The position numbers and the translations under genes were made by a program. Of a DNA stretch of 64,000 nucleotides, positions 1-64,000 are shown piece after piece. Origin of the DNA: Selaginella moellendorffii (Eukaryota; Plantae; Lycopodiophyta); the NCBI RefSeq assembly GCF_000143415.4, contig NW_003314305.1:1083974-1147973 (forward strand), written 5' to 3'. The notes below the pieces were generated by a model. It made no database searches. It was not told where the DNA came from and saw nothing but the letters and a program-made list of their open reading frames with translations. The number at the start of each line of letters is the position of its first letter. Position 1 is the stretch's first letter.

Positions 1-375
1 TCTTCGAGTGCTCTTACTTGGGAGTTCCTGGAGGGTGTGATAATTTCGATTTTGATAGAAGCTCTTTCTTGCGTGCTCTTGTTTTTATCTTGTTTGGAAA
101 GCGTGAAAGGCTTGTTTTTGTCGTTGTTCTTGCGTGCTTTCATCTCAGATTCCACTTTTTTTTCCTCTCTCTTTTGCATCCATTTTCCTGGATGGTGCGA
201 TGCCCGATTTTGCTAGAAAACGTGAAAAGTTTTTTTTTTCCTTCGTCTTTTCCTTTCTCTTTTTTCTTTTTCTTCTTTGGATCCATTTTTTAGTTCCTGG
301 ACCTTTTTTTTTCTCCTTTTTCTCTTCTTTGGATCCATATTGAGTTCCTGGATGTTTGTCTTGATTTTGCTCCAG

Positions 376-893
376 GTGACAGACAAGTATTGTTTGCGGA
401 TAACGTGATCAAAGTGAACCGCCGATCCAAAGTTCGCAAGCGCGTCCTTCTCATCACAGATGTGGCTCTCTACAGCCTTGACGCGGATTGGTTCACACTC
501 AAGCGCCGAATCTCCCTCTCAGCCATCGAGAAAGTCCTCCTCAGCGAGCTCAACGACAATTTCTTCGCCTTGTCCGTGTCAACCGAGTACGATTGCCTCT
601 TCGCCAGCACGCACAAGACCGAGATCGTTACCATCCTCCAGGAGGCCACGAGAAAGCTCGACACACCGCTCGAAGTTTGCTTCTCGAATCGGTCAGTTGT
701 TTCATTCGCTTTCCATCGTTCTATGCATTGAGCAGAGAGCTTCGGCAGCTTCGAGTACTACATGGACTCGGAAAATATCCGCGAAGTTATCTTCGAAGAA
801 GTCCCAGGTATGGATTGACAAGGTCGGTCTGTGGGATTGTTCTCACGGCGAGAATTTTTAGGTGGCGTGAAAACTACGTTCGTCAACAAGTGA
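376..893 (+). CDS. 3' end of a myosin tail homology 1 (TH1) domain protein; exons 376-691, 749-807, 862-893, with the 5' part outside the window
   Basis: The spliced translation VLFADNVIKVNRRSKVRKRVLLITDVALYSLD...KRRISLSAIEKVLLSELNDNFFAL...EYDCLFAS.HKTEIV matches the TH1 pattern. GT-AG introns keep the frame to TGA at 891-893. Confidence 0.8.
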
Positions 894-1993
894 GATCACA
901 TTCTTTTTGGGACTTCCTTTGAAAACAAAAGCACGAAGATAAAGGAAGGAACGCACACAAGGCACAAATGCTTTGCAACTGTTGTGTATTTTGATGATTT
1001 TGTTGCAGGCTGCCAAGATCGCACTACTACCATTACAGAAGCTCCGTGCTATGATGAGGGAAGAGTTTGATACTTTTCATTATCCCTCAGTCAGATGATT
1101 GAATATTCATTGATCACCCTTAAATGTTCTTGCCAACTTAACCTTCTCAAGCATCCCATTTCACCTTACTTTGCGCATGACTGGCGCGGAACTGAGGTTC
1201 CAGGAGGATGTTTTTGACAAGCTAGGCCATCTTCGCAACCTTAAGTTCTTTTCACTAGAGGCAACGAGATATTTTGTCATTAAAGTAAATCTAAAATATG
1301 CTCAAACCTCACTTTTAGTTCACTATACTAATTTCAATCCTCCACTAGCTTCTTCTTTCTCTTCTAGTCATTTGATTCCAAGAGAATTTTCATCCATTAC
1401 CTTGCACTCCTTCCAGTGTCGTGCCCTCTTGGGGATCTGATCCAGCACCTCCTCTTCATCCACATTAGAGTTTCTCACAAATCTCTATCAAAATGGTTTT
1501 TGCCACAACACCGGGAAGCCATCGCTCATGGCAACAAAGAGTAGCCTCTCCTCGAGCTTGTATCTCCCTTCAATATCTGTCCTCAAGCCCTTACAACAGG
1601 GCTTTTCTTGTTCTCTAGTGAGTCGTTTCATCTCCCTCTTGAGCACTTCTCCACTCTAACCACTATTTACTTTTCTAGCATAGATCTGTAGTGCACGAAT
1701 AATCAGCGGTCTATTCCTATAGTTGTCTTTGGCATTGTCGCTAAAAGGTGGCGAGAAGTTAAAAGAAAATTAAAAGATTAGCATAAGGCATTGACTTTTA
1801 CAATGCTTTGATAAGTAGTCAAAAGGCAGTTCCTCTCGCTAACACATTTTAAGCGAGTGATAGAGTGGTGGATTGGGTGTGCTCTTGGCGCTGATTTATA
1901 TTGTTCTGTACATATTCTCACTCTTAGATTTGTATATTAATTTTAAGTTTAATTGCCAAGAGAGCAGCGAAGTTTTGAAAACTATATAATATG

Positions 1994-3221
1994 TCAAAGG
2001 AAAAGTTTGGGATGGAAGGAGGGATGGAAGGGAACAAAAGCCGGCATTTGTTTCTTTGAACTTCTACTGCTACGCAACGTTCCAGATGCCAAATCAAAGA
2101 TGCAGCTCCACCTATAACGAAAGAGCAGTGTCACCTCCGTAGTGTGTTCATTTCCAGCAGCCACCATGAAGATTCTTCCGGGCTTTTTGATCAATTTGGG
2201 AATTTTAACAGTGCCCAAGCTCAAGGATGCCATTGCCCGCCAGCTGCAACTCTCCTCGTCCAGATACACAAAACAAACCCTGAGGGTTCTAACGTCTGTG
2301 TTTCTGTCATGTGTTTCGAGCATGCCAATCACTATCTTCCCTGCAAAATCAAAGTCGTCAGCATATACAAAACAACTCTTTTTCCTTACCTCCACTTGAG
2401 ATGAGGGACATGTCCACCTCGTACCAAGGTTGCCGTTCAAATCCCAAGGGAAGATTATTCCAGGTTGCCAGAGTTCGAAGGGTGGCCTTAGGGTTCCACA
2501 CGTTGAACGATTTAAGCCTCCTCACATTGCCCGGTGAAACAGTTAAAAAGTACAAGTGATCGTTCTGGAGCAGCATGCAGTTGTTGGAATAGTTGATGGA
2601 ATTCATTCTGACACCGCATACGAGGTCTTCATCCTCCTGGACAGGGGTGAATTCCGTAGAAGATATCCACGCCGCGGCCCTCGAATCGTACAGGTGGAAC
2701 ACCATGACCCCATAGCTGGTCTCTATGGTCACGACTACAACAAACCATGATCCAGAGGGTGGTGCCGACTGAATAGCAGCGAAGATCATTTCGTGATCAC
2801 CCTCCAGCATCGGACACCCCAGTTCTCGCCTCGTCTGTTGTAGCGGATTCAGCACCACAAAATATCTCGCAAACGTCGAGTCATAGCTCAGTACCAAGCC
2901 TGCCGAGCAAGTGCTCAAGGCAAAGATCCGGGCTTCCCTTGGAAGGGGGAGAGTGAACTCCTTCCAGGAGATGGCGTTGGGCGAGATGAGAAACTTGCCA
3001 TAGACGTCGCCAAGGGCAATGTACCACTGCTGCCGCGGTGGCTGCTGCTGGATTGCTGCGCACCAATCCTTGGAGAGGGAGCGGAAGCGGCAGAGCGTGG
3101 GGAACGGGAGGAAAGTGATGAGGCGGTGTTGGATGTCCTGGGGAAGCCGCGACCAGATTGAGGGATCCAGTTTCCTGCTTTTCTTCTTGTCTATCATGCC
3201 ATCCCAGTTCCTATTCGCCAT
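1994..3221 (-). pseudogene. Intronless F-box protein gene with a single frameshift (pseudogene or sequencing error)
   Basis: N-terminal F-box motif WSRLPQDIQHRLITFLPFPTLCRFRSLSKDW. ORFs 2358-3221 and 1994-2440 join as KEKELFVYADD if one base of the A4 run at 2369-2372 is removed. Confidence 0.75.
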
Positions 3222-3961
3222 ACCTTAACCTAAACTTTGCTAAAAGTTCATATGCTTCAAGGTTTTTCGAATCTCTAAACAATTCTAGAATTTTGCTTGG
3301 AATCCTTATAATTTCTAGAAGAAGATAACAAACATACCCAACTCCACAACCCCTAGAACATATGGCATTGGATTTACAAACTTATGCAGATAGCAAGCTT
3401 GACACAACAAATCAATCATACATCTGAAGTGCTGGTGTGTGACTTTAATTTGGTAGTCCAAACCCATGGACACAACGATTGTCTTCCCAAGCATTAAGTT
3501 TTTTTTTTCTCCACTACAAGCAGCTAACACAGAGAGGAAGCATACTACTTTCTCTTTAATAAACACTTAGCTTTTCTTTGAGAGATTGGTTGAGGATCGT
3601 CAAGCAATGTACCTATACGTATTTGTGGCAAACAGCCCTTCTTTGCTCGAGAAGACAGAGAGCGCTTCCTTAGGGAGATACAAAGCGTTACTATCTACAA
3701 ACAAACTTTCAGCTCTCATTTCATGACTTACGAACGAAGATACATGGATTTTATTCAGGTGTGGTGTTTTAGACGCCGAGTTGCGTCGAGTATACACTCA
3801 CACGGTGTCGGCAAGAGTGAAGATTGGCAGAGAGATTTTCAGAAGGAAAAATCTTGGAACCATCCCAAAGACCAACACCAGGAGAGGTACTTAAGTAAAG
3901 ATGATATAATTCATAGGACTGATTCATTTTTTTTCCCCTGGCAGTGTTTGTTGAGAAAAGT

Positions 3962-4365
3962 TCATACAAGGTAAACTAGTTTCGAAGTTTTGCGAGTATG
4001 TCATTTTTTTCCCCTTGAACTTTCATCAGTGCTTGCCAAAATTTTTGAGAAGAGCAGGAATCGTTTTGATGATATAACTCCTACAAGGTGAACTATTTTC
4101 AAGTTTTCGCAGATATTTTCTAGAACTTTCAGTGCTTGCAAAAGATTTTAGGAAGAACAACGAAGATCTCTAAGTTTCATTTCTAGTTCAAAATTTTCGT
4201 GAATGATTCATTTCTTTTACCCTTAACCTTCCAAACGATTTCGAGAAAAAAAGCTAAGATCTGCAAGGTAAACTAGTTCAAAGTTTCCGCGAATGATACA
4301 AGGTAAACTAGTTTCAAGTCTTCGCCAATGGCTCTTTTGCTTTTCAGTGCTTGCAAAAGATTCAG
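3962..4365. repeat. Degenerate tandem repeat upstream of SCAMP
   Basis: CAAGGT(A/G)AACTA recurs near 3967, 4085, 4265 and 4299, and TCAGTGCTTGC recurs three times. Confidence 0.6.
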
Positions 4366-4719
4366 AGAAAATCTCTGTAACTTTCGTTTCGAGTTTTTCT
4401 TGAGTCGAAACGAATGACAAGTCTTTAGTGCGTTTGGATCGACGGTGGCGATTGGACGCCCTCGGACGGTGGAGATGCTTCCAATATCAAGGCCACTTAG
4501 TTTTTTCCCCAGGGCTTTTGCGGGGAAGTGAAAGAGCGCCGGTCCTTCCGAGCCGAAGTCCAAGGAAGCAAAGGACGCGGATCCGGTGAGCTATAGCTCA
4601 GATCTTTGCGGCAACAGGCTTTAGGGTTTGGATTTGTAGCTAGGTTGTGGATTCCGCGGCAAATGCACCGGCGTTTGGCGCTGAAGTGAGTCTAGATCTT
4701 CCAATCCTCGTCCCCAGGC

Positions 4720-6255
4720 ATGGCGTCCCGCTACGATTCGAATCCATTCGATGAGGAAGACGTCAATCCCTTCTCGGTGAGAAATTCTAGGAAGAACAGA
4801 TGGTCTGGAATTGATAGGTTTTTTTTTTCTTTCTTTCTTTCTTTCTACTCCAGGATCCGGCCGTGCGTGCTCAAATGACTGGGAAGCCATCCTATCTCGG
4901 CAACAATTTCTATGAATCGGTATGGCTAGAATTTTCTCCTTTCTCTCCTTTTTTCTCCTCGGGGATGCGAGCTTAGAGAAGAAAAACTTTTTTGTTCTTC
5001 CAGAAACCATATAATGTTCCTCAGGTGAATTCGATATCTCCGCTAGCACCGGAGCGTACCTCGGTGGGCGATGCTACCGTGGAAATTCCCTTGGGCAACA
5101 TGAAGGTGAGCGAGACGAAAGCCACGCGACTGGGCTTAACTCTTTTTTCTCTAGGATCTCAAGAAGCGCGAGAAGGAACTGAAAGACAAGGAGGAACAAC
5201 TTCGAAAGCGAGAAGCCGACGTGAAAAGGCGAGAGGATGCTGCTGCAAGAGGTTCTTTAGTGCTTTGTGTTCTTCGTTTTCTCCTCTTTGCTAACACTTC
5301 GGCTTTAACCAGCTGGTATTGTGTTGGAGGAGAAGAACTGGCCACGCTTTTTTCCGATCCTACACCATGACATTGCGGCTGATATCCCGGCCTACTTGCA
5401 GCGCATGCAGTACTTTGCTTACGGAAGCTGGCTCGGAATTCTCCTGTGCCTGACATGGAACTTCATTTCCATCACCGGAGCCTGGATCCAGAAGACTGTC
5501 AGTGCCTCGTATGGTAATGGTTTTCTAAGCTTTTGGAAGCTTTGTGCTTACGAGCGTTCGTGTTTACAGGTGTGCAGATATGGTTTCTGGCCATCATCTA
5601 CATCCTGGCAGGCTTTCCCGGATCATATTTCCTTTGGTACAGGCCCCTGTATCGGGCTATGAGGTGCGTTGGAGGCAATTGTCGTTTGCTAGCCACGAGG
5701 GAAATCACACGTTCCTTGCAGGTCAGAGAGTGCTCTTAAGTTCGGATGGTTCTTCATCGCGTATTTGGTACGTTGTTAGTGGCTTGATATGTTTTGTTAG
5801 CTTAGTAATGTGGTGTGCGTGCAGTTTCACATTTTGTTTTGCATCTTCTGCGCCGTCGCTCCTCCCATTGTGTTCAAAGGAAGATCATTGACGTAAGCGG
5901 CAATGTGTTATCTACTGCTATACTAATTCCATCTTTTATGCAGGGGCATTCTACCAGCGATTCAGATCTTCTCTGACAGTGTCATAATCGGGGTATGTTT
6001 AGTGTTATAATATGTTCTCCTGTTATTGAGTCTTGGTTGAACAGATATTTTATCTCGTTGGCTTTGGCCTTTTTGTCCTGGAATCTCTCCTCAGCCTATG
6101 GGTTCTCCGGGTAATACACTGCAATCTCAATCTACGTAAGAATCCTACTAATAACTATGGCTTGGCAGGAGGTGTATGCGTACTTCCGGGGTACAGGCAA
6201 AGCGGCACAACTGAAGAGGGAGGCAGCACGCAACGTTGTAGGTGCTACAATTTAG
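4720..6255 (+). CDS. SCAMP: Secretory carrier membrane protein, 11 exons (4720-4776, 4854-4919, 5004-5105, 5155-5251, 5313-5513, 5570-5663, 5722-5767, 5825-5892, 5944-5992, 6045-6110, 6169-6255)
   Basis: N-terminal NPF motifs ([19 protein letters not shown]), coiled coil, [15 protein letters not shown]-peptide [15 protein letters not shown] tail, and canonical splice sites. Confidence 0.95.
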
Positions 6256-6786
6256 AAGGGAAGGAAACTTTGGTGTAGTATGTATATGGGATCACATTTT
6301 TTGCCTGCACGCACCGATTCTGACCCTGTGGCTAAAGATGTAGTGGTTTTTTTCTTTTTCTTTTTTTTTTGTTGTGCTTTCTTTTTTGTTCAGGCGTTTT
6401 ATAAATATAATAACCTTCCTTTGCTATACTACAGTGCTCTTCCGCCTTGACTCCACCAGAACATCCTTGTAAGGTAGCCTCTGTCATTTTGGTCATGTCG
6501 TGAAACTTACGTCCTTGTTTCTTTTTTGGCACAGTTTATCTGAGCTACGAGTAGACTTTAGAGCGAGTATCCACATGGTGGCATATACGATTGTCCGGCA
6601 GTGAAGCTGGCCAAACAGGAGCCGCAAGAATGAGGGTGCGGACAGGATACGTTGGGGTCGTCAACTATTCGTTTTAGACAATTACGTAGTCCGGTGGCAG
6701 CATGGTTGTGGACAAAAGACCAGGGCCCAGAGTAGAAGCTCCGCGCTGCTATATAGATGGTGGTCAAGCTTCCCAAGCATTCGAAG

Positions 6787-7981
6787 ATGGCTCCTACTCA
6801 AGGCGGTACTCAAGGCGGTGTTGACTACAAGCTCACTACGTTTTTGCAAGGCTCTTTAACTCTGGATGACTACGTCTGGTCTCAAGAGGAGTGGCCAAAG
6901 GTTGCTTACAACGATTACAACGACGAGGACACCGTCCCCATCATCGATATCTCGTTGCTGAGGTCCGAGGATGCCGCAACCAGGTCAAAGGGGCTCAAGG
7001 ATCTCATGGAAGCCGCCAGAGAGTGGGGATTCTTCCGGCTTGTTAACCACGGGGTTCTAAGCGATGTTACTGAAAAGCTGGAGTCGGACGGGAAGGAGCT
7101 CTTTGCTCTGCCGCTGGAGCAAAAGAAGAAGGCAGTGCGGCTTCCAGAGAGCATAATTGGTTACTACTTTGGAGCCGAGTCCGTCTTCTCCAAAGCATGG
7201 CTGGAAGCGTTTCATTTCTCGGGTGACAAGGAGGTCACAGACAACATGATCCGGCAAGTTTCTCCCGAAAACTTTAATGAGCTAAGGTTAGCTTGTTTTT
7301 CATCTCGTTGTGCCTGTCTCACTTTTCTTTCCCAGTGCGAGCGTTCATAACTACATCGATGCCTACCAAAAGCTCGCGATCGAGGTCGTCGAGCTCATGG
7401 CCATTGCGCTTGGACTGGAGCCTTCGACGTTTAGCAAGTACACTGCTACAAAAGGCGACAAGTCTACAGTTCGCGTTTGCTACTATCCGCCGTGTCCTCA
7501 GCCGCAGCAGACTCTGGGACAGCGTCCACACGCCGACCCGATCCTCATCACCATCGTTCACCAAGACGACGTTGGCGGCCTCCAGATTCTCAAGAACAAC
7601 CGATGGATCGCGGTCAAGCCCGAGCCTGGCACCGTGGTTGTCAACGTTGGAGACACTCTCCAGGTAAGAAAGCCTCTCTTCTTCGTTGTATAGTTTCTCT
7701 CCTCTGATTCTTGGATTTACTCACAGGTGCTGAGCAATGACATCTATCCCAGCGTCCAGCACCAGGTTGTGCTCAACAGCGAGCGGAGCCGACTGTCCAT
7801 GGCTTTCTTCCTCATCCCCGAGGCCAACGCTCTCATCGTCCCGGCAAAAGGGCTCGTGGACGACGAACATCCGGTGAGGCACCCACCTTTCATCTACAGG
7901 GACTATCGCAAATCTTATGGAGAGCGAAGAGCAGTCGGCAAGAGCCACCTTGAATCGTTTTACACGCTCAAAGACGCATAG
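6787..7981 (+). CDS. 2-oxoglutarate/Fe(II) dioxygenase (DOXC class); exons 6787-7286, 7336-7663, 7727-7981
   Basis: DIOX_N motifs VPIIDIS and AAREWGFFRLVNHGV; YYPPCPQP; HxD (HADP); distal His (SVQHQV); RxS (RLS). Substrate cannot be assigned from sequence alone. Confidence 0.93.
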
Positions 7982-8558
7982 GACGACTTATAGATAATTG
8001 TTCTACTTTGTTTTCCCATATACACTTTTGCTAATAGAAAAGAATAAGAAGTTTTCTTGTTTAGTAATTTAAGATGTCCCCAGATTACTCTTCATCGCTT
8101 ATTTTCTTCTCTCCTCTTCGCTTGGAGATCTTTCTTCAGTTCCAGCGAAACATCAATGGGTTCCTCATCGTGCTTCTCCTCCAAACAAAAGTCTAAAAGG
8201 GAAGAAATTTTTCCAAGATGAAAGTAGACTGTTTGAAGAGAAAAGAAAGAAAAAAAATGATGCTAGAGTCACTGCCTTTTCTAAGAATCGCGGAAAAGAA
8301 AAATTGACAGTGGCCCTTCCCCAGACGCCATTGTTGTTGAGAGTTAGTGTCTGGAGCAATTTCTTGCTCAAATGGTTTGTCCAGTAAACTTGAAATTTAC
8401 AATCTTTAACAATTAATTAAATTTCCTCTTTTTCTTTTTCTTCTAAATTCTATGCAGTAATTTGGAAAGAGTCAAGCCTTTTTTTACAATAACGGAACCT
8501 TTTCCCCCGACCTTATAAATAAGTGGACCGATCTAAGGAAAAACCTAAACACCAAGTG

Positions 8559-9842
8559 ATGGCTTTGTCCACGATGAAGGGAGCTGCGAGTAGATTGTTT
8601 GCAGGGGCTACCAAGCTTTTCAGTGTGGAGATTGAGAGTCCAAAGTTGCGGATTCCACTGGGAACAAAGGTCGCAAACACAGTCTTGTGTGTGTCTGTGT
8701 ACATGATTAGCAGTAGATTGCCACTCTATGGGATCTACGCAAATAGGACACTGATGGATTTGGGTATTGGTCCGATTGCAACGGCAAGTATGGCAATCCA
8801 GCTTTTAGTTGGTGGAAAGATTATTTGCATCAAAGAGAAGGACTCCATCAACAAACTACAAAAGATGGCGGGGGTGTGTTTCACAGTCGTTTTGGCAATC
8901 TTAAACATTGTTGGGGGAGTGTATGGCCCAATTGGTATGATTAGCTCGCTGTTGGTGATCTTGCAGCTGGTTCTAGCAGTTATGATGCTAATCTACATGG
9001 ACGAATTTCTAGAAAAGGGATATGGTGTTGGGCAGTCTGCAATTTCCGTTTTCACTGCGTGCAGCGTTTGTGAGGACGTGATTTGGCACGCGTTTAGCCC
9101 CATCACCGCCAACTTTCGAGGAGTCGACGAATTTGAAGGATCGGTTGTAGAGTTGGTTCGGGGGTTGATATCCAGCTTCAACGTAAGGACAGTTCGCCAT
9201 TCATTCTTCAGATATTATCTCCCAAATCTCTCGACACTGATCTGACCAATTCTGGTGATTGTGGGGATATAATATCTTCAGTCTCTCAACATGATCATCA
9301 GAGTCACAAACGGAAGGGGCCAGTATATGAATCATTCAATCCGTCTGTTCTACACGGCAACGACTCCAATTATGCTCTTAACTCAGCTGCAAAGTAGCGT
9401 GGGCAAGGTCTACGAAGGCCTGGGCCACGTATTTGGTTACAAGAATTTTATTATGGGCGCTTTGGGAGGAACGATATACAAGGTTTTTCATCCACCGTCG
9501 AGCATGATCCAAGAGCCATTCCATTTTCTCATTTACTCAGTCTTCACGGTGGTGTCTAGCACTCTAATCTCCAAGGCATGGCTTGAATTGTCTGGATCGT
9601 CTTCCAAGGATATAGCGAAAGAGTGGAAAGAGCAAGGATTGACAATCGCAGGACACAGGAGCTCCCAGACCAAAAAGGAGCTCGATCGGTACATTCCAGT
9701 GGCAGCAGCGCTTGGAGGGTTTGGCATTGGCATTGTTTCCGTTGCTGCAAATATGATGGGAGTGATTGGCTCTGGAACTGGACTCTTTCTAGCAATCACC
9801 ACCATTTGTGAAATCCAAAAGAAGATACAAAAGGAGATGTAG
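8559..9842 (+). pseudogene. SEC61A: Divergent intronless Sec61-alpha/SecY copy with two in-frame stops (TGA 9243-9245, TAA 9270-9272)
   Basis: Motifs LPLYGI, TLMDLGIGPI, DEFLEKGYGVG, EFEG, LPNL, IRLFYT, SGSSSKDIAK, ELDRYIPVAAALGG and GSGTG. The two ORFs are in the same frame. Confidence 0.85.
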
Positions 9843-10117
9843 TTTCAATGAGACAGATTCAAGCAAGTCTCATTCATTTTTGAGGATTTCCTTGTTTTCT
9901 GTAATTTTCTGTTATACGTGCTAAAGTTTCTGTAATTTTCTGAAATTGTGCAAATTCAATTTTTTTTCCGGTCAAACACTAGTCAACTCCTGCCACGTAG
10001 ATGGTTTAATTCCAGCATGGCTATCCATGGGCCGTCGATTTCCAACCGACGCGCCTTTTTCCACCACATAAGCCCTAATCCCTCCACTTTCTCCCTTCCG
10101 GGGGAGCGAAGAAGACA

Positions 10118-10879
10118 ATGGCTACGTTTCTCGAGGAGCCCAAGGCATCCACCTCGGGCGGCGGTGGCGGCGGCTCCAGGAAGAGCGAGTGTATGTGTGT
10201 GGTGTGCACTTGCGGCCTCCACAAATGCCCGTCGCGCGAGACGAATCCCTACGACCCAAACATCCTGTCCGAGTATGGCGAGCGCTACCCGGAGTGGCCC
10301 ATCTCCAAGCGCCTCCCACACAAGCCCCCACCGGCGTGCAAGGACGACGGCCCCTTCGACGACAACACCACCTACAAGCTCGACTATGGCAAGAAAACCA
10401 TGCCCAAGCGAGCGCCCATGAGGCCTCCGGCGCGCGAGCAAGACACTGGGCCATTCGTGGACGCCACCACCTACAAGGTGGACTACTGGGACAAATCCAA
10501 GGAGCAAAAGCCCGCGAGGAGGGCCGAGAAGCCACACAAGGTGGAGTCGGGCCAGTTCTACGACGAGACCACGTATGGAGTGGGATACTGCCCAAAGCAG
10601 ATGCCCAAGAGGTGTGCTCCGCAAAAGCATGGCTGCTCGCTCGGGAACTCCGGGGCGAAGTTCGTGGATGAGACTACGTATAATGTGGGCTTCCAGGACT
10701 GGAAGGTGAAGAGGCCTGTGAGAGGAGGGCCGACTCGCAGCGCGCCTCCTCCGCAGAAGTTCGATGGGGATACGACTTACAACATCGATTTCACGAGGCC
10801 TCCGCCGGTGAGGAGGTGCCCCGTGCTGCTGCGAGGGAAGCCGTCCAATCTCGTCGATAACCATCTTTGCTACGACTAG
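10118..10879 (+). CDS. SAXO/FAM154 (MAP6/STOP-related) axonemal microtubule-stabilising protein, 253 aa
   Basis: N-terminal CMCVVCTCGLHKCP motif and five Mn-like repeats F-x-x-x-T-T-Y-x-x-[DG]-[YF]. Confidence 0.8.
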   Translation: MATFLEEPKASTSGGGGGGSRKSECMCVVCTCGLHKCPSRETNPYDPNILSEYGERYPEWPISKRLPHKPPPACKDDGPFDDNTTYKLDYGKKTMPKRAPMRPPAREQDTGPFVDATTYKVDYWDKSKEQKPARRAEKPHKVESGQFYDETTYGVGYCPKQMPKRCAPQKHGCSLGNSGAKFVDETTYNVGFQDWKVKRPVRGGPTRSAPPPQKFDGDTTYNIDFTRPPPVRRCPVLLRGKPSNLVDNHLCYD

Positions 10880-11400
10880 GAAAGCTTCTTCGGTTCTTCT
10901 CCTTCTTCTTCGTCTTCTACTTCTTTCTCCATCGTTCACAGCGGCTCGTGAGTCCTCCGAGGTATGTAAATATGTCGAAACTTTGATCGTTTTTTGACAT
11001 AGTGAATCTCTTGTTCTTCTTTCTGTTCTTCCTCGGGAAACTACTCACTCCTTAGTTTAGTTTCTTCTCGACGCCATCCATTTTGTGAATTATATCCTTT
11101 TCATGTAAAGCTCTCGATTATGCTAATGGTCTAAGAAAGAATTTGCAGCACGGATCTAGGAGGACGGAAATGTGACGATGTGATCTTTAAGTTTCTTAAC
11201 TTCACGCCAACTCTGTCATCTCCATGATCGCAAAAGTCACTAACAGAGGTAAAAGAAAGGAAAAGAGCATCAGAAGCCCAACACTTCTAAAGCGTTTGCT
11301 CATCAAGTGTCTAGGTAACTTATGTCTCTTTTTCACAGTCGTGGTGGTCTCTAGCTTGTCGAGAAAAATTCGTGGTTAAGACTGTCCTTGAACAAAAGAT

Positions 11401-11485
11401 TGGGATGAGAGAGCCTCGAACTCTCGACCTCAGGATTTCTCAGTAGCTATGAGACCTACGCGCTGACCAACTGCGCCACCATCCC
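11401..11485 (-). tRNA. tRNA-Met: Elongator tRNA-Met(CAT) with an 11-nt intron
   Basis: Reverse complement GGGATGGTGGCGCAGTTGGTCAGCGCGTAGGTCTCATA-gctactgagaa-ATCCTGAGGTCGAGAGTTCGAGGCTCTCTCATCCCA. The acceptor stem pairs, A and B boxes are present, and the intron follows position 37. Confidence 0.93.
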
Positions 11486-11715
11486 ATACAATCTAACAAA
11501 TAACTTGTCCTGGAGGAGAGTTTTTCACCTGTATTTCCTATCGGAAATTACCAAGAATGAAAAGCGACCAAATGTTGCTAATGACTGTTCGCTTGCATTC
11601 TATCTTGTGATGCTTGTGAACGATATTTTTGTATGAATTCCTCTATTCAGTTTTCTCAATTCTTTCGATAATTTTCAAATAGCAATGGTTTGAATAATTT
11701 TAGGGCTATATATAA

Positions 11716-12643
11716 ATGTCAGAACCAGTTGTGTACTGGGGATTGACCAGCAAGACTTGGGTGCTGTACAAAAGAGGAGCTACTCGGCGAATAGTTACCA
11801 AGTACTTTGGGGTACAGACTATTTTTCTTGACTTTTCGTTTCCTAGTTTTGTTTTCTTTTGTTTTTCGAGCTACAGTGGCTGGATTGTGGAAGACCGACT
11901 ACAATGCCATTGGCTTTATCTCGGTTATATCCACGGGGTTTGCACACTGTCAACTTTTCATCTATGAAGTTGAAGAACACATGCACAAAGCGTGAATGGA
12001 CCCTCAAGATCATCCTCAATATACCTGTCGACCTCGTGGATTGTCTGAGCAAACTGATCGATGTCAAATTTCTGGAGCAAGTCATTCAGAGAGCTCATCA
12101 TGAGTCAAGCCTAGAATTCCAACCAAACCAATTCGACTCTCCTGCTGCTACAGAGACCTACAAAAGGTTTGTGAGAGCTCTCGAGCGCTACGCCATCCTT
12201 GTCGATAGGGGCATTGTAGGTACGTGTTTGAAGTTCTGCCACCTTTTTATTTTCAAAAGCGATTATATGACCTGAAACTTGGATCAGATGAGATGCGGCA
12301 AGCGGTAGAGCGTTACAGTATCTCAGGTCTCAAATCTTTGGAGTTTGTGTTTCATGGAAGCTGTTTGCAAAACATAAACTCCATCCTTGAACAGGGTCTT
12401 GATCCCAAAAGGGCCAAGGACAAAGGCCACGGCCGTTTTCTCTGGGTTGGAAAGACTCCTATTGTGAGTGCAGCGTATTCCAAAGGCCAGGATGCCTGTG
12501 AGAAAACAATGGTGCTGTTTTTGGAGCTTAGAAATCACGGTGAATCCAGCTGGACTACTGATGGCAGACGAGCTTTGCCACTTGACAAGGCCAATGTTTT
12601 ACTGCCTGTGGCAAAAGTAGTCTCAACTAAAACCATCTTTTAG
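11716..12643 (+). CDS. WWE + PARP-like ADP-ribosyltransferase-fold protein, copy A, about 264 aa; exons 11716-11811, 11877-12219, 12288-12643
   Basis: WWE-like VYWGLTSKTWVLY...HTVNFSSMKLKN...REW. ART-like FVFHGS..NINSILEQGLD, GHGRFLWVG..P..S..Y, MVLFLEL and LLPVAKV. Phase-compatible GT-AG introns match copy C. TATA-like sequence lies just upstream. Confidence 0.75.
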
Positions 12644-12959
12644 CATTTAATATTCTTTAATTTTTAAAAGCTTTTTGGAGAACAAACTCTAAGAACCTAA
12701 ATTTATCCGTAGATGGTTTGGTAACTTTCTTGTTATGTGAGAAAGTTGCATTTCTTTCTTTTTTTCATTGTTATTTGTCATGACATTGATATTGTTATTT
12801 GCACATCTTTTCTCTATAGTCTTAATGTTGGAATGCTAGATTCTATGGCCTTGAATGGCATATACTTTGTATATCTATGGAAAAGCATAAGGATATTCTT
12901 AATCCAATGGCTTCCTGACAAGGACATTCCTCATTGTGGAATACCTGAATTGCCATAGT

Positions 12960-15230
12960 GGATCACAATGGATTACATTCCAGTTTGGTCTTAGCAGCAG
13001 TTTTACAATGTTTTACACTTTAAACTTCCTAATGGGAAATCTCCAATCTTCCAGATGAATATTTCCTAGTTATGTGGCATGATATGGCAATTGAAATTGG
13101 CCAGATCAAATGGTTATTCCCCAATGAAATGGAATCTTCCATAATATAGGACAATGAAAAATTTCCTTTTGCTATATTTTCCTAACAGGTCTGACAGGAT
13201 CCTGGCAAGAGAAAAAACCCCAATGGGACCTCTTGTCAAGACATTTTTCTTCTGAAGATATGTTTTGTCAGGAAGATTTTTCTTCCAATGGAGTTCATGC
13301 CAGGAGATTTACCTCTTGATGGATAATTATATTCCTGACAAAAGAACCCATTAGGACCTCCCAACGAATCAAATTCAATTTTTTCTTTCTATTGGTAGAA
13401 ATTTTCCTTCCAGGTTAAGGATTTCTTGTTAATGGGAGAAAGTTCTTGAAGGGAATCAGAAGATCTTCCCAATGGGATGTGTTTCCTCCCAATATGCTAG
13501 ATTCCATAAAAAAGAAATTGTTCAGGTTTACCAATAAAAAAGATGCCTCACAAGAAGTCATCTATATTAAAAGAATATTTGAGTATCACAAATTTTAACA
13601 ATAAAACTGTTGGTTGTCTTTTTTTCTTGTGACTTCGAAAAAGGTTCAAACAATAGTCAAGAAGCAAGTAAAATCAATTGTAACCAACTGGATGTTATAA
13701 GCCCATAAATAGTGATCTTGTGAGCAACATAGGTTACATGTTACTCACATGTGGTGAGGAAGTAAAGTACTTTAGTAAATACAGAGGGTGGTTATAACTG
13801 TAGATGTAAAAGCTAATCTCATCCAAGACTTCATACCAAAGGAAGCATATATCACTCAATAATGTTATAATCTATGGTTTTTTTAAATTTGTAGGCTGAT
13901 ATGCATGTAGCAAAAGTAGATGCTCTTTAGGTGCCTTATAGAAATCACCTCTAGTTTAGTGAATTTAATCACCTCAAAAGGGTACATACTCTTCTGCATG
14001 TCAATGATGCCCATGTGGTTGACGATATTTGTGAGGGTCATAATATGATCGTTTACTACAGCCAACTCATCATCTAGCTTCTCTGCTCTCAACCTCTCAT
14101 ACACCACCTACTCTTAAAGGTTGTAATTTGTTTTGATGCACAAACAGAGTTGATAGTAGTGTGTAGATTTGATGTCAAGGTGCCAAATCCATTGCAAAGG
14201 TACTACACAACTTTGGCTCAGGTCATCAACCACAAGCATTGTGGAAAGATTGCTCAGTTCCAATTCAATGTTGCTATTCTAACTTTATTGCATATATTCT
14301 TCATTGACCACATCCACAAGTCACCTTGAGGCTATGGAGGTGCTTACTGTATACCTACAATGCCAAAAAGAATTTTAAAAGGATAAAAGTGAAAAAAATA
14401 TTCTTACTTGGATATAGTGATGAGTAGCTTTGATTTCAACTAAACTTACTATCACTTCCTCTTATCTAGATCAAAAAGAGCCTTTGTGTGATGGGCTTAT
14501 ATGTTTCTTAACTTCTCTATCATTAACTAAATCATGGACATCTTTGTAGTGAACATGGTCTTTTTCATCATACCCCAGCTCTTTGATAATGCATTGGTGA
14601 TAGCTAATTGCTAGATTGTCCTCCTGCCCTCTCATGCCTCATGAGCAATCTCAAATACACTTTAGATGCATTCTAATAAGGCAGTTATGAGAACACATCT
14701 TCATATCTAGCAAGGTAGTCAACCATAGCTGATTGAAGCAGCATCCAAATAATAAAAAGAATACAAAAATGAGAACTAATTATGAATATAAACAAAACAA
14801 GCATATACATGATCCTCCGTGCTTGTCCAGCACCAACAATCAATCAATGCTGTCCTACTAGATACATCCCTAATATCACAACAATTGCACTCATTATGCC
14901 ACCCAATGCTGATCTTGCCCTTGCCTTATAACAATGACAAGAAACCCTAAACCCAAAACAGAGAATCACGCTTCAAGTTGTCTGTCTTGGGAATTACAAA
15001 GGAAATATTTACCATCGGGAGCATCTGCCTCTCATCAGGAAGTATTAATCTACCCATCGGGAAAGCATTTTCCCAATGGGAGATTTTCCCATCGGGTACA
15101 TTCCTCTCCCATCAGGAAAATTGCCATCCAAAAATCACTGTATCTGTTGGGGTATCACATCTCCATTGGATTTTCACCATATTTGTCAGGTATTTTCATG
15201 TGGATGCAGTGATACATAATTAATATTGAT
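12960..15230 (-). mobile_element. Highly degraded DNA transposon (hAT-like) with repetitive subterminal regions
   Basis: CCCAATGGGA-like palindromic motifs cluster at 13.0-13.5 kb and 15.0-15.2 kb. The minus-strand remnant near 14270-14360 (STSIAS...WSMKNICNKVR) resembles the hAT dimerisation motif. No TIR or TSD was resolved. Confidence 0.4.
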
Positions 15231-15261
15231 TTCTCATTCCTTTTCTATTACAGTTACTAGC

Positions 15262-15870
15262 GTTAGCCATATGAGCTGCTGAAAGAATACTTTCCAAGTA
15301 CTCTGAGGTATCTCGGTTTGCACACCATCAACTTTTCAGCGATGAAGGTGAAAAATACATGCACAAAGCATGAATGGAGTCTCAAGATCATCCTGGTCGA
15401 CCTCGTGAATTGTCTCAGAAAACTGATCAATGTCAGCTTTCTGGAGCAAGTCACGCTCATCCCACGACAACCCTGGAATTCCACTCAAACCAATTTTTGC
15501 CACCTTTTTCGTTTACAAAGGTGATTACATGATTACTGAAACTTGGATCGGATGAGATGCAGCAAGCGGTGGAGCAATGCAGCATCTTGGGTCTCAGATC
15601 TTTGGAGTTTGTGTTTCATGGAAGCCCGCTGCAAAACATAAGCTCCATCCTTGAGAGCCAAGGACACTGGCCATGGCCGTTTTTTGTGGGTTGGAAAAAC
15701 TCCAGTTGTGAGTGCAGAGTATTGCAGGAGCCAGAGCTGTGAGAAAACAATGGTTCTTGGAACTCACAAATCATGGTAAATCCAACCGGACTGATGGCAG
15801 ACGAATTTTACCGCTTGACAAGGCCGATGTTTTACTGCCAGCAAGTAGTTTCTAAGATTAAAGGCTAAGT
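15262..15870 (+). pseudogene. WWE + PARP-like gene, copy B (deleted and frameshifted)
   Basis: Close similarity to copy A (HTINFSAMKVKNTCTKHEWSLKIIL; SLEFVFHGSPLQNISSILE). Intron 1 and parts of exons 2 and 3 are deleted, and there are frameshifts. Confidence 0.85.
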
Positions 15871-16062
15871 CCATCTTTTAGAAAAAAGAGGTTTCCAAGT
15901 TCTCAACTGGTGAGATATTCTAGCAATAATAAGCTTAATCGTTTGACTTAGAGGTAGTGAGAACATCATCACGAGGATTTAGGGTTTAAGCGGCATGAAA
16001 GGGCTAAAAGTACTTTTTATAAAAAAGGAAATTTAGGGTTCCATTCTTCCATGGCGCGATGA

Positions 16063-19000
16063 ATGGAGGCCGGGGACTGGCGCTACCACGCCCCAACTCC
16101 CTCAAGGTATGGCGCGGGATTTTCCAATGCCGCTACTCCTCTCTCAGCTCGGATTCTCTTGGCGATGGATGGATTAGGGGCTGCCGCCGCTGCAGCTCAC
16201 GCGAATTCCATCGAGAGCGCGTGGATTGGAGCTGAGCTCTTCCTTCCTTCGACGGGTAGGCTGAAGCTAGGTTTCTCGGGATTGTTTGTGGGAATTGGCG
16301 TGCTTGGCAGGATGCTTTGTCGCTGCAAAGCGTCCAGCTCGCGAGATTGGCGAAATGCCGCGGCCTGTGCTGCTCAAGAGCAGCGATTGCGCTGGAATTG
16401 CCCAAGGAAATCGCGGTGACATCGCTGAGGATCACGCAGAGAGCGCTCACAAGGTTCTAGAAATTTTTCTTTGTGATGTTTTGGTTTAGCTTTCTTTGCT
16501 TTTCTTCCAGTACGCTCGCGACGGTTGGAAAATTCCCTTGTCCAGTACAATGCGTGGCTGCTGCTGGGGTCATAGCATTTGCTCTTTGGGGACTCTTGCC
16601 TTCCATCCAACTCATTCGTCGCAATATCTTCCAGGTGGAAAGATAGAGTTCGTGAATTTTTGTTTCTTTCTAGCTGATATTGGAGTGTTTCAATCAGCGA
16701 CGTGAATGGGACAAGAGTCGAACGAAGTACATACTTACGTCCTATGTCAAGCCTGTGTTATTGTGGGTTGCGATCATCGGAATATGCAGGTAGATATCTT
16801 GGTGTAACTTTTCTTTTCATGTTTTCTAGAACTTGAGATCTTGCAGGGCTCTAGACCCCGTCGTTCTTTCGTCCGAGACAAGCCAAGTTGTCAAGGAAAG
16901 ATTCTTGAATTTTCTACGATCTCTTTCAACTGTCCTGACATTTGCGTTTTGCACAGCGAGGTATGAAGCTTATTTGCCTCGGATCATGGATTTCTTTCTT
17001 CTTCTTTTTTTGGTGTGTTTCAGGATGACTCAACAAATTCAAAGGGTCATGATGGATCGTCACAACAATGAAGACTCTCGCAATGTACGTACTGTATGCT
17101 ACTTACTCTCTGTGTCATGAAAATCTGGTTAGTGATTGCAGCTTGGAATTCGTTTTATTGGCAGTGCAGTGTCCACTTCGGTGTGGGTGGCGGCTGTCTG
17201 CTTGTTTATGGAGCTCCTTGGTTTCTCGACTCAAAAATGGCTGACGGCCGGTGGATTCGGTACAGTGTTGCTGACTCTAGCAGGTCGAGAGGTTAGATTA
17301 CGTTCTCCTTTCTGTTTTCTTCAAAACAAATGACAGGATTTTATGTTTTGTAGATTTTTACGAACTTTTTGTCCAGTGTTATGATTCATGCTACCCGGCC
17401 GTTTGTTGAGTACGAGTGGATACAAACTAAAATCGATGGGCAGGAAGTTTCTGGTACTGTCGAGGTTGGTTGATACGTAAATTGTGTGTTATAGCAAATG
17501 GTAATCTAATGCCTTTCGATGTTTTCAGCATGTTGGCTGGTGGTCTCCTACAGTTATCAGAGGCGAAGATCGCGAAGCTGTGCATATACCCAACCACAAG
17601 TTCACGATGAGCGTTGTCCGCAATTTAAGTCAAAAAACTCATTGGCGTGTTAAGACGTACATTGGTCTCAGTCATTTGGATGCTAGCAAGATCCACGTAA
17701 GAAAACACTTATTGATTTTCTTTCTCTAAACACTTGTTCTTCCTTTCAGGTTATCGTCGCAGACATGAGAAAAGTTCTTTCCAAGCATCCACAAGTGGAG
17801 CACAGACGATTGCATCGAAGAGTGTTCTTTGACAACATCGACCCGTCAAACCAGTCGCTTATGGTAGGAAAACATCTTCATTTCTACTAATTCCTTTTTT
17901 TTCTTTGAATGCAGATCATGATTTCTTGCTTCGTAAAAACTTCCCACTACGAAGAATATCTCAGTGTGAAGGTTAGTATTTGTTCTGCCGCTACTTGCGT
18001 TCTTATGATTCTTCATGGCAGGAAATTATTCTTCTCAACCTGCTCAAAGTCATCAGCCATCACAATGCCCGACTTGCCACTCCCATTCGCTCTATCCAGA
18101 GGGTATACGACGAAGCAGAAACTCGCCAGTCGCCTTACAGAAACGTGTCCAACGAAGATGGCAGGCCGTTGCTCCTCGTAGACGCATCCGCAGTACCAGC
18201 CGAGTCTGGGAAGGCGAAGCATGAGGCGCCAAACACTGTCGCTCCTATCGAAGTTCCGAAACAGGATATGGAAGAAGCACAGCCTTCTCCAAAGACACCT
18301 CTCGAAGGTTTGGATTCCATGGGACTTAATGCTAAAGACATGAGCTTGCTAGGTGCGGCTTTCGAAAAACCTCCAGCAAAGATCTCGGAAGTCTCGGCTG
18401 ACAGTGGTGGCGAGCCAGCGACGATTAAGGCCGAGGACCAGAAAAGCAGCGAGACCGGCGAAAACACAAAGCAGCATTTAGGAAAGCAAGCGATCAAAGA
18501 CAGCAGCAAGCCACCAAAGGCGTCGACATCGCCCAAGGAACCCCCAGCTTCGCCGAAACGAGAGATCAAGCTGGAGGCGAGTAACGAGAGCACAGGGAAA
18601 GCGAAAGAGTTGCAAGAGACAAAGTCAGGACCATCCGAGACAGCGAAAGATTTGAAAGTGAAGCAAAAGGAAGCTAGAGACAGGCAGCAGCAGCAACAGG
18701 TGGACGATCCATGGAAAGAGACGGGGTCAGCAACAGCAACAGTAACAGGAACAGTTCCTTCTTCTTCTTCGAATCAAGCGAGCACAAGTAACAGCGAGGA
18801 ACAACAGGCAAAGAAATATCCTCCAACAAAGAGCACAGTCCAGGGAACTAACAACGAGGAACTACTGGCAAAGAAATCTCCTCCGACAACAAAGAGCACC
18901 GAGGAACTACAGGCAAAGAAATTTCCTCCAACAACAAAGAGCACAGGCCAGGGAAGTAACAACGAGGAACAACAGCTCAAGAAATCTCCTCCAGCAAACT

Positions 19001-19152
19001 TTGGAGAAGACAATCTAGTGCTAGGAGTAGCACTCGCTGGATCCAAACGCACGCTTTCACTGAGCGGCGATGGCGATGATAAGATCACGGGGGACTCGGA
19101 CACGAGGGGCGCTATTACTGCTGCTGGATCGCCGAAAGACAAAGATCTTTAG
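16063..19152 (+). CDS. MSL: MscS-like mechanosensitive channel of the plastid MSL2/MSL3 type, multi-exon; the start is approximate
   Basis: Exons encode [97 protein letters not shown] and [14 protein letters not shown]. Confidence 0.93.
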
Positions 19153-19616
19153 AGCAGCAGTGAGATCCAAGGAGGAAGAACTCCCAGGCATTAAATGGAG
19201 TTCTCCAAAGTTCTGGGAGGAAGAGATCAAGGAAGAAGAACTTCCAGGCATTATAAATGGAGTTCTTGGAGGAAGATGGTGGCCACAGTGAGTAAACTAC
19301 ACACACACAAAGATTTTTAGGATAAGTAGGTAAAAAAGGAGAAAAAACGAAGCCAGTAAAATTTTACCTATCGAGAGGTTGCCCGAATGCGGCCATCTTC
19401 TTCTTCCTGGGCGGCGATGGCGGCGGCGATGGAGAGGCGGCGCGATAGGCCGTGGGCTATGGATTGGGCGAATTGGGTGTGAGTCCCCGGCACCGCTCGC
19501 AAATGGGTACGCTCCAAATCCCGCAATTCAATCCGCCCGGGGGTGGTAGTGCCGCCCAGGACGTTTTAGGGCGTTGATGGAAGAGCAAGAGCAAGAGCAA
19601 GAGCACGCGACCAAGC

Positions 19617-21780
19617 ATGGGCGATCATCTGAGATACAAGCTCCTCCATCGCGCGCAATCGCCCACTTCCAATCTGCCCAAGCCGCTCTTCCAGGGGATG
19701 GACGTGGTGGGATTGAAGAAGCGCGGGCAGGGCATCCGGTCGTGGATCCGGATCGACCGCGCGGGCAATTCCCAGGTGCTAGAGATGGACAAGTTCGGCA
19801 TCATGAGGAGGTGTGAGCTCCCGGCTCGCGACTTGCGGCTGCTGGATCCACTCTTTGTCTATCCTTCCACGCTGCTGGGACGAGAGAAGGCCATCGTTGT
19901 CAACTTGGAGCAAATCCGGTGTATCATCACCGCGGACGAGGTGCTGCTCCTGAATTCGCTGGATCACTACGTGCTCCAGTACGTGAGCGAGCTCCAGCGG
20001 CGATTGATGCCGAGGATGACGAGCTCCTCGAGCAGTAGCAACATCGCTGGGAGATATGGTGGTGGTGGTGGGATTGGAGCGATTGGATTTGGAGGTGGTG
20101 GAGGTGGTGGTGGAGGGAGCTGGGAGTGTGAGAGTGAGGATCATCCGGCCAAGCAGGAGATGAGGAGGGCGGCGCTGATGAGAGAGACGGACATGTTTAG
20201 CGGATCGTCGGCGGCGGACGATTTGCCGTTCGAGTTTCGAGCGCTCGAGGTGGCGCTGGAGTCGGCGTGCACGTATCTTGATACACAGGTAACCAAGTTC
20301 TAGTTCCTCGATTCTTGGAAGAAAACTTTGGAAGAACTTTCATGCTTTTTTTTTCTTCTCTGAGATTTTTCAATATTTTTTTCTCTTTTGGTGCCTTTTG
20401 CTTTTTCTGTGATACTACTACTGATTGCTTCGTTTTTTCTCTTTTGTTCTTTCTCCTCTTTCCTGTGGCACGTTTTTGCTACTCACTGGTGGTCTTTTTG
20501 CTCTTTTTGACAGGCTACAGAGCTTGAAGAGGAAGCGTATCCAGTTCTGGACGATCTAACCTCGAAGATCAGCACGCTCAACCTGGAGCGAGTTCGTAGG
20601 CTTAAGAGCAGGCTCGTGGCACTCACCAGGAGAGTCCAAAAGGTACTGCTTTTACTCCGTTTCCCCTTTGGAAGCTTTCTTTCCATTGAAACCACTAAGT
20701 CACACTCCTTGTTCTTTCATTTTCGTTCCAACTTCACTGGTGTTTCCTCCAGCTTCCCAAGCTCACAAACCTCATTGTTGATCTTTGCTTCTCTCTTCTC
20801 ATTCTCTCCTATAAGTTTGCTGGAGTCACACCTTGTTCTTCGTTCCAACTTTACTCCATCTTCTTGAGCTTCCCGAGCTCACAAACCTCACTTGTTGATC
20901 TTTGCTTCTCTCTTCTCACATGAACTTTGGTGCTGTTCACACTCCTTGCTCTTTCATCTTCGTTCCAACTTCACTGGTGTTTGTTCGAGCCTCCCAAGCT
21001 CACAAACCTCATTGATACTTCATCTCACACGAACTTCCAGGTCCGGGACGAGATCGAGCACCTCATGGACGACGACGGTGACATGGCCGAGATGTATCTA
21101 ACCGAGAAGAAGGAGCGAGCCGAGGGCTTCTTGTACTCAAACAACGTCTGTGCGTCGGTGTCGGCCCCTGTGTCTCCGGTTGGCAGCCCGCCGACCGAGA
21201 AGATCAAGAGCCTGGACAAGACGATGAGCCTGGGAAGAAACCTCTTGGTCCAGCCACCCGGCTCGGACAGTGAAACGGAGCGAGTGGAGGAGCTGGAGAT
21301 GCTGCTCGAGGCCTACTTTGTTGTCATCGATGGCACGCTCAACAAGCTCACCTCGGTAAGGCGAAGGTTTCGAGATTTTCGAGTGAAAAAAAGAAAGGCT
21401 CGTGGTGTTATCCGTGTTAATCTCGCTGGTTATACACAGCTCAAGGAGTACATTGACGACACCGAGGATTTCATCAACATCCAACTGGTACTTTTCGAGA
21501 AGTTGTCGATCCAAGGTTTTTCGGTTTTTGATCGATGGTCTTTGTCCAGGACAATGTGAGGAACCAGCTGATCCAGTTTGAGTTGCTGCTCACGACCGCG
21601 ACGTTCGTGGTGGCAATTTTTGGCGTGATTGCGGGTGTTTTCGGGATGAACATCCAGATTGACCTCTTTGACGAGCCGCGAGCTTTCAAGTGGATTCTCA
21701 TCACGTCTGGCGTTGCTGGCATCGCGATCTTTCTCGCATTCATATTATTCTTTAAGCAGCGGAGGCTGCTGTCACTGTAA
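19617..21780 (+). CDS. MRS2: MRS2/MGT magnesium transporter; exons 19617-20288, 20514-20642, 21041-21355, 21440-21487, 21550-21780
   Basis: Motifs RDLRLLDP, REKAIVVNLEQI, LPFEFRALEVALE, DDDGDMAEMYLT and EELEMLLEAYF, plus the GMN motif with two C-terminal TMs. All exons are phase 0. Confidence 0.96.
20700..21015 (+). repeat. Three tandem copies of about 115-125 bp in MRS2 intron 2
   Basis: TTCGTTCCAACTT...CCC(A/G)AGCTCACAAACCTCA recurs three times. Confidence 0.8.
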
Positions 21781-21894
21781 AAAAAGTAAAGCCTCCGATT
21801 TGTGCAGCTGAGAGAAATAAGGAAAAGAAAGACCTTGCAGATCCATACCGTATATATACACGAAAGAAAGAAAAACAAAGCCATCCACTTTGGC

Positions 21895-23103
21895 TCACTT
21901 TCGGACGATCAAAACCGGGCATTTCGCGTTGTGAGTACAATAGTCGCTCACACTGCCAAGAAAAGTCCTGTGTCGGTCGAGAAAGTAAAAGAGCTTTAGT
22001 GATCTTCGAGAAGAAAGTGAGAGCTCACCGTTTGATGGCTCCGTGACCGCGGCTTCCCATCACCAGCAAGTCGGCATGGATCTTTTCCACGGCGTCGCAG
22101 ATACTGTCGCGAGGATCTCCAGTAGCCATCAGAAGCTCTGGGTGGTGGACCTGCGAGAAACGTGTATAAAAGACCATCTTAAACACAGAATAGGAGCCCA
22201 CATTGGCATCGCCGCAAATCCTCTTGGCTTTGTCGAGCAAGACCTTGCTTGAGTTCTCCTGGTGCTTCCTTGTGGCGGCCACCAAGTCGGGAGTGATGTA
22301 GAAGCCTACAGAACCAATGTCTTTGCGTTTCAAGCTACAATCCAAGGAAGAAAAGATCTACCAAAGCCAAAACTCAAGGAATGAAAGCTAGTAGAAAAGC
22401 ATAGACTGAATCCTAGCAAAAACCAACGAAGCTTTACCTGGTTTTAGAGCTGATGGAAGCGCAGATCACAAAAAAAACTCTATGGACTGAATCCTCTAGC
22501 AACAACCAACGAAGCTTTACCTGGTTTAAGAGCTGATGGACATGCGCAGATCACAAAAACTCTATAGACTGAATTCTCTAGCAAAAACCAACGAAGCTTA
22601 CCTGGTTTTAGAGCTGATGGAAATGCGTGTGAAGCGCAGATCACAAGGAGCAAACTTTGGTGCCAAAGACAAAAGATCTAACACCCATAGCTCTAATCGA
22701 GGAAACCATCACAAAGAACTCAAACCATAGCTCGAAAGAGAAAAAGAAGAGGAGCAAGCCCCACATTCTCTATGGAAAAAGCTAGAACGAGACGAAGAGT
22801 AGTACCTGGGCCGCCGGGACCAACGTAGCTATGGGGCATGAACTGCGAGTGTAGCAGCACAAGCCCATCCCCGGGCTGGACGACAGTGTCGAGAGCATAG
22901 CGGAGAGCTCGGATGCTTTCTTGGCTCTCGTCAATGGCCACGATGACCTTCTTGGCCTTGCGATCGCCGCCCACATTGACGGCGCCGCTGGGATCCGCTG
23001 CCTCGTCGCTGGCGATGGCAGCGGCGGCGATCTTGACGCTCTTCTTCTTGACCGGCGGCGCCTCCGCCATCACCACCGCCTCGCTCACTTCCTCGTCGCT
23101 CAT
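21895..23103 (-). CDS. Universal stress protein A (USP) domain protein, 4 exons
   Basis: KKVIVAIDESQESIRALRYAL; ATP-binding motif GDPRDSICDAVEKIHADLLVMGSRGHGAIKR; last exon (21967-21895) TFLGSVSDYCTHNAKCPVLIVRK followed by a stop. Confidence 0.93.
22400..22650. repeat. Three tandem copies of about 85 bp in USP intron 1
   Basis: ACCAACGAAGCTT(T)ACCTGGTTT.AGAGCTGATGGA...GCGCAGATCACAA occurs three times. Confidence 0.8.
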
Positions 23104-23204
23104 GTTTTGCCCTAGCCAAACACGTGGACTTCAACGGCTTACATTTGGCAGCATGGCATAGTGCCACGTGTTTTGTGAATATTCACTGGTATTCTTGGGC
23201 GTTG

Positions 23205-23205
<1 letters not shown>

Positions 23206-23242
<37 letters not shown>
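23206..23242. repeat. (CT)n microsatellite
   Basis: Seen directly in the sequence. Confidence 0.9.
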
Positions 23243-23246
<4 letters not shown>

Positions 23247-23338
23247 CACAATGTTAATTAACTTCTGGCATACAAAAAAAAAATGGACACACACAATGTC
23301 AATCAACTTTTGGCATACAAAAAAAAGATGGTGAAGTA

Positions 23339-24250
23339 TCAGCTATCGTTGAGCGAGTTTATAACTAGTTTTGCAACTGGCAGTAAGACATGGCTCTTGT
23401 TAAGTGGTACACTTCGTCTGCCATCCCAGGTCCAGTCGCTCTCGCCATGATTTTTGAGCTCCAAAAACAGCACCATTGTACGTGGGTCGCAACCACAGTA
23501 ACTCCAGCTCACCCGTGGAGTCTTTCCAACCCACAGAAAGGGTCCAAAGCCACTGTCCTTGGCTTTCTTGGGATCAAGACCCCGTTTAAGGATGGAGCTT
23601 ATGTTTTTCTGCCAGCTTCCATGAAACACAAACTCCAACGATTTGAGGCTTGAGATGTTGCACTTGTTCACCGCTTGCCGCATCTCATCTGCATTACCCA
23701 CCAAAGAAACTTAGCACAAAGGTTGGCAGGAAGAGCGTGAAAAGCTGGCAGACTTGTAGAGTTTACGTACCCAAGATGCTCTTGTCGTGGAGGGTGGCGT
23801 AGCATTGGAGAGCTCTCACGAACTTCTTGTAGATCTTTGTAGCCGGGGATAATTTGTTTGGATGGATTTGCGAAAAAGTAATCCCGGAATGATAAGGGAG
23901 GACAGTCGACTCCAAAAACTTGGCATCCATCAGTTTGATGAGCTCGTCCTCTACGGGCGCGAGGATTATCTTGACGCTTCTATCGTATCTTCCGAGTCTA
24001 CTCTTCAGCTTCATTGTCCCGAAATTGATACTGTGCCAACCTCGTTCACCCAAATCCAATGGCATTGTGGATTGCAGTGCGCTATTCAACCACTATAAAA
24101 TATGAATTGGAAAAAGAAAAGCAATCTTTGAAGAAGGAACAGTACCTCAAAATATTTGACAAGGATCTTTAGAGCAACGTCTTGCTTGTATGGCTTCCAG
24201 GCCTTGTTTTTGACTCGCCAGTAAACTCCCGGCTCCATCGGCATGGCCAT
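23339..24250 (-). CDS. WWE + PARP-like protein, copy C, about 258 aa; exons 24250-24146, 24092-23771, 23688-23339
   Basis: VYWRVKNKAWKPYKQDVALKIL...WHSINFGTMKLKSRLGRYDRSVK (WWE-like), then FVFHGSWQKNISSILKRGLD...GFGPFLWVGKTPRVSWSY...VLLPVAKL. Same intron positions and phases (0, 1) as copy A, and the spliced frame is open. Confidence 0.78.
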
Positions 24251-24429
24251 TTTTGGATAGACAAAACCTAATTAGTTGTAATATTTAATCTTTAAAATTT
24301 TTAAGCATCCGAAAATATTTTGGCACCTGGAATGCACAAACTGGCGTCTGTTTCTCTAGACAGATAAGTTTTTAGCGGCAAACGAGCAATGGAAGCTTCA
24401 GCTGAATTCACAGTGTATGGAAGATCCAA

Positions 24430-24640
24430 GTTTAATTTGCTGGATATTTTCTTCTTAAGACACTGTTAAGATCTGCAGGTTCTATTAGAACTTCTCCACT
24501 TGGCTTTGCTGGGATCAAGGTCTTGTTTAAGAATCCAGTTCCCGTGAAACACAAACTCAGCGCGCTGAGACTCGAAATGCTACCCGTTGCTGTCTCTTCT
24601 CTTTAAGAAAATCCATCACAAAGTTGGCAGAGTTTAAAGT
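24430..24640 (-). pseudogene. WWE + PARP-like gene, copy D (fragment of the catalytic exon)
   Basis: The reverse strand encodes EFVFHGNWILKQDLDPSKAK, with frameshifts nearby. Confidence 0.65.
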
Positions 24641-26964
24641 AAACAGCATATACCCAAACCTCGCTGAATGAATTTTGCATAGATTTCATGAGTCCAAGCT
24701 GTTTGGCAGGATTTTCTTGATGATGTGCTTAGAATAGTTTGCCTTACAGAAACGTGTAAGATGGCAGATCGTGGAGGCCTTGGCAGAGGGAAGAGTTAGG
24801 CATGCTCGAGCTTGTGTTTCAAGGGAGCGGGATTGAGAACATCTACCTTGAGCCAAGTGGTAATGGGTGAGCTCTGGATACAAGTGAAGTTTACAGAGGG
24901 TTTGGAAGAACTTAGTAATTAGTAACTAAAAATGTTACTAATGTTTTATATGTTAAAATTATATTTTAATTTTTTCTAAAACCGCTTGGCTTGTTTAATC
25001 TGATTTATTAATCCAATTAATCAAATGGAAGTATATAATTATAAACATGTTTATAATTTATAAACATTTATTGAATATCAACCATTAGATAGTAGAATAA
25101 CTAGAATATACTAGGAAGTGTTTAGGAAAGTTTGTTTATAATTTATAAATACAAGATTAATCTAGATTAATAACAACTGTTAGATGGTAGAATATTCTTG
25201 AATATTCAAGCATATTCTAGGTATATTCATTATCATCCACATGTTTATTTGCTTAAGAAAATTAAAAACTTACTCTAAACATTATTACTATAAACTTCTC
25301 ATAAATGACTTACTTATCAAATGCTTTCCCAGATATACCAGATATATAGTATTTAGAGAATCAAAAATTTTGCTAAAGAAAATTTCCTCTATTTTAAAAG
25401 AAAAATATTTTTAATATAATTATTTTGTAACTATAATTTGATAATGTTTTCTAAATTTAATATTTTTTTATTTTATTTTATTAACTTTTATTATAATTTT
25501 ATTAATATATTAAGTTTTATAAGTGCATGGAATACAGAAATATGCATATTAATTAACCTAAAAACTCTAACTTATATGCAAGAGCAATTAGTCCTGATTA
25601 AAACCAATCTGACAGCTATCAAAATCCCACTACACTAATATTAATATATAGCATCATAGCCATACACTTGGATATCACATCATCCCCTCCTTTTAGAATG
25701 ATGGAAAATAATTAAGATTCTTTAGTGGATGGGCTGAGATCTAGAGGAACAAGCATCAATGGATCTATAAGTGATATTAATTTTTCCTGATCCCTTTATA
25801 TAAAGCATTTCAACTATTGCATATGTATAATTAATGTAGTGCACTTTATTTCTTTCCGGGGAGAAAAACCAATTGAAAAAAGGGCAATTGCTTAATGAGA
25901 GAGCCCTTAGTGGCTATTTTATCCCCATTTATCTCCCAAGGTTCTAAAAATTCACGGTAACAATATATCCAAATTTCATCCCATGATCACATGCGCTACA
26001 GTTTCTAAAGGATCAGCCTATTGGACATCATGCCAAACCTCATAAACTTGTGGTTTAATTTGCCACAATACACGATATAGTCCTTTATAATGAGCAAAGA
26101 GCCCTTTAAACAAACCATGTGCCGTAAGATTAAGAAAATAAACTAACACTAAGTCATCCACTTTGTACTCCATAGGTGAATGATAATGAGAGTTGTAGCA
26201 TCATTATTATCCCACTTGTAAGTGGCCTAAGTGTTCAACAGACTCTACTTGGATTAGTGGAATAATGCTTCACAGATATTAATCCCAAGACTATTATTGG
26301 TAGCTCGTCCCTTTGAAGGTTCGAATGAGCCATTTCACCAAACTATCTGATTGTGAATGATAAACACTCGTGAAAGTGTGGCATATTCCCAATTGAGATG
26401 TTAAAACATGAAATGCCTTAGCCATAAATATAGAACCATTATCTGAAAGAGCTCACTTCGGACATAAATGCTAAAATACCACTCGATTAAGAAGGAAGTA
26501 TCTAACAGCAGTTGTAGATGTACTAGCAAGAGCATTAACTTCCACTTAGTGAGTTAAGTAACTAGAAGCAATAATGACATACTCGTTACCAATAGTCAAC
26601 TTTGAAGAAGGCCCCATCAGATTAAACGCCACTAACTCAAACATATGGGAAATTACAATTGATTTCAACTATCCTTCTACAAAATGAGAGGGAGTTTTAC
26701 AAGCTTGGAATTAAATGCAACTATGCACATATTGGATAACATCACATTGCATCTTCGGTCAATAGAGAGCTACATAACTTCTTAATCACACAATGATGTC
26801 CTATATGCCCACCTAGAACAGGAGAATTATGGTAGGCATAGAGAAAGCATGGAATAAATATCAAAAACACTATCAGCTGTAAATGATCATCAGGATTCAT
26901 CCCCACAAAATAAAAAATATCATCCTTAAGGTGATATTGAGAATGTAAATATTGAAATGGCAAG

Positions 26965-29900
26965 TGTCGTGCATGTGACTTCAGGTATCGAAAGTTACCT
27001 GTCGGCTAGTCCTTACGGACACTCTTACCTTACTGCCACGATGGCAGGAGGTCGGTATTGCTGGACCCGTTATCAGTCTCTGCCTAAGCTAGTTGAGAAA
27101 CTGGTCATCACATGTGCACTTAGACCGGAAGGGCACTAAGGAAGGAAATCTTAAGTTGTCATTTAGTCAAGCAGACTTGACACGGTGATGAGAAACTCAT
27201 GATGTTGGCTTGCACTTGCTAGTGTTGGGAACCCCCACGATATTGAGATTGGTCCCTCAATATCACTAGATGATAGCTTACCGTGTCTGCCAAACACCCT
27301 CGCTATCATGCCCTTTGTGTTAGTCTCATTTCGGTCCCAAATGGTATTTATGGAAAGTGTCCAGATTTGCTCATTTGGCATATCTACGGAATGTAGAGAT
27401 TGTCCTGAACACAATGGTGTTCGTCCCGTGTCCAAATTCACAATCTAGGGACATTCCATATTTAGTAAGTTTCGAGCTTGTCCCAGAGACTAACTCCTGA
27501 TACTAAGGGAGGCTTGGGGTGAAAGCCCAAAGCGTGTGTTCCTCAAGGGGGGNNNNNNNNNNNNNNNNNNNNNNNNNNNNNNNNNNNNNNNNNNNNNNNN
27601 NNNNNNNNNNNNNNNNNNNNNNNNNNNNNNNNNNNNNNNNNNNNNNNNNNNNGTATAGTAGGGATAGTGGGTAGGTCGGGCATGGCTGACCAACCTGAGG
27701 CATAGTCTAGCTCTTGCTTGCGTGCCTGTCCTTGTTCTGCGTCCGGCTTGGGTCTAAGCCCAAGTTCCATTCCATGCTAGTTGGTGGAGTACCCATATCC
27801 TCACGTTAGGCCACCGGTATGCCGAAATAGCGCCAGACTCCGTTTGGCTCCATTTTGCGTGCTAGTCCTGGCATTGGGATGCTGGTTACTCTAGGACTGT
27901 TCCAAGTCGCTCCGGGCTCCTGTCCCTTCGCTCCTTGGGCTTTATGCTCGGGAGTTGCTCCGTGGTTCGCGTTCCGTCACTCCTTGGCTCCATGCTTGGG
28001 AGTTTGGCACCGTTCTTTCATTCAGTGGCCCAAGGCTTTGAAAATCGGGTTTCACACCACTGTCCTTTGGATATGTGGTATGTGACACATGGCATCTATC
28101 ACATGGCANNNNNNNNNNNNNNNNNNNNNNNNNNNNNNNNNNNNNNNNNNNNNNNNNNNNNNNNNNNNNNNNNNNNNNNNNNNNNNNNNNNNNNNNNNNN
28201 NNNNNNNNNNNNNNNNNNNNNNNNNNNNNNNNNNNNNNNNNNNNNNNNNNNNNNNNNNNNNNNNNNNNNNNNNNNNNNNNNNNNNNNNNNNNNNNNNNNN
28301 NNNNNNNNNNNNNNNNNNNNNNNNNNNNNNNNNNNNNNNNNNNNNNNNNNNNNNNTATAATGTGAGCTTGCTCTTGGGCTCATAGGATGGATTTGAGATG
28401 TTTTGTTTGCACAAGTTTGAGCTTGGGCTCATGAGTAAGGCACATTAGCAACTCAAGGTTGCACTTTGAGGTTGCAGGATTAATGTTAGCCTATTGGTGG
28501 TTCCATGAGTTGTTCCATGTACTGTGGGTGAAAGCAAAACCTTTCCCTGAGTTTGCTATGAGTGGCAAATAGGTTGGTCCGTAGCTGTTTAGCATGGTAC
28601 TAGTGGATCCTTCCTAGGCATGATTACAAGTAGATCAACTAAGACTATAGGGATTAGTCTATTGGTTCAAGTAGTCATTGCCGTGCTCTCTCATAAACTT
28701 TTCTTGGATTGAACTGAAGGCAGTGCGAAAGTAAGCTTGAGGTTTAGTCAAAGATGAGACCGAAAAGAGAGTCATCGGGGACGAAGGATCAAACACGTAA
28801 ATCATTTTCTCTTGGAGAGATGATTTGCAACGAGGTGTTAACTCATTGCTTGTGTTCATATTATGCAATCAAGGGTCCTTACCTTGATGCATCTTGGAGA
28901 TGATGGTCTTACAAATGGTGAGTTATGGGATGGATAGTGGTGAAACACTATACCATTTTGTCTAGGCTTGCTATTGGAAGACTTGGGTTGCAATGTTCAA
29001 TTCTTTTCTGGAGAACCTTGCTATTGCTCCTTGAGTAGCTTGGTGTTGGATTAGTGTTGAGTTTGGTCGAAAAGAGAGTGGTATGAGTTTGTCCATGTTG
29101 TGAACAAAAGTTAGTGGTGCTGAGTGTTGTAAATCTCTATCGGTGGAGTGTGGCATTTATGTTGCATTTTGTCGAATCGAGTTTGCACTTGATACTCACA
29201 TAAACCTTTGAAGTAATGACATTGGCATTGCTCGTGATGTTGCTTAATTGATGATCAAGTCATTGTGATTTCTATATCATATCCATGTGATAATGAGCAA
29301 TGTGTTTACGAAGTTGCTGGTTAAACGATGATCAACCTCAAAGTGGTTGATAGTGATGCTAGTCTACTTGCACGAAGTAGCATTGTAGTAGCTTTGACTG
29401 AATTCTCGATAGTGGTCCATTATGCTAAGCTTAAGTTGGTATGTTGTTCCTTTGAGAGTTGGCCCATAAGGTGTTGGAAAGGGATATAGCATTCACTTGC
29501 TATAACTTGTTGGTTTATCCGTTAATACTTGGAGTAGATTGTTGGATAGAGAAGGTGTGAAGTTAAAGCATTGACATTGCTAGCACTTGTGTTAGTGGAA
29601 GTGGCATTGTTGTTCGAGTGATGAGGAATTTTCCTTAAAGCTTGATTTTCCATGTCATTTTTCTTGTTAGTGTTTTGGCTTCACATTGGATCTTGAAGGT
29701 GATTGAAGAAGTGTAGCGCACCTGAATTTGGAGCCGAACTCCAAGCCTGTTGCGCTACGAAACGAGGGTCCGGTGCAATCCCACGAGCACCAGCTCCCCG
29801 TGGCTGACAAGCATCTTTCGATACCCGAAGTCACATTCGCGACAAGAAGAGTGTTAGTGCAATGTGGATATCCAAAGATGTGGCCTTCGTGATCAAGCTT

Positions 29901-32900
29901 TAAATGTTCATTTTGCATTTTGTAGATGTCGGTGTTGGATGTCGAAAGAATGGGCAAAAAGATGTTCAAGGCTTAAGCATACTATGGGTCATGAGAATTG
30001 ATGTTGAGGTGAACCTATGTGAAGTTGTTAGTAGAAAGAAGTTGGTTGAGTCTTGAAAGTTTGTATTCCTGGACTGAGAGTCATTCTTTCTCTAGGATGG
30101 AAAATTTTTCACAAATTTTCTTAGACTTTTCCAATGGCTGATCTGTTATCACTTTGTCCAAAAACCATTCCGTTTTCGTAAGCCAGTACAAACTAGTGAA
30201 GGGGTTGGAGTTAACTTCGGTTGGCTTACACCTTAGTAGGTAGTTTGTATGATGCAACCCGAAAGGGATGCTGACTTTTGGGGCTAAGGCAATTGAGTTG
30301 GATAGAGTCTGGAGTTAATGTAGAAAAGTGGCCATTGCACTTTTCTAGAAAGGTGACCCTTGTGCCTTTCTTTTGTAGCGTTATGCTTGGTGGCAGGTTG
30401 CACTTTGCATTTTGTTAAGACTCTATGAGAGTAGTGAGCTCTCACTGATCTTGACTTAGTCTTGGTAGCTTTGCACCTTGACTGAGAATAATGATGTCCA
30501 ACTTAGTTGTTTGAGTTTGAGATGTTGGTACCCATACTGTAGCTTTGTCTATGAGGAGGTTGTGTACCGATATGGATCCATCTCATGGTCTTCACTTTAG
30601 TTTCAGCTAAGTGTTGATCATGCATAGCTAGCCTCTTCAAGGCATGCTCAGAGCTAGTGACTAAATGCATTGGTGAGCTTGTCGCGGTTGAGTTGGATTC
30701 GAGTGGTCATTTAGTTCGTGCTTGTCTATGAAACTTTATCTCGTACCTGAGGTATCACGTTCATGTTGGACAAGTGTATGACTAAATGACGTGAGTTTAG
30801 TGTTTCGATCTCGTGAAAGCAAGTTGAAAAAGTGATGGTTAGTAGATTTGCGACTAATGATTGCTTGTAGACTTCATCGAGCATTGTTTAACACTTGCTT
30901 CGCTCGATGAAGATTTAGCACTGATAGGTTTACTTTACCGGATGGTGTTGCGGAGGATCGTGTTGTTAGACTTACATGGGTTTTCCATGTTGGCATGTCA
31001 ACTCTACCTCTGTCGATGTCATTTGGTTGCATTTAGCCCATAGTGTTGGATTTCATTGAGTCTTGGATGTGGTGATTCACTCCTTGAGGAAGTGTTATCT
31101 GTATCTGAGTAATGTTGAAGGGTTGGTCTCGGTTACTAACTAAAGTATCTTCGACCTTGGTTAGCTTAGTTGCTAGAGAGCTTTGAGTGGTGATTCATTC
31201 GTGCTTTCTTCTAGCTTTGTTCTAGTGTTGATGGTATTGAAGTGATGCCTTATCGTTGACATTGTTGATGTTGAGATTTCAGTGAAATGAGATGTCTCTC
31301 TACAAGATTGATGTCGAGTTTCGTTAGTCTTGATGAAGATAGTGTTGATGATTTGGCTATAGCTCTGTATTATTAGCATTCGCGCATTTGCTAGATAGCA
31401 ACTGTATTGACGTTCAAATGAACTGAGTGGCAAGTTGAGTTAGTTATGTTCTAGACGAGATTAGTAGGGGTTGAGCTTTGAGCTTTTCCTTGAAAAGTGA
31501 TTTAATCATGGACTATACTAACTCTACAAATGGGAGAGTTAGTGATTGATATTGGAATATTTGAATCCTTATGGGATTTTAGTTGAAATATATTGATCAT
31601 TGATGATTCTTCTTGTGCTTGTTATGAAGTGAGTTACGTCTTGCTATAGATGGATTCATGGAGGATTGTTTAGTGATCACTTGTCGAGCATAGCTCCGTT
31701 ATGCTTAGCTTTTGGATTGATGCAGACATGCTCTTCATTAGCTTTGCATTATGAAGTTTAGCTTATAGATGTGTTGAAGAAGATATTGTGGGTTGTACCA
31801 TTTCTTCTTTAGCATTGACGTTAGTCCATGCGAGACTCGTGATCATTATTAGGCAAGACTTGGCTATAGACTTCTTCAAGTTTTTGGTTCTTTGAGTTTT
31901 CATGCTCATTGTTCCATTTGTTAGGAGTTGTTGGGGGAAGGCATTTTGGCTCATTAGCTTCGATGTTGACGTTAGTATTTGCATCTAGCAATCATTGGTG
32001 ATGATTGACTATCATCTAAGATAGTTGATTATCCTTGTCAAGGGTTTTGCTTGATTATTGTTGGTATAGAATGATTTGCTGTTCTTCGAGATGGTAGATT
32101 CTTTCTTCGATGATGATTATGCATTTCTTTATTGATAGGATGATTGATGATCTTTCATGATGATTAGTTGTTCTCTTTGATGGCTTTTGGCTTTTCGCAA
32201 TACCACATGTTCTTTGTGGTTTGCTCTGGATTGGTCTCTTGGGTTTGAGATATCAGTAGGATGTTGTTGACACTTGCTTAGGCAACTTGAGTTCCTTAGT
32301 ATTGTTGGCTAGGATATATTCAGATTGGCTTTTGTGATAGTTGGTAGGAATGAGTGTTTGTTGGTCTTACCACATTCATTCTCTTCTGTTGATTGTTGCT
32401 CGAGTTAGTTTTGATAGATTTGGATGTTATTTCCTTTGGGTAATAAATTCGCGAGTATTTTGCTTGTCAGTCAATGATACTTTGTGTTCTTTAAGTTATC
32501 TTTTGTAAGTTGTTTAGCATACTATCTGCCATCTTCAGTAGTTAAGTTTTGTCATCGAGTTTTCTCAATGATGCGCTTGCTATTGAGTTTTGTTAGATGG
32601 TGATTCCTATGTTTCCCAATTATGATGATCTTGGTGGTTCCTATACTATAATACTAGTTTATCGGATGATAACTTACTTGGAATACTTTTGTGTTCTAAT
32701 ATAAGATATACTCACTGATAATTAAGACTCTAAGATATCATTGTTTATGACTTTGATATTGTCCATTTATTGATCTTTGAGTTTGGGCCAGTATAGGCAG
32801 ACTGGCTTTGGCACTTCGTGTGCATGTTGAAATCTCTAGTCATGGGGTAGCTACTGTCGACTGGTCACATAACCCGCCTCTCTGTCGATGTTCTTTATTC

Positions 32901-34462
32901 CGTTGAAAGGGCGTGACCGTGTAAACAACTCTAATTGCCTGTTTACAGTAGTCTATCTAAACCTTACCGACGGGTTTGGTTTCTTTGCTCATGAGGGTTG
33001 GGGCCTTTGGCTTCTCTCTCTATGTCCTTGCGGGCAGGGGCGTATCACACTTTTGTAAGCTGGGTGACTCCCAGAGCAGCAAGGGTGGCTGACTTCATTG
33101 GTCATTTCCTTGTCGGCGACGGCCGGAAGGTGTCTGAGCTGGTAGCGCATCCGCGTTAGACAAAGAGGTTGCCCCCTAACTCATTTAAGTTGGTGCATTT
33201 CTCACATAGTGTGAGTACCGTGAACTTTTTCTGGAGTTGTTTCCTTGGCGGTATTCTAGACTCGAGTATGCATCGACGAGGACGTCGATCTTCCCTAGGG
33301 GGGGAGAGTGTCGTGCATGTGACTTCAGGTATCGAAAGTTACCTGTCGGCTAATCCTTACGGACACTCTTACCTTACTGCCACGATGGCAGGAGGTCGGT
33401 ATTGCTGGACCCGTTATCAGTCTCCGCCTAAGCTAGTTGAGAAACTGGTCATCACATGTGCACTTAGACCGGAAGGGCACTAAGGAAGGAAATCCTAAGT
33501 TGTCATTTAGTCAAGCAGACTTGACACGGTGATGAGAAACTCATGATGTTGGCTTGCACTTGCTAGTGTTGGGAACCCCCGCGATATTGAGATTGGTCCC
33601 TCAATATTGCTAGATGATAGCTTACCGTGTCTGCCAAACACCCTCGCTATCATGCCCTTTGTGTTAGTCTCGCTTCGGTCCCAAGTGCTATTTATGGAAA
33701 GTGTCCAGATTTGCTCATTTGGCATATCTACGGAATGTAGAGATCGTCCTGAACATAATGGTGTTCGTCCCGTGTCCAAATTCGCAATCTAGGGACATTC
33801 CATATTTAGNNNNNNNNNNNNNNNNNNNNNNNNNNNNNNNNNNNNNNNNNNNNNNNNNNNNNNNNNNNNNNNNNNNNNNNNNNNNNNNNNNNNNNNNNNN
33901 NNNNNNNNNNNNNNNNNNNNNNNNNNNNNNNNNNNNNNNNNNNNNNNNNNNNNNNNNNNNNNNNNNNNNNNNNNNNNNNNNNNNNNNNNNNNNNNNNNNN
34001 NNNNNNNNNNNNNNNNNNNNNNNNNNNNNNNNNNNNNNNNNNNNNNNNNNGTTGGTGGAGTACCTATATCCTCACGTTAGGCCACCGGTATGCCGAAATA
34101 GTGCCAGACTCCGTTTGGCTCCATTTTGCGTGCTAGTCCTGGCATTGGGACGCTGGTTACTCTAGGACTGTTCCAAGTTGCTCCGGGCTCCTGTCCCTTC
34201 GCTCCTTGGGCTTTATGCTCGGGAGTTGCTCTGTGGTTCGGTTTCGTCACTCCTTGGCTCCATGCTTGGGAGTTTGGCACCGTTCCTTTGTTCAGTGGCC
34301 CAAGGCCCTGAACCTCGGGTTCCTATGGACACGTGGCATGGACACGTGGCATGTGACACGTGGCATCTGTCACGTGGCATAAAGAGGGTTTAGGTTCCAC
34401 TTCGTGGTGTTATCCTATGGTGAAACACCATAGGATAAAGGGTCAAAACCACATGTGTTACA
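26965..34462 (+). mobile_element. Non-autonomous LTR retrotransposon (LARD-like); LTRs 26965 to about 28120 (ending in a gap) and 33309-34462; TSD GCAAG
   Basis: TG...CA ends, GCAAG at 26960-26964 and 34463-34467, PPT AGGGGGGGAGAG before the 3' LTR, near-identical LTRs, and no long internal ORF. Confidence 0.9.
29712..29844 (-). mobile_element. 133-bp miniature solo-LTR-like insertion; TSD AGAAG
   Basis: Reverse complement TGTCGCGAATGTGACTTCGGGTATCGAAAG...GGCTCCAAATTCAGGTGCGCTACA. AGAAG at 29707-29711 and 29845-29849. Both ends match the LTR at 49549-50343. Confidence 0.85.
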
Positions 34463-35459
34463 GCAAGTCACTAGTAAGTGATATAGGATTCTCAAACCCA
34501 ACGCAAAGTTTTTAGATCCACAACTTAACCTTATGGACATGGAATATCAAATACAGCAACTACCAATGGCACAAAATATTTGTCCAAAAAATCCACAGAT
34601 GCTAAAACAAGTTTGTTAGAAACATAAGAAGAGAGCAAAGAAGGAAAATGAGCTCGAGAAAGGGCATCAACATCAACTATAAAACCCCTTAGGTGATGAA
34701 CAACATCGAAATCATATATCTGAAGTTTTAAAGCCCACCAAACAGTATGACTAACTACGTTCTTCCACTTTAATAACAAAGTAATTGCAGCATGATCATC
34801 TTTTAGTAATGTTTGAAAACCATGTAGATATACATAAAATTTCTCAAAACCCCAACTAAATACTCATTCTTTATCGTGGAGTAGTTCACCTTTGCTGGTT
34901 GTAATATGCAGTGATATATGCAATGGGATGGCATTGACTAGGCACACTTAAACTCTTTTACATCAACACATGTTTAAGACTGATATCAAAAGCATCCACA
35001 CGCAAAATGAAACGTTGAATATAATAGGATATGCCAAAACTAGAAAAGTCGTCAATAACTTTTTGAGATCCATAAATACTTGTTCACAGTTCATAAACTA
35101 GATGAAAAACATTATTAACAACTTCAACAATATTTGCAATTGTGTAATATGATCAGAAAGAGCCACAACATTCCCAACTTAATTCACTTTACCATATTTG
35201 GCAAACAAGAGGCTTTGGAAACAAATGCTAAACTGCATCACTAACTTAAATAGCCCTTAATGAAGATGATGCAATTGCTAGAAAGCATCATCACAATTGT
35301 CAACATATTTAAATGTATATTTGAAGACTTCCAGGAGAATACTCTAATCCGCACAAATGGCTGCACTTAGACCATTGTACAACTGCAATGCCATCCCTTT
35401 GAGACACATGGGAAACTTATACAAACACCATGCATTATCCCAGGAATGATATGTGGCAA

Positions 35460-36660
35460 TCACTGTAAACAATAGTACACATCATCCCTAGGATTTCTAC
35501 AGAAGAATTTTAGCCAAACATGAAGTTGGTAGCAAGAGCAAGAGGAATTGTACCACATGCCATGAATGTCACCATCAATTGAGTTTGATTGTTTAATTGC
35601 AACCACATAGCATTGAGCAATTGTCACCATAGTGGCCACTATGAGATGGGTTGCATAACCACTCTCCTCTGTGCAGGCATGTATGGTCTTGCCCTCTTCC
35701 AATGTGGAGCACAAATCCAACAGATTCACAAAAGTGGCGCTGTCCGGGGAGATTCCATTGAGATCCATTAGCCAGAAGCAATCCAGGGCTTGGCAATGGA
35801 ATCCACTTCACCCAAATGCGACCATCATGATGTTCCAGGAGATGTGATTGCGCGTGGGCATGGAAAAAAACTAGCGATTTGGCATCGCTGAGGTTCTTGC
35901 CCACCAGATACGGGATTCCAGGCTGTAATCTCATCACTCTTAGGGGGTCAAATATCCACTTGGCATTGCCCAGGCTGCCACACCAGCCATACGCGTTTAC
36001 AAGTGCCATACACACCTTGTAGTCGCCCATACACCCAAGAGTCAGCGCTGCATCGTACAGTGTGTCTGCCAGCCGCAGCTCCCCGACCATGCTGCATGCG
36101 TCCAGTGCAGAGATGAGTGACACGTGGTTGGGTGTGACGCCGTCGATGTCCATGGACTCGAAGAGATCGACGGTCTGGGTGTCGTGCCTGCTCTGGGCAT
36201 ATGCTGCTAGCATGGCGTTCCATGACACAATGTCTTGCTGCTCCATCCCATCAAACAAGGCCTTGACACACTGGAGATGCCCGTTCTGGGAATATGCCGT
36301 GACCATTGTGTTATACGTCACCATGGTCCTTTGTGGCGACTCCTTGGCCTCCTCCAGACGGTTCTGGGCATATGCCATGATCATGATATTCCAGGAATAA
36401 ACGTTCCTCCTCTCACCCAGGGAGTCGAATATTCCCCTCGCGGCATGGAGGTGGCCGCATTTCCCGTACAGCTGGGTGAGGAGATTGCAAAGGTAGGAGC
36501 TCTGTCCGTCCTCTCCCTTGGAGATGAGGGTGTGGAGGTCGCGGCCCTCAGTGAGAGCTTTGAATTCGACGCATTTCCGGAGGAGAGAAGCGTAATCGTT
36601 GTCATCTAGATGCTGGTGATCGACCTAGAGATGCTGGATGACCTCTTTCAATCGTAATCG
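35460..36660 (-). pseudogene. PLS-class pentatricopeptide repeat (PPR) pseudogene
   Basis: PPR motifs (VTYNTMVTAYSQNGHL, DIVSWNAMLAAYAQ, GVTPNHVSLISALDACS, GISPDSATFVNLLDLC) are spread over shifted frames and truncated next to the gypsy relic. Confidence 0.85.
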
Positions 36661-36849
36661 ATTTGGAATCAGACAAAGGATTTGCCAGGCTGAGTTGAAG
36701 AATCACAAAAAGAAGAAGAAGACTTCGTAGTTGAGTAGCAAGAACTCGTAGCATCCCACATTACAATAATTTAGCTTCTCCTTAAATTTATATTCTGATA
36801 ATCCGCTACTCTAAACATATACTCAAATACAAACAGAAAATATTATTCA

Positions 36850-38745
36850 TTACAAGTTGATCTCTTCAGTCTTAAGCTCTTCGGATTTGCGCAATCTATG
36901 AAAGATTAGAACGACTGCTGCCACAAAGATAACAAATTCCAGTGAGCACACCCAAAATAAGATTGACCACTTGGGCATCACTTCAATAGTGGAGGTGGTG
37001 GTGATCAAAAAGCTGGTACCGTTCAACTCCTGGATGATTGTTCCAGAGGTGGCAAGACAACGCTTTAGTTCCACCTCTTTGATCATCTGAAAGATGCTGA
37101 ATGTGTTCCATATCATCACTCCAATGAGGATTAAGGCCCGTGCAAATGTTCTAAGCACTGAAAGTTGAAACTCTGTCCAAACAAATCTGATGAGCGACTT
37201 CTCAAAGTTCTCCGATGACTTGGCAAACATTCCCCAGATTGTGGCCCCGATCGTGAAGATTGCCACCAAGATCTCAAAGAGAACTCGAGCTCTCTTTGAA
37301 GACCCCTTCTCCCATTCATTGAGGGCGAACCTCTTTATGTCCGCAACGTTTGCAAAGACATCCAGTTGCTGTGCTAGCATTGACATTTCTCCCGAGGGCT
37401 TGAGCTTCGTCATGCTTAGCATGCACAAGGTCTGGGTCAGTGCTACTTGTCCTTGATCCATGCCACAGTAAACGTCCTCTTGTGTGTTGCCAATGGGAAC
37501 TTTATAATCAAACGTCTCTCTCATCCCCGATGCAGCAAGTGGGAATCGCAACATCATTTCATCGCTGTGATAATCAAGGTTTGCCATGCCTTGAAGGGAA
37601 CAGTCCTGGGAGATGGTTGTAAGAGGTTTTTCAACCGGCTGTTGCTCCAGCCATCCCTGAACACACGAGCTTACGTTCTTTATGATCCCATAGTTAACGT
37701 CCTTCATCGCCTCTGAAAAATTTACAGCTGAACCAGAGCTAAATGTCACTTCAAAAGTGAATGATCCGTTTCGTTTGAGGCTGTATGTAGAGAACATTGG
37801 AACTATGCCCTCAAGATTCCAAAGAGTGGAAGTCCTGCTACTACAGCTCGTAGAATTCAGCTTCAAAGGAGATATGCCTTGGTCCGAATCTGACAGCTGC
37901 GTCAAGTTGCTGTCAATGATGCAAACGTTCCCATCACAGCCACACTGATGGGTTGGAAATCCCAAATACGATATTACATCCGGAATGACGAAAACGGGCT
38001 TGGATGCTTCACATACGTTTCCTTGGTACACATACTTGTTAACGTTGTTTCCCTTGCCTTTGTCAATCGTGAGCCCAAGTTGAGTTCTAGCGTTACTTGC
38101 AAAGTTGGTCAAGTAATCTCCCCAGGGCAAATACAGGGAGCTGCTGCTAACCGAAAACATGTTTGACGAAGCCTTTCTGTACGGAACGCCCACCATGAGG
38201 ACCGCATAAGAGCCCGTACCATTTGCATGGAGCTTGTTTGTCCAAACTACAGGAGCAGTGAAGAGACACGGGTCGCCAGTCATTCTGGGCAAAGTGATGC
38301 AGAGTCGAACACTCATCCCCCAGTTGATAGACATCTCCCAAGCCAAACCTTTACTTACACGGTGAAAGACTCCTCCTAGAACGTGGGGATCTGGAGAGTT
38401 GAACATGCTTGTACCATTTGATCGGGCATCTTTCATTCCAGAGATTCTCCATACACTTGCCCGCTGGTAGCCAAGAGTGCCTTTCTCGTCGAGCTTAAGT
38501 GCCATTGGAAGTGAGGAGCCAATTGCCCACTTGTAGAATGGATCGTTGTTTATAGCGTAGTAACTCACCTCCCAGCAGGTAGAACCGTGATCTTGTGCGA
38601 GATCAGGAAAGTAATAACCGGGAGATGACGATGATTTTATCATTCTTGGAACCCAAACGTTGATGCATATTAAGGAAGCAAGGACAAGTGAGACCAAAAC
38701 CACAATACATTTCATCTTGATGTTTTTGAAATCCTTTGGTCTCAT
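36850..38745 (-). CDS. Orphan intronless 631-aa membrane protein: N-terminal TM, Cys-rich ectodomain of about 450 aa, three C-terminal TMs
   Basis: Uninterrupted 1.9-kb ORF with four hydrophobic segments, 12 Cys and 7 N-glycosylation sequons in the large loop. No family recognised. Confidence 0.8.
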   Translation of the reverse strand: MRPKDFKNIKMKCIVVLVSLVLASLICINVWVPRMIKSSSSPGYYFPDLAQDHGSTCWEVSYYAINNDPFYKWAIGSSLPMALKLDEKGTLGYQRASVWRISGMKDARSNGTSMFNSPDPHVLGGVFHRVSKGLAWEMSINWGMSVRLCITLPRMTGDPCLFTAPVVWTNKLHANGTGSYAVLMVGVPYRKASSNMFSVSSSSLYLPWGDYLTNFASNARTQLGLTIDKGKGNNVNKYVYQGNVCEASKPVFVIPDVISYLGFPTHQCGCDGNVCIIDSNLTQLSDSDQGISPLKLNSTSCSSRTSTLWNLEGIVPMFSTYSLKRNGSFTFEVTFSSGSAVNFSEAMKDVNYGIIKNVSSCVQGWLEQQPVEKPLTTISQDCSLQGMANLDYHSDEMMLRFPLAASGMRETFDYKVPIGNTQEDVYCGMDQGQVALTQTLCMLSMTKLKPSGEMSMLAQQLDVFANVADIKRFALNEWEKGSSKRARVLFEILVAIFTIGATIWGMFAKSSENFEKSLIRFVWTEFQLSVLRTFARALILIGVMIWNTFSIFQMIKEVELKRCLATSGTIIQELNGTSFLITTTSTIEVMPKWSILFWVCSLEFVIFVAAVVLIFHRLRKSEELKTEEINL

Positions 38746-39414
38746 GCTTCTTTCTTGAGGGCGCTGCCAGACCTTGTATATAGCATGGGCTCAGATTATC
38801 TAAATTGAAGATTCTGACATATTCTTGCTCTTGTGCTCCACCAGTAAGTCAACTTACGCTTATGATTGAGGTTACATCCATTACATTGGACCCCCCCCCA
38901 AAAAAATAAAAAACAAATTAAAAAATAAAAATAAAAACTGTGATAACAAAATAAGTGATGATTCAGTTTTGACATATTCTTCAGTTTGACATTTTCTAGC
39001 TAAGTGATTTAAGTGGATCTGACTTCCTTTTTTTCCTACATGTAGAAGCATCATATGATACTTCTTCCTCTAATATTGAATTTATTAAAGGTTTGTAAAT
39101 ATCACAAAATAATACTTTAGATATTGATAGGCCTCATGCATACACACATATAAGTGTGTCAATATTTAGAAAATATTATCATATCTTGGAATACGTATGT
39201 CCAGTTAGCAAATAAATCCATATCCATGTGAAGTAATGATCAATCACAATGAGATATTTTCGATCATTTCACGGGACTTCGAGACTGTTTCATTTGGATA
39301 TAGTCAGCATGTACACCAGTCAATTGACCCCGTCAGTCAAACACAAACACGGCATGTCGCGCTGGAGAAGCAGTAAACTCCGTGTGCATAGCAGTCTTCA
39401 CTTGGACTCAGCTG

Positions 39415-39711
39415 ATGCTTCTGGCCATGTTTGTGACAGTCCTCCTGGTTGGAGAGAATGTCGGTGGCATCACCAACGCAACAGCCCAGAAGCGATGCAA
39501 ATCTGGATGGAACTGGGACGGCCAGAAGTGCATCCAGTGTCCCAAAGGATGGTACTGGTATAACAACGATTGCCACCAATGCCTCTCCAGATGGAAGTGG
39601 AGTGGAAGCAAATGCGTGAGTTGCCTGACCAATTGGTACTGGTACAACAACGAGTGCCACCAATGCCAGTTTGGCTGGAAATGGAGCAAGGACCACTGCA
39701 TCAAGAACTAA
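39415..39711 (+). CDS. Small secreted Cys/Trp-repeat peptide, 98 aa
   Basis: First in-frame ATG at 39415; signal-peptide-like MLLAMFVTVLLVGENVGG; KR dibasic site; five 14-aa repeats C-x3-W-x-W-x4-C-x2. Confidence 0.75.
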   Translation: MLLAMFVTVLLVGENVGGITNATAQKRCKSGWNWDGQKCIQCPKGWYWYNNDCHQCLSRWKWSGSKCVSCLTNWYWYNNECHQCQFGWKWSKDHCIKN

Positions 39712-41164
39712 GCAAGTTGGAGTCTATTATTTCATGGTTTCGTTGGATCACCACAAAATAATTCATTTGATTTTATGAATGAACAATGTCTTGCTTTGCA
39801 AATTAAGAAGTTTTAAAAGAGATAACAGCTAATTAAACTTATTCTAAGCTATCATCCTACAAGCTCCTTTTCGCAGTCCAGAAGTGTGTCAATTTGCAAG
39901 GCGACAAAAGGACGAGAGCTTCATTCAATTCCAATGCGTTCCTGTGCTGCTGCAACTTCGAGGTGTGAAGCTTGTGGCTATGGAAGTCACTCTATGTTTC
40001 ATCATCTTCTCATACTATTATAATTTGAATCCTCTGATCACCTCTTTGCCCATTCCTAAAGAAACAAGATAAGGAAAAAACAAAGATAAATTATAGAACT
40101 TGATTTACTCCTTAAGCATCCTTCTAAACAGGTTGAGGTTCTCCTCACAGTTCCATGGAAGCAGCCTGGTCTCCAAACTCTCGAGATTTATCATCGTAAA
40201 GTCCATGAAATTCATGCAGAACTTGGTATCCTTGGCATCATGGTAACTTCCAAGCGGGCAGAATCCCTATAGAGAAACTAGAGGAGGTTCACTGAAGTGA
40301 AGGACATTTCCTCTTGCACTGCTTCCTAGATGACAAAGCTCTCCTGCCAAGAAAGTCTCTGAAGGAGAAGAGCTTAGTGTTGTGTGAGATGCTTGCGAGG
40401 GAATACTCCCAACCTTTACGTTCCAGCCAGAACCTTCATTGGTCAGCCCGAAGCTATGAGTTACCTGTGCGAATGTGACTATATATCTGGGTCAATTCAA
40501 CACTAAATATTAATGACTAACTTACAAAGACCACCATTAGTACTAAGGTGAGGTTATCTCCAACAAGTGGTGGTAACATCTGAGAGTAAAGTATCCTACA
40601 AGCCCAGGTGAAAGCCTCAAGTCTGATTGAAAACATATGCTTGGCTCAATCACCTCTGTCACCACTTTGTCATATTCACACTTCAGGTGTTAGTTGAAAC
40701 CATTGATGGAATTGGGTACTTACCAAGAAAAAAAGAATGTTAGTAATAAGGCTTGACAACAATTATACCACACATTTGAGCTCCCTTCTGACATGGAAAT
40801 GGTGGTTAAGTTTTATTTATTTTTTTCCGAATCAAAAAAAGAAGTTACATAAGAGTGGAGAATCTAGAGTGCAGGGAAGAACGCAAATGTCACTCCAATA
40901 TGGCTGAGGCTTAGCCTTCTTGTGTAGCAAATAGAATGCCATTGAGATCCAAGGCCTCAATCTTTCTCTTTTCGCTAGGCAATCCATCTCCAATGAAGTG
41001 GCTGTATTGGGAGCCCCCTAACACCACATCCAATGACATCTGCATGCTTGGCCCTCACCATTGCCAAGATTCTGGGCCTCCATTATGACATTTGTGATTG
41101 ATGCTCATTCAGTTAGGTGGAATTGTGTTTAAATAAAAAAAACTAGCAAAAGATAATAAATTAT

Positions 41165-41355
41165 AAGGTTTAAGTGTACGGTTACGATGCTGTATATTAA
41201 TATTAGGATAGTGGAATTTTGAAATCCGTTAAATTGGTTTTAATCTGGACCACTTGCTTCTATATATAAATTAGAGTTTTTGGCTAATTGATATGTATAT
41301 TTTTTTATTTTATTTTTATAATCCATATGATCACATTGGTGGAGATGAGGGGTAA
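41165..41355 (+). mobile_element. Short LTR plus a tRNA-Ala-like primer binding site (truncated retroelement)
   Basis: Similar to the reverse complement of 25515-25679. It ends ATCACA and is followed by TGGTGGAGATGAGGGGTA. Confidence 0.6.
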
Positions 41356-41689
41356 CTTTAATTGTTCCTAAGAAGTGCTTGGATTTGGAATTTTGGTTTA
41401 GATATAGTTTTTGTATTGTCTAGATTTCCCTTTTTTTATAGATTTTTTAATTCTTTCTCTTTTGTTTTTTCCTTTTTATATTAATCAGTTCAGATTTAGA
41501 AGAACATCCAAAAAAAAAATTTTTCTTTATGAAGATTGCATATGCATAATTTTTAGAGGATTGACTTATTGAATGTTATAAACATATATTTCAACTTGCT
41601 AGAACACTTGATATAATCTCTTCCATTGGACAAGAAACCCTTTAGAAAAATCATATACCATAAAATTGGGAAAATAAATTAATGCCAAA

Positions 41690-42290
41690 ATCTTCCACTT
41701 TAGATGATATTGTATTAAATTCTACTTGGTTTTACTTAGCTTTAACTACTTGCTATATGGGCAAGAGGGTCTTAGCTATCTTTTCATAGATTTCTAAACT
41801 TTCTCTTCCAATCCCTTTTTTTGGATTATATTAGACTTATGGCTTGGTTACACTTTTTAGAAGCACAAGCAGCCAAGAATTTCAAACCTCCAAAGTTTTT
41901 AATATCTCTTAGTATAATAAAGCTTGTTCATGAGATACTTTAAATCTTAAACTTTGGGTGCATTTCTTAATTTGAAACCTCAAGAGGAAACACTGTGGCA
42001 TAATAATCTAGTATAAATATCTCAACTCCTAATTTCCATTCCAAAGACCTTTTAAGAAGGTAATTTACTCAAATGGGGCATTAATCCACCTGCATTGGAA
42101 ACATTGCAATTGGTTTTCCTTTTGGGATATTTAATTATTTTTGAGCACTTCCTTGAAAATCCTTTTTAGCACTTAAGGCTATTAACTCTAAGTCCTATCC
42201 CTAACATGGTTTGGAAACTCCACTAGAGAGTTCCTTTAAGATTGAATCCTTAACTTCATTTTCCATATTATAATCTCAAAACCCCTTGTT
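41690..42290. mobile_element. Older degraded LTR remnant of the adjacent chromovirus family
   Basis: Collinear similarity to about 42990-43550 (GCACAAGCAGCCAA, GGAAACACT, CCACTAGAGAGTTC.TTTAAGATTG). Confidence 0.65.
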
Positions 42291-42885
42291 AGTATATAAG
42301 CAAGGCATATTAGAGCTTTATGTTAATAGTGTATTTCTGAGGCTAAATAATGATGTTAGATTGAGAACCAACTTTGCATGAATTATAATAATGCAAATCA
42401 CTTTCATAAGCTTGCACTCACTCTCAGACTTATACAATGGATGCAATATTTGTGGTTTGAGAAAACAAGAACATTTAGTCTAATTAGGGGTTGTTTCATT
42501 GAATATGTCAACTCTTCTTCCTTATATTAGCTCTATTCCTTTATCATAGATCTCCAAGCCTTTCGATATCATTACTCACTTTCAGCATAGCATTCTTCTT
42601 TATCTAGTATAATATTCAATTTGTGCTAATATAATATATTTTTATCCTATACCTTATAGTGCATTACTATATAAAGTGAAATCCAACCATTCAACATATG
42701 TACTAAGATTAATAGAGTGGGATCTAAGTTTCAAAGTCTCAAGCTAATGAATGAAGAAATAGAGTTGAACTCTTGAACATATAGCTTAAGAGTGAGGGAA
42801 TAAAAGTATGAAGTAACATTAGAATAATCTTAAAGCTTCCAAAATCTTAATGCTAAGACTAATATGCAAAATGAAGCCAAACTAA

Positions 42886-45800
42886 TGTAAGCCACAAAAT
42901 TTTCCTTTCCAAATTGCTAATTTACCTCGTTTATCTGACTAACACTGCCTTAGCCTTAGTTAAGTTCCCTCCCTAAAGTTCCCACCTATTATACCAACTC
43001 TTACTTAGTTTTACTTGGTTTTAACTACTTATTGCATAAGCAACGGAGTGTTAGCCATCCATCTATGGATTCCTAAATTTCTCCCAACCCCCCTCCCCAG
43101 GTTAGACTGGACTTAAAGTTTGGCTACACTCTCCGCAAGCACAAGCAGCCAAACACACCGAGCCTCCAGATTCCTAACATCCCTTGGTACAACAAGACTT
43201 GATCATAAGACCCTCTAAATTCTAAACCTTAGATGCAACACTTGCTTCGGGGCACTAGGGGGAAACACTATACCCTAACGGCTTGATATTGCTACCTCTA
43301 CTCCCCCACTTCTATCCCGAAGGGAAGGCCTAACCCCTAAGAAGGAGCACTATGGTCGATTTCCCTTTCAGAAGTGGGAGTTGATCTTGAGCACTTCTTT
43401 GGATGGCCCCTCCAGCACCACCTGAGTCCATGCTCACTCCCACCCAAGGCTCTTAAACCCCAGTCTCAACCTCAAGTCAATTTAGAAGAACCACTAGAGA
43501 GTTCTTTTAAGATTGGTTCCTAGACCTCACTATCTCTACTATACTTGTGGAACCTCCCCCCCGAGAGACACATGCTTTTGTAAGTTCTTGAGTTTGGACT
43601 TCTTGGGAGGTTGCCTAGTTTAGTACTATTCAAACTCAAAGACACTTAACCCCAAATATCCCAAGACCCTTAACCGATTGGAAAAAGGGGGTGCACTCTT
43701 GTTTATGGGCTTTTTCCCTTTATATTTGAACCCTATAAATTATCTCTCGAGTCGTTCCTTTTGGTTGCTTATAGATTTGGGCTTTCACCCCACAACCTGT
43801 ATTAGTATTCGGACTTGGTCTCAAACTCGACCTTGGACTTGACCTCAGACTCGGTCTTGAACTCGATCTTAGACTTGATCTCAGACCCGACCTCGAACTT
43901 TGTCTTATATTTGATCTCGGACTTGGTCTTGGACCATCTTAGATCTCAGACTCAATCTCGAACTCAGTTTCAGACTTGGTCTCGAACTTGATCTTGGACT
44001 TGGTTTCGAACTTGGTCTCAGAGTTGGTTTCATCCAATGAATTATTTATCATTTTGGTTGTGCTTTTGAGGATCCTTTAGCCTACGACACCTAGAGGAGT
44101 TGGTTCCTTACAACTCCACCACCCATAGAAGAAGTTCGATGCCTACATCAAACATCTTTTTTTAATCTTATGACTTGTTGACCATGTCTCTAGGGGCATC
44201 CCCCCACTTAGTGGTATGCCTAAGTTAGCCTCCCTGGCCAAGAGCCTATAACAATGGAATATAGATATCCCTGTACCCCTCACCTCACCACGCTCTAGTA
44301 TGGGGTTGGGATTTGAACCCAGCCTTGCTTTACTAGGGGGTTGGGATTCAAACCCAACCTCTGTAGAATACGTTTATGGATTTGACATTCCTGTGGGGAG
44401 TCAGGCATAGTTACCTACGCCTGGTTGACTTAGCTAACCTATGCTAATTAGCTTACCTTTGGCATGCCTTCGGGTTTTAACATATGCCATTGCTAAATTT
44501 CACAAATTGATGCTTTAATTGAACTTTACATAAGTGTATAGAGTTATACGTTGCAAAAATTCCTCCACTAGATTTTGCACGTTCGCTAGGTTCTCCTTTG
44601 GTTCCCATGTTGTTTCGTAGTGTAGAAATCCTTTCCACTTCACATAGAACTCCCTCACTTCACGTCCTTGTCACTTATTTTTGCATGCATTGAGGATGGG
44701 CTCGATTTCGTATTCCTCTTCCTCTTGGATAACCTCATGTAAAGGTCTTACTTGGTCTTTGTGAAATAGATCCTCAAAGTACAGCTTGAGTAAGTTCACA
44801 TGGAACATATAGTGCATATTCCCCATCTTTTGAGGAAGTTAGAGGTGGTAAGCCACTTTACCAATTTGAGCCTCAATTTCGTAAGGCTTTGTGAACTTGT
44901 TTAAGGAACTCAAGGTTAATTCATTTTTAGGAATACATACATTTTTACCTTTGGGTCAACTTCTGGCTGATCCCACTTGGTAACCTTAGGATCTTGGTAC
45001 TCAGCCACACCTTCTTCCTAGGTTGAAACTCTATGTTCCAGCACTTTTGGTTCACATATTTAGTTTGCCTTTATTAGTGAAGATCTTATTTCGATCTAAG
45101 ATAATCTCTTTTGACCTTCCCTACACTCGAACCATTTGTTCGAAGAATAGCTTTGCCACACCTTTTGCATCCACTTTTGTTGTGGTGGGTATAAAATGTA
45201 TCATTTTTCAAAAACTAATCCACCACCACATATATCGCATCAAACCCCTCTCTTTGAGGGAGTTTCGTGATGAAGTCCATTGTAAGATATTTTCACGGAC
45301 AATCTGGAATTAAAATGCTTTGTAACAAGCCCCCACTAGTCTTAGTCATGGCTTTGACTTGTAAAGATATGTTAGACATATCTTTACATAGTCTTGGACA
45401 TCTTTAGCCATGTCTAGCCAGTGATACTTCCTCTTGAGTAAGCCCATCGTCTTGGGCACTCCACCATATCCCGCAAGAGGTCTATCATGACACTCTTCTA
45501 ATGCTACCTTCCGTAGTTCCCCTTTTGGAACATACACCCTCATTTGTTTATAATAGATGAGTCCATTGCATTTTGCATAACCTATTTTTTCTTTTGTCCG
45601 CAACTCACCTTTTTGGTGAGCATCCTGTGCCTCTTGGTTCCTTAGCAACACTTCTTGTGCTAGACAATCATTCTCATATGTTGTCTGCACATTATCCCAA
45701 AAGGTTGCTATCATGCTAGATATCGCCAACTTTAAACTTGCTTTTTGACTCTTCCCAAGTTTATACAGAATCTCGCAATTGAACTCAGCCAAAGCATTGA

Positions 45801-48800
45801 CCCACCGACTTTGTTTTCCTTTTAGGTCGAGCTATGACAACAAGTGTTTTCTTGCCACATTATCTGTGTAAACTTTAAAGTGTCTCCCAAGGTAGTGTCG
45901 CCACTCTTTGAGTGCCTTGACCACTGCAAATAATTCCTTCTCATGGGCAGGCCACTTTCACTGAGCTTTGTCTAACTTCTTTGAGAAGAATGTCACCGGA
46001 TAGTTATCTTGTTTCAAACCTATGCCTAACGCAAAGTCTAAAGTGTTTGTTTCTACCTCAAAGTCCTTACTAAAGTCTGGTAATGCCAACATGGGAGTCT
46101 TCTTCAACTTCCCTTTGAGGTGGACAAATGTGAGACGGCATTTCACTATCTATACCATCTTCCCTTTTTTTGTTTCGTTCGTTAAAGGTAGGGCTACTCT
46201 CGAATAGTATTTGATAAACTTTCAGTAGTAGTTGCATAGCCCTAAGAATGCACTTAACTCATGTATATTCAATAGTCACTCCCATTTCTGGATTGCATGG
46301 ACCTTTTTAGGGTCCACCTTAAGCCCGTTCTTGCCCACCACATGCCCGAAAAACTTTACCTCTTGTTGAGCAAAGTCACATATGCTCTCTTTAGCATACA
46401 ATTTGTATTCCCTTAGTTTTTTAAACACCTTTGTCAAATGTTCAGCATGCTCCTTTAGCGTTTCGTTATAAATTAGGATGTCATCAATATAAACAACCAT
46501 GAAGTGATCCAGATAGGGTACAAAAATATGGTTCATCAGCGCTGAAAATATTGCTAGCGCATTGCACAGCCTAAAGGGCATCACTAGAAACTCAAAACTC
46601 CCATATTTTGTCTGACAGATTGTCTTCTCGACATCTTCCTTTGCTACTTTGATCTGGTAATATCCTGACCTTAGGTCAATTCTCGAGAAGTATTTTGCCT
46701 TTCCCAACTTATCAAATAGGTCCTCAATCATTGATAAAGGGTACTTGTTCTTCTTTGTACACCTATTGAGCAACCGGTGATCTATGCACATGTGCATAGA
46801 TCCATCTTTCTTTTTCACAAATAACATTAACGCCCTATACAACAACTTGTTCAACCTAATATACCCTTTATCCACCAACTCTTTTAGTTGGCACTTGAGC
46901 TCCTTGAGTTCCTTTTCGTTCAAATGATAGGGGGGATGAACCACCGCCTTAGTACCCTCGACTAACTCGATTTTATGTTCTATCGATCATCGGGGGGTAA
47001 CCCTGCCAGTAAGTCCTCCGACATGGTATTTTGAAATTGGTCCAACACCTACTAAATCACTAAAGGTACTTTTTATGTTTCTGTCTTTTTGTCACTCTTC
47101 ACCGAGAGTAAGCACAAAAATGCTACTTTGGTTCTTTTAGTGAATTGTCCTTTCGTGGACACCAGATTCAAGCAGGAGTCTTTGGCCTTACATTGCCCTA
47201 TCTTTGATCTTGGGCCTCCCCCTAGATCGTTCTCCCCAGGCATTCACTAATACCACAAGGTTCCTACCTTGTCCATGCAAGGCTACCACAAACTGATTAA
47301 ACTAATGCATCCTAAAGATCATGTCAAATCCCCCCATGTCCAATACGGTGAAATCCATGTTTACTTTCCATGTCCTTACTTTGACTCTTGTTTGTCGAAG
47401 TATTTCATCGGTGATTTGGCTACCTTGAACAAACTTTATAGTTCTTTCATACAGCTATTGCACCATTAGTCCAGCTTGCTGGGCTATGTCTGCAGCCACA
47501 AAATTATCTAAAACACTTATGTCAATAAGGATTTTAACAAAGTTACTTCCAAGCTTCCCTTGAAGGGTTAATAGATGTTGTGAATGACTCTCTACCAAAG
47601 TTGCTCATGTAATGAGTAACTTTGAGCTAGAGACTGGATCACGTACCTCAATTTGGTTTTCACTTGACTTAATGGCCATATTGACTTTGGCCTTCTTCGG
47701 GTAAGGACATTCTCTCAAAAAGTGTCCTGCTTCATTGTAGTTAAAGTATATGTTGTTTCCCATGCTACTAGCTGATTTGATTTTCTTATCCATGGGGTTG
47801 TCCCTTTTTGTTTGAGTCCTCTATATACTTGCTTAATAGCTACTAAATATGCCTTTCCAAAACCTTGAGGACTCATTCTTAGAGAAACTCTTCTTGAATT
47901 TCCTTTTGCCATATGTCCTCTTTAGTTTAGCTCCTTTGCTAAATGTGGATCCCAACCCCGTTGTGTTCCCCTTTCGCAGGTTATTATTGAAATGCACCTT
48001 AATAGTTGCATTCAATGCTTCCTTGTAGTTAGTCAAGTTCCAACGCATTGCCTCGTTTCGAGCTTAGGTCTACAAACCTAATATGAAGGCATGGAATGCA
48101 TCCATATGACCCATGTCTGTGACAAGTATCCTCTTTACCATAAATGCATTCACATACTCTTGAATGGTTCTAGTCTGCTTCAACCTACTCTTTTCATCTT
48201 TTAGGTGCAGAGTAGCATTTGGAGGAACGTAAGTTGCATAGATCCTCGCCTTCATCATTTCACAAGTGGCCACCGGTCCTTTGTTGGCCTTTGTTATTCT
48301 CCACTAAGACTTAACATTATCTACTATGTATGGTTTAGCACATGGGACCTTCTCTGAGCTCGGTAATTACAACGCTCGGAAGTAATCTTCCATATCATAA
48401 ACCAATCCTCCACCACCTTATACTCGTTCACTCCCTTGAAGACCGGTGGGGGCTTTAGTTTGTACTTAGGAACTGCTTGAGGAACTAATTCCACTTTAGT
48501 TTGTTTGACCTTGTTCGGTTTTGCCTTAGTCCCCGCCCAAGGGTCCATGCCTTCTGCATTGCCAGCATTTATAATATTTTTCTTTTTATTTCGCTTCTCG
48601 TCATGCTTTAACTTGCGTACAAGAGTCTCCAACAAGGCATTTGTCTATGTGAATTGTCCTTCTAGAACATCCAATTGAGCATTGAATGACCGAACCTCAC
48701 CATTGGACTCCTGTTTGGAAGCTTTCTCACTAGAGTCCTCTTTATGCAAAGATTCTTCATTCATAGCTTTTTGTTCAATCGGAGGTTCCAGCTCTGGAGG

Positions 48801-50880
48801 AGGTTCCATCTCTACCTTGGTTCTTTTACACCCTGCCTTTGCCATTTCCTAGCAATCTACCTTTATCCTTCGCTAGAACTAAGGAAAAGGTTCTGATACA
48901 AAATTGTAAGCCACAAATTTTTCTTTTTCAATTTGTTAGCTTACCTTGTCTATTCGACCGACACTATCTTGGCCTTAGCTAAGTTCCCTTACTAAGGTTC
49001 CTACTTATTGTACTAGCTCCTACTTGGTCCTTCTTGGTTTTAGCTACTCACTACATGAGCAATGGAGCATTAGCCATCCATTCATGAATTCCCAAATCTC
49101 TCCCAATCCCCCTCCCCAGATTAGATTGGACTTAAGATTTAGTTACACTCTCCGTAGGCATAAGCAACCAAGCACACAAAGCCTCCAGGTTCTTAACATC
49201 CCTTGATATAACAAGACTTGATCATAGGACCCTCTAAATCTCAAACTTTGGGTGCAACACTTGCTTTGGGGTATCGGGGGGAGACATCGTGGCCTAATAG
49301 CCAGATATGGGTACCTCTGCTCCCCCACTTCCATCTCGAATAGAAGGCCCAAGCCCCTAGGAAGGGGCGAGGACCAATGAGTCACAAGGTACTCAAGTGG
49401 GGCACCATTCCACATGAGCCTAGAGCACCGTAGTCAGTTTCCCTTTTGGGAATGGGAGCTGTTGTTGAGCATTTCTTTGGGTGGCCCCTCTGGCACCACC
49501 TGAGTCCATGCTCACTCCCACGTAAGGCCTCTAAGTCCTAGTCTCAACTGTCGCAAATGTAACTTCAGGTATTGAAAGATACTTGTCGGCTAGTCCTTAC
49601 GGGCACTCTTTCCTTATTGCCATGATGGCAGGAGGTCGGTATTGCTAGTTTTCTTCAATAGCCCCTTTTGTCCAAGTGTTAGTTTATTGGGCTTAGTCAG
49701 ATGAACATAAGGTAGGAACTTCTATGTGTTTTTAGTTGAACATTCTCAGCCTTGCTCTTAGTTCTCTTTTGTTCTGTTTTGCACTAGTTTGGCAAGAACT
49801 CTCGCGTATTGAGACTAGTCCCTCAATATTGCTAGATGATAGCTTATTGTGTTTGCCAAACACCCTTGCTATCATTCCCTTTGTGTTAGTCTCATTTCAG
49901 TCCCAAATGCTATTTATGGAAAGTGTCTAAATTTGCTCATTTGGCATATCTACGGAATGTAGAGATCGGTCTGAATACAATAGTGTTCGTCCCATGTCCA
50001 AATTTGCAATCTAAGGATATTCCATATTTAGTAAGTTTCAAGCTTGTCCCAGAGACTAACTCCTAGTACTAAGGGAAGCTTGGGGCAGATCCGCAGGTCT
50101 GTGNNNNNNNNNNNNNNNNNNNNNNNNNNNNNNNNNNNNNNNNNNNNNNNNNNNNNNNNNNNNNNNNNNNNNNNNNNNNNNNNNNNNNNNNNNNNNNNNN
50201 NNNTCTGTCCCGAATACGTTCAGCATTTTCACCATCTGAGACATTAGTTTGGCTTTTGTTGGGTTTTGTCGCTCCTTGTTTTGCGTCTGGCTTGGGTCTG
50301 CGCAACAGGCTTGGAGTTTGGCTCCAAATTCAAGTGCGCTACATCAACCTGAAGTCAATTTGGAAGCACTATTAGAGAGTTCCTTCAAGATTTCAAGATT
50401 GGTTCCTGGACCTCACTATCTCTACTATACTTTTGGAACCTCTTGCAGCCCCCCCCGGGAGACACATGCTTTGGGCTTTCACCTCACGACTTATATTAGT
50501 ATTCGGACTCGGTCTCGAACTTAATCTCGAACTTGACCTCAGATTGGACCTCAAACTCGGTCTCAAACTCGATCTTGGACCTGACCTCAAACTTGATCTC
50601 AGACCTAACCTCAAACTCTATCTCATACTCGATCTCAGACTCAGCCTCAGACCAGATCTCAGATCTCGGACTTGGTCTCGAACTCGGTTTCAGACTCGGT
50701 CTCAAACTCAAACTCAGAATTGGTCTCAGACTCAATCTCGAACTTGGTCTTGAACTCGGTCTCAGAGTCGGTCTTGGACTTGATCTCAGACTCGGTCTCA
50801 TTCGATGAACTTTTTATCATTTTAGTTATGTTTTCAGGGATCCTTTAGCCTACAATACTTTGGGGAGTTGGTTCTTTACA
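42886..50880 (-). mobile_element. Degenerate full-length Ty3/gypsy chromovirus; LTRs 42886-44112 and 48905-50880; TSD ACTAA
   Basis: TG...CA ends with ACTAA on both flanks; Met-type PBS next to 48905; gag with a decayed zinc knuckle; RT (RIDLRSGYYQI, VVYIDDILIY); RNase H; partial integrase; chromodomain (YEIEPIL...FYVKWKGF...TTWEPKENL). Many stops. Confidence 0.93.
49549..50343 (+). mobile_element. Solo LTR (contains an N gap) inserted in the chromovirus 5' LTR; TSD TCAAC
   Basis: TGTCGC...GCTACA ends, TCAAC at 49544-49548 and 50344-50348, and similarity to the LTRs at 26965 and 33309. Confidence 0.85.
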
Positions 50881-51558
50881 ACTAAGTTTTATACTATTTT
50901 GATATACCAGTGGCCTAATACAAAGATATAGATATGCTAATTAGTATATGGTATCATAAATCTCACAAAGTGTAAATTAATATTTATCACTATTTAATTT
51001 TAAATATTTATATTTTATTAACTTTATAGAACTAGTGTATTATTTTTGGTAACTTGATTTGTTGTTTGCATAATTTGTGCATTGGATCCACATACACTAG
51101 TTTAGCTCTTGTAGATCAATGTTGTATCTTCCATTGGGAATAATAGTCCCATGTTCATTTATAAGTTAATGTTAATATATAAATAACGTATCTCAAAGAA
51201 ATAACCATTTTACCATTTAAAGAGAATTATTTTAACTCCCCTTTTATCTAAACCATTAGATTTGAACGGTTTAGATTATCTCTGCGAATTTAGGGCTTTA
51301 CAAGTGGCTATGGATCCGACACAACGGATGTTCGTCTTCCTCTTTGCAATGATAAGATGGATCTGCTCGCCATCGCCAATGTTTAGGCAGCTTGGATCCC
51401 GCAGAGCTCTCCCTCCAGCTCTCGCCTTCGTCTCGACGTGAAGAGGTTTTCCATCCCCTCCCTCTCAACTACAGGACGGCCTGCACTTGGGACGAGCTGA
51501 TTGAGGAGCTCGGCTGCATCCATTTCGACGCCATTGCCTTGCTCCCCAATGCCAAGAT

Positions 51559-54442
51559 CATGGTTGGTCCCGACCATTCTGAACGCAAACCGGCTGATCG
51601 GCTGACCGTGGTTATCGACCGGCTGTGAAAATGTCGAACGGCTGAACAGTTCACAAAAATTTTTTGATAAATAAAAACATTTTTAATAAAACTATATTAA
51701 TAAAAGTAGAAAAACCAAAGCAGATGATCCCTCATAGCCTATAGAAGCACTCATAGGCTGAGATTGATTAACACTTTGTGTACCAGCTCCAGACATGGTT
51801 GGTCCTGACCGTTTCAACCGCTGACTGGCCGACCGGCTGACCGTAGTTATTGACCGGCTGTGAAAATGCTGAATGGCCGAACGGTTCACAAAAATTTTTT
51901 GATAAAAAAATACATTTCTAATAAAATTACATTAATAAAAGTAGAAAAACCAAAGCAAATGATCCCTCATGGCCTATAGAAACACTTATAGGCTGAGATT
52001 GATTAACACTTTGTGTACCAGTTCCAGAAACAGATACCCCATCAAAATGCCTACTCTATAGATTTGCTATAGAAGGTAAAGACAAAAGGGCATTTGTGAT
52101 TTGCTCCACAAACATTCGGTAAACTTAGTTCTGAACATGAAGAGGAACATTTAAAACATTACATGCTTCAATATCATACCTAGAAATTTTAGTGAAATGC
52201 ACCTTGATTCATTTCGGCAGACTACCATACATTTTTCCACAATAATTACATTTCCAACGCCCAACTCTTTTGCCGGAAGCATAAGGAGTGAGCTGTGAGA
52301 CACAAAATCCCTAGGCCCCAAAGTGGAGCTGGATGTAAGACACAAAATCCCTAGGCCCCAAAGTGGAGCTGGAGGGGCGCCACATGGTAGTGGCCAAAGC
52401 GAAAGCCAAACGAGCGTAACACGTTTGGACTAAAAGCTCCGCCTTGAAAGGTCAAGGGCGGGAGTAGAACTCCCAACGAAGTGCTTGAGGAACAAGCACA
52501 AAGAGAGCAATAAGTGAGGCTCCAAAAAGGGACCCAAAAGGACCAACACATGACACGTGGAAGTGTCCGAAATGGACCCAAGATGGAGTCCAAGATGGAC
52601 CCGAGATGGAGTCCGAGATGGAGTCCGAGATGGAGTTCGAGATGGACCCGAGATGGAGTCTGAGATGGACCCGAGATGGACCCGAGATGGACCCGAGATG
52701 GAGTTCGAGATGGAGTCCGAGATGGACCTGAGGTGGAGTCCGAGGTGGAGTCCGAGATGGAGTCCGAGATGGACCCGAGATGGAGTCCGAAGTCGAGACC
52801 AGGACCAAGACCGAGACTAGGACCGAGACCGAGACCGAGATCGGGACCGAGACCGAGACCGAGACCGAGGCCGAGTCCGAGTCCGAGTCCGAGTCCGAGT
52901 CCGAGTCCGAGTCCGAGTCCGAGCCCGGAGCCTGAGAGGGTGAAAGCCCAAAGCGTTCGTCTCCCAAACCCTGGGGGGTTTGATGAGCTCCAAAAGTATA
53001 GTAGGGGGAGGACTGCAGTGGAGCCAGTTTGGCCAGGAAAGGCCAGTTTGGCCCAGGAAGGCCGGACCCAGTGTTGGGTGATGAGCTGCCCATTGTGAAG
53101 TCCAAGACTAGAGTGAACACGGACCGACAAGCGGGGTAGCTTGGTGAAGTGTTCAAGAGCTGGCTCTAGTTCCCCCGGGAGATCGACTGGCCGATGCTCC
53201 CAGTCCAAGTGTGGGTGGCACTACCTACTTGGATACCTGTCGTGGCTCTACAGAACCTCGCTCTAAGCCCATGGCTAGAGCACCTAAAGGCGAAAGGCGG
53301 GGAGAGTACCCATGAGGCTTGCGTAAGGCCACGGTGTTCCGAAATGGTGTCCCAAAGTCCCAGACTGTGGAAAGGAAAAGGAGTAGCCTCTGGTGTGGTG
53401 ACAAAGGACACGGTCACCCAATGAGGAAGTCCCAAAGGACAGTTGGACTTAGAGGTCAGGCCTGCAGGCCTTGATCCAGTGGCAGTGTTGGTGAACACGG
53501 CCATCGACAGAGAGGGACTTGGTGGGGACCGGAAAAGAGATATTGGGGAAAGTTATTCCCTAAGTCTGCAAGCATCCTAAGGATGCTAAGGAGTGGATCT
53601 GGGATGATCACTCATCGATGGATGGCCTAGTCTATGAGAGACGGGATTGCAATGTAGGTGGTGTTGAACCACCGGTGTGACTAAGGTGAATAGGTATGGC
53701 CTCAGCGTAACGGGCCGATATGTCGGTGGTACCTTGGGGTGTCGATCATGGGATCGGACATGTGAAGCACTTAGACCAAGTGCAAAGGTTGAGTGGCATG
53801 GATGCCATTCTCGGGGCTAGCAAGCCCCAAGTCCTAACTGGGACTTGTGGAGGTTGTGAATGAGACTCCTTCAAGTGGTCGGAGGTGTGGTTAAGTGACT
53901 AAAGTAAAATGGAAAAATTAATCACTTACATGAGCTTGGTAACATGGGACCATGCCCAATTAGGCACCATTGCTCAATTGTGCCAGAATTGCTAGAATTG
54001 CTAGAATCAAATCTTTGAAATCACTGGAATCGTAATTTCCATTTTATGGCAAAAATTTCAAGCGTCGCGGACTGGGCGATTTGTGAGGCCCCAATGAGCT
54101 GCTCCACACTCAATCGAAAGCAGAGGCCGACCGACTGGAGAGTGTCGCCCTGTAGAGCTCAGTACGCACGCAGCTCCTATAGGCTATAGCCCTCTTCGTC
54201 GGATTCTATGTAGGCTTGCTAGGCTGGGCATTTGTGGATGGATGGATCGCTCCATAGTAGCAGGAGAACAGCAAAGCAGTGAAGATGTAGTGGTGATGGC
54301 AATAGCTGCAGCAGCATCAGAAATCTAGCCCCTGCGAGCGCGATCACCATTTTTTTCGCTGAACGGAATTACCGAAAGGAGCTGTCCGACTGCATTTGGC
54401 GGCGGTCGGGATTTCGGCCGAACGCGGTCGGGACCAATCATG
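51559..54442. mobile_element. Non-autonomous hAT-type DNA transposon with a 17-bp TIR and 8-bp TSD
   Basis: CATGGTTGGTCCCGACC at the left end and GGTCGGGACCAATCATG at the right end; flanks GCCAAGAT and GCCAAGAC. The left 235 bp are tandemly duplicated (51559-51793, 51794-52028). Confidence 0.85.
52294..53930 (+). mobile_element. Solo LTR of 1.64 kb nested in the hAT element; TSD TGAGC; carries a hexamer-based satellite
   Basis: TG...CA ends, TGAGC at 52289-52293 and 53931-53935, CCGAGA/CCGAGT/TGGAGT arrays at 52575-52925, and a 39-bp terminal duplication. Confidence 0.88.
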
Positions 54443-55460
54443 GCCAAGACGCGGCAAAATGCGGCCATCATCCAAGGCATCAAGCTGCCCAAGGAGCTGG
54501 CTTGGATGGCGAAGCTGTCCAGAGGTAGGATCGACGCGGACTCGCTGCTGTGCCACAAATTCATGCTCACCTTTCGCTACCATTTGGATGTGAACGATCC
54601 AAACGTCGTCGCCATCGACAAGGAGCACGATCACCAGGGCTTGATCACGCAAGAAGAAGAAGAGCTCTACATCAATCATCACCTCCCTCGAGCTCAGGCC
54701 CACGAGATCGTGTGCCACAGTCTTCATACCGGTGGCTGGATCCGGAGGAGATCGACAGCAAAGTGGAGGTTCTCCGTGCTATCAACTTGGACGTCGAGGT
54801 GAGGAGCAAGAGCTCGGCCGTTCTTGCGCATGGAAGCGACACTGTTCTTGGGATCGAGGTCGTCAGTGAGCTGAGCAGCCGGCAGGGATTGAACAGATGC
54901 GAGCTGGAATTCTACCTGCTGGCGAGGTCGTCCAAGCTTCCGTTTTTGCAGCTGGTGACTGATTTCAAGGGCGCCGTCGTGTTCTACCATCGATTTCCAC
55001 GCACAGGATCTATGAGCTGCGACACAATGTCGTACGCCACCTTGAAGAAGCTCGTGAAGGTGATCGCGCCGAGCTTACCCCGCAATAGTTCGGAGTTTGA
55101 GATGGCTTGGTCCATTCTGGGCTGGAAACGCTTCGAAGACTCAGAGGATGAGTGGAAACGTTAGAAGAAAGCATAGAAGCTTTAAAGGTGTCTGAGACTT
55201 TCCTGTTCGAAACAAACCTCAGCCGAGAGAGAAAGTAAATGTGCTAGAAATGCGACAATCACACCACTGGAGCTGGAGAAAGATCTTCAAACGGGAAACA
55301 GGGAAGTGATGATGCTATGGAAGGCTGAGATGGAGAAGATAAGATGTGGTGGTCTTTCGAATTTCACCTCAATTGTTGATGGAATATAAACTAAATGAAT
55401 GCTCTTGGATGTATACAAACAAAGCAACAAATTCAGAAAAGAAAAACTGCCAGATCTTTG

Positions 55461-56460
55461 CTAGAGGTTTTTCCATAGGAAGCTCATGTCTTTAACATCA
55501 ACTCCCATGGAATCGAAACATTTCCAGACTCCGAGGAGCAACAGCCTGCCGTCTTTGTTGGACAAGTTCGCCTGGCGAGTTTCTGCTTCGTTGTATACAG
55601 AGCGAATAGGAGTGGCAAGTCGGGCATTGTGGACTTCGAGCAAGAAGAATAATTTCCTCGATGCAATCGTCCGTGCTCCACTTATGGATGATAGGCAAGA
55701 ACTTTTCTCATGTCTGCGACGATGAGCTGAAACGACGGCTACGTGTTTAGAGACAGATAATCAATTCACGTTATCTTACGTTGATCTTGCTCGCATCCAA
55801 ATAATTGTGCGAGTTTTCTAAATTGCGGACAACGCTTGTCTTGAACTTGTGGTTGGGTATATGGACAGCTTCCCAGTCTTCGCATCTATAACTGTAGGAG
55901 ACCACGTCGAAAGAAACTAGATTACGATTTGCTATGACACACAAGTTACGCATAGACAAACCTGGAAAGTTCGCAGGAATTTCAGGAAATCGTAGGAATT
56001 GACACAACTTGGCTTGTTTAGGACGCCCTGTGAGATATCAAGTGAAGACCAAGATATCTACCTGCATATTTCGATGCTAATCGTTCGACACTAGTCCCAT
56101 TCACGTCGCTGATTGAAACAGTCCAATGTCAGCTAGAAAGAAATGAAATTCACGAACTTTATACTCTATATTCCCACCTGGAAGAATATTAGTTGGATAG
56201 ACCCCAGCGAGCAAATGCTATGACCCCGGACACATTTTCGTTGAGAAATTCCAGCGGAAATCGTTGCTCTTAAGCAGCACCATTTCGACCAAAGAATCCT
56301 GCCAAGCACCGTGCTCTCGATGGAAATCGCCTGGCGCTGTAGCGGCGGCAGTCCCTAGTCCAATCTGAGATAAGAGAGGAGTAGAGGAGATTGCGGCATA
56401 CCTTCAGCGAACTGGGCGCCACTGCTCAGCCTCGCCATGGCCTGGAACCCTAAATTTCCA
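55461..56460 (-). pseudogene. Deleted, inverted genomic copy of the MSL gene
   Basis: Collinear patches of MSL exons and introns ([25 protein letters not shown]) and the upstream AATTTAGGGTTCCA. Confidence 0.85.
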
Positions 56461-56799
56461 TTCCCGCCTAATGCAAGCATATTCTTTGTTCAAGATTAGA
56501 TAAAGCTTAAAATTGTTACGCTTTAGTACAAAAAGTGGATGATGGGGAATATTCTTCTTTCTTCTACTCGTAACTCTGCGAGAAAGAGGCAAAAAGAAAA
56601 ACAGTGAGAGCTAGCCGATGAAAACGATCAAACGAATAAACGAGAGAGTACTTACATTGCGCTACCTCTTCCCTCTGCCAAAAGATCGAAGCTTTGAACA
56701 TCGCCACTCCAAAATCCCAGGAGATCGAAGAGAGCGCAGCTCCCAGCGACTCCAAATCCCCTCCCTCTGGCTGGGAATTCGCTCCAAGTCGCTCCCTTT

Positions 56800-57276
56800 C
56801 TAGCCTAGAATTCCTGTCGCAATGAGAAGAAACCAGAGGAGGAGCGCGCTGATGAACAACAAGCACGGGTAGCAATCCGCATCGTTCTCGTCCTCCACAA
56901 CAGCGGATCGTCGTCGGGATCGTCGTAATCGTCGTCGGGTTCGTCGGCGGTCGCGGTCGCGCTTACGCTCGGATATTTCCTGCTGGTAGTCGCGTAATCG
57001 CTGCCGGAGCTCCTCGCGATCGGTGCCATCGCTCCATCGCTCGTCGAAATCGAATGCCTCGAGCGCGTGGCGGCACAGCGGGCAAGTCCATTCGGTACTG
57101 GCCGTGGAGCATGACCTGATCGATGGCGCGCTCTCCACCCATTCCACCAAGCACTCGAGACAAAACCAGTGGCCGCAGTCCGTGTGGACGTCCGAGATGG
57201 CGCTGGAACAGATTGGACAGGCCTCTCCTTCACCTTCGCCGCGATCGCCATCGCCATCGCCATCCCTAACATCCAT
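56800..57276 (-). CDS. Intronless C3HC4 RING protein with a C-terminal TM (RNF170-like layout)
   Basis: CPIC...CGHWFCLEC...CPLCR, then a basic stretch and a hydrophobic tail LLFISALLLWFLLIA. ATG at 57276. Confidence 0.8.
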   Translation of the reverse strand: MDVRDGDGDGDRGEGEGEACPICSSAISDVHTDCGHWFCLECLVEWVESAPSIRSCSTASTEWTCPLCRHALEAFDFDERWSDGTDREELRQRLRDYQQEISERKRDRDRRRTRRRLRRSRRRSAVVEDENDADCYPCLLFISALLLWFLLIATGILG

Positions 57277-57420
57277 AGCTGCCCGGCAAAGAAGCACAAA
57301 TGCCCCGCTCGCAAGCTTATATGTTGGGATCGGACGGTCACGATGCGCTTGATCTGACGGCTGGCGAAACCCCAACGGTAAAGCAGTGGAGGGCGCGGAT
57401 GAAAATGATCTGACGGCTGT

Positions 57421-58168
57421 TAATTTAGGGTTCCATTCTTCCATGGCGCGATGAAGGTATGGCGCGAGAGTTTTCAATGCCGCTACTCCTCTCTCAGCTC
57501 GAATTCTCATGGATTAGGAGCTGCCGCCGGTGTAAGCGTACAAATTCCATCGAGAGCGGGGGCTGGGCTCTTCCTTCTGTCCACGAGTAGGCTGAAGCCT
57601 GAAGCTAGGTTTCTCGGGCTTGTTTTGTGGTAATTGGTGCTTGGCAGGATTCTTTGTCGCTGCAACCAGCTCGTGAGATTGTCGAAATGCCGCGGCCTTC
57701 GCAAGGAATTTCCCAAGGAAATTTCTGTGTCGCAATATCTTCTAGGTGGAGACATATAGTTCATGAATTTCTTTTCTTTGTAGCTCTGACAGTGGTGTGT
57801 TTCAATCAGCGACGTGAACGGGACAAGAGTCGAACGAAGTACATTCTTCGGTAGCCTGTGTTGCGATCATCGGAATATGCCGGTAGATATCTTGATATTT
57901 CTTCTTATGATTCCTAGAACTTTAGATTTTGCAGGGCTCTAGACGATTGCATCGGAGACTGTTCTTTGACAACATTGACCCGTGAAACCAGTCTCTTATG
58001 GTAGAAACCATCTTCTTGTTCTACTAATTCTTCTTTTTCTCTTTTAATGCAGATCATGGTTTCATGCTTCGTGAACACCTCCCACTACGAAGAATATCTC
58101 TGTGTGAAGGTTAGTGTTTACTCTGCCACTGCTTACTTTTTTATGATTATGATTCTTCATGGCAGGAG
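57421..58168 (+). pseudogene. 5' part of a second deleted MSL copy
   Basis: Matches 16031-18022 with large deletions ([30 protein letters not shown]); introns are retained. Confidence 0.85.
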
Positions 58169-58199
58169 TCTGCACCTGCGCAGCATGTATTTGCAGGTC

Positions 58200-60180
58200 C
58201 CGGCTGGTAAGCCATCTTTCAAGTCAGTCCTGCTCTCAAGTCAAGTGTTTTAAACTGAATCACAAAAGGAAAGTCTGCCTTAACCAGCTTCGATTTACCT
58301 CCTGCTTGGATCTCTCGCAGCTCTGATGAGGCAACTCCTTTTCAACCTTGATCCAGCTAAGTTCCTCGTACAGCTGTTGATACATATTTCTGACAGTTTG
58401 CAACATGAAAAAGAAGAAAATCTAGGTGAGAAGAATTAAGTACCTTGAAGAAAGCTTCCTTCTGGGGCACGATTTCAGGACCAGTGGAAAATTCTTGTTG
58501 TGAATCAATTTAATACTATTAATAAATTTTATACCAAACATGGAAGTTTTTTTCTCTCTCTATAGATTGTGTTGATTTGATTGTTGATTCAATTAACAAA
58601 GAATACTACCTTGTTAATTTGTTTTGAAATTGAAAATACCACTCCATTTAACTTTCTCCAATTCAATCTTCCAGAGCATCATGGATTCCTCCTTTCGCTT
58701 ATCTTTTTTGGCCTGGAGATCCTATTCAAGCTCGAGAGCAAAATAAATGTCCCCCTCCATTGCCTCTACCTGCTCCTCCTGAGAATCCCCCTCAAGCACA
58801 AGATCCTCATTGTCCACATTCTTTTGGAGGATTTGGCTCGTTTCCCCATTGCCAATCTGAATTTCTGCCAAGCCCTCCTTGTGTTCTGGCTGCTCCAAAA
58901 CCTCCTCAAGCATGAGATCTAGCATCTCCTCATCATCCACATCCTTGAGCTTTGACAACAGAATTTCAATCATCTCTTTGTCACTCACTACAATTTTTAC
59001 CACCTCAGGGAACACAAGAGGGATGTGCTCCTCCTCATTTGGGACTTCATTCTCCTCGGCCAGTGCCATGATTCTAGCCACCTCCAGGTCATCCATGTCA
59101 AAATCTTCCACGTCCGCCACCCGGATCACCGCCCCAGCTTTATTGCCCTATTGACCACTCTACTTTGCTTGACTTTCGTGGATCAGCAAACCCTTGCTCG
59201 TCTTGTCTTCAACTGGAGCATGCTTGAGCTTTATGTTTTCATGTGCCATGCCAACTTCCTCAGTGCTGCTTGATCTTGGCCACTTCATGTAGGTAGGTAA
59301 ATTTTTTCTTGCATAAACTACAGTGATACCTTGGTTGGCCGATGTTGTCATTGTAAGTAGTCAAAGTTGCCACACTCACCTTGATTGCACTTCATACAAG
59401 TTGGGTGCTGCTGTTTCAGGTACATTTTCAACTCATCCACACTTCCAAACTGAAGGCCACTCTACTGGGAGGATAAGGACCGAAAGGACAAATGAAAATC
59501 TAAAATACTTCCTTTTTTAACAAGCTTAAGGGATGAAATGTGTGTTTAAAGTTTTGTTTAAAGGGAGTTTTATTAAACCTCTTTTAATTTCCACCCTTAT
59601 ATCTAGATGCCTCCATTTCTTGTGGACGCTGAGACCTGCAAAAGAAGAGCATGTATCAAACAAAGAACTGATCTATAATGTAAAATCTTGTTGGAAAACT
59701 CACTATCAGGATTCTTCAATAACTCGGAGACGTTGCTAACATTCGCAAAAGCATCATTGATGAGGCTCTTGAGTCTGCTCGTGTCCGAGTAAAAGATGTA
59801 TCTGGGAACTCCTCTGCAGTAGGGATATTGATCTTGCATATCCATGATGTTCAAGCCAACTGCCTTGGCACATCCTGCAGCGTCCAGGGCTCCATATACA
59901 CGTAGATTCCCTGTTTTGCAAACTCATGGTGATTGGATTTCACATCAGAAACGCACTGGAGAATTGGTCCCGGACTCTCAATGTAAATGGAGGCACCATC
60001 GACGATAGTCCAGGTATCCAGCTGCTCCAACTGCAACACCATAGTTCCTGTGTCAGAAAATGTTGACCTGAAGGCGGATGAGCTATTCAAACTTGACACT
60101 GAAGATGTTCCTGGGGCTGCAAGGCTGCGAGGCTCAAGGTTTGAGAATCAGATGAGCTTAAAATTTTGTAAAAGGTTTTT
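58200..60180 (-). pseudogene. Disrupted gene relic(s): a Crinkler/RHS-like NTPase segment (59600-60100) followed by acidic low-complexity exons
   Basis: WTIVDG (Walker B-like), YMEPWTLQD, GVPRYIF and SNKILH over a frameshift; acidic ORF at 58722-59129. Confidence 0.4.
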
Positions 60181-60845
60181 CATTTAAGCTTATTATATTT
60201 CCGTATTTCTCTTGAGATAATCAATGAGAACTAGTCTCCATTTCTTCTTTTCCCGATGATTTGTACAAGAAAATTCGTCTTTCTGGCCAGCTTCTCTTGA
60301 AATAGGCAAAAAAGAAGAAGAACAGTGAGAGCTAGCCGAATAAAATGATCAAATGAGTACGTATATTGCGCTATCCGTCAAACATTTTTAGAGCGCACAT
60401 GGATTCAGTGACGTCGTCCATCTCGCTACATGCTTTGGTTTGCGGGATTGGATTCCTTTGCCGGCTCCATGTCGCTGGCCATGACAATTCGACCGCTCTA
60501 CAATCTCGTGAAGGAACATCCTCACCAATCATCCAGCATTGCATGCGAGTGAGCATCAACGTGCCATGCAGTTCATGCAACCGTTCCCATATTTCTGTGG
60601 ATCTGATAAAGTATGTGGCATTGTTCCACGATGAAGAATTTTCGCCCGAAGAAATTTAAGAGCCTTTTTTCATGGTTGGCTCTGCCACTAAGTCTTCCAT
60701 TTTTTCTTTTCCGCAGTTTGCTGCCCAAGAAAAAATTGGTTCTTGCAAGAGAAAACTTGTAGGATTCTCAGGTAGCTCGTTTGGAGATTTTGAGAGAGTG
60801 TTGTCTTACTTTTCTTGTTTGAAAGCTTGTCCATGAACACAGGCG

Positions 60846-62640
60846 ATGGAGATCTCAAAAAAAGTCTGGGCCTTCGAAGAACATATTGGAGGATTGTCTC
60901 GTGGCTTTGTATTCAGGTAGTATAGCTAATTGTTTCCTGCAGCTTGATCAATCTTTTTGCAGCCATTTTTGCAGTCTTGGGGCAAATACGATTGGATGTA
61001 TGGTGTGTATTTCTTCTTTGGCTTGGTTGAGCTGACGAATAATCCGGCTGTAAAAGTGCAAAGGTGAGTAGATTTTTGGTTGTCATTCGGATTGATTCTC
61101 TTGCTGTACCAACGAGAAGTATAACTTCAACAAAAAGTTACAAAAATGCACTACTTTTCTGCGAAGTATTCAAAGGACTCGTCTGCTACGTATCCAAATG
61201 GGGAATACATCCATGGTCTGTTGTACATGCCTCGCGAGGAGTTTATGCTGCCCAACGTGAAAATGCGTGGCTCCGGTTTATGCGATCACTCGAAGCTCTT
61301 CGTTCAGAGCTTGATCTGAATCATTGTTGGAGACAGTGCTCTAGCTTGGACCGAGAAGAAGTTTGCAACATTATCAATGCCAGGAAAAGATTCAAAGATG
61401 ATCTCAAAGCTGCATTTTTTGGCAAGTATCCAGCTTCGTCTTTGAATGCTACTGATGAGGTCGATCTTGTAGTATCTTGTTGCGATCTAAGAAGTAAGCA
61501 GCGGAAGATTGATGTCCTTCCCAGCAAATACCACAGTTGTTTTATTGCAAACAATCCATTCGTTCGACTGCTTGAGGAACTGGCGAATCCTATTGCTGGT
61601 GACAAGATTGATTCAGATGCTTTGCGTGCTGCCATGGAAGAGATTATTGACGTATCACTGGACGCTGCAGTGTGAGACTCGACAATTCTATTGAATTCAT
61701 GCGTTTCCTTTTGTATCCCAAAATTTCTTGTGCAGTTCTGGAATCATGGTTCATGGAGCATTAACTCCGGACCTTTACAAAATCACAAAACCCAATACTA
61801 CAACGGCACCTCATTATTAACCAAAGTGGAACACCAAGGTTAGCTGGAGGCGATGATGATCATCTTGACTTACTAATTGACGCTGAAGTAAGTCTTATTC
61901 TTTCCACATTTTCCTTCGTCTTTTCTGTCTTGTCTTAAATGTTTTTGCAGGACGCAGATGACTCTGATGAAACTCAAACCGAGCATGGCTTCTGGGTCTT
62001 GGTTCGTGACAGAAGAGTTCAAGGATTAAGCAATCTTGTTACAGTTTTGAGAGTGGAGCGTACATTGAAGTTTGGAACGTTTAGCATGATAACTCTTTAA
62101 CCAGAATACTGCTACATCAAGCTGGAGCTTGTGTTTCCAAGAAGGATGGCAGTGCAAATATGAGAAGTGGTCGTTTTGCTCCAATCTTTCTGCAAGCTTG
62201 GGGCAACAACTGGATATATGTATTTTCTTTTCGGCATTGTCGAAGTGGGGAACAATCGAGTTGTGAAAGTGTGGAGGTGAGTATAACGTTTCTTTTCGCT
62301 GATCAAAGTTGCGATTTTTGCAATGAAACGATGGAACGAGTGCCATCCTTGAGCATTTTGTCGAAGTTCTCATCGCCCCTGCTAGGACTCATTGTAAGGA
62401 CTCGAGTGCTACGTATCCAGACGGGGAGCACGTCCATGGGATGCTTTACGTGCCTTGAAAGGAGTTTACGCTGAGTTCCTGGATCTGGTTCTAGCGATCA
62501 TACCAAGCTCTTCTTCCAGAGTTTGATCCAAATCGTTGCTGGAGATGGTCCTCTTGATTGGACTGAGAAGGATGTTCGCAAGATTATTGATAGCACGAAA
62601 GATGATCTCAAAGCTGGATTTTTTTCCGAAAATAATTGGT
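60846..62640 (+). pseudogene. Tandemly duplicated unknown gene (units about 60846-61900 and about 62147-62640), with at least the second unit disrupted
   Basis: Paralogous exons FLQSWGKYDWMY...GLVELTNNPAVKVQR and FLQAWGNNWIY...GIVEVGNNRVVKVWR share a GTGAGT donor. CYVS.....PW and KDDLKA.FF are repeated. Confidence 0.55.
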
Positions 62641-62948
62641 AGAACTTGATGGATCTGTTTATATTACAATGTGAATAGAAAATGATCGCTCGATATAAAT
62701 TCCAGAATCATGGAATTCAAAGCATTCGATTTTTCAAATAATAAACGTGGAAAGACAGAAAGGACAGTGGCATATTCTATAGAATATTTTGGAAATTAAA
62801 TTTAAGTTTAGCGATTAGGATAAGGCCAAAGCATTTCGCGAGGAATCCCAGCCGTCCGTTGTCGACGAGCGCGCTTCTTTTGTATAAATAGCTAGCTAGG
62901 AGCGGTTTGTTCTTGCGATGGTCGCAGCTCATCTGGATGCCGATCTCT

Positions 62949-63320
62949 ATCAACCTGCTCAAAGTCATCAGCCGACTTGCCACTCCTATTCGTTCTACCC
63001 AGAGAGTATTCGACGAAGCATAAACTCGCCAGACGCCTTACAGAAACGTGTCCAACGAAGATCGCAGGCCGTTGCTCCTCGTAGAGGCATCGCCAGTGGC
63101 AGCCGAGTCGGGGAATATGAAGCAGGAGGCGACAAATCACTGTCGCTCTTATCGAAGCAGCGAAACAAAGCATCTCCAAAGACAGCTCTAAAAGGTTTGG
63201 CTAAAGACATGAGCTTGATAGGTGCGGCATTCGACAAACCTCCAACAGTGAGCCAGCGACGAACAGAAAAGCAGGGAGACTGTAGAAAACACAAAGAAGC
63301 ATTCAGGGAAGCAGGCAATC
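62949..63320 (+). pseudogene. 3' part (last exon) of the second MSL copy
   Basis: Resumes at CAACCTGCTCAAAGTCATCAGCC, about 12 nt downstream in the parent gene of where the 58168 piece stops. Confidence 0.85.
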
Positions 63321-64000
63321 ATGCTGGCATCCTGGCGGAGCTGTTAGAGAACAATATTCATCAAGGTCCGAAGTCTGCTCGGATTTATCGGCATTCACTG
63401 AAGGCGACTTAAATGCCGTCAGCGATGATCAAGCAGAAGGTTGTGTACTGTTTGGAGCATCACTGGTCGATGGATATTACTGCGTGCCGGGATGAGATGC
63501 AACTCAAAACCATATAGTCTCACATTTATGATTCACATGGTTATAAATCTAAAGTTAATTATAATTGAATTTGTTGTGAATTTTCATAAATTCACTTCTG
63601 GGAGGCACGGTTGCGAGTCGCATTTCAGCTGCTGTTCCGGTCGATCCAGGTTGGAGCGCGCATTGCAGAGCACAAAATTCTTCCTCAAGCATGCACTCCT
63701 CCAAAGACTCACATTCCTACTGAACTTGGAGGGTTCTCGGCGAAGGCAATACTTCAGGAGACTCCGGTCACCAGGCCGCCAAGGAGAACGTAGAGAAGGA
63801 CAAAGAGCTGGAGACGAGAGGCCAGATCTACTGGTGTGGAAGAATGGTGCGGCTGACCAGAACGTTAAACCCGCTCAAAAATCTCAAAAGAACTAGAAAA
63901 TCAGGTACGTCAAACTCTTTCTTACTGACGATGAAGAATTTCCCGGGTAGTTTCTTACGATTCTCGCCGCTTTTCCAGATGCTATGGCTCTTACTTGATC

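Follow-up and report, generated by a model that had tools for sequence, protein, structure and literature searches.

Copies A and C (Table 1) likely belong to a multi-copy family, specific to Selaginella, whose proteins of approximately 245-265 aa are made of a WWE domain followed by a divergent ART domain of some 170 aa, with no other domain. Searches by tblastn with the exon pieces identified exactly four copies in the window, i.e., the whole stretch of 64,000 nt that was analyzed: the intact A and C and the relics B and D. A preliminary description of this DNA had proposed two intact three-exon genes with identical intron positions and phases, and reading the DNA confirmed this exactly. The four introns all have GT..AG borders (65 and 68 nt in A, 53 and 82 nt in C) and interrupt the two genes at the same codon positions, in phase 0 and in phase 1. 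The motifs quoted in that description are all found in both proteins (YW-x5-W-x2-Y, [IV]NF-x2-M, FHGS, NI-x-SIL, GLDP, FLWVGK, VS-x2-Y, and LLPVAK). The DNA of the window also corresponds to scaffold GL377609.1 of Selaginella moellendorffii.

Table 1. Copies of the family in the window, with their exons (gene models read from the DNA).
Feature	Position	Strand	Description
Copy A	11716-12643	+	three exons, 264 aa
Copy A exon 1	11716..11811	+	32 aa; first half of WWE-like domain
Copy A exon 2	11877..12219	+	114 codons plus 1 nt; second half of WWE-like domain to ~12017, then linker, ART domain from ~12108
Copy A exon 3	12288..12643	+	117 codons plus stop; core of PARP/ART fold, with FHGS, FLWVG, VSAAY, LLPVAKVV
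Relic B	15279-15852	+	decayed tandem duplicate of A, 77-78% nucleotide identity
Copy C	24250-23339	-	three exons, 258 aa
Copy C exon 1	24146..24250	-	35 aa
Copy C exon 2	23771..24092	-	107 codons plus 1 nt
Copy C exon 3	23339..23688	-	115 codons plus stop
Relic D	24481-24615 (approx.)	-	exon 3 fragment only; LEFVFHG and LDP-x-KAK kept

Sequence comparisons and modelling indicate that exon 3 encodes a genuine, though highly divergent, PARP/ART domain, as the preliminary description had suggested for the C-terminal part. The Pfam profile PF00644 matches the exon 3 pieces of A (23.6 bits, E 4e-5) and C (19.8 bits, E 6e-4) below its curated cut-off of 26.7, in a scan where exons were searched apart and only about two-thirds of the domain were covered. 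A profile of exon 3 retrieved 85 matches among 1.84 billion protein representatives, and the 78 that were scanned all have a Pfam PARP domain (E <= 0.001). The distant relatives align collinearly with the family along the entire exon, where the H, G, N, LDP, Y, and LP positions do not vary. The homology also reaches exon 2, further upstream (hhalign E 0.0013). In a comparison of language-model features, PF00644 was found in 17 of the 30 nearest clusters. Finally, the AlphaFold2 model of exon 3 (pLDDT 75.6, pTM 0.70) was searched with Foldseek, and the best 50 matches are all PARP-family or KptA ART domains. VIA-align places 107-113 of its 117 residues on PARP10, PARP12, and others, with a Z of 10.1 and an rmsd of 2.5-3.1 Å. 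The alignment behind the model contained PARP relatives, so the evidence from fold and from homology is not fully independent.

Two other assignments for this part of the protein were rejected. A profile made of Selaginella sequences only matched a designed repeat protein (E 4e-4), which suggested an ankyrin repeat in exon 3, but the match consists of four weak repeats of a single 'GLDP..A.D.G..P' motif that the PARP relatives also carry, and the fold is that of an ART. A J-domain in the middle region was likewise rejected: the DnaJ matches are not significant (E 0.9-1.4), and in the alignment this stretch corresponds instead to the beginning of the ART.

A WWE domain probably makes up the N-terminal part; elsewhere this module binds ADP-ribose or iso-ADP-ribose. 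Three tests of sequence and structure give weak but concordant results. First, Pfam WWE (PF02825) matches residues 10-60 of the paralogue P0001 and covers positions 4-63 of the 67 in the profile, but scores under the cut-off (16.5 bits, E 0.012; cut-off 21.1). The scan used P0001, as intron 1 splits the domain in A and C. Second, residues 1-72 of P0001, in an ESM Atlas model of low confidence (pLDDT 0.47), match ten cluster types at TM 0.65-0.71, nine of which bear a WWE. Third, the N-terminus of the family is collinear with the Pfam-verified WWE of the Chara braunii protein CBR_g12815 (hhalign E 0.013, and 0.012 with just exon 2 of A and C); these E-values are pairwise and the support is modest. 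Most of this evidence comes from paralogue E, which carries a 17-codon deletion in the domain. A profile of the N-terminal region of the family matched no WWE structure among PDB sequences, and the AlphaFold2 model of P0001 residues 1-127 had a pLDDT of only 44 and was hence not used for fold searches. Of the earlier claim that the first ~70 aa fit a WWE pattern, the motifs stand in both A and C, and the domain itself is probable. In the 'M-x-Q' motif, Gln is replaced by Leu in A, C, and E, and the following Arg is also missing in A. We take these positions to be the ones that contact iso-ADP-ribose in the RNF146 WWE structure, which makes ligand binding uncertain.

The active site combines conserved and altered positions. 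A, C, and E all share H22, G23, S60, and Y63 (exon 3 numbering), and the distant relatives likewise never depart from the H, G, and Y. The stacking Tyr of the triad (GxGxYF) is, in a gapless alignment, an invariant Trp (FLWVG) in A, C, E, and relic B. When the alignment is compared with the PARP10/12 pattern, we read the position of the catalytic Glu as Ala in A, Ser in C, and Thr in E. The copies also have the short acceptor loop of mono-ARTs. The triad Glu is required for poly-ADP-ribosylation only. With a triad H-W-(A/S/T) instead of H-Y-E, these proteins would be mono-ADP-ribosyltransferases at most, if active at all, and the change of Tyr to Trp together with the absent Glu makes catalysis uncertain. 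The WWE domain would anchor the protein to ADP-ribosylated targets. There, the ART domain may transfer single ADP-ribose units, in a substrate-assisted manner as in PARP10 and PARP11, or it may be a pseudo-enzyme that binds NAD+ or ADP-ribose; we regard the odds between these two as roughly even. We can only infer a reader/writer activity and a role in defence.

The most serious alternative, possible although we do not favor it, is that the ART domain has lost both the binding and the turnover of NAD+, and that the proteins act only as adaptors or readers through the WWE and the ART scaffold, a role proposed for RCD1 and PARP13. The departure of the triad from H-Y-E/I, the Pfam PARP scores under the cut-off, and the very long branch of the ART domain, whose stem amounts to 1.9 changes per site, are consistent with such a loss. 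Yet no copy departs from the His, the Gly, or the Ser-x-x-Tyr, a Trp is able to stack on nicotinamide as Tyr does, and purifying selection extends over the strands of the active site.

The preliminary description regarded frames that stay open despite divergence as a sign of selection, and the substitution rates agree with it. Between A and C, dN/dS is 0.31 at a dS of ~1.0, not near 1 and, by our own estimate, ~6.7 SE below neutrality. The values with paralogue E are 0.36 (A-E) and 0.61 (C-E). Because dN/dS is this low at such a dS, with frames and splice sites still intact, we conclude that A and C have been selectively kept. They might instead be non-functional, as silent and slowly decaying members of a dying family akin to relics B and D, which we consider unlikely. 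The higher C-E ratio fits such decay, as does the lack of transcripts. The RNA-seq support that had been suggested as a check was not found for copy C, which has zero reads in three runs of one study, whereas the neighboring genes are at 15-80x depth in the same runs. The reads were mapped to positions 19500-24700, chosen for expressed control genes, and the sample thus represents one study and the region of copy C only; expression is probably restricted to conditions other than those sampled. Word-index searches of protein collections did not reveal transcript-derived proteins of the family either: exon 3 of A (candidates of 64-205 aa) retrieved nothing and P0001 (candidates of 117-371 aa) retrieved only itself. 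Exact look-ups of three ORFs of the window also gave nothing. In contrast, frames of ~260 codons, splice-site pairs, and start codons are all intact in A and C, while relic B, a younger duplicate, already has at least five disabling lesions.

The two relics that had been proposed beside the intact genes were both located. In relic B, exon 1 is gone, as are ~100 nt around the border of exon 2 and intron 2 and 20 nt within exon 3; a frameshift of 5 nt and a mutated acceptor are further lesions. Relic D lies on the same strand as copy C, ~230 bp upstream of it. Evolution by tandem duplication and decay is part of the overall best explanation, and we find it likely. A transposon-borne gene was ruled out, since the similarity between copies stops where the coding sequence stops. 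L003, considered as an allelic haplotype, was rejected as such and is an unrelated partial paralogue of an F-box gene.

The public annotation of the reference genome has a gap at this family: one member is fused to its neighbor, one is mis-spliced (the third paralogue, SELMODRAFT_426508), and one is apparently uncalled. Neither A nor C is annotated as a separate gene, which could also be taken in favor of their being non-functional. The family is nevertheless not wholly new, as one paralogue, P0001, is already in UniProt and UniRef under the automatic name 'WWE domain-containing protein'. At copy A, the NCBI model is a chimera with the upstream SAXO-like gene (window 10118-12692, 397 aa). If this public model were right, copy A would be the 3' part of the SAXO-like gene, but this is very unlikely: the SAXO-like ORF stops at 10879, 836 bp before A, and an in-frame TAA lies directly 5' of the ATG of A. 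Moreover, exon 1 of A is homologous to the starts of C and E, whose upstream neighbors are unrelated, and the NCBI model ends 49 nt beyond the stop of A in another frame, a typical ab initio artefact.

The preliminary description also stated that the proteins lack an RST domain, and this is borne out; unlike RCD1, they also keep the NAD-contacting His. In A, C, and E alike, 6-9 residues separate the last ART strand from the stop, the ORFs 3' of A have no Pfam domain, and the stop of C is 236 bp from the ATG of the next gene (USP), with no room for an RST and no RNA joints between the two. The SRO/RCD1 proteins, which carry the RST, are likewise plant-encoded and combine a WWE with a PARP-like domain without the catalytic Glu, an arrangement that makes up the N-terminal two-thirds of RCD1; the Selaginella proteins have less than half the length of an SRO protein. 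In RCD1, Leu and His replace the triad His and Tyr, so the His kept in the Selaginella family is lost there (PMC2848248). That A, C, and E are ordinary SRO/RCD1 members with an overlooked RST exon is therefore extremely improbable, the more so as the RCD1 PARP domain matches the exon 3 model (Z 9.7) in a tie with every other PARP, and the profile matches include PARP13, PARP12, PARP1, and PARP16, with RCD1 absent among the best 60 listed.

Animal PARP11 has the same architecture, a WWE joined directly to a PARP catalytic domain with no further domain. Like the Selaginella family, PARP11 and the WWE-bearing PARP7/12/13 group lack the catalytic Glu and have a short acceptor loop. A profile made of the family and its relatives finds its best PDB sequence matches in PARP12 and PARP13 (E 2e-6 to 5e-6), and PARP12 also ranks with the top structural matches of the exon 3 model, as given above. 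The Selaginella proteins are shorter, with 244-264 aa against 344 aa for the PARP11 cluster representative (we take PARP11 itself to have 338 aa), and their sequence identity to the PARP11 group is just 11-18%. The triad differs as well, being H197-Y229-I313 in PARP11 (PMC2848248, Table 2). The WWE-bearing PARP7/11/12/13 form the 'Clade 3' of Citarelli et al. 2010, for which no plant members were reported (PMC2964712). The likeness to PARP11 is one of architecture and does not imply common descent with Clade 3.

A protein of similar organization is found in another streptophyte. CBR_g12815 of Chara braunii (GBG73099.1, UniRef A0A388KSS9; 374 aa) combines a WWE (Pfam E 7e-12) with a compact PARP that runs to the C-terminus and, like the Selaginella proteins, lacks an RST. 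It differs from them by a greater length, with an extra middle region, and by the retention of the Tyr (GGDYFG). In a tree of 71 ART domains, its ART groups with the Selaginella clade (support 97/69). The stem of this clade stands beside other long branches, and the grouping joins such branches and may be an artefact. The tree includes no SRO or PARP1-16 references and does not settle the origin of the family. An RST-less WWE-ART lineage of Selaginella and Chara could predate SRO/RCD1 or be sister to it, with a Selaginella branch that would be an active mono-ART with a new His-Trp site, expanded by birth and death under immunity or genetic conflict; we consider this combination quite unlikely.

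Surveys of plant ADP-ribosylation list only PARP1-3-type proteins, inactive SRO proteins with WWE-PARP-RST, and bryophyte Clade 6 PARPs (PMC2964712, PMC2848248, PMC4245714). Our results point to a fourth plant type, small, RST-less, and with the NAD-contacting His kept, which selection has maintained in a lycophyte and which Chara may share. A family of this kind would bear on the origin of RCD1-type proteins and would offer a tractable protein of 26-30 kDa for asking whether a plant WWE-ART writes as well as reads ADP-ribose.

The nearest relatives of the ART domain (P0004-P0085) are compact PARP domains of unnamed, mostly environmental eukaryotes. They follow the pattern 'FHGT..NI..IL..GLDP..R.GQAYGPGEYF', have 24-31% identity to the Selaginella ART, and are collinear with it from upstream of the FHG to the last strand. 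These relatives keep the Tyr, and a WWE is present in only one of the 78 scanned. Many of them have instead coiled-coil-like tails at the C-terminus, or UBA, ankyrin, macro, or FHA domains.

The small WWE and PARP-like proteins encoded by the intact genes A and C, and by a third family member outside the window (paralogue E, SELMODRAFT_426508), are a divergent plant form of the WWE-PARP type already known rather than something categorically new. The family is of interest to the study of ADP-ribosylation in plants and to genome annotation. The gene models of A and C in the preliminary description, which we read again on both strands, proved exact to the base. All four introns are short (53-82 nt) and of the GT..AG type, and they interrupt the same codons in the two genes: the first follows the 'KYF[GE]' codon (phase 0), and the second splits the Asp codon preceding 'EMRQAV' (phase 1). 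An in-frame TAA stop lies immediately 5' of the ATG of copy A. The same description had counted two intact genes and two relics, and a tblastn search of the whole window with the six exon pieces recovered these four copies and none further, B and D being decayed. Relic B lacks exon 1, 20 nt within exon 3, and a stretch of about 100 nt where exon 2 meets intron 2, and it further carries a 5-nt frameshift and an altered acceptor. The similarity between copies stops at the coding sequence. Since no shared flanks or terminal repeats were found among them, there is no pointer to a transposon.

Positions of the family members and of other features (window coordinates, except for paralogue E, which is on sequence L001)
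Feature	Position	Strand	Description
Copy A	11716-11811, 11877-12219, 12288-12643	+	three exons, 264 aa
Copy C	24250-24146, 24092-23771, 23688-23339	-	three exons, 258 aa
Relic B	15279-15852	+	tandem duplicate of A, 77-78% nucleotide identity
Relic D	~24481-24615	-	exon 3 piece, ~230 bp upstream of C
Paralogue E	L001 6001-6856		SELMODRAFT_426508, scaffold GL377648.1
Exon 3 of E	L001:6485-6835		intact and open when read unspliced
NCBI model	10118-12692	+	397 aa, SAXO-like ORF joined to parts of copy A
F-box ORF	2361-3221	-	100% identity to SELMODRAFT_419973 (S. moellendorffii)
Repeats	22401-22627		three overlapping copies of a ~81-bp unit, 89-93% identity
Long ORF	36850-38745	-	631 aa
Retrotransposon-like ORFs	45346-46944	-	reverse transcriptase and integrase, by eye

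The C-terminal part of the proteins, centred on exon 3, is well supported as a PARP-type ADP-ribosyltransferase (ART) domain, as had been proposed from the sequence. The exons were searched and folded separately, never as the joined protein. The Pfam PARP profile (PF00644) matches exon 3 of A with an E-value of 4e-5 and that of C with 6e-4, which fall short of the curated cut-off by about 3 and 7 bits. Searched with a profile built from exon 3 of A and C, 1.84 billion representative proteins yielded 85 matches, and all 78 of those scanned have a Pfam PARP match. Exon 3 is collinear with its distant relatives throughout, and His, Gly, Asn, Leu-Asp-Pro, Tyr, and Leu-Pro are invariant in the alignment. 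When these relatives were added to the profile, PARP13, PARP12, KptA/Tpt1, PARP1, and PARP16 were matched in the PDB with E-values of 2e-6 to 5e-5, against about 0.07 at best for the Selaginella-only profile. The AlphaFold2 model of exon 3, computed from an alignment including the relatives, has a pLDDT of 75.6 and a pTM of 0.70, and its best 50 Foldseek matches are all PARP-family or KptA ART domains. Of its 117 residues, 107-113 could be superimposed with VIA-align on PARP10 (855-1007) and PARP12 (531-681), at a Z of 10.1 and an rmsd of 2.5-3.1 Å; PARP13-15, the tankyrases, PARP16, and Arabidopsis RCD1 score equally well to within one Z unit. In profile-profile comparison the similarity extends 5' into exon 2 (E 0.0013), and the ART domain thus spans about 170 aa from a start near residue 95. 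Residues ~67-106 of exon 2 (11877-12218, +) showed a faint likeness to the helix II-HPD-helix III part of a J domain (E about 1), and copy C has 'HPNK' there. Because the beginning of the ART domain is a better match for this stretch, we take the J-domain likeness as chance.

The N-terminal domain is probably a WWE domain, an assignment that is moderately supported by individually weak but concordant tests. The Pfam WWE profile matches residues 10-60 of paralogue E below cut-off (E 0.012). The ESM Atlas model of residues 1-72 of E matched ten cluster types (TM 0.65-0.71), nine of them with PF02825, including PARP11, TIPARP, and Deltex. Using hhalign, the family N-terminus aligned on the WWE domain of Chara braunii CBR_g12815 (itself a Pfam match at E 7e-12) with E-values of 0.013 when the whole profile was used and 0.012 when only exon 2 of A and C was. 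This alignment is collinear from 'GVYWR..W.pY' through 'F..M.L.N....R.VKI'. The WWE domain of the preliminary description finds agreement in Pfam, ESM Atlas, and hhalign. It counts against this assignment that no WWE structure was found in the PDB with the N-terminal sequence profile. The Gln of 'M-x-Q' is Leu in all copies and the Arg after it is missing in A; in RNF146, both positions contact the ligand.

The RST domain of the plant SRO/RCD1 proteins is absent, which is well supported and in line with the earlier reading of the family. The stops of A, C, and E fall 6-9 residues past the last ART strand, after mutually unrelated tails. No Pfam domain was found in ten ORFs downstream of A. Between the stop of copy C and the ATG of the following gene, which encodes a universal stress protein, there are 236 bp, and the RNA reads show no joint between the two. 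Chara braunii CBR_g12815, a relative from another streptophyte, shares the architecture of the Selaginella family: it combines a WWE domain with a compact PARP domain and lacks RST. The closest ART domains are those of eukaryotic proteins, most of them environmental, that carry the motif 'FHGT..NI..IL..GLDP..R.GQAYGPGEYF'. In a tree of 71 ART domains, none of them from SRO or PARP1-16 proteins, the Selaginella sequences, all three, group together with 100/100 support on a stem of 1.9 changes per site. This clade adjoins Chara and two other long branches (support 97/69), a grouping that may result from long-branch attraction. Given the composition of the tree, the relation to SRO was judged solely from architecture, active-site pattern, and PDB profile ranks. 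Full-text literature searches found no published description of this family, and the WWE-bearing Clade 3 PARPs have been described as lacking plant members (Citarelli et al., PMC2964712).

A, C, and E retain the His-Gly and Ser-x-x-Tyr motifs of the active site. In place of the Tyr of 'GxGxYF' stands an invariant Trp ('FLWVG'), relic B included; Ala, Ser, or Thr occupies the catalytic Glu position; and the loop ahead of the corresponding strand is short, as in mono-ARTs. PARP11 and PARP12 have the triads H197-Y229-I313 and H564-Y596-I660, and in RCD1, which does not bind NAD, the first two triad residues are Leu and His (PMC2848248). In the Selaginella copies the first is His and the second Trp. 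Judging from this triad pattern, the family could at most be a mono-ADP-ribosyltransferase. We infer that these proteins might read or write ADP-ribose and that their turnover might be defence-like.

The intact copies have been under purifying selection, as their open frames had suggested. The dN/dS computed by the Nei-Gojobori method, summed exon by exon, is 0.31 between A and C (dS 1.0), the comparison proposed as a check, and 0.36 between A and E (dS 0.9). The value of 0.61 between C and E (dS 0.42) suggests quicker change or relaxation, with a WWE deletion present in E. As for expression, we analyzed positions 19500-24700 in about 12% of each of three S. moellendorffii RNA-seq runs. An MRS2-type magnesium transporter gene is covered at 15-80x depth, with clean GT..AG joints, and the universal stress protein gene at 15-33x. 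Copy C and relic D have zero depth in the three runs, except for 0.28 in one bin of one run. The proposed junction check thus found zero reads on C and, given the covered neighbours, this copy was silent in those three samples. The protein collections searched contained no transcript-derived member of the family.

The same runs revealed some peculiarities of the neighbouring genes. About 50 reads per run match only a 35-nt island of the MRS2-type gene (21284-21318) and run into other sequence on both sides with consistent loose ends; either they come from a paralogue transcript or the assembly is unlike the expressed allele there. At many positions of the MRS2 and universal stress protein transcripts (19522-22933), around half of the reads have a second base in all three runs, as would be expected if the sequenced plant had two haplotypes. 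The ~81-bp repeats lie within the universal stress protein gene, in its long intron; only one of the three runs showed a minor alternative joint (22304/22601).

The annotation consulted for the window was that of scaffold GL377609.1 of GCA_000143415.2. The NCBI model that includes parts of copy A has a faint SAXO1-2 match; the SAXO-like ORF, upstream of copy A, has its own stop at 10879, and the model ends at a TAA 49 nt past the stop of copy A in a different frame. This fusion is probably a prediction artefact, a chimeric ab initio model. For copy C, no family-like protein turned up in the protein collections searched. The UniRef entry of E (D8SWK8) is named 'WWE domain-containing protein', and its model excises a false intron within exon 3 and then continues out of frame. 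E itself has lost, in frame, most of intron 1 together with approximately the first 17 codons of exon 2. Elsewhere in the window, the 631-aa ORF has no Pfam match and its exact sequence is missing from the protein collection, and the ORFs judged by eye to resemble an LTR retrotransposon were placed beside stretches of N near 28.1 and 33.8 kb.
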